Source: a virus. Taken from it: 32,024 nucleotides of DNA. The stretch covers positions 1 through 32,024 of the IMG/VR virus record IMGVR_UViG_3300045988_164286; one strand, 5' to 3'. Of this stretch, positions 1 through 32,024 are shown in pieces. How positions within the stretch are numbered: position 1 is the stretch's first letter; each line of letters begins with the position of its first letter. The notes under the pieces were generated by a model that was not told the DNA's origin, searched no databases, and was given only the letters and a program-made list of their open reading frames with translations. Both the position numbers and the translations under genes were made by a program.

Positions 1-55
1 TAATTCAACGTAAGGGTTAACGCCTATCGAAGTAGCTTCATCTTCTAAGACATGC
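1..55. repeat. Terminal direct repeat, copy 1 (identical to 31970..32024); most likely a circular-assembly overlap
   Basis: Bases 1-55 (taattcaacgtaagggttaacgcc...gacatgc) recur exactly at 31970-32024. A minus-strand ORF reads through the join without a stop. Confidence 0.9.
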
Positions 56-450
56 TTAATGCGCTGCGCAAGCGATTTGATTGTTACTGGCTTTTTGTGG
101 GCAATGTTGTTCGCAGGTTCTTTTGTATACACGGGTTCTGCGCCAGCTGCCAAAATAACCTCTGTGCTATTACCGCGCATCATGTATCCAGCGACTTCAT
201 ACTTTATATCGTCGCCGATATATACCGTATCACCTACTCGGATAACCTCACCGTCTTTATCAAGCGGTAGTCCAATCATGTTTGACGTATCACAAAGCTC
301 AACAATGCGGTCTAAGAGCTCCTCGTCATTTCTCCAGCTTTGAATGCCTAGAAGAACGTATGAAAATTGGTCCCAGCTAAGCTCTTCTCCTCCTTTCTTG
401 TATGCTTTGGCTCTATCTGCAATTCCTTGACGTTCCTGTCTGGTCAGCAT
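1..450 (-). CDS. Hypothetical early protein, N-terminal 150 codons; continues across the circular junction (165 aa in total)
   Basis: ATG at 450 preceded by GAAAGAGG. Hand translation gives MLTRQERQGIADRAKAYKKGG...GVNPYVEL, open to base 1, and continues in frame from 31969 to a TAG at 31922-31924. Confidence 0.6.
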   Translation of the reverse strand, partial: MLTRQERQGIADRAKAYKKGGEELSWDQFSYVLLGIQSWRNDEELLDRIVELCDTSNMIGLPLDKDGEVIRVGDTVYIGDDIKYEVAGYMMRGNSTEVILAAGAEPVYTKEPANNIAHKKPVTIKSLAQRIKHVLEDEATSIGVNPYVEL

Positions 451-634
451 TGCAAACCTCTTTCTCTTTGTCTTTGAGCCAGACGGCCAAAGCTCCAACA
501 AGTCCATATGCGATTAGGGCATATCTGAAAGCCATTAGGTATGCCACGTTATGCGGCTCAAAAATGCCCAGGCAGTCAGCTGTGAAGTAGACCAACAAGG
601 GCAGCAAAGCCACAAGAATTATTCTTTTGTTCAT
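413..634 (-). CDS. Small membrane protein (two hydrophobic segments)
   Basis: 73-aa ORF with an N-terminal hydrophobic stretch (IILVALLPLLVYF), a second one (LIAYGLVGALAVW) and an AAGGA RBS. It overlaps the next gene by 38 nt, so the C-terminus is uncertain. Confidence 0.45.
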   Translation of the reverse strand: MNKRIILVALLPLLVYFTADCLGIFEPHNVAYLMAFRYALIAYGLVGALAVWLKDKEKEVCNADQTGTSRNCR

Positions 635-637
635 GGG

Positions 638-823
638 TTATTCCTTAGAATGCAAGCCGTATAGGCTTAAGAGAATCCGTCTATTTATGAGCCATCGTTT
701 ACCGGCTTTCTTGGCATACACCTCCCCTCGAGCGCACATCTTGCGCATCGTGGAGACCGGGATGCCTAATAATTGAGAAGCCTGTTCAACGGTTATAAGC
801 TCAGTGTTTCGCAAGCTCTCCAT
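638..823 (-). CDS. Excisionase-like / MerR-type HTH DNA-binding protein
   Basis: 61 aa. The pattern LITVEQASQLLGIPVSTMRKMCARGEV..KKAGKRWLI is typical of the Xis/AlpA HTH_17 family. Confidence 0.6.
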   Translation of the reverse strand: MESLRNTELITVEQASQLLGIPVSTMRKMCARGEVYAKKAGKRWLINRRILLSLYGLHSKE

Positions 824-828
824 AAGAG

Positions 829-1689
829 CTAATCAGCAAGCGGAGTTGTACAGTAAGCGGTAACGCACCAGTCAAAGCCTTTCTGCGTCATCCTGGCATA
901 AGGCTCATTTGATTTGCCGTCTCGACGGGTGCTCATGATCTGTACGAACCTGCCTGTCTCAATTCCTCGCTTAGTAGGAGCGTTACTCCCCTGGCAAATC
1001 ATGCCATCAGCACGTAGAAGCGCAAAGAGACGTTTGCGGTTCATAAGCGGGTCGTACTGTGCGAGATAGCGTGCGGCATCTGTGATTGTCATCGTGCCTT
1101 TGACATTAATAACCGTGTCATAAACGCAAGCTTTTGGCGCAAGCTCATCAATTCTGACACCCTGCTCGATGATGGTTGTATCCTTCTCATAGAGCTGACG
1201 TTGTTGTTCTTTAAGCTGTGCGTCTTTGCGCTGAATGGCTTCATTAGCAACTAGGACCGCACGAGCTAAAAGCTCTTCATTACTCTCAGAGCCATCTGTG
1301 GCAATGTAACCGCCGCTTTGTCTAATTGCGGGAAGGACGTCATGTGTAACCCAGCGCTTAAAACGTTTGATGCGTTCAACTTTCGTCTCCCACGCAAGAA
1401 GCTGTTCGCGAGTGGCTTTGTTTGCTTTTGTCGGTTCAAACAAAAACAGCAAGTTATAAAACCCAGCCTCACTAATTAGCCTAACTTCCTGATTACCTCC
1501 AGGGGTGTACATATGCGTACCCCCCTTTTCATCTTCATCAAGACGCTGCATTGCACGGTTTCTATTTGTAATTTCCAAGAAATCGCATACGTCTTTAGCG
1601 ACAAACCAAGGCTCTCCATCAGATCCTTTAAGGGCTCTAAGTTCTCCAAATTCTTGAGAACTGAAAACTTGTATACTTGTATTGTCCAT
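829..1689 (-). CDS. Phage antirepressor (BRO-N domain plus KilAC/ANT-type C-terminal domain)
   Basis: N-terminus QVFSSQEFGELRAL..DGEPWFVAKDVCDFLEI.N.NRAMQRLDEDEKG is a classic BRO-N signature. 286 aa, AAGGAG RBS. Confidence 0.8.
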   Translation of the reverse strand: MDNTSIQVFSSQEFGELRALKGSDGEPWFVAKDVCDFLEITNRNRAMQRLDEDEKGGTHMYTPGGNQEVRLISEAGFYNLLFLFEPTKANKATREQLLAWETKVERIKRFKRWVTHDVLPAIRQSGGYIATDGSESNEELLARAVLVANEAIQRKDAQLKEQQRQLYEKDTTIIEQGVRIDELAPKACVYDTVINVKGTMTITDAARYLAQYDPLMNRKRLFALLRADGMICQGSNAPTKRGIETGRFVQIMSTRRDGKSNEPYARMTQKGFDWCVTAYCTTPLAD

Positions 1690-1910
1690 TTCAACTCCTT
1701 AAAGTTTTTGGACACGCTCTCCCACGTTGCCCCGTGAGGAGGGCACTTTTATCTTGTTAATAAATAAGGCCTGCAAAACAAAGAGCAAACACTGCAACAC
1801 ATAAACCAACGACGCTTGCCATCTTTGAGCAAGCAAAAATGCAGTAAACTGAAAATATAAGTGATAGAACAGACACCAAACACGAAAGCATACGGATTGG
1901 ATGTTTTCTA

Positions 1911-2294
1911 ATGGACAACTTAAGCTCCATACAAAAAGAAGCTATTAAAGTTGCTAAATCTTTAAGATTTCCCAAGGTTCACACACCCTTTGAAGATATT
2001 CCGAATATTGACGAGGTGTTAAAACAAAAACAGGACGACATGCAAGCCCTCGCTCAAGATCTATCTACATTTAGAGTTGCTGACACTGTTAAGCTAACCC
2101 CACTTGATGAGCAATTGAGAATTAACGAATTGCTGGATGTCTTAAAAGAACAAGCCCGTGTTTTAAATGCTCAAAATGAGGCATTTAAGGGATACGTAGA
2201 AGATGCAAGAAAAGAAACTTGGTTCTCACGACGTGTCTCAATCGCCTCTGTTGTTATTGCTCTAGTGTCTTTGCTTGTAGCGATTTTCAAGTAA
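1911..2294 (+). CDS. Coiled-coil protein with a C-terminal TM anchor (possible moron)
   Basis: 127-aa plus-strand ORF inside the minus-strand early operon. K/E/L/Q-rich body, terminal hydrophobic helix VSIASVVIALVSLLVAIF, AT-rich. The RBS is weak. Confidence 0.4.
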   Translation: MDNLSSIQKEAIKVAKSLRFPKVHTPFEDIPNIDEVLKQKQDDMQALAQDLSTFRVADTVKLTPLDEQLRINELLDVLKEQARVLNAQNEAFKGYVEDARKETWFSRRVSIASVVIALVSLLVAIFK

Positions 2295-2307
2295 GCGGCT
2301 GTTTTTT

Positions 2308-2562
2308 CTAATGGCATTTTGCCCATCTTTTAAAAGCTCCGCTTGCTTCTTGAGCTGTTTCAAAACTACCAAGAAACCACAGGTTCCCACCGTCTTCCAT
2401 AACGTAATATGCATCGTTAAAACAACTCTTTATAAGTGATGCTTTGTCAATGTGAGATATTGTGGTGTGTGGTGCTTTGGCTTTTTCTGGTTCGAGCTTA
2501 TTCTCGACTTTTGGCTCCCAATGATATGACCACGCTGAGCCAGTATTTTGCGGTATTGGCAT
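2308..2562 (-). CDS. Hypothetical early protein
   Basis: 84-aa ORF directly downstream of the Cro-like gene on the same strand. No motif recognised. Confidence 0.5.
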   Translation of the reverse strand: MPIPQNTGSAWSYHWEPKVENKLEPEKAKAPHTTISHIDKASLIKSCFNDAYYVMEDGGNLWFLGSFETAQEASGAFKRWAKCH

Positions 2563-2565
2563 TTA

Positions 2566-2781
2566 TTACTCCAGACATGCAAGCCACTTTGCAGAGACAT
2601 TTAGTGCATCAGCAAGTAGACGAATAGTTTTTAAGCTAGTTTTTTCGTCGTTTTCCTCTTTACTTGCTTTATAAATTGTCGACTCAGAGAGGTTGGTTCT
2701 TGTTGCGAGTTCACGAGCTGACACATTTTCTCTAGCCATTGCGATGCGAATACGAACAGCAATTGAATCCATCTGATCCAT
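2566..2781 (-). CDS. Cro-like XRE-family HTH regulator
   Basis: ATG at 2781 lies 5 nt after GGAGG (2787-2791). HTH ARELATRTNLSESTIYK. Divergent from the CI-like gene. The ORF-track start at 2793 is a TTG lying within/just upstream of the RBS (GGAGG 2787-2791). Confidence 0.75.
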   Translation of the reverse strand: MDQMDSIAVRIRIAMARENVSARELATRTNLSESTIYKASKEENDEKTSLKTIRLLADALNVSAKWLACLE

Positions 2782-2867
2782 GGTTGCCTCCAATCTATAA
2801 AACGTAGGGATAAAACAAATACTTGATTAATGCGATTTTCAAAGAACGACTAACTTTTATCTAGAAA

Positions 2868-2945
2868 CTTACGAAATCCGTAAGTTCTTCTTCATAATAG
2901 TTACGAAATTCGTAAATGTAAAGAAAATTTTTACGATATTTGTAT
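2868..2945. promoter_or_regulatory. Genetic-switch operator set: three related palindromes in the divergent promoter region
   Basis: O1 cTTACGAAATCCGTAAg at 2868-2884. O2 TTACGAAATTCGTAA at 2901-2915, a perfect palindrome. O3 TTACGATATTTGTAT at 2931-2945, degenerate. An extended -10 TGgTAAAAT at 2961-2969 serves the plus-strand gene. Confidence 0.65.
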
Positions 2946-2993
2946 ATTTTGTGTAGAAAGTGGTAAAATGCCTGCTAGATGAAAGGAGCACCA

Positions 2994-3293
2994 ATGGAAG
3001 AACTTAACCTTCAATTGAAGCAAATCCGTAAGATGCGCCGTATGTCCCAGGGAGACCTTGCTGAAGCTGTGGGAGTATCATCACGAGTAATTAGTGCTTG
3101 GGAACGTCAAGAAACTGAAATAACAATCAAACATGCAAAGAAAATATGTGAAGTTCTGGGCTGCACATTTGAAGAGCTAATCGGAGAAAAGCCATCACCA
3201 GAACAACTTGAAAACTCAAAGCAATTAGACGATCTATTTAACAAGCTTAAAGATGTGGATGCCGTAATCACTGAACTGCAGAAAAGAATTTAA
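2994..3293 (+). CDS. CI-like XRE-family repressor (HTH plus C-terminal helical tail)
   Basis: ATG at 2994 lies 5 nt after AGGAG (2984-2988). HTH MSQGDLAEAVGVSSRVISAWERQ. Divergent from the Cro-like gene. Confidence 0.75.
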   Translation: MEELNLQLKQIRKMRRMSQGDLAEAVGVSSRVISAWERQETEITIKHAKKICEVLGCTFEELIGEKPSPEQLENSKQLDDLFNKLKDVDAVITELQKRI

Positions 3294-3428
3294 GAAGATC
3301 TTGGCGGGCGTGAAGAAATAAGACATGTTTAATTCTCAAGGAACGCACGTTCCAATTTAGTGTTAACACCGGACAAAAACTTAGTCCGATATATAAAAGT
3401 TTGAAGGAATTGTGGAAGGGTTTGGGAA

Positions 3429-4346
3429 ATGGCTGTTTATGCTGAAAGGACTCTTGTTGTTTACAAATTTACGTTCAACAAGAGAAGGCACCCTGATGAA
3501 GTCTGTAGCATATACGATTTAGATGGGTCAGACATCCTTACGCACTTTTCAAAATTTCTCAATTCCAGAATCATTCCAAAATTAGAAAATGAAAACGTTA
3601 AAGTTTTTAAATTTCATAAGATTGAAATTGCTTCAGAAAAATATATTCTCGCGTCAATTGAATCTGGCCTCGCTGGCGAAGATCGTGTTATCTATGAGCC
3701 ATCTACTGATAAAAATGTAGGAAACATTAACGCCGAACAAGCGGCATTAGTCGGAACTCGCGTTTATCTATCTATTGAAAACACAGGTGATACATATGCA
3801 ATCCTTTGTGTTGAACATGCTTTATCATCTGCTGGAGACACCATTGTTCCACGAGAATTTGCAAACTACCTAAGACAAGCTGCTCCACATGTAACTATGA
3901 AATATGAAGCAGTTACAGAAAAAGAAGCGGAAGACACATTTAAATCTGTCGAGCAAATTTCTATCAAACACTACATCAAACAAAATGACATATCTGAAAG
4001 CCTAATTAAAGAAAGCGACTATGTCATGTTGACGTATGGACATAAAAAGAACAGACCATTTCCAACGAAGATAATCGACGCGATTAGATCTATTGACTCA
4101 AGAAGAAAAACATTGGTCGGATATGAGAAAAGTCTTTTTGACGACGAGGACGCTGTTGTTGAGGTCCAAATGAAAAATAACGTTGGACGAACAAAGAAGT
4201 TCAAGCTGAATGATGATTTTGATATGAGAATTGTAGAATTATTAAACTGCAATGGAGACAGACCTTTAAGCGATAAAGAATTTGTTAAAAGGTGCGCAGA
4301 AAAGGTGGAAGACATTTCAAATAGGTTAGGTCGCTCAATGTTGTAG
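3429..4346 (+). CDS. 305-aa soluble protein of unknown function; RexA-like by position and size only
   Basis: Clean ORF with a GGAAGGG RBS, downstream of the repressor on the same strand. AT-rich compared with the rest of the genome. No motif I can name. Confidence 0.7.
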   Translation: MAVYAERTLVVYKFTFNKRRHPDEVCSIYDLDGSDILTHFSKFLNSRIIPKLENENVKVFKFHKIEIASEKYILASIESGLAGEDRVIYEPSTDKNVGNINAEQAALVGTRVYLSIENTGDTYAILCVEHALSSAGDTIVPREFANYLRQAAPHVTMKYEAVTEKEAEDTFKSVEQISIKHYIKQNDISESLIKESDYVMLTYGHKKNRPFPTKIIDAIRSIDSRRKTLVGYEKSLFDDEDAVVEVQMKNNVGRTKKFKLNDDFDMRIVELLNCNGDRPLSDKEFVKRCAEKVEDISNRLGRSML

Positions 4347-4389
4347 AATAATAACAACAAAGAACGAATGTTCGACACAAGGAGGAGAA

Positions 4390-4920
4390 ATGAGCAAAAT
4401 TAGTTTATATTATGTGGTCAAAAACTATATTGCGTCGCTCCACCGAGGTCACGAAAAAAAGATATCTAAATCTGACGTTTTCCTTCAAATTATTACACCG
4501 CTTATCGTTGCTGTTGTAATCACCATCAATGCAAATAAGCTTCATGATTCTCTCAATGAATCTCTCCAGGGTCTCCTGACATGGGTATCAATTACCTCTT
4601 CATTAATTTTTGCCGTCGTTGTAATGGTTTACCAGCTCAGAATGCAATTAATCGCACAAAAGGAAATTAAACCTGAGGGAGATGAGCTAAGAGTAATCGA
4701 TGAGATTTTTTATTGTACTCTTTGGGCTGTCGTCGTGGGCTTCACTTCAGCGGCATTTATAGTTGTAAGACCTCTTGTATCAACATATAGCGCATTGATA
4801 GGGAATCTATTCGCGGGTTTAGCAATAGCCCTTTCATTAAATCTTGTTCTTGTAACTTGTATGACAATAAAACGAATTGGAATAACCTACGAAGTAATTT
4901 CAAAACGTTGGAACAAATAA
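4390..4920 (+). CDS. 176-aa integral membrane protein with four predicted TM helices; RexB-like by architecture
   Basis: Strong RBS AAGGAGG. Hydrophobic segments at about aa 30-48, 62-83, 105-126 and 136-160. A terminator follows immediately. Confidence 0.75.
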   Translation: MSKISLYYVVKNYIASLHRGHEKKISKSDVFLQIITPLIVAVVITINANKLHDSLNESLQGLLTWVSITSSLIFAVVVMVYQLRMQLIAQKEIKPEGDELRVIDEIFYCTLWAVVVGFTSAAFIVVRPLVSTYSALIGNLFAGLAIALSLNLVLVTCMTIKRIGITYEVISKRWNK

Positions 4921-4945
4921 GAGGAGCAATAAGCTCCTCTTTTTA
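4921..4945. terminator. Bidirectional intrinsic terminator between the convergent membrane-protein and integrase genes
   Basis: GAGGAGC-aataa-GCTCCTC followed by TTTTTAT. The reverse strand reads GAGGAGC-ttatt-GCTCCTC-ttatttg. Confidence 0.8.
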
Positions 4946-6064
4946 TATCGCGCGTCGCATCTGTAGAACTTCTGCGCCCTCTTTATTGACGTCGTTAAGA
5001 GCTTCTCCGATGATTTTCCCTGCCTTCTGAATCTGCTCTAGATCTGTATCTGCATAGCGCATCGTCATGTTAATATCGCTGTGGCCAAGAATGTCTTGTG
5101 CACTCTTGATATCCATGGTCCTGACTGCAATCGTTGCATAGGTGTGTCGCAGATCGTGAAAGACTGGTCGTCTCCCCTGCGTTCCAAGAAGCCCCCACTC
5201 TTCCGAGTGTCTCTTCCACCATGCCGTGACTCGCTCTGGCCTAAGGTATTCGCCTGAGAAGTCACCTAAAACGTACATCTCTTCATTAAACGCAATTCCC
5301 ATCAACATACAATCTTCAATGTATTTAGTGCGCCATTGCTTAAGAATGTCTACAAGTGGAGCTGGAACTGGGACCGTTCTGGTTTTCCCGTTCTTTAAGC
5401 CTTTCACATACGTCTTACCGCCGTCATAAGAAATGGCGCGACAGAGGTTCGCTGTGACGTCCTCCACCTTGAGCTTCACGTCCTTCCACTGAAGCCCGCA
5501 ACACTCCTCACGTCTCATGCCAGTAAAGTACGCTAAATACGTTGCAATAACCATTGGAGAAAGCTCGAGAGCAGCAAGCATAACTTGGAGCTTCCTACGT
5601 GAGGGTTCATCCAGAGGATTTGGCGGCGCAAGATGGCCCCTAGGGGCTTTAATTGACGCACAAGGGTCATACTGCAGATCTCTAATCGCTACAGCATGGC
5701 GTGTACATTGCCTCAAGCCATTGAAAGCCTTCTTGATGGTATTTGCTGAGTAGTTGGAGTCGTAAAGCCAGGACACATACATCTCAACATCTGTGATAGT
5801 AATGTCTTGTAAGCGTTTCTCGCCAAAGAAGAGATCTATGTAGCGAATACTATTCTTGTACGACGTATAAGTACGGCGCTCGATTTGCTGCGTGGCCACA
5901 AGGCTCTTAAAGTAATTGAGACAGTATGTGTACGCTGAGCAATCAAGTCTTGTTGCCTGGCTCTGTTCAACAATCTCAACAAACCCCGCATCCTTAACCC
6001 ATTTCTCAGCTTCAAGCATGGCGGTCTTTTTACCTCGACCAGTCTTATCAGATGGAGCACTCAA
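4943..6064 (-). CDS. int: Tyrosine recombinase / phage integrase (integrase 1)
   Basis: Catalytic signature TGMRREE ... HDLRHTYAT ... LGHSDINMTMRYAD. The start is uncertain: TTG at 6064 or ATG at 6019. Confidence 0.9.
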   Translation of the reverse strand: MSAPSDKTGRGKKTAMLEAEKWVKDAGFVEIVEQSQATRLDCSAYTYCLNYFKSLVATQQIERRTYTSYKNSIRYIDLFFGEKRLQDITITDVEMYVSWLYDSNYSANTIKKAFNGLRQCTRHAVAIRDLQYDPCASIKAPRGHLAPPNPLDEPSRRKLQVMLAALELSPMVIATYLAYFTGMRREECCGLQWKDVKLKVEDVTANLCRAISYDGGKTYVKGLKNGKTRTVPVPAPLVDILKQWRTKYIEDCMLMGIAFNEEMYVLGDFSGEYLRPERVTAWWKRHSEEWGLLGTQGRRPVFHDLRHTYATIAVRTMDIKSAQDILGHSDINMTMRYADTDLEQIQKAGKIIGEALNDVNKEGAEVLQMRRAI

Positions 6065-6138
6065 AGAATGATGCTTCTCATGGATAAGCCCATCTGCTCC
6101 ACGGTACCTTTGTTAAAATTTTTATCGGCTGCCTCCAT
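6061..6138 (-). CDS. Possible 25-aa leader ORF translationally coupled to integrase 1
   Basis: GGAGGcaaaATG gives MEAADKNFNKGTVEQMGLSMRSIIL*. Its TGA overlaps the integrase TTG start as TTGA. Confidence 0.25.
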   Translation of the reverse strand: MEAADKNFNKGTVEQMGLSMRSIIL

Positions 6139-6384
6139 TTTGCCTCCAAACTGTATGGCTACTGTAAAAATAGAATACCTGTTCGAATAAAAGTTTTAAC
6201 TATTTAGATAGGCGTTTACCTCGATATATTCAAATGAAGTGAATTGAGGAGCAATCGCTACTGTTAATCAGATTGAAACAATCCAGCAATTAAAGCGGTT
6301 AAATTCATCGTTACAAATGACCAGTTAAACGGCTTGTTGTAAGCCGTTTTAAGACGCGTAAAAATGAAAGTGGAGTATTTACCC

Positions 6385-6406
6385 ATAAAAAATACCCCTC
6401 CCGCCG
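6385..6406 (-). terminator. Distal half (3' arm plus U-tract) of the lysis-operon terminator split by the IS
   Basis: Read on the minus strand: GCGgGAGGGG followed by TATTTTTTAT. It pairs with 7864-7875 once the IS and one CCG copy are removed. Confidence 0.65.
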
Positions 6407-6451
6407 TGAACTGCCTCCCATTTCTTGGACATAAGAAATGGGAGGCTTTTT

Positions 6452-6949
6452 ATGCGTATGGATCGTAGAGTAAAGTACGATGTAGGGGTGAGGAGAAAGG
6501 TAGCAGAGCTCTTTGCTTCCGGTATGGGATCTTGTACGGTTGCAAGTACTCTTTCTGTTTCACTCTCAGCTGTAAAAACATGGCACTATATATACCACGC
6601 GTTTGGAAGCGAGGTGCTACTGACCATGGATGGCAAGCAAGCTCCCTATACCTACGAGCAAAAAGTTGCTGCAGCAAGAGCTGTCGTTGAGGGCGGCATG
6701 ACAAAGACTGAGGCAATGGCCAAGTTTAAGATTATGTCGCTGGCACCACTTAAGAGCTGGTGCAAGCTCTATCGTACAGGTGGCGCAGAGGCTCTTAAGC
6801 CAAAGCCAAAAGGAAGACCTAAAGGCTCTAAGTCCAAGCCACAGAAACGCACCCGCGAGCAGGAACTTGAGGAGAGGTGCCGCAGGCTCGAGACCGAGGT
6901 AGCCTACTTAAAAAAATTGCGCGCCCTGGTCGAGAAAGACGAGCTCTGA
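6452..6949 (+). CDS. IS3 OrfA (HTH/leucine-zipper transposase N-terminal protein)
   Basis: ATG at 6452 after GGGAGG. Basic HTH protein ending in a coiled coil (EVAYLKKLRALVEKDEL). Confidence 0.85.
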   Translation: MRMDRRVKYDVGVRRKVAELFASGMGSCTVASTLSVSLSAVKTWHYIYHAFGSEVLLTMDGKQAPYTYEQKVAAARAVVEGGMTKTEAMAKFKIMSLAPLKSWCKLYRTGGAEALKPKPKGRPKGSKSKPQKRTREQELEERCRRLETEVAYLKKLRALVEKDEL

Positions 6950-7821
6950 CCGGGGTAAAGGCTGAGGTTGTGAGTGCTTTACACAGTGAGGGGTACTCTT
7001 TGTGCTATTTGCTGGAGTGCTCAGGGCTTTCGAGGTCCACCTACTACTACGCACTGGCTCACCCAGTAAAGCCGACACGCCCAGAGCTACACCGCTCGGT
7101 TGCAGAGATTTTCTCGCGTACTACAAACGGCTGTGGCCACAGACAGATAGCCATGTGTCTGCGCGCTGAGTTGGGTGTAAGAATCGCCGACAAGACTGTT
7201 CTTAAAATCATGCGTGAGATGGGTATTCGCTGTAAGATACGACGTGAGACAGACTATCACCGCTATAGCTCCTATAAAGGCGTTGTCGGTAAGACCTTTG
7301 AAAACGTCATAGGACGCGACTTTTCTGCTGATGGACCATGGAAAAAGATGGGTACCGACGTCACAGAGTTTAAGCAGGCGTGGGGTAAGGCATACTTTGC
7401 TCCCGTCTATGACTTTGGAAGCAAAGAGATTGTCGCATGGAGTGTGTCGAGGGGTCCAAACATGGTTCAGCAAGTAGCTCTTCTCGATCAACTTTTAGCG
7501 AAGATACCTAAAGGCGTAACTCCGATTCTGCATAGCGATATGGGTTGGCAGTATCAGCACAGCGCATGGTGCAAGCGACTGAAAGACACTGGGATTGTCC
7601 AGAGCATGTCCAGAAAGGGTAACTGCATAGACAACGGTGCTACCGAGCAGGTCTTTGGTCATCTGAAAGACGAGTTCTTCCGAGGAAGAACGTGGCCTAA
7701 CTTTGAGTCTTTCAAAGCTGATTTGGACGCATATGTTATGTACTGGAACACACAAAGGCGTCAGGTTAAACTAAAAGGACTGACCCCGGAGGAGTTCCGG
7801 AATCAGTCCTTAGTGGCCTAG
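6877..7821 (+). CDS. IS3 OrfB (DDE/rve transposase catalytic domain), made as an OrfAB fusion by -1 frameshift
   Basis: Lies in the -1 frame relative to orfA. DDE context GTDVTEF ... HSDMGWQY ... NGATEQVFGHLKDE. Confidence 0.85.
   Translation: MPQARDRGSLLKKIARPGRERRALTGVKAEVVSALHSEGYSLCYLLECSGLSRSTYYYALAHPVKPTRPELHRSVAEIFSRTTNGCGHRQIAMCLRAELGVRIADKTVLKIMREMGIRCKIRRETDYHRYSSYKGVVGKTFENVIGRDFSADGPWKKMGTDVTEFKQAWGKAYFAPVYDFGSKEIVAWSVSRGPNMVQQVALLDQLLAKIPKGVTPILHSDMGWQYQHSAWCKRLKDTGIVQSMSRKGNCIDNGATEQVFGHLKDEFFRGRTWPNFESFKADLDAYVMYWNTQRRQVKLKGLTPEEFRNQSLVA
6910..6916 (+). promoter_or_regulatory. Programmed -1 ribosomal frameshift heptamer A_AAA_AAA of the IS3 transposase
   Basis: A7 run phased X_XXY_YYZ in the orfA frame (TTA AAA AAA TTG), within the orfA/orfB overlap. 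Confidence 0.75.
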
Positions 7822-7860
7822 CTCTTTATTAAATTCGTCCAAGTTTTGGGACGCAGTTCA

Positions 7861-7883
7861 CCGAAGCGAGAGGGGCTCTTGGT
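7861..7883 (-). terminator. Proximal half (5' arm) of the split lysis-operon terminator plus the right TSD copy
   Basis: Minus strand reads CCCCTCtCGCttcgg immediately after the endolysin stop (7884-7886). Confidence 0.65.
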
Positions 7884-8948
7884 TTAGTGCAGTGAAGTCA
7901 GTCGACCAGCTTCATCTGTGTCCACTTGCACGGTACTGTCAGCCTGGACAGAGCCGTCAGCGTTGACTGCGTACGCATGATCATTGTAGACGTGAACGCC
8001 CGCGGGAAGCAGATTACCATTCTCTGAAGCGAGGTACTTCTTGCCTTCAGCGTCAAAGATACCTGTTGCCATGCGTCCATCGTTTGCAAAGTAGTAGTCG
8101 CAACTTCCAATATGCTGCATACCTGTCAGCATGGCGCACTCTTGAGGTCCTTCATCCGGGCAAAGATAGAACCAATCTGTGCCATCAAAGTACCAGCCTG
8201 TGACTGCATATCCTCGTGCGTCAAAGTAGTACCAAGAACTATTGATGAACGCCCACTGGCTATAGTAGTAAGCACTTGGGCTGGTTGCATACCACCAGCC
8301 AGTCGCATTCTTAACCCAGTGTGGCTCGAACTTGGACTCACCCTGTGCAAGCTGCTCCCATTCTGCGTAAGTCAGCTTTGCGACATCAAGGTCAACGGTA
8401 CCGCCTGCGCTGGAATACTGCCACAGAGTCCAATCGCCCCATGCGCCAGTATTATAGATCATAGCGGGCAAATCCCACGAGAAGCGATTGTCTGGGTACC
8501 CAGCAATCCACAGACGCGATACATCGGCACAAGACGCTACCTGCGAGCGTCCAGCTGGGTACGTGTAGACAACAGGATAGATGCCAGTCTTAGCATATAC
8601 GCGGTCAACAAACTGCCTAGCCCAAACTGTTGAGCCCCATGCGTCATTGTCACCATTCTCCCAGTCAAGGCATAAGAGAGCCTTGCCAATATAGCTGGAG
8701 ACACAAGCCACAAATGCGTCAGCTTCTGCCACAGGTGAGCCACCTTCTGCGTAGTGGTAGACACCAATGAGCTTACCGTCTGCAAGTGCACGCTGAAGTT
8801 GTGCGGTCATGTAGCGGTTCATTGGCTGGGTGCCTTGGGTAGCCTTAGCAATCACAAAATCAGAGCCACTGTATGCAGTCTCGACATTTGGGTGCGAGTA
8901 TGTCGCACCCAATGCCTGATAACCGCTTACATCAATGCCCCTAAGCAT
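7884..8948 (-). CDS. Endolysin: GH25 muramidase with C-terminal aromatic cell-wall-binding (choline-binding-type) repeats
   Basis: N-terminus MLRGIDVSGYQ...DFVIAKATQG is typical of GH25. The C-terminus carries repeated GW.Y / W.YF...G...TGW aromatic motifs. Confidence 0.9.
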   Translation of the reverse strand: MLRGIDVSGYQALGATYSHPNVETAYSGSDFVIAKATQGTQPMNRYMTAQLQRALADGKLIGVYHYAEGGSPVAEADAFVACVSSYIGKALLCLDWENGDNDAWGSTVWARQFVDRVYAKTGIYPVVYTYPAGRSQVASCADVSRLWIAGYPDNRFSWDLPAMIYNTGAWGDWTLWQYSSAGGTVDLDVAKLTYAEWEQLAQGESKFEPHWVKNATGWWYATSPSAYYYSQWAFINSSWYYFDARGYAVTGWYFDGTDWFYLCPDEGPQECAMLTGMQHIGSCDYYFANDGRMATGIFDAEGKKYLASENGNLLPAGVHVYNDHAYAVNADGSVQADSTVQVDTDEAGRLTSLH

Positions 8949-9303
8949 TGTTTACCTCTTCTTTTGGCTCTTCTGCTGGCTTTGTATTGATTGGTTCAGC
9001 GTTGCCCGTCATGTAACTTGCAGGACGCTCAGAAGGCTGTACATAGGTCATTGCACGTGCAGAATCGCTTAGTCCCTTAGTCGTTGGGTCAACCGTGACA
9101 CCGATAGCACCAAGGACAGCTACAACCACGGTACCAATGAGATAAGGGTTGCTGATAAACTTAACAAATACATCAGCTAAGCTGCCCCAAGTGGTCAAAT
9201 CGGAGTAAGCCAGTCCAAGATATGCCAGGATTGGACTCATGACAATTCCAACCATTCCAAGCCACCATGCGGGGTTGTGTAGACGTACTTTCCAGTTAAT
9301 CAT
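8941..9303 (-). CDS. Holin (LL-H / phiLC3 family)
   Basis: MINWKVRLHNPAWWLGMVGIV... start typical of the family, two to three TM segments, overlaps the endolysin start by 8 nt. Confidence 0.8.
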   Translation of the reverse strand: MINWKVRLHNPAWWLGMVGIVMSPILAYLGLAYSDLTTWGSLADVFVKFISNPYLIGTVVVAVLGAIGVTVDPTTKGLSDSARAMTYVQPSERPASYMTGNAEPINTKPAEEPKEEVNNA

Positions 9304-9324
9304 TTCTTTCTCCTTAAATCAGAA

Positions 9325-9654
9325 TTAGTGTGTATGCGCCTGTTCCAGGCGTTCCAGCCGTCCCGCCTGATTGCGGGTCACATCCTCGACCACAGCAAGA
9401 CGGGTATCGTGTACAGAGAGTACATCGCGGATATTCGTAATAGTCTCGTCCGTGCGTGCCATGTACGCAGTGAAGGCTTTCTGTGTGTCATCCAAGTCAC
9501 TCTTGAGCTGCTTCACGCCTTCTTCAATGCGCACGAGTCGCATGGCGTCTTCCTGGCTTGCACGGTTCATAGCCTTAGCGCCATTTATGAGCGTTAGCAC
9601 CATGCCAAGGAATGACACCGCAGCGACAATCTGCTCGAATGTTAGTGGATTCAT
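9325..9654 (-). CDS. N-terminally membrane-anchored coiled-coil protein of the lysis cassette (XhlA-like role possible)
   Basis: ATG at 9654 after GAGGTGAGG. TM segment IVAAVSFLGMVLTLI followed by a heptad-rich tail. The longer track ORF (start 9765) overlaps the Tal gene. Confidence 0.55.
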   Translation of the reverse strand: MNPLTFEQIVAAVSFLGMVLTLINGAKAMNRASQEDAMRLVRIEEGVKQLKSDLDDTQKAFTAYMARTDETITNIRDVLSVHDTRLAVVEDVTRNQAGRLERLEQAHTH

Positions 9655-9664
9655 AACCTCACCT

Positions 9665-11884
9665 CTATTCCATACTCTTAGGAAGAATTGGAATAATTCC
9701 AGTCGCATAACCGCTAGACCAGTTGTAGAAGTAAATATGACCGTCATTGCCGTTCGCTGAGCCAATCCAAATCTTGGCGGTATTGTTTCCCGTCTGTGTG
9801 CCTAGAGAGTGATAGCCCTCAATGGCTGGTAATAGTTCTTTAGGCATTTGCGCTGTAGTGGTACGAGTTGAATAACCAGCTGCTAGATAACAATCGAGAT
9901 ACAACATGCCACCACGAATACAATATCGGACGCGACAAACGCCATCATCTTGCAGAGTAGTCCAAGACGTGAACTTGATAAGCTTGGCTAAATCTTCAAA
10001 CGCTATAACTTCTTCACGTCCGTGGGTTCTGTCACGAGCAATAAACCCCAACGAACCCAAACCAATGCCCTTAGCTGTATTTCCATTTTGGCCATCTGAT
10101 ACATCAAGCCTAATCGTAGGAGCATTAACAAAGAAAGCGCCACCTAAATTAAATAGTAAGTGTCTAGCAAACACTGCGGTCACTTTAGTATCGTCTTTAC
10201 CATAGTTGTAACCGTCTACGATATTGAACACACCGCCACCAAGCGATACTGCACTCTGTTCAAACTTCGCAAGCTCCTCTGAGCCTTTCAACAGCTTCAT
10301 TCCGTGGCTGTCGATGGTTGTGTGAACGCCATCTTTGTCGCCAACATGCGCACCGCTCTCATCGTGAGAAAAAGCGTTTGCCATATCATCAACCGTTGCC
10401 TTCACCTCTTCTGCCTTGTTGCTTGCTTCTGTTGCCATGGTCTTTGCCTCCTTTGCTGCTGTTGTTGCGTTCTTTGCGTCTGTGGCTACGTTGCTCACTT
10501 CCTCTGCCGCACGCTCAGCCTTAGCCGCGACAGTCTCAACTTTCTGCGCCGCCGCCGTTGCTGTGGTTGCTACGTCAGCAATCTTCTCTGTGGCTGCATC
10601 GGCTTTCTTCTCAACCGCTACCGCTTTTTCCTCAACGGCTGCAACTTTGATAGTTGTTGTTGCTGCGTCTTTAGCAATATTCCTTGTTGCGTTAGAGAGA
10701 GAAGTAACACGCTTTGCAATGCTTTCCTGCGCAGACTCTTGTGAGCTCGTGGCTCCCTTTGTCAGCGTTGCAGTAATTGCGCCAAGCTTGTACTGAGTTG
10801 CGGTTGGGTTAGTGAGGTTAATGGTGCGACCTGAACAAATCATGTAACGCTCAATGCCATGCGGCTCACTCTTAACGAATACACGATCTAAAAAGTCGAC
10901 AGGCAACGTCTGCTCATTGAGATTGTGCAAGTCGAAGGCTGACACCTCGATTGAGTCATCAAGCTTACCCGCCGCAAGGTCAGCAACAGCCTTGTCAGCA
11001 AGTGCCTGTGGCTTATCCAAGTCGTAGGACATCGTCTTCTCAATGAGTCCATACTTCTCAACCGCTGCCATATCAACAACTACATCGCCCTGGATAGCAA
11101 AGCCAAAGGGAACATAAGCAGTCTCAGCTGACACGTTGACTTTATGCTCATCACTGCCTTTGCCTGTCTTGCCAACGGGAACGATGGCGGTGTAGATATC
11201 CTTGCCGTCTACCTGTGTGTCGAGGTCTAAGAGATTGCTGCCAAGCTCTACTCTCTGAGTTGCTTCTGCTGCGCCCGTGTCCGGTAGCCAGTCGATAATA
11301 GATCCTGTTGCGTCATACCTCACGCGCAGCCAGCCACCGCACGCTTTTTCAAGCTTGTCACGCATCTCTTTGAGCGTTGCAGGGCGTGTGCCTGTACCGC
11401 GTTGCAGCTTGCCATAATTCGCGCCAGCATTCACGCCGATTCTGAACTTCTCGCACGCATTCATAACGTGTGCGTTGTGCTGCTCGATGAACCACTCAAA
11501 TAACTTGTTGGCTTCAGCGGGAGCGTTGATGTCGCACTCAATCTCATCCGTGTCATAAGTCTTGTAAGGTCTCACGGTAGTGTCATTGAGGTACGCCATA
11601 GCACCCTCGCAGGTCAGCTTCTTACTACCGTCAAACTCCATTGAGATTGCTCTGACACGGCCACGGAACAGAACAATGCCAGTCTCATACTCGACCAACT
11701 CAACCTCTCTGTTTGGAAGCATCACCGTGTCACGGGTGAAGCTGTCCCAGAGCGGATGCGTTGGCTGGATAGTAAGAGAAAGAGCCGGGGATTGTCCCGA
11801 CTCTTCCTTTAAGCTGCCAACTGAGATTTGAACGTCTGTACGTGGGTCATGAAGCACACTACCTGCATACTTCAAGATGTACAT
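9665..11884 (-). CDS. Tail-associated protein (Tal-type N-terminus) with Ala-rich coiled coil and C-terminal receptor-binding-like domain
   Basis: 739 aa at the position after Dit. The N-terminus resembles prophage tail endopeptidase/Tal proteins. The central A/E/K/T-rich coiled coil spans about aa 390-500. Confidence 0.7.
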   Translation of the reverse strand: MYILKYAGSVLHDPRTDVQISVGSLKEESGQSPALSLTIQPTHPLWDSFTRDTVMLPNREVELVEYETGIVLFRGRVRAISMEFDGSKKLTCEGAMAYLNDTTVRPYKTYDTDEIECDINAPAEANKLFEWFIEQHNAHVMNACEKFRIGVNAGANYGKLQRGTGTRPATLKEMRDKLEKACGGWLRVRYDATGSIIDWLPDTGAAEATQRVELGSNLLDLDTQVDGKDIYTAIVPVGKTGKGSDEHKVNVSAETAYVPFGFAIQGDVVVDMAAVEKYGLIEKTMSYDLDKPQALADKAVADLAAGKLDDSIEVSAFDLHNLNEQTLPVDFLDRVFVKSEPHGIERYMICSGRTINLTNPTATQYKLGAITATLTKGATSSQESAQESIAKRVTSLSNATRNIAKDAATTTIKVAAVEEKAVAVEKKADAATEKIADVATTATAAAQKVETVAAKAERAAEEVSNVATDAKNATTAAKEAKTMATEASNKAEEVKATVDDMANAFSHDESGAHVGDKDGVHTTIDSHGMKLLKGSEELAKFEQSAVSLGGGVFNIVDGYNYGKDDTKVTAVFARHLLFNLGGAFFVNAPTIRLDVSDGQNGNTAKGIGLGSLGFIARDRTHGREEVIAFEDLAKLIKFTSWTTLQDDGVCRVRYCIRGGMLYLDCYLAAGYSTRTTTAQMPKELLPAIEGYHSLGTQTGNNTAKIWIGSANGNDGHIYFYNWSSGYATGIIPILPKSME

Positions 11885-12346
11885 TTAAGCCACCCTCTCC
11901 CACATATAGACAGCGCGATATGGTGGCATGTTGTTATGTGGCTGGCCACCGCCGACCGCATCAACCTGGAAGCGGTAATTGGTGTAAGTGTCCGCCGAAC
12001 GTGCAGTCCACTGATTGCCGCCACCATTGTCTGTACCGTAGTGCATGGAGGTGTCGTGGCTGTGGCTTGGCATCTCGTTGATGGTCAGCGTGTGAGTATC
12101 CTCGCCGCCCGTTGAGCCAGCGGGGAACTTCTGCGACTGAGCCAGGAGGAACACGCCGTTCAAAGCCTGCCATGTGCCACCCAAAAACGTTGCGGGGTCT
12201 GTTGGCTTGGTTAGTTGAATAATAATTCCCACTGGATACATAGCATCCAGCAGGTCGAAGTTCTTGGCCAAGTCCTTAATAGTCTGAGTGACATCATCTG
12301 TCACATCTGGCTTTGTAAGTCCAAGCCTTGCTGTTTTAGTGCTCAT
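11885..12346 (-). CDS. Phage tail collar-domain protein
   Basis: GGEDTHTLTINEMPSHSH ... GGGQPHNNMPPYRAVYMWERV matches the tail-collar (MdpB-like) signature. Confidence 0.75.
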   Translation of the reverse strand: MSTKTARLGLTKPDVTDDVTQTIKDLAKNFDLLDAMYPVGIIIQLTKPTDPATFLGGTWQALNGVFLLAQSQKFPAGSTGGEDTHTLTINEMPSHSHDTSMHYGTDNGGGNQWTARSADTYTNYRFQVDAVGGGQPHNNMPPYRAVYMWERVA

Positions 12347-13201
12347 TTAGATATCCTTCCACTCGAACTTGAGTGATACGTCATTGCCTGGATGGTTCTC
12401 GTTGTCGCCAACATACATGTTGTTTTGCCATGCGCCACGGACGCTCTCCCACGTCTTGCCTGTGTAAGCCTGCCATTTAAGGCTCTTGAGCCTGTTCTGA
12501 CCTGCTCTTGCAAGGTAGCTGAGTGTGAGCCCGTCAAAGCGATTCCACTTATCACCTGTATAGTCACGCCATAAGGCTGTACCGTAGTCAGGTGTGGTGT
12601 TCACTGTGATTGTGTTCTTGCCGTTGTGAAGACGTGCTGCATCGCTCGACCATACGCCGGGGCTTAAGAAGAAGCTCGTACCGTTGATGTTTACGATTGC
12701 GCTTGCTTGCGTGGTAATAACCGCTAGAGCGTCATGTGCAGGACCGTCAACAACGTAAGACTTGCCAAGCTCGCCGTTGAGCAAATACTCGACAATGCCC
12801 TTGCTCTTGTAAGGCTCGCAAACAACCTTTACTTTGAGCGCAACGCCTTGCATAAACATCTTCTGAGTGTCAACTTCAAAGCGCCCGTGATATGTATAAC
12901 CTTCATCCCAGGACAGCTTGAAGTCGTACGCTCTGCCATGCAAGAAATTACGCAGCTTAGTAAGAGACTGCTCAATCTCAACCCAGTCAAGAGCTGTGTT
13001 TGGATAGCAGGTAAACTCGATTGTGCGCTTACCGAATAGCGGACGGTGAGCAAACCACTCAGAGAGATCTAGAACACCATCAGCACCAGGAATAGTGACT
13101 TGCATTGTCTTTGGCTCTGGCGGTGTGTCGACATAGTCTGTAATAACCACGCCAAACGTCTCGCAAAGCGGTGTGTCACCTACATATATCTCGAGGTTCA
13201 T
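12347..13201 (-). CDS. Distal tail protein (Dit)
   Basis: 284 aa immediately after the tape measure gene, with an ATGA overlap at 13198-13201. Confidence 0.65.
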   Translation of the reverse strand: MNLEIYVGDTPLCETFGVVITDYVDTPPEPKTMQVTIPGADGVLDLSEWFAHRPLFGKRTIEFTCYPNTALDWVEIEQSLTKLRNFLHGRAYDFKLSWDEGYTYHGRFEVDTQKMFMQGVALKVKVVCEPYKSKGIVEYLLNGELGKSYVVDGPAHDALAVITTQASAIVNINGTSFFLSPGVWSSDAARLHNGKNTITVNTTPDYGTALWRDYTGDKWNRFDGLTLSYLARAGQNRLKSLKWQAYTGKTWESVRGAWQNNMYVGDNENHPGNDVSLKFEWKDI

Positions 13202-14874
13202 CGACTAGCCACCACCTTATAAGCGCCAAGATTGGCATCAACGTAAGGCGATACAACGCCACCAACAAGCTTTGCGTCCATGTAGAGCTTCATGTTCTTA
13301 AGGTCCTCGCGCATGTTCCTAATCTCAGCAACGACAGCGCTTTCGTGGTTAGACTCATTCATTGCGTCAACCATGTAACCTTTGATGTTGTCGATTGGAA
13401 GAATCGCTTCTGGACCTGCTTCACCGCCAACCATTGGACGTAAGCCGTTCATACCAAACATCGTTGGCTTGGTAAGAATGCCGCCCTCTGCGTACCATTC
13501 AATACTGAAATGCGGAACAGAAGGTGGAACAATCGAAAAACCGCCGGAGATGTGGAGATAAGGAAGCTTGATGTGTGGTAACTGGATAACAAGACCAGCA
13601 AAGAAGCTCTTAATCTTACCAGGAATGCTAGAAATAAAGCTAACCATGTTATTGAAGTTGCTCTTAATGCCGTCACCAATCGAATAGCAGAAGTTCTTCC
13701 ATGCAAGGAATGCAGCTGTTCCAAGTGATAACGCAGCTGCAATACCGCTCATGCCATTGTGTACAACTGTTGCTAGTCCCTCGATAACGGGTCTAAGACC
13801 GCCACAAATCTCACGGACAGTAACGCCAAAGCTAGCTGCGTCACTACCAGCATTGGACATATCGTCACCCATGTCCTTAAAGAGCGGGGTAACAGACTGA
13901 ATGCAAGCTGTGAGGTCTTTTGAAATCTGGTCGATGAGCGGTTGCAAGGCATAAAAGACACCGTTGACAGTATCAATCAAGAAGCTAAGAACGCCATTTA
14001 AGCCTTCCATCGCGCCACGAACAAGCGGGAGCACGCTAACACCAAGCTCCATGAGCGGTTCAATAAATGGAGTAAGCACATTCAAAATGTTCGAAAGTAA
14101 GTCCATAAAGAACTCAAGAACCAGTGACACCTGCTCCATATTGGCCTTAAAGATACTGTTGACTTCATCCAGGGCATTTGTGTTCTCAATGATGTTGTTA
14201 AATGAATCGCCAATGCCTTTTGCAAAGTCCTCAATGGAGCTGATAAGTCCCTCAAGAGAATCAGCAACACCATAGACATCAAATCCCGTTGTATCGATGA
14301 AGTCACCGATTGCAACTTGGTTGTCAGACAAGAAAGACTCAATAGATCCTGTCAACTTCTCTGCAACACTTGCTCCGAGGTCTTTAAGGTCTGTTGCCTT
14401 CGCTGCGCTCGTAAACGATGAGAACATACCAGACGCGATTGACTTAAAGTCCAAGCTCTCAACAACAGCAGCAAGCATGTTGCCAAGTTCCTCACCAATG
14501 CCCTTTGCAACATCCGGCAGCGCCTTAAAAAGTCCCTTGGTAATTCTGACGATTGTTGGAATGAGGTTCTTTGCAACCGTTCCAATAGACTTCAGAAGCT
14601 TCTCAGACATGCCCTCAATATCGCCGTTTGGGTCAGCTATGGCCGTGAGCCAGTTCTCCCAGGAAGCCTGCATCATCTGAATAGAGCCTTGGATAGTCTC
14701 CGCTGCTTCTTCAGCAGAGTTACCCATAATACCTTGCTGCTCCTGGATGTCGTGAATTGCCTGGACGATGTCGCCATACTTCTCGATGGTTAAGTCACCA
14801 GCGCGTCCTTGTGCCTTCTCAAAAGCGTTAGCGTCTGCAATAAGACGCTCCATCTCTTGCTTTGTGCCACCATA
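13198..14874 (-). CDS. Tape measure protein, exon 2 (558 aa)
   Basis: Begins YGGTKQEMERLIADA..., which continues the motif ending exon 1. Long helical, Gly/Ala/Ser-rich protein. In frame with the track ORF 13198..14907. Confidence 0.8.
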   Translation of the reverse strand, partial: YGGTKQEMERLIADANAFEKAQGRAGDLTIEKYGDIVQAIHDIQEQQGIMGNSAEEAAETIQGSIQMMQASWENWLTAIADPNGDIEGMSEKLLKSIGTVAKNLIPTIVRITKGLFKALPDVAKGIGEELGNMLAAVVESLDFKSIASGMFSSFTSAAKATDLKDLGASVAEKLTGSIESFLSDNQVAIGDFIDTTGFDVYGVADSLEGLISSIEDFAKGIGDSFNNIIENTNALDEVNSIFKANMEQVSLVLEFFMDLLSNILNVLTPFIEPLMELGVSVLPLVRGAMEGLNGVLSFLIDTVNGVFYALQPLIDQISKDLTACIQSVTPLFKDMGDDMSNAGSDAASFGVTVREICGGLRPVIEGLATVVHNGMSGIAAALSLGTAAFLAWKNFCYSIGDGIKSNFNNMVSFISSIPGKIKSFFAGLVIQLPHIKLPYLHISGGFSIVPPSVPHFSIEWYAEGGILTKPTMFGMNGLRPMVGGEAGPEAILPIDNIKGYMVDAMNESNHESAVVAEIRNMREDLKNMKLYMDAKLVGGVVSPYVDANLGAYKVVASR

Positions 14875-15162
14875 CATTTGTATTCGCTGCAACTCGCTAG
14901 GCTGCAACCGCCATAAAGGCTGCTCTATGTCACCATAGAGATTAGACTATCTCTTGAAACCCTTACCGGGTTCCCCTCGCACTTCCAGCCGCTTGGCTGT
15001 ACTCTACTCGCTTCCGTGTTAAACACGTGCTTTCGATAGTCGTTACACTTTCCCTGAATAAAGTCAGGGCTTAGCACGGTATTGTCTTTCTGCCTAAGCG
15101 GCCAAAAGAGTTCCACCGTTTTCACGAGGTTTATGCTCAGCAATTAGTGGTCTTTTGAGTTT
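14875..15162 (-). ncRNA. Candidate ORF-less group I intron (288 nt) interrupting the tape measure gene
   Basis: The 5' exon ends in U and the insert ends in G. P1: exon GCUCGGU pairs with intron GCUGAGC (plus coordinates 15135-15141), with a U-G wobble at the splice site. P10: exon-2 AUGGUGG pairs with intron CCACU(A)AU. Several compact hairpins are present, including a GUGA-capped 7-bp stem. Confidence 0.65.
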
Positions 15163-15672
15163 ACCGAGCTTAAGATTATCGAGCATGGTAAAGTTCTGCT
15201 TAGCGAAGCCTTGATATGCGTTCTGAATGTCTTGGAGATTAGAGCCAAAGATTGACGCATTGTCAGCCATGTCGGTAATTGCCATATTGCCCGCATGGGC
15301 AGCTGCAACCACATCGCCGCCAAAAGACTGCTTAAGCGCTGCGCCCATGCTATTGAGCTGATCCATATACTGGTTCATCGAGACACCGGCAACGGCATAG
15401 GCAGCTTGAGCATTAGCCATGACCTGACTGGACGCTTCGCCAAAAATCTTCTCTACGCCGCCAGAAAGCTGCTCAAAGTTTGCATATGCGTCAAGGGATT
15501 GTTTACCGATGGCAATCATTGTTGCACCGATTGCAGCGACTGCCGCTGTAACTCCCAAGGCAGCTGTCTTCATACCGTCAAATGCTGCTGTTGCTACGCC
15601 TTCATTGAAACCTTTAGTCGATGGAATGACAGATACATAAGCAGAACCCACTTCTGCGTTAGCCATATTCAC
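15163..15672 (-). CDS. Tape measure protein, exon 1 (170 aa)
   Basis: Ends ...AYQGFAKQNFTMLDNLKLG. The unspliced reading frame runs 22 more codons into the insert to a TAG at 15094. Confidence 0.8.
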
Positions 15673-15680
15673 CTCCTAAT

Positions 15681-16093
15681 TTAATGTGAGTCCCACCAGT
15701 CATTAAATTGACTAATTGGGATTGGGTCCTTGCCGTAGACCTCCTCTTTGGCACTCTCAACGCCAGGGCGTGTGAGTGGCTTAGGCTTAGGCTGCTTTTT
15801 TGTTGTATTAGCAGAGGAATACATCCACGTCAGCTGGCTTATCTGGTCTGAGAGTCTTGCAAGAAGTTGTGGAACAATCTCTTGTGACTCCCAGAGAGCA
15901 TAGTCAATGTCATTAGGATGTGTTGCCTTCCAAAGTGCAGAAGTCTTAGGCAAGTTTTGGATAAAAGAAAAGAGCGCCCTATAACTAAGGCGCTCTCCAA
16001 GGTCATCTAATGTGAAGCTTGTGAGGGTCATAAGGTCATATTCAAGCTCTCCAGTATGCTTAAGAATCACCTGCGAGAGCCAAACTATTCCCC
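15681..16093 (-). CDS. Tail assembly chaperone, frameshift-extension part (GT-type product)
   Basis: Lies in the -1 frame relative to 16085..16360. That frame opens only at the last three codons of the upstream gene. Typical G/GT arrangement upstream of the tape measure gene. Confidence 0.55.
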
Positions 16094-16360
16094 CGCTTCA
16101 ACCTCACCAGCTTCAACACGCATCTTATTCCACTCAGACATGATGGAAGACAGATCATCAATACTAAGCTTCTCAACCTCAACAACATAAGGCTTCAAGA
16201 AGCTTACAAACCACTTCACTGCTTCCATGCTAGAAGCTTCAGCATTCCCAAGAATGCCAACGCGTTCAATGTCTGCGAGGGTCAACTGGAGAGGAATATG
16301 ACACTCTGCACCGTCAACGGTAATATCGAGCGTCTTGTGGGAGGTTGAGAAGTTAAGCAT
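16085..16360 (-). CDS. Tail assembly chaperone (G-type)
   Basis: 91-aa acidic protein between the major tail and tape measure genes, TAATG-coupled to the major tail gene. Confidence 0.7.
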   Translation of the reverse strand: MLNFSTSHKTLDITVDGAECHIPLQLTLADIERVGILGNAEASSMEAVKWFVSFLKPYVVEVEKLSIDDLSSIMSEWNKMRVEAGEVEAGE

Positions 16361-16941
16361 TATCGAGTCACTACTCCGTCATCGGTAAGAATGTAGATAC
16401 TGTTGCCCTGTGCGTCTGGCTGGCACTTCAGCTCAACTGGAAGTGTTACAGCTTCAGCAGACTGGAAGTTCATCTCTGATGGTGGGATAGCCTGGCCGCG
16501 AGGGACGATAATCATCATCTTCGCAGCGCCGTCCTTCAGCTTAAAGACCCACTCGCGGACCTCTGGAAGCCTTGCGCCGATTGCAATCTTCATCTGAGTG
16601 CCACGGGCAGAAGTTGCAGCGGTAACAGTTACAGCGTCTTTACCAAACGCGCGAGTCGCTGCACGCTCGGACATCTCAAGCTCAGTGAACTTGACCGTAC
16701 CATCGAACTTCTCCAGAAGCTGACGAACATTAGCGCCGTTTGCTTCTGTAATGTCCTTGGTAGAGTAGTCAGTAGATAGAGCAATACCGTCGCTGGAGAT
16801 ATATCCAGAGTCCTTGAACGCAGCATTAAGAGCAGCGTTCAAGTCCGTTGGGATAGGAGTTCCAACTGGAGCGTCCAGGACAGCGCCAGTAGTAGCCTGG
16901 TCGAGAGCGCCAACAAGTACTTTGGAAGCGTCAACTGCCAT
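16360..16941 (-). CDS. Major tail protein
   Basis: 193 aa in the synteny position. Sequence style of phi13-family major tail proteins. Confidence 0.75.
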   Translation of the reverse strand: MAVDASKVLVGALDQATTGAVLDAPVGTPIPTDLNAALNAAFKDSGYISSDGIALSTDYSTKDITEANGANVRQLLEKFDGTVKFTELEMSERAATRAFGKDAVTVTAATSARGTQMKIAIGARLPEVREWVFKLKDGAAKMMIIVPRGQAIPPSEMNFQSAEAVTLPVELKCQPDAQGNSIYILTDDGVVTR

Positions 16942-16943
16942 AG

Positions 16944-17309
16944 TTAATTCCTTTCATCTTTAATATTGACTGACATAGAGAATGTGACCTGCCATACAAC
17001 AAAGTCGCCTTCCTGCTTGCCGTAGCTGAATACGTTTGGCGTGAAGACGGCATTGATGTTTCTATCTGTTGGCGGGGTCACTTTAAGAGCAATAGCAAGC
17101 TCATGAGCAACCTGCTCAGAGCGTGCGCTGCTCCTCGTCCAAATTGATATGGTGTACTCAGGGGAATCATGCGGATAGTCCATCTCGCCGCCTGTACGGT
17201 CAACGAGAAGGAACTCATCTGGAGTGTTCTTTTGGACCTCGGTTGAACAAGGTAGACCGATTGTGGTATGTGCCCACTTAATGACGTGCTCCATTGAGCT
17301 AAATATCAT
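16944..17309 (-). CDS. Tail terminator / tail completion protein
   Basis: 121 aa immediately upstream of the major tail gene. Confidence 0.55.
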   Translation of the reverse strand: MIFSSMEHVIKWAHTTIGLPCSTEVQKNTPDEFLLVDRTGGEMDYPHDSPEYTISIWTRSSARSEQVAHELAIALKVTPPTDRNINAVFTPNVFSYGKQEGDFVVWQVTFSMSVNIKDERN

Positions 17310-17311
17310 AA

Positions 17312-17596
17312 TTACCCCCTAGCTGCCTTTTGCAGCGTGTTATGCAGAGCGTTAGAGTTGATTGCGTGCACACTTGCTGTGTGAACAACCGCATGAGCGC
17401 GATTCTTGCCGACTGTAACCTTTACGCCATAGTCTTTAGCACCGTACATTGAAGCGGCACGAGCTCGTATCTTCTCTGCACTCTTACGTAAGACTTCCTG
17501 CGTTTTAGAGCCAGTCAAGATTGATGTCAGCTTGTTTGCTTTATAGATCATCTTGACTGTTCCATCCGCATTGGAAGCCGTGAACTGCCTAGCCAT
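17312..17596 (-). CDS. Head-tail joining protein (HK97 gp10-like position)
   Basis: 94 aa, called by synteny. Confidence 0.5.
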   Translation of the reverse strand: MARQFTASNADGTVKMIYKANKLTSILTGSKTQEVLRKSAEKIRARAASMYGAKDYGVKVTVGKNRAHAVVHTASVHAINSNALHNTLQKAARG

Positions 17597-17933
17597 CTAC
17601 AACTCCAAGCGGTACTAAGCAGCTCCATTTCCATCCCTTTGGAATCATCTGTTCAGGGAAGTCAATCGGAGCGCCAATGACGTTAAACCAACGCTTGCCG
17701 TCTGGACTAACCTGCGCGCGTCTGAGACGCTCTGCCCATCCTCTTGGAAAGTAAGCAGTAGCTGTGACTTCAACGCCTTCAGGTCTACTTACTTCTAGGT
17801 CCTTTGGCTGGAATGGCGCAAAGAGGCATCCAGGAACACTTATTGGCTCTGAGTACGTAAAGGACTCATTGCCAAAGCGGTCGGTGCCAGATGAGGTGCG
17901 CTCCTTAACAAGAAGCGTCATTGTTGGCTTCAT
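17589..17933 (-). CDS. Head closure / head-tail adaptor protein
   Basis: 114 aa, called by synteny, with overlapping start and stop codons on both sides. Confidence 0.55.
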   Translation of the reverse strand: MKPTMTLLVKERTSSGTDRFGNESFTYSEPISVPGCLFAPFQPKDLEVSRPEGVEVTATAYFPRGWAERLRRAQVSPDGKRWFNVIGAPIDFPEQMIPKGWKWSCLVPLGVVDG

Positions 17934-18313
17934 TAGTCCTCCTTTGGCAGAGGGTTTGCGAATATCGCGTACCCCTCATCGACTCCAAGGAGTGACTTCT
18001 CAAAGGCTGTGAAGTAGATGTCTCCGGTTGGATTTGAGTAGGATACTGAACCACCAAAAGGGGACGCAGTCCAGGACTGCGACTGCACGCCAATCGGCGT
18101 CTCTGATCCAGCTTGAAGCACGCGGATTGCTACTTGGCAAACAACAAGCTTCAGAACAGCTGGGTCCTTAGACTCAACATCGCACAAAGAGCCAACGGCA
18201 GCAGAAATAAGGGAGAGCAGGTTTTCTGCTCTCCCTTCATCTGTTGCTTCAAGAGTTGGAAACATTGCTTTTAAATCGCTCAGAGTTGCGAAGGGCTTAA
18301 TCTGCCCCGTCAT
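17933..18313 (-). CDS. Head-tail connector (gp6-like)
   Basis: 126 aa directly after the major capsid gene. Confidence 0.55.
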   Translation of the reverse strand: MTGQIKPFATLSDLKAMFPTLEATDEGRAENLLSLISAAVGSLCDVESKDPAVLKLVVCQVAIRVLQAGSETPIGVQSQSWTASPFGGSVSYSNPTGDIYFTAFEKSLLGVDEGYAIFANPLPKED

Positions 18314-18315
18314 AA

Positions 18316-19197
18316 CTAAGCACTCTTAAGAACTGCGAAGCCCTTAGGATCAATAACGGCGTAAGAATAAACAACCTCTGCGCGGTAAGCAATCTGGCCA
18401 AGACGCTTGAGGTCGCCAAGTCCGTCTGGGTCACCAGTCTCGATGGTCTCGATGTTGATGTCACGGACAATGCCCCACTTGATGAGGTTGAAGTCACCCA
18501 TAACAGCAAGAACCTTGGTTGCAGTCTTAGCAAGAGCACCGGAGACGGTGTTGGAGGTTGCAGCTGCAAGGCCATCGACTACACCAGTGTTGAGGTTGAT
18601 TGGAATCTCTGGGAACATACGCAGGCCGGTGTTCTTAACACGAACCTTGCGCAGGCTGGAAGCATAAGCCTTGGAGAGACCAATACCAGAGATGGAATAG
18701 CCTGGATCAACTGCATCAGCGAGTGCGTCAAGGTCAGCAGCTGGGTCAGTGGTTGCAGTGACAGCGGTTGCACCGGCGGTCAGAGCAGTCAGACCAGAAG
18801 CAGCCATACCAGTTGCAGGGTTGAGAGCGTGGAAGACGAGATAGTCAAGACCACGGCCAAGGGCAGCAGCAGACTTGTCAACGATTGCGTCAACAATCTG
18901 AAGCTGGCTGTCCTCATCTGCCCACTGTACCTCGTTGGAGAAGCGAACAGTGACAGAGAGCTTCTTGATGGTGTGGTCAACTGGCTTCAGACCGACAGTC
19001 TGAGAAGAGTGCTGTGCGGACTCACCGACAATTTCAGCTTCTGGGTCCTGTGTGAACAGGATGGAAGCACGGTTTGCAAAGATTGCTGGAGAAGAAGCAG
19101 ACAGAGTCTGAATGACGGAAGTGTCTGCAACCTTAGAGACAAGGTCCTTTGCAATCTCAACAGGAAGCTTAATGTTAGTAGTGTTTGTTGCTGGCAT
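18316..19197 (-). CDS. Major capsid protein
   Basis: 293 aa following the scaffold gene. High GC and Ala/Gly/Thr/Val-rich composition typical of a highly expressed structural protein. Confidence 0.8.
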   Translation of the reverse strand: MPATNTTNIKLPVEIAKDLVSKVADTSVIQTLSASSPAIFANRASILFTQDPEAEIVGESAQHSSQTVGLKPVDHTIKKLSVTVRFSNEVQWADEDSQLQIVDAIVDKSAAALGRGLDYLVFHALNPATGMAASGLTALTAGATAVTATTDPAADLDALADAVDPGYSISGIGLSKAYASSLRKVRVKNTGLRMFPEIPINLNTGVVDGLAAATSNTVSGALAKTATKVLAVMGDFNLIKWGIVRDINIETIETGDPDGLGDLKRLGQIAYRAEVVYSYAVIDPKGFAVLKSA

Positions 19198-19211
19198 TGT
19201 TAAATCCTTTC

Positions 19212-19658
19212 TTAGTTACCAAATAATTGACGTGCAAGCTCAACCTTTGCGGAGTTATCTCCTGCTTCTGTGGTGAACTTGCCAGGGTGTGGAGCTTTTA
19301 CTCCTGCTTTGGGCTTTAGGTGCTTGACGAGTACCTCTGCAAACTGGCGCATATCCTCTTCTGTGGAACCTACAACAAGCTCTTCCGGCACATTGAACTC
19401 AGACGCAATCTTTCTCTTCATTGAGGCTTGTTCCTCACGGGTCTTATAACCCTTTACTGCGTCTTCAGCTTCCTGTGCACGTTTTTGTGCTTCTGCAAGC
19501 TCCTCTGTAGCCTTGGAATTCTCTTTAGAACGCTTCTCCCATTTGCGTGCTTGGGCTTTCCAGTAGTCGACAGTGTCAGTCTCATCAAGCTGTGCAGCTT
19601 CTTCTTTGACTTCCTCTGTTGTCTCTTGTACTTGCTCCTGCTCAGTAGTGTCTGGCAT
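19212..19658 (-). CDS. Capsid scaffolding protein
   Basis: 148 aa, strongly acidic and Lys-rich helical protein between the MuF and capsid genes. Confidence 0.7.
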   Translation of the reverse strand: MPDTTEQEQVQETTEEVKEEAAQLDETDTVDYWKAQARKWEKRSKENSKATEELAEAQKRAQEAEDAVKGYKTREEQASMKRKIASEFNVPEELVVGSTEEDMRQFAEVLVKHLKPKAGVKAPHPGKFTTEAGDNSAKVELARQLFGN

Positions 19659-19692
19659 CTTGTGCCCCTTTCTTTCTGTCCGTGCGGACCTT

Positions 19693-19719
19693 AATAAAAA
19701 ACCAGCCGTGCGGCTGGTT
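19693..19719 (-). terminator. Intrinsic terminator inside the structural operon, 35 nt upstream of the scaffold start
   Basis: Minus strand reads AACCAGCC-gcac-GGCTGGTT followed by TTTTTTAT. Confidence 0.75.
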
Positions 19720-19879
19720 GATTACACAATGGATTTAATGGCTTCCCGCCTACGAATCAAACGTAGATCTAAAGAACCAGAATCTTTTGTTTTTTCCGTT
19801 AAACTAGCGGGAAATGTGGTATATTTAACTTGCAATCGCCCTCGCTATCACAATTTATGGGATGACCGGGGCGATTTTT

Positions 19880-21010
19880 TTATCTGACAAAATGTATCTT
19901 CATGTCATGTCCTAAATAATAGATACGACCAGCTTTAAATCTCTTGCTTTTTAATATATTTTCTTCAAGCTGAACATCTGTCATATCTGGATTAATTGAA
20001 TTATCAAAAACAACCCAAGTGCAGTCCTCTTTCCTACTCGTATTTTTTAAATACCCATCAATCGTGTTGAATGAAGATGTATTTTTTAAAACTTTAAGCT
20101 CAAGACCTTTAGTAAAATCAGCTTTTCCAACTCGTTTCTCTTCTTTCCCATCACGATAAGTCCTAAAATCCTGCTGGAAACAACACGGCATGCCAACTTT
20201 AATCATTCTCTGAGCTGATTCGTACTCGTCTTTGTGGTTTGTTAAAATATCGTCTCTGACAGCTTTGCTTGTAAAGGAAACCCTAGGCTCTCTTCCGTTA
20301 AGCCAGTTAGAATCTCTTCTAGCACATTCTTTTAAGATTGCTTTTTTGTCTTTAGCATTATTTACATCTAATCCTATTGAATCAGCAACCTCTTTAAATC
20401 TACTCCTGATTAACTCTGGTTGATAGCCACCGACTTTAGTTCCAGGTTTTCCAGCAACAACCTTGCATCTGCAATGATCATGATAATGAGAATTTGCGCC
20501 TTTTTCTGTGTAATGGAAGCCAAAAGAAGCAAGCCAAGCGCAGAATGGACACTCGCCACCTTGTGGTACGCGAGCAAATTTCATTCCGTTCCTTGCACCA
20601 GCTTTGCTTATTGTCCGATTTGCTTGCTGCAGAACCTCACTTGCAACAAGATTGCCGCAAATCTCTTTGAAGTCCCCACTTTTAATCTCGTTATTTTGAG
20701 CATATTGAGTGATGCGCTCCCTTATTTTGTCATTTACGAAATAAGGGAGTTTAACAAGGTCTGTATTTTTTGACGGAATTCCTATTGCGTCATCAAAAAA
20801 ATCAAGTGCGACAGTTCCTGCTGCATCACCAAAAGAAAGCGTTGTGCTAATCATTGAATTCTCAACGAGTTTAAGAAACTCGCCATCATCCATGTTTGGG
20901 TTAGCTTTTAGACCAGCTTCAACAAGACGACTAAAAGTAGACTTAGACCTTTCTTGAATTTGAGATAGTAGTCGATGGTACGACTCCATCTCCTTTTTTG
21001 AAATGTCCAT
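19880..21010 (-). CDS. MuF / SPP1 gp7-like head morphogenesis protein with an extra C-terminal domain of about 175 aa
   Basis: Cys/His cluster ECPFCAWLASFGFHY...HYHDHCRCKV at aa 153-183 is typical of MuF-like minor capsid proteins. Residues 200-376 are an unrecognised, AT-rich module. Confidence 0.75.
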   Translation of the reverse strand: MDISKKEMESYHRLLSQIQERSKSTFSRLVEAGLKANPNMDDGEFLKLVENSMISTTLSFGDAAGTVALDFFDDAIGIPSKNTDLVKLPYFVNDKIRERITQYAQNNEIKSGDFKEICGNLVASEVLQQANRTISKAGARNGMKFARVPQGGECPFCAWLASFGFHYTEKGANSHYHDHCRCKVVAGKPGTKVGGYQPELIRSRFKEVADSIGLDVNNAKDKKAILKECARRDSNWLNGREPRVSFTSKAVRDDILTNHKDEYESAQRMIKVGMPCCFQQDFRTYRDGKEEKRVGKADFTKGLELKVLKNTSSFNTIDGYLKNTSRKEDCTWVVFDNSINPDMTDVQLEENILKSKRFKAGRIYYLGHDMKIHFVR

Positions 21011-21012
21011 AA

Positions 21013-22413
21013 CTACTCACTTTGTGCAGCAGTTCTAACCAGCTCCTGTGCCGCAAAACGGCGGCGGTCAGCTTGAAGCTCTGTGAGAACATCATCCTTA
21101 TAACCAAGAGCTCGCAGTGGGACATCAGAGCTTGCAAGCCATGGGAAGGTAGATACCTGCTTTGTGATGGCATCAGACATTGAGACGGGTGATGGTGTCT
21201 CCGGGTTAGCGAATACTGCCGTTGTCTCGTTGTCTCGCATGGCGCTGTAGAAGTCTAAATCATGCTTTACCGCGAGAGCCATAGCTGAGACATTGACAAG
21301 AGATCTCTTGCAAGAAGCAATGTAGCTTGTAATGTCGATAATTGCGTCTTCCTGGTTAGCAATGATTGCGTCCGCTGAAGTTGGATTAGCAGATGTGAAG
21401 CTCAGCGAGGAAAGTGGAACGTTCGTTGCGTCTGAGAACATGGAAGCAAGCAGTTTCATATAGTCACTGTGCGGCTGCATAGTAAGCTGTGGCAGCTGTC
21501 CATAGTTCGGAATCTGCTTGTTCTTGTTTGGTGTTGCGATAAACGTTGAACCAATGAATGCGCCAAATGGTGAGTCAGCAATCTTCTGAGCAACGCTTGC
21601 ATCAGCTCCAAGCAAATACTTCTGTGGTGCAGAAGCAAATGCAGCGGTTGCGCTCATGTTGAGAATCTCACGCTGTGCATCATCAACAAGACTCATAACC
21701 GTGCGGCTAATACGCGAAGTGCCAAAAGGGCGCTCAAGCGTTGAGTGATATGCCACGGGCTCAACAGGTACACGACCCATTGAGTGCGATTCTTCAGTTG
21801 CAAACCATCTACCATCGAGCAAGCTGAGCGTAATAAACATGTCATCTGTGAAGACGTAAACAAGTGTTGGAGTTTTGATTGACTGCGTCTTATTCCACTC
21901 AGCGTCAACAACTACAAGAGCAGCTTCAATGCGCTTCTTAGCGTCTGACCAGATTGCAGATGCGGCCGTTGCGGGATAACCGGAGATAACAACATCCGGC
22001 TCATTTAATTCTGGATTACCCTGGGTGACACTAATAAACGCAACTGAGTGCCTGAGTGAACTCATGACAACCTTGCGCACCAAGTTCTCTAAGTCATTCT
22101 CTCGAGCAATGGAGCGCAGCTCTTCTTTAACAGCCATGTCCGTTGCATTGAAGTTCTGGAACTGTACACGATCTGCCCACCAGTTGACGCACTTTGCAGC
22201 CCAGTCAATCTTGGCATCAATCTTGGAAGCCAACTGAGGAAGAACAGAAACGCCAAGGTCCTTCACCTTGACATTACCGTTATAGTAACGGTCTCTGAGA
22301 ACGTTCCTGGTATAGTGCTTGCGCCAAACTGCCACAAGCTGAGAGACAACCTCTCTGTTCTCGTCCGATAGACCAATGGCAGCAGCCATGGAAGCATCGA
22401 GCCCTCTATCCAC
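21013..22413 (-). CDS. Portal protein
   Basis: 466 aa directly after TerL. The GTG start overlaps the TerL stop (TAGTG). Confidence 0.8.
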   Translation of the reverse strand: MDRGLDASMAAAIGLSDENREVVSQLVAVWRKHYTRNVLRDRYYNGNVKVKDLGVSVLPQLASKIDAKIDWAAKCVNWWADRVQFQNFNATDMAVKEELRSIARENDLENLVRKVVMSSLRHSVAFISVTQGNPELNEPDVVISGYPATAASAIWSDAKKRIEAALVVVDAEWNKTQSIKTPTLVYVFTDDMFITLSLLDGRWFATEESHSMGRVPVEPVAYHSTLERPFGTSRISRTVMSLVDDAQREILNMSATAAFASAPQKYLLGADASVAQKIADSPFGAFIGSTFIATPNKNKQIPNYGQLPQLTMQPHSDYMKLLASMFSDATNVPLSSLSFTSANPTSADAIIANQEDAIIDITSYIASCKRSLVNVSAMALAVKHDLDFYSAMRDNETTAVFANPETPSPVSMSDAITKQVSTFPWLASSDVPLRALGYKDDVLTELQADRRRFAAQELVRTAAQSE

Positions 22414-23948
22414 TAGAAGAACACCTCGCCTTCATCTTCATCATCTTCATATTGCTTTGCTGCCCAAGCAGCTAATGTGGCAGCTTCAACAACCGCTGCT
22501 CTTTCACCATCAAAGCCCCAGCCACCTGTGCGACCGATTGGGCGCTTGTAAGACTCAGTGACTGCCTTTGTCAGTTCGTCTTCTTCTGAGTCATCCAGGG
22601 AGTCCGGCTTAAACCATGTAATTGAGCCTTCATTGACTGCATCGACAAAGTCAACGTTGGCTGTGATTAGGTCAGCAGCCGCTGGAATTGTCACATTGTC
22701 TTCCGGAACAGAATCAATAACACGTCTATAGAGAGACTCAGCACCCGCCTTGCCATCAATGATGACCGGCACCGTTTGAGCGCGCTTTGAGACGAACTCT
22801 GCCAGCGCTTGCTTGCCGCCAATCGTTGCTCTCTTGTCTACGAGCTCAACGTGTGTTGTGTCATCGCCTTTGATTGCAACGCATACAGCGAAGTAAACTC
22901 CATCAACTGAGAACTTCACTGCATATGCAGAAGGTGTTCCTTGCGGTGGCGTAGAAGTTGCGCATCTCTGCCAAGTCTCTTTGTCGATGAGTGGTGCTCC
23001 TGCACCTCCTGCAAGCTCCTGTGGAGTAAGCCATACTCCTAGACACTCTTGCGCAAACTGCAAACTGTCCATCTGTGTTCTTAAAGCACGTAAAGCTGTA
23101 ATGTTTGTAATGCCTTCAACAAGCGAGGGTGCTGCTTGGTACCAGCGTTCCTCATCTGTTACATCGCCAACTTCTTCAAGTCCATACTCAATCCAGGAAG
23201 TCTCAATCTCGCCTTTATTGTTAATGGCATCTGAACGCATTTTGTCGAACTTATCAGCAGGAGAACCGGCTCGCCTTGGAGTACCCATGTAAATAAATTG
23301 CGGGTTCTTATTAGGGCCACTCGATGTAGTTGGCAACAAGGCTTGAACGTGTTCCGGCAAAAGTTCCTGAGCCTCATCGACCACAATTAAGTCGAAGGTA
23401 TTACCAAGATTGGCCGTCTTAGTTCTCGTTGAAAATGCTATAAAACCTTCTCCTCTGCCTTCCATTTGCGACTTGAAAGTGAAGCTTTCCTGCGCTGTCT
23501 TTGATGAGACTCTCAAGAGCGCATCATTGAAGTATTTGATTCCTCGAACCTCATCGTTTGGCTTAGCTCCTAGAACGTTGCGGAAATCCTCGAGCGTCTT
23601 CATTGTCGTGTTGTAGTTGTGCGCGGTCCATAGAACGCGGTAACCAAGCATCATCGCAAGTGTGATGATGTACCACTCGACAATGGTTGTTTTTCCATTC
23701 TGTCTTGGAACCGATAGACCGAAGATGCGCTGAGTGAACTGAAGGTCAGTGTCAACCGCCGCAAGAATGTCTAGCGCTTTGATTTGCCACTGTGCAAAAT
23801 CAAATCCGCCTTCTTTAGCAAGTGCAATGACAAGCGGTGCCAGCGATTTGGTGTAAGGCTTGTAAATACAATATCTAGGCTCCAACGACGAACTTGAGGG
23901 CTTGTGCGACTGCGTCGTCGTGCTTTGTCTCAACGACATCTGTTGCAT
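22413..23948 (-). CDS. terL: Terminase large subunit
   Basis: Walker A-like VPRQNGKTT and Walker B LIVVDEAQ. 511 aa. GGAGGGA RBS before the ATG at 23948, which overlaps the terS end by 74 nt. Confidence 0.9.
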   Translation of the reverse strand: MQQMSLRQSTTTQSHKPSSSSLEPRYCIYKPYTKSLAPLVIALAKEGGFDFAQWQIKALDILAAVDTDLQFTQRIFGLSVPRQNGKTTIVEWYIITLAMMLGYRVLWTAHNYNTTMKTLEDFRNVLGAKPNDEVRGIKYFNDALLRVSSKTAQESFTFKSQMEGRGEGFIAFSTRTKTANLGNTFDLIVVDEAQELLPEHVQALLPTTSSGPNKNPQFIYMGTPRRAGSPADKFDKMRSDAINNKGEIETSWIEYGLEEVGDVTDEERWYQAAPSLVEGITNITALRALRTQMDSLQFAQECLGVWLTPQELAGGAGAPLIDKETWQRCATSTPPQGTPSAYAVKFSVDGVYFAVCVAIKGDDTTHVELVDKRATIGGKQALAEFVSKRAQTVPVIIDGKAGAESLYRRVIDSVPEDNVTIPAAADLITANVDFVDAVNEGSITWFKPDSLDDSEEDELTKAVTESYKRPIGRTGGWGFDGERAAVVEAATLAAWAAKQYEDDEDEGEVFF

Positions 23949-24327
23949 CGGCTCCCTCCAGCTCAGCTATTTGTGTAACCGCCGCTCGATACTCTTTTGA
24001 AATTGCGGAAATGTTGCGTGGATCAGCAACGAGCATTTGCTCTCTAAGCAAATTGCGAAGCTCCTTTAAACGCTCGATTGTGTTCTGTTGTTTGCGCTCT
24101 CTGAATGGCAGCGTGTGAGTAAGAGTCTCTTTGTCAGGGAGCTTCTCCAAAGCTGTCTTTGCTGCGTTATTCTTCTGTCGATACAGGCTGTAATACTTCT
24201 GCACTACACGCACGGAACGACCAATGGTATCTGCAATAACCTTGTTTGGAACGCCCTGGTCCTTAGCTTTTAGAATGTAGTTAATCTCAGTCTGCGAGAG
24301 TGTTGCCCCATGCTTACTGTTCGCCAT
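23875..24327 (-). CDS. terS: Terminase small subunit (HTH)
   Basis: 150 aa with an N-terminal HTH (VPNKVIADTIGRSVRVVQKY), directly upstream of terL. GGAAGGAG RBS. Confidence 0.7.
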   Translation of the reverse strand: MANSKHGATLSQTEINYILKAKDQGVPNKVIADTIGRSVRVVQKYYSLYRQKNNAAKTALEKLPDKETLTHTLPFRERKQQNTIERLKELRNLLREQMLVADPRNISAISKEYRAAVTQIAELEGADATDVVETKHDDAVAQALKFVVGA

Positions 24328-24454
24328 GCACGCTCCTTCCGTTCACGTGTGCATTCTCATTCGTAGCCAGCTATATTGCCCCGTCTGAAAAAATGGCTCT
24401 GTGCCGCCGAGATAGCCGCTGCTTATAGGGGGTGAGGGTCACCCCGCCCCGTCT

Positions 24455-24805
24455 TTACCACTGTCTGCTTCTGAATATCTTCCCTTGGCTCATATCGCAA
24501 GGAATCTTGTTACTCTTCTCACGATTGCAGTGTCTGTGAGTAGCTTGTACGTTGTCCTGGCTGAGCGCCGCCGCTTGCCCAGACTCAAAAGGACCAGCCC
24601 AGCAATGACGCTGAGCGTTGTAAAGTCTGAGCCAGTACCTCGATACGGGAACAACTTCATCCACTTCAAATGCATCTGGATGTCCAGCAGGTAGCGCATA
24701 GTTAATTGGCTTGCCACAAATGGCACACGGTAGTCCTTGAGCCATGAGCCAGGCTCTCAGCTTCCGCCTAGCATTGCCGTTACCTTGCCGGACATTCTTT
24801 GCCAC
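24455..24805 (-). CDS. HNH endonuclease associated with the terminase
   Basis: C.ICGK ... EVDEVVP ... THRHCNREKSNK forms an HNH/Zn motif set. The position upstream of terS is typical of cos-type HNH phages. Confidence 0.8.
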   Translation of the reverse strand: MAKNVRQGNGNARRKLRAWLMAQGLPCAICGKPINYALPAGHPDAFEVDEVVPVSRYWLRLYNAQRHCWAGPFESGQAAALSQDNVQATHRHCNREKSNKIPCDMSQGKIFRSRQW

Positions 24806-24820
24806 GAAAACTCCCAGCTA

Positions 24821-24854
24821 AACAAAAAAGCGCCCTGGCTTGTACCAGAACGCT
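24821..24854 (-). terminator. Strong intrinsic terminator 16 nt upstream of the HNH/packaging/structural operon
   Basis: Minus strand reads AGCGUUCUGG-uacaag-CCAGGGCGCU (10 bp, two G-U pairs), then UUUUUGUU. Confidence 0.8.
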
Positions 24855-24907
24855 TATTAGTTCCTTTGTTGCGTAAATCGCTACTGTACATAATATCACA
24901 AAACACC

Positions 24908-24927
24908 GCGCAAGAGTGCGCAAGAGT
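24908..24927. repeat. Perfect tandem 10-bp repeat next to an extended -10 element (candidate activator site / late promoter)
   Basis: gcgcaagagt occurs twice on the plus strand (ACTCTTGCGC x2 on the minus strand). On the minus strand it is followed by TGaTATTAT (24890-24898), with no good -35. Confidence 0.45.
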
Positions 24928-24936
24928 ATGCAGAAC

Positions 24937-25119
24937 TTATTTTCTCGAGTTCTCCATATCTTTACGAATGAGTCCTTTGATGTAGCTCGAGCGGTTCTTC
25001 TTTGACTCTAGAAACTCTAACAAGTCTTTATCACTTGGGTACAGGTTGAACATAATCGCCTTAACGTTGTTTTTGCGATACTTAGCACTTGCCCGCTTTT
25101 GAGCTTCACTAGTAGCCAT
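24937..25119 (-). CDS. Ribbon-helix-helix (Arc/CopG-like) small DNA-binding protein
   Basis: 60 aa. The N-terminal basic strand KRASAKYRKNNVKAIMFNLY followed by two helices fits an RHH fold pattern. Confidence 0.5.
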   Translation of the reverse strand: MATSEAQKRASAKYRKNNVKAIMFNLYPSDKDLLEFLESKKNRSSYIKGLIRKDMENSRK

Positions 25120-25202
25120 TATCGACTTTCCTTCTTACGAATGATCTTGTAGAGAATGTGCGTTACTGCAACAGTAACTAATATGAGTAATACGTTTTCC
25201 AT
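25119..25202 (-). CDS. 27-aa hydrophobic micro-protein, translationally coupled to the RHH gene
   Basis: AAAGGAGcacaaaATG gives MENVLLILVTVAVTHILYKIIRKKESR*. Its stop overlaps the next ATG as TAATG. Confidence 0.45.
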   Translation of the reverse strand: MENVLLILVTVAVTHILYKIIRKKESR

Positions 25203-25277
25203 TTTGTGCTCCTTTGTGCTAATCTTAGAGCCTAGGAGATACCAGCTGCAACTGATATCCCCTTTGGCTTTAAGTCC

Positions 25278-25388
25278 TTACTCTTCGTCGGGGTGGGACT
25301 TTTTTAGTTTCTCTGCAATCTTTTCAACTGTGACTGTAGCTACTGCTGTGAAGATTGCGAGAAATAATTGCCATATCTTTTCTTCCAT
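25278..25388 (-). CDS. 36-aa single-TM micro-protein
   Basis: AGGAGGTGAgagATG gives MEEKIWQLFLAIFTAVATVTVEKIAEKLKKSHPDEE*. Confidence 0.45.
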   Translation of the reverse strand: MEEKIWQLFLAIFTAVATVTVEKIAEKLKKSHPDEE

Positions 25389-25461
25389 CTCTCACCTCCT
25401 TTCTTGTTGTATATAGTATATAACTAGTATCTATATATTACAAGTAAAAAGGCAAAAAAGA

Positions 25462-25941
25462 TTATTTATTTTTCAAGAATTTTTCGATGTAGTTCTCCTC
25501 ATCAATTGTCTCAAAGACTTCACGTTCTAACTGTTGTAGAGTTCGCACAGGAGTAAGAAGTCTTTCAGACACATCACTCCAAGTCAGGCATTGAAGATAG
25601 CGCCATTGAAGCAAGTCCGCATAAATAGAGCTGCTCATTAATTGACATATGCCGCCGTCTCCGAGTTGGCTCACACCGTACAGAAGCGTGTAAGCATCAT
25701 TGATATAGTCATAATTGTCATTCATTCTTTTAGACAGTAGAGCTTCTAGATCTATGCGTTTATCTACTTTTGCCATAGTGTCTTGATTTGAGCCCTTGCT
25801 CCCACCAGCTGAATATGACTGAGCTTTTGCTCCCTCAGTCTCTTGAAGGCTCATGATTTGCTGTAATGCTCTAGTGTTTTCTCTTGATGCTTCAGCTACA
25901 CCATGAAAAAACTCTGACGCGGTCAAACCACTGTAATCCAT
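25462..25941 (-). CDS. Putative late-gene transcriptional regulator (sigma-70 region-4-like / ArpU-RinA-like C-terminus)
   Basis: 159 aa. The C-terminal segment LLQWRYLQCLTWSDVSERLLTPVRTLQQLERE resembles a sigma region-4 HTH. It lies upstream of the packaging genes. Confidence 0.4.
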   Translation of the reverse strand: MDYSGLTASEFFHGVAEASRENTRALQQIMSLQETEGAKAQSYSAGGSKGSNQDTMAKVDKRIDLEALLSKRMNDNYDYINDAYTLLYGVSQLGDGGICQLMSSSIYADLLQWRYLQCLTWSDVSERLLTPVRTLQQLEREVFETIDEENYIEKFLKNK

Positions 25942-26324
25942 AATTCTCCAAACGTATCTACGTTTAGTTAGAGTAGTTATTTAAATTATATGATTTAGCT
26001 GGCTTGATAGAGAGTTTTCAACATTATGTATACAAGTTTTCTACAACTTATAAACATTATTGTATTGTTGAGCGGAATAACCTCTAATTTTTTATAGGAG
26101 GGTGCGCAACCGGTATGCTTGCGAGCCTTTCTCCGCCGCTTTGCGAAATTGCTTTGCGTGCAATTCGCAAGCTGCTTGCTTGCTATACCGTTACGTTTTT
26201 CGATAGAAAAGCGAAGCAAGTATAGCACATCGAAAATCTCATAATGAGCGTATTGAGCGTAACGGAATTTATTGAGCGCTACCAACAAAATCTACATAAT
26301 TTTTAGCCTAATTTTTTCAATTTA

Positions 26325-26356
26325 GGGGTCTCAGACGACTCCAAGACCCCTTTTTT
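26325..26356. terminator. GC-rich hairpin downstream of ssb; the U-tract is better on the plus strand
   Basis: GGGGTCT-cagacgactcca-AGACCCC followed by TTTTTT on the plus strand. On the minus strand it is followed by TAAATTG. Confidence 0.55.
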
Positions 26357-26392
26357 AGGCTCTACTCAACTAATAAATAATTTAATTAGTCT

Positions 26393-26815
26393 TTAGAACG
26401 GAATGTCCGAATCGTAAAGCTCTTCTTCTGGCGCTTGCGGTGCCGTGAATGAAGGCTGGCTCTGATCTGTAGCGGTCGTTGTTTGAGTCCTGGATAGAAA
26501 CTCAATCTCCCCTACAACAACCTCTAGTTTGCTGCGATGCTGTCCGTCCTTTGTTTCCCAAGAGCTGTAATGCAGCTTTCCGTCAATGGAAACCTTTGCG
26601 CCCTTAGAGATAAAGCGTGAAAGAGCTTCAGCACGTTGTCCAAAAACAATGCAGTCAACGAAGTTAGGAACATTCTCCCATTTGCCCGTTTGCGGATTCT
26701 TACGGCGGTCATTAACAGCCACACCAAACGAAAGGATATTTGTTCCTCCTGCTGTAGAGCGGAGCTCCGGGTCTCTTGTAAGGTTTCCGGAGATATTAAC
26801 ATGGTTAATTGACAT
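26393..26815 (-). CDS. ssb: Single-stranded DNA-binding protein
   Basis: OB-fold N-terminus MSINHVNISGNLTRDPELR...FGVAVN and the acidic C-terminal tail DSDIPF. Confidence 0.92.
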   Translation of the reverse strand: MSINHVNISGNLTRDPELRSTAGGTNILSFGVAVNDRRKNPQTGKWENVPNFVDCIVFGQRAEALSRFISKGAKVSIDGKLHYSSWETKDGQHRSKLEVVVGEIEFLSRTQTTTATDQSQPSFTAPQAPEEELYDSDIPF

Positions 26816-26824
26816 ATTGAACTC

Positions 26825-27070
26825 CTAAAAGTACTTATCGATTATTTTTTCTACATCCATAACACGAGGTAAATACGAGTAATTAGACATTTCCCAAACG
26901 AGAAACTTATGCGGAAAGCCTCTAATATCATCTCCATATAAAACTGAAACCCAGTTACCACGAGACTTAAAGTAGATGTGCTCGACACAAGCATTACTTC
27001 TGTCAGTCCAGGTCTTACCATAGCGCTCTAAAGCGTCACAGAGTTCTTGACAATACTTACTTCTCTTCAC
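26825..27070 (-). CDS. Hypothetical protein (81 aa from a GTG start)
   Basis: GGAGGTG lies 10 nt upstream of the GTG at 27070. The upstream part of the track ORF overlaps the previous gene and looks non-coding. Confidence 0.45.
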   Translation of the reverse strand: MKRSKYCQELCDALERYGKTWTDRSNACVEHIYFKSRGNWVSVLYGDDIRGFPHKFLVWEMSNYSYLPRVMDVEKIIDKYF

Positions 27071-27356
27071 GTCTACCGAGCACCTCCAGAATCTCTTCAG
27101 GCGTTCTAGGCGTCTTAAACGTGTAATCATCTGTTGAATAAATAATAGAGACCTCAAGCTTTGGTGGAAAATCTGACATGCCTCCAAATCCAATACCATC
27201 TAGCGTGGCGTTGTAAGGATACATACAACACAGTACTGAATCATCATCTAGCGGAATCCAAGTTCGCTCAGCTTTAGAGTCAGAATGATCTTCCCAGGAA
27301 ATATTTTGGACATCGAGCAACCTGCGTAGATCCTTTGTAACTTCACTAATTGCCAT
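27057..27356 (-). CDS. Hypothetical protein (99 aa)
   Basis: Clean ORF with a GAAAGG RBS, first gene after the recombinase-2 terminator-like hairpin. Confidence 0.55.
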   Translation of the reverse strand: MAISEVTKDLRRLLDVQNISWEDHSDSKAERTWIPLDDDSVLCCMYPYNATLDGIGFGGMSDFPPKLEVSIIYSTDDYTFKTPRTPEEILEVLGRREEK

Positions 27357-27522
27357 ACTAAATATCTGCCTTTCTCTAATTGTCTGATAATTACTTCTTA
27401 TCTAGCACTTACTAAGGAATAAAAAGAAATTCAAAGTTGAATGAACGTTTTTTGTAGAATTCAACTTGATTAAAAATTGCTAATTGCAACAAATTGCAAC
27501 AAGCGTTTAAGGCATGGAGCGA

Positions 27523-28698
27523 TTAGAGTTCTCTTTGTTCAATGGTCCTAAGAGCGTCTCCAAACGCTTCTGCCGCTCCCCTGTCACGTCCAGGAAGCAA
27601 ATGAGAATAAATCCTCAATGTCGTTGCTGGGTCGGCGTGGCCAAGACGTTCTGAAAGAGTCTTTAAGTCAACACCGCTAGCCAAACACCAAGACGCGTGA
27701 GTATGTCTGAGTGAGTGAAAGGTAATGCCTTGAGGTAGTTGGAGAGTGCGTCTCATGCGTGTAAATGACCTCGAGACGCTCGTAGGGCGCATGTATGAGC
27801 CATCAAGACTAATTAACGGTGTAGAAGACTCAATAAAAGCAATATGAGCGTGCTGGAGCTTCATGTACTCGCTAATGAAGCTAATATCTGAATCGGTGAT
27901 GGCAATGTTTCTTGATCTCTTGCCCTTGGTAGACTCTCGTCTATATGGCTTCCTGTACGACTCTTCAATAACGGTACCAGATACGTGAATATGCTTATAT
28001 AGCATGTTTACATCACTGTATCTGACAGCACAAACTTCACCGCAGCGCATACCAGTTACTAAAGACAGCCAAGCAGCAAAGGCACAAACAACACGGGAAT
28101 TAAACTCATTCTCTTGAATAGCTGTGGTAATTCTGGAATTAATAAGGGTACTTATTCCAGCGAAACCCCATTCTTCAATGGAAACGGCTTCATGAACTTC
28201 TCTGGATGGCTTGGCAACGTTAATAAGCGGGTTATAGTCGCATATGCCAGCAGAAACAAAGTAATTGTATGCGCCTCTCAAAAACTGATGTAGGTTAATT
28301 ACGCTGTTTCGAGACAACCCCTTTTTTAACAGATCCTGCTCAAAAGAGGTAAGTAAAGAGGACGTAACACTCCTTACATCCTCTTTACCAAGCCTACCGT
28401 TGATATGGTTTCTAATAAAGCCTTCATGCTGTCTTGTAGTGTTCGGACTTGCACCATTCCTTTGCTTAATCGACACATATTCAAGAAGCAAGTCAGTAAG
28501 CTGAGTACTTTTGACTTTGCCATCAGATGTGATGTGTGAAGCCCACATATTGGCTAATTCTTCAGCTTCTTTCTGCGTTTTAGCTGCAGGAAAACTTGCG
28601 TATGGCTGAATGATTTTGCCGTTAAGATTCCTTCCCAAGTAAAGTCGACAGCACCAAATGCCGTTCGAATTTTTCCTGACTTTTATGGTGCGATTCAT
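27523..28698 (-). CDS. Tyrosine recombinase / integrase-family protein (recombinase 2)
   Basis: TGMRCGE ... HSLRHTHASW ... LGHADPATTLRIYSHL gives a complete R-H-R-H-Y set. The arm-type N-terminus is MNRTIKVRKNSNGIWCCRLY. The ATG at 28698 overlaps the upstream stop as TAATG. Confidence 0.9.
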   Translation of the reverse strand: MNRTIKVRKNSNGIWCCRLYLGRNLNGKIIQPYASFPAAKTQKEAEELANMWASHITSDGKVKSTQLTDLLLEYVSIKQRNGASPNTTRQHEGFIRNHINGRLGKEDVRSVTSSLLTSFEQDLLKKGLSRNSVINLHQFLRGAYNYFVSAGICDYNPLINVAKPSREVHEAVSIEEWGFAGISTLINSRITTAIQENEFNSRVVCAFAAWLSLVTGMRCGEVCAVRYSDVNMLYKHIHVSGTVIEESYRKPYRRESTKGKRSRNIAITDSDISFISEYMKLQHAHIAFIESSTPLISLDGSYMRPTSVSRSFTRMRRTLQLPQGITFHSLRHTHASWCLASGVDLKTLSERLGHADPATTLRIYSHLLPGRDRGAAEAFGDALRTIEQREL

Positions 28699-28877
28699 TA
28701 GTAACGCTCCATGTAGCAGCCTTTGAAGCGTCTCCACTCAAGAATTAAGCCGATCGCATTAGCCTTTCTTGAACCGTCATATCCAAGAGCGATACCCTCG
28801 TCCTTTGCGACTGCCTTGATTTCCTTCATCGTCATCTTCTCGAGACGCTCTCTGTCTTCTGCTTCTTTTTGGTTCAT
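28698..28877 (-). CDS. 59-aa HeH/SAP/Rho-N-like small DNA-binding protein (below the ORF-track cutoff)
   Basis: AAGGAGAgactaATG gives MNQKEAEDRERLEKMTMKEIKAVAKDEGIALGYDGSRKANAIGLILEWRRFKGCYMERY*. TAATG-coupled at both ends. Confidence 0.55.
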   Translation of the reverse strand: MNQKEAEDRERLEKMTMKEIKAVAKDEGIALGYDGSRKANAIGLILEWRRFKGCYMERY

Positions 28878-30052
28878 TAGTCTCTCCTTAGTGGCATGCT
28901 TGCTACCATCGCGACAATAATTGCGATAACTCCAATACCAGCAACAACCGCAACGTTTTGGGTATCGCCAGTTGCAGGCAGTACAGCCTTCTTCTTTGCC
29001 TTCTTCGCTGGCTTTGCTGGCTCAGGCTTAGGCTCTGGCTCGTTATCCTGTGGAGTAGGCTGTGGCTGTGGTCCTGGAGTTGGTTCTGGAGTAGGCGGAG
29101 TCTCCGGCTCTGTTGGCTGTGGGCGGTTGTCACCGTTGCCATTACCGCCGCTGTCTTGGTTGACGTATTGATAGCGTGAGCTTTGCGTGGTCTCGCGGCT
29201 CTTTAGCTGGATAGAGTTCGAGGTCGTCTCTGTTCCATCGGTTTCGTAATACATGAAGTATTGGTTGCCTTGAAAATCAATACTCGACAAGTCCCATGTG
29301 AAGCCGTTGCCGTTAATAACTGGCTCGGGAACGTTGATACGCACCCAGCTTGCAGGATCAATGTTGCTGTATGCGTCCATGTGAACGCGGTAGAGACGGA
29401 ACGAGCCAGGAATAATGCGTGTACCCTCTTGCGCTGTATCCTCTAGTACAACGTTAGTAAGTGATTCTGCTGCGTGATTCAGACGGACTGACCACTCGAC
29501 CGTGCCGTGGTCGGTTTTGACACCCCACTTGGCGATGACCTCGTGCTGGATAATGCCGTAATGCTTTGTCTCGAAGCTAGTCTCCACGACCTGCCCCGTT
29601 GCTTCATCAATGAGCCTTAGCGTGGTTGTGCCAGCCGCTGCGTCGGCTTTGACGTGAGCAGCGAGCCACAATGTACCCTGTACGTGGTCTTTACCCTCTA
29701 CCCATGACGTGTAAGTGATCGTGACACGTCCTGGCGTAACTTGTGCGGTTGCCATTACCTCGCCGTCTGGCGCGTAAATGCTGAAGCTGGCTGCGTTAGT
29801 TGCTGGGAAGTCGAGAATATCGGGGATACCCAGCGAGAACGTGTCACCCTCGTGGACTTCACCCGTTGCACTCCAAGAAGCCGTCAAGTAGATGTCTTGG
29901 TTCGTGAATGCAGAGGTTAAGTCCTGCTTGTTTTTGTCCGTAACTCTAAAACTGGTAATTGTGGTCGGCACCGTCTGAGCCTGTGCGAGAGCTGGCACGC
30001 ATACCAGCGCTGCAAAGACGCAGACAGCCAGCCATTGAAGAATCTTCTTCAT
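28877..30052 (-). CDS. LPXTG-anchored surface protein (MSCRAMM / collagen-binding-like N-terminal region, Pro-rich stalk)
   Basis: Signal peptide MKKILQWLAVCVFAALVCVPALAQA. Stalk PQPTEPETPPTPEPTPGPQPQPTP. Sorting signal LPATGD plus hydrophobic helix plus RRD at the C-terminus (LPATG at about 28967-28981). Confidence 0.85.
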   Translation of the reverse strand: MKKILQWLAVCVFAALVCVPALAQAQTVPTTITSFRVTDKNKQDLTSAFTNQDIYLTASWSATGEVHEGDTFSLGIPDILDFPATNAASFSIYAPDGEVMATAQVTPGRVTITYTSWVEGKDHVQGTLWLAAHVKADAAAGTTTLRLIDEATGQVVETSFETKHYGIIQHEVIAKWGVKTDHGTVEWSVRLNHAAESLTNVVLEDTAQEGTRIIPGSFRLYRVHMDAYSNIDPASWVRINVPEPVINGNGFTWDLSSIDFQGNQYFMYYETDGTETTSNSIQLKSRETTQSSRYQYVNQDSGGNGNGDNRPQPTEPETPPTPEPTPGPQPQPTPQDNEPEPKPEPAKPAKKAKKKAVLPATGDTQNVAVVAGIGVIAIIVAMVASMPLRRD

Positions 30053-30090
30053 GGTTAAAGCCTTTCTATTTGGTTGTTGAAAATGGGAAA

Positions 30091-30222
30091 TTAAAATAAA
30101 TCGTCAATTAAATCTGCTACGTTAATTGCGATTGTGTAACTCACTAAACCGACGATAGGAACAAGAAAAACAAACGCTAAAAGAATTAGCAAATAAGCAA
30201 CGATAAAGGTCAGTAGCTCCAT
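30091..30222 (-). CDS. 43-aa hydrophobic micro-protein
   Basis: AGGAGGttaaATG gives MELLTFIVAYLLILLAFVFLVPIVGLVSYTIAINVADLIDDLF*. Confidence 0.5.
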   Translation of the reverse strand: MELLTFIVAYLLILLAFVFLVPIVGLVSYTIAINVADLIDDLF

Positions 30223-30249
30223 TTAACCTCCTAACAGTAAGCGGAGAAT

Positions 30250-30321
30250 TTAATCGCTAAAAGCAAAAGCAATACCAGCGAGAATGCAGAAAACTAGAAC
30301 AACAATATCTGCGGCACCCAT
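30250..30321 (-). CDS. 23-aa hydrophobic micro-protein
   Basis: AAAGGAGGctcatATG gives MGAADIVVLVFCILAGIAFAFSD*. Confidence 0.45.
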   Translation of the reverse strand: MGAADIVVLVFCILAGIAFAFSD

Positions 30322-30350
30322 ATGAGCCTCCTTTCTGTTTGTAAGGTTGC

Positions 30351-30791
30351 TTATAAGAGTTTTTCAAGGGTCTCTTTAAGCGAGTTATAAAGGCCATAAG
30401 TAATCTTGTTTTCACTGAGATTAACCACATGTATTCCACAGGCAAGTGCAACATCACTCTCAAGTCTTGCTCCACGAGAGGCATTCCAACCAGGCAGCAG
30501 TACTACTGTGTCGTAATTAGTAATTTCTGAAAGGCATCGATGCATTGCCTGTTCCCAGCTAGAACTTGCAGGAATCTGCGCAGCGGGGTTATAGATCTGC
30601 TCAGCATCGTCAAGCGCGGCAAGCTCTTCAACAAACATAAACAAGCCTTTGTAATTCTTCACGTTAGTAATTGGTCCAGAAAGGTACACTCGTTTGCCCT
30701 TAATAGCAGAGCCGAGACATTCACTATTGCTCAAATATGCCAGTAAGGCATAACGCTTGATGAGGTCCACAGCTTTCTCAACAGAATCCAT
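30351..30791 (-). CDS. DUF4406 / nucleoside 2-deoxyribosyltransferase-like protein
   Basis: VYLSGPIT ... YNPA ... W..AM..CL ... DTVVLLPGWNASRGARLE..VA...G is the characteristic DUF4406 pattern. TAAGGAG RBS. Confidence 0.65.
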   Translation of the reverse strand: MDSVEKAVDLIKRYALLAYLSNSECLGSAIKGKRVYLSGPITNVKNYKGLFMFVEELAALDDAEQIYNPAAQIPASSSWEQAMHRCLSEITNYDTVVLLPGWNASRGARLESDVALACGIHVVNLSENKITYGLYNSLKETLEKLL

Positions 30792-30832
30792 TACTACTCC
30801 TTAATTCTTAGCTTGTATCTATTTCTGTTTGC

Positions 30833-31060
30833 TCACTCTCGCTCCCCTCTCTTTGCAGCTCTTGCGCGTTTTATATACCAGTAGTCACGCAAAAGTGAGT
30901 AGGTATACATCGGTCCTCCATAGGCAAAATGGGTTCCCAAGAGCCACTCAGGACCTTCTGGGTCATTGGCATCAAAGCCACCTCCCCAACCATGTCTAGC
31001 TTCAATGTGCCAGAGAAACCACGCAAGAATTCTTTGAGGTATGGTTAAATACGGAATCAT
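30833..31060 (-). CDS. Hypothetical Trp/Gly-rich protein (75 aa)
   Basis: AAGGAGA RBS and a clean ORF. No motif recognised. Confidence 0.55.
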   Translation of the reverse strand: MIPYLTIPQRILAWFLWHIEARHGWGGGFDANDPEGPEWLLGTHFAYGGPMYTYSLLRDYWYIKRARAAKRGERE

Positions 31061-31097
31061 ATTTTGTCTCCTTTTCTTGGTTATTCATCGTTGATCC

Positions 31098-31643
31098 TTA
31101 CGTTGCCAGTGCAAGTGTTTGATTGTCGATATAGTCATCTGATGGTTTAACGGCTTGCTCTAACGTCTCTGTCTCTCTCATAAACAACACCCAGTGCGTC
31201 TTAGAGGCTTTAGGGCGTCGGTTACCGATGATTGGCTTTGCCGGGCAAAGCTTAAGTACATCTTTAAGCGGGATGTGATACTCGTACCACTTAAAGACAA
31301 GGACACCATGGGGTTTGAGTACACGCAGACACTCGCTAAAACCTTTGGCCAAGTCCTCATGCCAGCTGTCTGAATCAAGCTTTCCGTACTTGTCGACCTG
31401 CCAACCTGCTCCAACGTCCAAATGTGGTGGGTCAAAGATAACGAGGTTAAAGCTTTTATCTGGGAAAGGTAGCTTTCTAAAGTCGGCTACCATATCGGGG
31501 CTAACATCAAGCGTGCGTCCATCACATAACGTGAGATATCTTGGATGTGCATCACATTTAAGTACGCGTTCGTCATCTTTATCAAAGTAAAAACTACGTG
31601 CCCCACAGGCTACATCTATCGCTGGTGGCAACTTATCCGTCAT
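31098..31643 (-). CDS. SAM-dependent methyltransferase, probably a DNA N6-adenine or N4-cytosine type (orphan)
   Basis: Motif I-like IDVACGARS and motif IV VIFDPPH. No adjacent nuclease. The ATG at 31643 (RBS GGTGGTG) is preferred over the track start at 31691. Confidence 0.6.
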   Translation of the reverse strand: MTDKLPPAIDVACGARSFYFDKDDERVLKCDAHPRYLTLCDGRTLDVSPDMVADFRKLPFPDKSFNLVIFDPPHLDVGAGWQVDKYGKLDSDSWHEDLAKGFSECLRVLKPHGVLVFKWYEYHIPLKDVLKLCPAKPIIGNRRPKASKTHWVLFMRETETLEQAVKPSDDYIDNQTLALAT

Positions 31644-31929
31644 TGCGCACCACCCTTGCGCCGCAATGAGGACAGTACAAGTCATCGTCATATAAGTCAG
31701 CTCCGCACTCGGAACAGACGGTGTTGTTGCCCGCTTCGACCGGCTTGCATGTAGGGTCGATAAGGTCGGCCAGACGCTCTAGTGTCAGCTCGTATGTATT
31801 TACGGCTGGCAGCTGTGGTCTAACACCGATACAGTGGAGTAGAAGCACGTATGCTTCTGATACATTACGAGCGATACCGCCTTCACGTATCGTTTTCAGA
31901 GTCTCTTTGCGCTCTTCACGGCTAGTCAT
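31633..31929 (-). CDS. Zn-ribbon protein (98 aa)
   Basis: C-terminal CSECG...CPHCG pair. ATG at 31929 lies 5 nt after AGGTGA. Confidence 0.55.
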   Translation of the reverse strand: MTSREERKETLKTIREGGIARNVSEAYVLLLHCIGVRPQLPAVNTYELTLERLADLIDPTCKPVEAGNNTVCSECGADLYDDDLYCPHCGARVVRNDG

Positions 31930-32024
31930 CGCTATCACCTAGGTTTTCAAGCTGCTCAGCGATACGCCCTAATTCAACGTAAGGGTTAACGCCTATCGAA
32001 GTAGCTTCATCTTCTAAGACATGC
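31922..32024 (-). CDS. C-terminal end of the junction-spanning gene (same gene as 1..450)
   Basis: Frame continues ...VNPYVELGRIAEQLENLGDSDD*. The stop overlaps the ATG of the next gene (GATGACTAG). Confidence 0.6.
   Translation of the reverse strand, partial: HVLEDEATSIGVNPYVELGRIAEQLENLGDSDD
31970..32024. repeat. Terminal direct repeat, copy 2
   Basis: Exact 55-bp match to positions 1-55. Confidence 0.9.

Follow-up and report, generated by a model that had tools for sequence, protein, structure and literature searches.

The two-gene loci of the phages Butters and Toast are prophage exclusion pairs that have been termed 'Rex-like' (PMC7542560, PMC11077077). Butters is the sole genetically tested member of this family: its gp30 alone blocks PurpleHaze and Alma, and gp31, which does nothing by itself, attenuates this block and co-precipitates with gp30 (PMC7542560). 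In the case of Toast, gp42 dimerises and binds dsDNA in a non-specific manner (PMC11077077). The phage Rubeelu is near-identical to Butters, and the phage PCoral7 is grouped with Toast. In CarolAnn (gp44/gp43) and Sbash (gp30/gp31), a cytoplasmic protein of about 370 residues and a four-TM protein are expressed in the lysogen, and both are required (PMC6426606, PMC6426596). In phage lambda, cI is followed by a soluble protein of about 280–300 residues, RexA (PF15969), and by the four-TM protein RexB (PF15968), and the genes are co-transcribed in the lysogen. Kiwa (KwaA/KwaB) also associates a small multi-TM protein with a soluble partner of about 300 residues.

Here we describe a cassette in a prophage of Lancefieldella, an oral bacterium, carried by a stretch of DNA of 32,024 nt (hereafter the window), in which a repressor, a gene for a soluble protein (gene A) and a gene for a four-TM protein (gene B) follow one another on the + strand. 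The original prediction took A and B for an exclusion pair made of a sensor and a depolarising membrane effector. We consider it rather probable that A and B form a two-component phage-exclusion module of the prophage, which would belong to the Butters/Toast family as a highly diverged branch in Coriobacteriia.

The cassette and its surroundings

The features of the cassette are the following.

2869-2883 and 2901-2915: repressor operators, TTACGAAAT(C/T)CGTAA, in the divergent cI/cro region
2994..3293 (start at 2979 or 2994), + strand: immunity repressor (Pfam HTH_3, E = 3e-16; PHROG transcriptional repressor)
3326..3385, + strand: conserved leader element heading the cassette, equivalent to 6782-6841 of the related locus L003 (blastn)
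3341..3352: palindrome 1, GAACGCACGTTC, with the GAAC-N4-GTTC core of the LexA/Cheo box
3386..3406: junction where an exonuclease gene is absent, about 1.1 kb of the relatives (L003 6842-7978) being missing (blastn against L003 and L006)
3429..4346, + strand: gene A, ORF for a 305-aa soluble protein, probable profile-level kin of Butters gp30 and Toast gp42
4362..4373: palindrome 2, GAACGAATGTTC, located between genes A and B and 6 nt ahead of the RBS of the latter
4379..4385, + strand: RBS of gene B, AAGGAGG, read from the sequence
4390..4920, + strand: gene B, ORF for a 176-aa four-TM protein, probable profile-level kin of Butters gp31 and Toast gp41
4919..4941: bidirectional intrinsic terminator, whose stem has nine pairs, five of them G-C, with a T run on either strand

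The coordinates originally given for the repressor and for genes A and B are correct, and so are the RBS of gene B and the 43-bp gap that separates it from gene A. The repressor, which has no S24 domain, opens the + strand unit, with the cassette directly downstream; the RBS AAAGGAG precedes its ATG at 2994. No convincing terminator was found between the repressor and gene A, and a scan for sigma-70 promoters was uninformative (7 matches vs 8.1 expected). The bidirectional terminator that had been noticed after gene B is indeed a hairpin followed by a T run, which closes both the cassette and the convergent integrase gene. The long lytic and structural ORFs are all on the - strand, as had been described, and the + strand carries only the ORF 1911-2294, the repressor, A, B and the ORFs of the IS.

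It had also been noted that the cassette is AT-richer than the structural genes, with 28–33% GC. The contrast is real, and it is smaller than announced: the GC content of 3294-4945 is 36.9% (25–45% in 60-nt lines, with a mean of 37%), vs 46.3% in the window, 49.5% in 8000-19000 and 52% in 18316-19197. As evidence for the separate acquisition that had been suggested, this contrast was rejected. The whole stretch from 1500 to 5000 has a GC content of 36–40%, so that the cassette is not singled out and its AT-richness is weak evidence for a distinct origin.

The two proteins and their possible relatives

Genes A and B are real coding genes under purifying selection, with dN/dS values of about 0.09 for A and 0.16–0.29 for B. 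The family of gene A comprises 86 representatives (alignment A2); E129 is invariant, and G80, G83, R111, A124, L272 and C289 are nearly so. Protein A is soluble, as predicted: it has no hydrophobic segment (maximum KD19 of 0.95), and its AF2 model has a pLDDT of 86.9. The four hydrophobic helices expected in protein B are found both in the Kyte-Doolittle profile (segments at about 29-47, 62-82, 105-127 and 136-160) and in the AF2 model, which consists of four long helices (pLDDT 80). Positive charges are present at the N-terminus, in the central loop and at the C-terminus of B, which suggests an N-in/C-in topology; the invariant polar residues Q82, R84, D104, R162 and Y167 (alignments A3 and A5) are predicted to be on the cytoplasmic face.

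The searches of curated libraries were negative. No meaningful match was obtained for A and B in Pfam, PADLOC, PHROG and NCBIfam, nor for 10 partners in the curated libraries; neither the window protein A nor the 59 family members match any Pfam (E <= 0.1) or PADLOC model. The PDB yields nothing for A or B by sequence and profile, and megablast of the region and tblastn of gene A against annotated phages give no match. In Foldseek searches of the PDB, the model of A has no match at E <= 1e-3 and that of B retrieves generic helical bundles only, none at E <= 1e-3; against BFVD, the model of A matches only four uncharacterised phage proteins. A START/SRPBCC-like fold was considered for A and rejected, the matches being only partial (TM <= 0.45 on the target, E >= 5e-3).

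These results bear on the resemblance to Kiwa, to which the pair had been compared. A four-TM protein next to a soluble one of about 300 residues would fit Kiwa or another catalogued membrane-associated defence, such as the TM effectors of CBASS or Pycsar, and the only PADLOC matches of B are very weak ones, to a '4TM effector' (E = 0.12) and to PycTM (E = 0.57). However, no PADLOC match is meaningful for A, the 59 family members or B; KwaA and KwaB (DUF4868) are not matched in PADLOC or Pfam, no other Pfam family is, and no Kiwa entry is among the Foldseek matches listed. Moreover, in Kiwa the TM gene comes first, which is the reverse of the A-B order. We therefore regard it as extremely improbable that the cassette is Kiwa or another catalogued membrane defence. 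The pairs of CarolAnn and Sbash resemble A-B by their description, as soluble plus four-TM gene pairs of actinobacteriophages; they are also set apart by description, as a separate sequence family with a weak match to DUF4747, and Pfam (E <= 0.1) detects no DUF4747-like region in protein A of the window or in 59 members of its family.

Profile-profile comparisons point to the Butters/Toast family. With hhalign, alignment A2 matches Toast gp42 (84%, E = 7e-6, with A105, R111, A124 and E129 matched) and the Butters+Toast profile (76%, E = 2e-5, 194 co-linear columns), while alignment A3 matches the gp31/gp41 profile from end to end (91.5%, E = 8.6e-7, 169 columns) and gene B matches Toast gp41 alone at 50%; reversed and column-shuffled controls do not exceed 0.4% for A and 1.3% for B. 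This homology is seen at the profile-profile level only, at 10–15% identity and with shallow comparison profiles (11 and 2 sequences). The scores of targeted HMM searches are 21.5 bits for A and 22.7 bits for B, whereas lambda RexA and RexB score about 0 and 2.6 bits, and a bridging member of the family (P0125) reaches 25 bits against the gp31/gp41 HMM; these are HMMER scores that would not survive a database-wide search. Reciprocally, the Butters/Toast HMM for A places 22 family members ahead of any decoy ORF, and only family members outrank decoy ORFs with the Butters/Toast HMMs.

The A-B pair is probably, judging from these profiles, a very distant relative of the Butters two-gene anti-phage system, and the proposal that the soluble protein may represent a new family was too strong, since both proteins appear to be remote homologues of the Butters/Toast pair. 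The organisation of the loci agrees with this: in Butters as in the window, the soluble gene comes first and the four-TM gene directly after, as prophage cargo, and the layout of Toast is identical, with the repressor gp43 followed by gp42, gp41, further genes and the integrase. The motif R-x2-[LF]...G...A...E, on a beta-hairpin, is the most conserved one in both families. There are also differences. Butters gp30 has 403 residues and a long insertion after the strand of the conserved Glu, vs 305 residues for A, and in Toast gp41 a long extracytoplasmic segment is inserted between TM3 and TM4. The genes of Butters overlap and have no GAAC-N4-GTTC site and those of Toast are separated by 24 nt without palindrome, whereas the genes of the window are 43 bp apart. 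The host of Butters is a Mycobacterium; the host here belongs to another class (Coriobacteriia) than Mycobacterium and Gordonia, and the function may therefore have drifted.

If this kinship is correct, an actinobacteriophage defence family that is experimentally supported and uncurated would reach beyond the phages of soil Mycobacterium and Gordonia and include prophages of Coriobacteriia from the human mouth and gut (Lancefieldella/Atopobium, Adlercreutzia), whose phage-defence biology is almost unknown. The Butters and Toast proteins have no Pfam model, and none of Pfam, PADLOC 2.0, PHROGs and NCBIfam detects the A-B pair.

Regarding lambda Rex, the architecture that had been recognised is confirmed, with a soluble protein of about 300 residues and a four-TM protein directly after it, co-oriented with the prophage repressor. 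Membership of the RexA and RexB families, on the contrary, was rejected on the basis of sequences and profiles. The RexA models (PF15969 and PADLOC) match neither the window protein A nor the 59 family members, although lambda RexA is recovered at 1e-97 and 9e-110; the RexB models (PF15968 and PADLOC) do not match B, although the lambda RexB control gives 8.5e-92 and 8.6e-61; hhalign gives 0.3% for A2 vs RexA and 1.3% for A3 vs RexB. The two-domain fold of RexA/RdgC type is represented in the PDB by 8TWQ, which is RexA (PMC11077077), and by 2OWL; Foldseek gives no PDB match at E <= 1e-3 for the model of A. The Butters/Toast family itself is at background vs RexA and RexB in hhalign, so that 'Rex-like' should be understood as a description of the architecture and not as a demonstrated homology.

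It may still be asked whether the pair works like Rex, as an abortive-infection switch in which an infection-activated sensor A would open the four-TM channel B and collapse the membrane potential. Beyond the cI-rexA-rexB layout, this mechanism would be consistent with the requirement for both genes in Sbash (gp30/31) and CarolAnn (gp44/43), for which a similar mode of action has been proposed (PMC6426596, PMC6426606), with the membrane damage caused by the RexB of a RexAB-type system of P. putida (PMC12894663), and with the presence of invariant residues of B in the central cytoplasmic loop, where mutations of Sbash gp31 abolish defence (PMC6426596). The lack of homology to RexA and RexB argues against it, and in Butters, whose pair is the nearest homologue that has been tested, gp30 is sufficient for defence and gp31 alone is inert (PMC7542560). 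We consider such a switch unlikely, while giving it real weight. That A and B are an exclusion pair, as originally predicted, is in line with the nature of their nearest relatives, but the sensor and depolarising-effector logic cannot be assumed, because the soluble protein of Butters blocks infection alone and its membrane protein attenuates the block.

The pair in related prophages

Genes A and B are neighbours in every locus that has both positions on the contig, and their sequences diverge together (identities of 47/44, 37/38, 35/33 and 26/30% for A/B). Examination of the neighbourhoods, which had been suggested as a check, shows that they are a conserved two-gene unit of the lysogeny module, co-oriented with the repressor. 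At a distance from the switch, the pair is also found after the lysis cassette (L042-L044), which is where the Butters pair lies, so that the family occupies both Butters-type and Toast-type prophage positions. The repressors that accompany the pair are of at least five unrelated types, and the integrases of three.

This distribution helps to evaluate the idea that A and B are accessories of lysogeny or induction rather than a defence, which would modulate their own switch or prevent self-exclusion, with SOS raising B. The cassette lies within the immunity operon, an SOS-box-like palindrome directly precedes B, RexA biases the lambda switch to lysis, and RexB has been proposed to prevent self-exclusion (PMC11077077, PMC7542560). 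However, a component of the switch would not be expected after the lysis cassette, and the variety of the repressors and integrases fits a portable cargo module better. We find this role quite improbable.

Some relatives have a third gene, encoding a DEDDh-BRCT exonuclease (Pfam RNase_T, 4e-29; BRCT, 1e-4 to 2e-7; PADLOC DEDDh, 7e-37), which is cleanly missing from the window, as seen by blastn against L003 and L006. In the exonuclease-carrying relatives, the leader element is duplicated around this gene: at the L003 and L018 junctions, the copy upstream of the exonuclease gene is intact, and the one upstream of A is degenerate. It is probable, from the comparison of these junctions, that the window lost its exonuclease by recombination between the duplicated leader elements.

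In the lineage that is 47% identical, the exonuclease has diverged together with the pair (48, 47 and 44% for the exonuclease, A and B). This co-divergence and the clean absence of the gene here would be expected if the window carried a decaying remnant of a three-gene system, in which A and B no longer function. On the contrary, identical A proteins (P0001) are present both with and without the exonuclease, more distant lineages, like Butters and Toast, as a rule have the two-gene form, and the dN/dS values relative to relatives that lack the exonuclease are 0.09 for A and 0.17–0.18 for B. Decay thus appears very improbable, and we infer that the exonuclease is an optional third gene in the relatives of the window; no such variant is recorded for Butters. 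The natural two-gene and three-gene variants, whose sole difference is the DEDDh-BRCT exonuclease, can be compared directly.

Palindromes and possible mode of action

The window contains 2 perfect GAAC-N4-GTTC sites in 32 kb, vs 0.43 expected, and both are in the spacers of the cassette; sites with one mismatch occur at the chance rate. GAACn4GTTC is the Cheo box's core, in the definition of the Gram-positive LexA box (PMC2248561). As far as the motif is concerned, this core is matched in a regulatory position. No LexA box was found at the antirepressor gene or its promoter. Neither these palindromes nor the three-gene form with the exonuclease had been noticed in the original prediction.

Palindrome 1 is perfect in exonuclease-carrying relatives (for example L003, 6797-6808) and in some two-gene relatives (for example L008), and has one mismatch in others (for example L007). 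At the position of palindrome 2, GAAC-N4-GTTC is found in L001/L026, L029 and L037, that is, in four lineages with that of the window; their identity to gene A is 47%, 35% and 31%, respectively, and their identity to gene B is 30–35%. Across these lineages the half-sites are conserved, while the central bases and the flanks vary. The site is missing in several branches of the family, and in Butters and Toast.

Two other interpretations of the palindromes were rejected. They are not cI/cro operators, which have a different sequence (listed above), and they persist across unrelated repressor types; they are not RNA hairpins either, since only a 4-bp stem is conserved and Rfam gives no match. The A-B palindrome is a candidate operator that would tune B relative to A, with the host LexA as its most likely ligand. 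This LexA-box-like site before the membrane gene would offer a handle on the ratio of the components and on the avoidance of self-exclusion in Rex-like systems.

From published data on the Butters/Toast relatives, an exclusion function can be proposed for A-B, which is probably a module of this kind and not an entirely novel type of system. The properties of Toast gp42 are the best available clue to the role of A. By analogy, A may dimerise and bind DNA in a non-specific manner, and the conserved cytoplasmic-face residues of B may hold it at the membrane. Upon infection by a heterotypic phage, A would act as a sensor/effector and stop the infection, while B would set the amount of free A, as in the Butters model; it is less likely that A opens B as a membrane-damaging effector, as in the model for Rex, Sbash and CarolAnn. 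The candidate operator before the RBS of B would adjust the level of B with respect to A, most likely by means of the host LexA. The 59-sequence alignment, with its invariant Glu and near-invariant Arg, can be used for mutagenesis.

A more elaborate proposal can be made, which is speculative and, in our opinion, rather unlikely. In this clade, the ancestral unit would have been a DNA-centred exclusion system of three parts, with A binding DNA, B acting as a tether at the membrane and the DEDDh-BRCT protein serving as a 3'-5' exonuclease; the host LexA would set their stoichiometry through the conserved SOS box between A and B. The resting lysogen would keep B low relative to A, or A tethered; cleavage of LexA, induced by a phage or by damage, would shift the A:B ratio, and this shift would either arm the system or silence it during the induction of its own prophage, thereby avoiding self-exclusion. 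In the loci that have the exonuclease, the DNA marked by A would be destroyed by it. If true, such an SOS-gated mechanism would be one that has not been described for Rex, Butters, Sbash or CarolAnn.

Layout and base composition of the cassette

The repressor gene and the two ORFs downstream of it, gene A (305 aa) and gene B (176 aa), were found again where the original prediction had placed them, and so were the AAGGAGG, the short gap and the bidirectional terminator.

Features of the cassette region
2979/2994–3293, plus strand: repressor, HTH_3 (Pfam, E = 3e-16)
3429–4346, plus strand: gene A, 305-aa ORF, no hydrophobic segment
4379–4385, plus strand: AAGGAGG, 5' of gene B
4390–4920, plus strand: gene B, 176-aa ORF, four hydrophobic segments
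4919–4941, both strands: bidirectional terminator, 3' of gene B

The A–B gap is 43 bp, and the long lytic/structural ORFs of the window are all on the minus strand, as had been noticed. The four hydrophobic helices expected in protein B are recovered as four hydrophobic segments, and the AF2 model (pLDDT 80) shows a short N-terminal helix and four long ones; the positive-inside charge pattern indicates an N-in/C-in topology. Foldseek matches of this model are generic helical bundles only.

The cassette had also been described as AT-richer than the structural genes. This contrast exists (36.9% GC in 3294–4945 vs 49.5–52% in the structural genes, and 46.3% in the window), although it is smaller than the hand counts had suggested. 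Since the GC content is 36–40% throughout the early and immunity region (1500–5000), AT-richness is not peculiar to the cassette and does not mark it out.

Protein A has no match in Pfam, PADLOC, PHROGs, NCBIfam or the PDB sequences, the members of its 59-sequence family alignment have none in Pfam or PADLOC, and a profile search of the PDB is also empty. Protein B has sub-threshold matches only (DUF6773, 1e-3; phrog_38328, 1.6e-4; PADLOC "4TM effector", 0.12). These negative results are meaningful because lambda RexA and RexB (from NC_001416), used as positive controls with the same libraries, are recognised by their own models in Pfam and PADLOC (1e-61 to 1e-110). The Rex-like architecture, a soluble-protein gene then a transmembrane-protein gene after the repressor, stands, but membership of the RexA/RexB families does not; nor is Kiwa membership borne out, A and B having no Pfam or PADLOC assignment.

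The AF2 model of protein A, built from the 59-sequence alignment (pLDDT 86.9, pTM 0.78), is two-lobed and beta-rich, with a long helix at the C-terminus. Foldseek finds no PDB structure at E <= 1e-3, and RexA (8TWQ, PMC11077077) and RdgC are absent among the 50 matches listed. A START-like fold was considered and rejected, the PDB matches being weak and partial. In BFVD, the model matches four uncharacterised phage proteins (best E = 8e-16, TM 0.75).

The A–B family and its relation to the Butters and Toast pairs

A word-indexed search with A returned only 15 clusters, 14 at >= 87% identity and one at 47%. When 1.84 billion representatives were searched exhaustively with an HMMER profile, 86 proteins reached E <= 1e-3, and 54 of them E <= 1e-10; almost all are about 300 aa long and match over their full length. 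In the 59-sequence alignment, E129 is invariant, and G80, G83, R111, A124, L272 and C289 are nearly so. Lancefieldella parvula and Atopobium MAGs host the close relatives, and Adlercreutzia hosts a branch further away; human oral metagenomes are among the source samples.

In more than 40 fetched loci, including those next to repressors, a B homologue lies directly 3' of each A homologue, the exceptions being L013 and L026, in which none was detected beside A; the neighbourhood conservation that the original prediction proposed to check is thus observed. The identities of A and B fall together (47/44, 37/38, 35/33 and 26/30%), and the dN/dS values are close to 0.09 (A) and 0.16–0.29 (B). The pair is accompanied by repressors of various types (HTH types of 97, 99 and 104 aa, S24 types of 210–218 aa) and by integrases of the tyrosine or serine type, and occupies two classical cargo positions, the repressor–integrase interval or directly 3' of the holin and endolysin genes; one distant member adjoins AbiEii and an ImmA/IrrE-type regulator. 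A–B is a portable two-gene cargo module under selection.

The host being actinobacterial, we compared the profiles with "Rex-like" pairs of actinobacteriophages. Butters gp30 (KC576783) and the A family align co-linearly (186 columns, E = 5.7e-4) in a way that matches R111 and E129, and Butters gp31 aligns end to end with the B family, matching five of the invariant residues. Toast gp42/gp41 are true homologues of Butters gp30/gp31 (tblastn, 2e-22 and 5e-13), and Toast has the layout of the window: repressor, gp42, gp41, further genes, integrase. Toast gp42 matches the A family at 84% (E = 7e-6), the combined Butters and Toast profile matches that family at 76% (E = 2e-5, 194 columns), and gp31+gp41 match the B family at 91.5% (E = 9e-7, 169 columns). 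Control profiles, reversed or column-shuffled (five), reach 1.3% at most, with E of at least 0.04, and RexA and RexB give background scores against both the A–B and the Butters/Toast families. Targeted HMM scores against Butters/Toast are 21.5 (A) and 22.7 bits (B). Reciprocally, when run against 492 sequences, decoy ORFs among them, the Butters/Toast HMM places 22 A-family members above the first decoy, and the membrane-protein HMM retrieves B-family members only (25 bits for P0125, for instance). The Butters and Toast proteins themselves belong to no Pfam family.

Remote homology of A and B to this pair is the best reading, and a likely one, because two proteins point to it independently and both the gene order and the genomic niches agree. 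Protein A is then not the wholly new family that had been envisaged as a possibility; judging from the profiles, the cassette represents a Coriobacteriia branch, highly divergent and uncurated, of the Butters/Toast exclusion pair.

Without its partner, Butters gp30 still abolishes PurpleHaze and Alma infection; gp31 has no effect alone, attenuates the block when co-expressed with gp30, and co-precipitates with it at the membrane (PMC7542560). Toast gp42 forms dimers and shows non-specific binding to dsDNA (PMC11077077). In CarolAnn/Sbash, a separate family, both genes are needed and membrane depolarisation is proposed (PMC6426606, PMC6426596). By analogy with these findings, we favour a model in which A would be a DNA-binding sensor/effector docked on the conserved cytoplasmic face of B (predicted to carry Q82, R84, D104, R162 and Y167), and B would be its tether and modulator. 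The main rival is a Rex-type channel model for A–B.

An optional exonuclease gene and candidate operators

What is new relative to Butters and Toast is an optional exonuclease and SOS-box-like candidate operators. The 47% lineage and roughly half of the close relatives encode a 342–393-aa protein between the repressor and A. It matches RNase_T (4e-29 to 9e-33) and BRCT (1e-4 to 2e-7) in Pfam; its PADLOC matches are DEDDh (~1e-37) and, within candidate PDC-S48, the exonuclease part (~1e-31).

DEDDh (RNase_T) exonuclease genes with C-terminal BRCT in fetched loci
L003 6880–7908
L001 6817–7998
L015 4851–5879

The window shows a clean absence, with a junction at 3386–3406: 3326–3385 aligns with L003 6782–6841, and 3407 onward with L003 7979 onward, so that about 1.1 kb of L003 is missing. 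Identical A proteins are found with and without the exonuclease, and only the two-gene form is found in the more distant lineages, Butters and Toast, which makes A–B the core and the exonuclease an optional accessory. In the close clade, the exonuclease is seen only alongside the 97-aa repressor type. Three-gene loci carry one copy of a ~45-bp leader element on each side of the exonuclease gene, so that recombination could remove the gene in a simple way. In an Adlercreutzia prophage (L037, 4893–6991), the S24 repressor is separated from A–B by three unannotated genes, of 253, 173 and 173 aa; they may be extra cargo/defence genes of the same operon.

The window contains exactly two perfect copies of GAAC-N4-GTTC, vs 0.43 expected, and one-mismatch copies at the chance rate.

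Perfect GAAC-N4-GTTC sites
3341–3352: cassette head, repressor–A spacer
4362–4373: A–B spacer, 6 nt 5' of the RBS of B
Relatives: L001 8918–8929; L029 5924–5935; L037 7972–7983; L003 6797–6808 and 8961–8972

The A–B spacer palindrome occupies the same place in lineages 47%, 35% and 31% identical to A (30–35% for B). Its half-sites are invariant between lineages while the centres (GAAT, GTAG, ATAG, ATAC, ATAA) and flanks vary, which indicates a putative dimeric protein-binding site. An RNA element was rejected (no stable hairpin, no Rfam match), and so was a cI/cro operator, the probable operator being TTACGAAAT(C/T)CGTAA instead. GAACn4GTTC is the core motif of the Cheo box, bound by LexA, in Gram-positive bacteria (PMC2248561). 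Among candidate binders, host LexA comes first, protein A being the alternative. Control of the ratio of the two components by an operator between A and B is plausible, since this ratio matters in both Rex and Butters.

Immunity region, integrase and insertion sequence

The divergent repressor/cro intergenic region (2857–2958) contains palindromic repeats that are probably the immunity operators.

15-nt palindromic repeats, TTACGAAAT(C/T)CGTAA
2869–2883
2901–2915

A third, degenerate copy lies near 2930–2944. Positions 2563–3325 have no DNA match to L003, so the immunity type differs from that of this relative. The repressor (2994–3293, plus strand) has no S24 self-cleavage domain and the early operon encodes a Bro-N/KilAC antirepressor (829–1689, minus strand), which suggests that induction is antirepressor-driven; no LexA-like box was found 5' of the antirepressor gene in the window.

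The 127-aa ORF at 1911–2294 (plus strand), which has no family match, has a coiled-coil-like middle and a hydrophobic C-terminal tail, like a tail-anchored membrane protein. It lies inside a ~358-bp insertion that L008 has and L003 lacks, and is therefore another small plus-strand cargo gene, in the antirepressor/cro-side interval.

The integrase (4943–6140, minus strand) shares 95% identity with its 404-aa counterparts in relatives, starting at residue 32 of the latter. Its longest ORF begins at a TTG (6064), an ATG further upstream (6138) lies in another frame, and ~290 bp of L003 beyond the integrase start are also missing from the window; the gene could be frameshifted, truncated or affected by an assembly error. 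Between the integrase and endolysin genes, near the expected attP, lies an IS3-like insertion sequence (6406–7861), with 25-nt terminal inverted repeats (6406–6430 and 7837–7861) and two overlapping ORFs (6425–6949 and 6877–7821).
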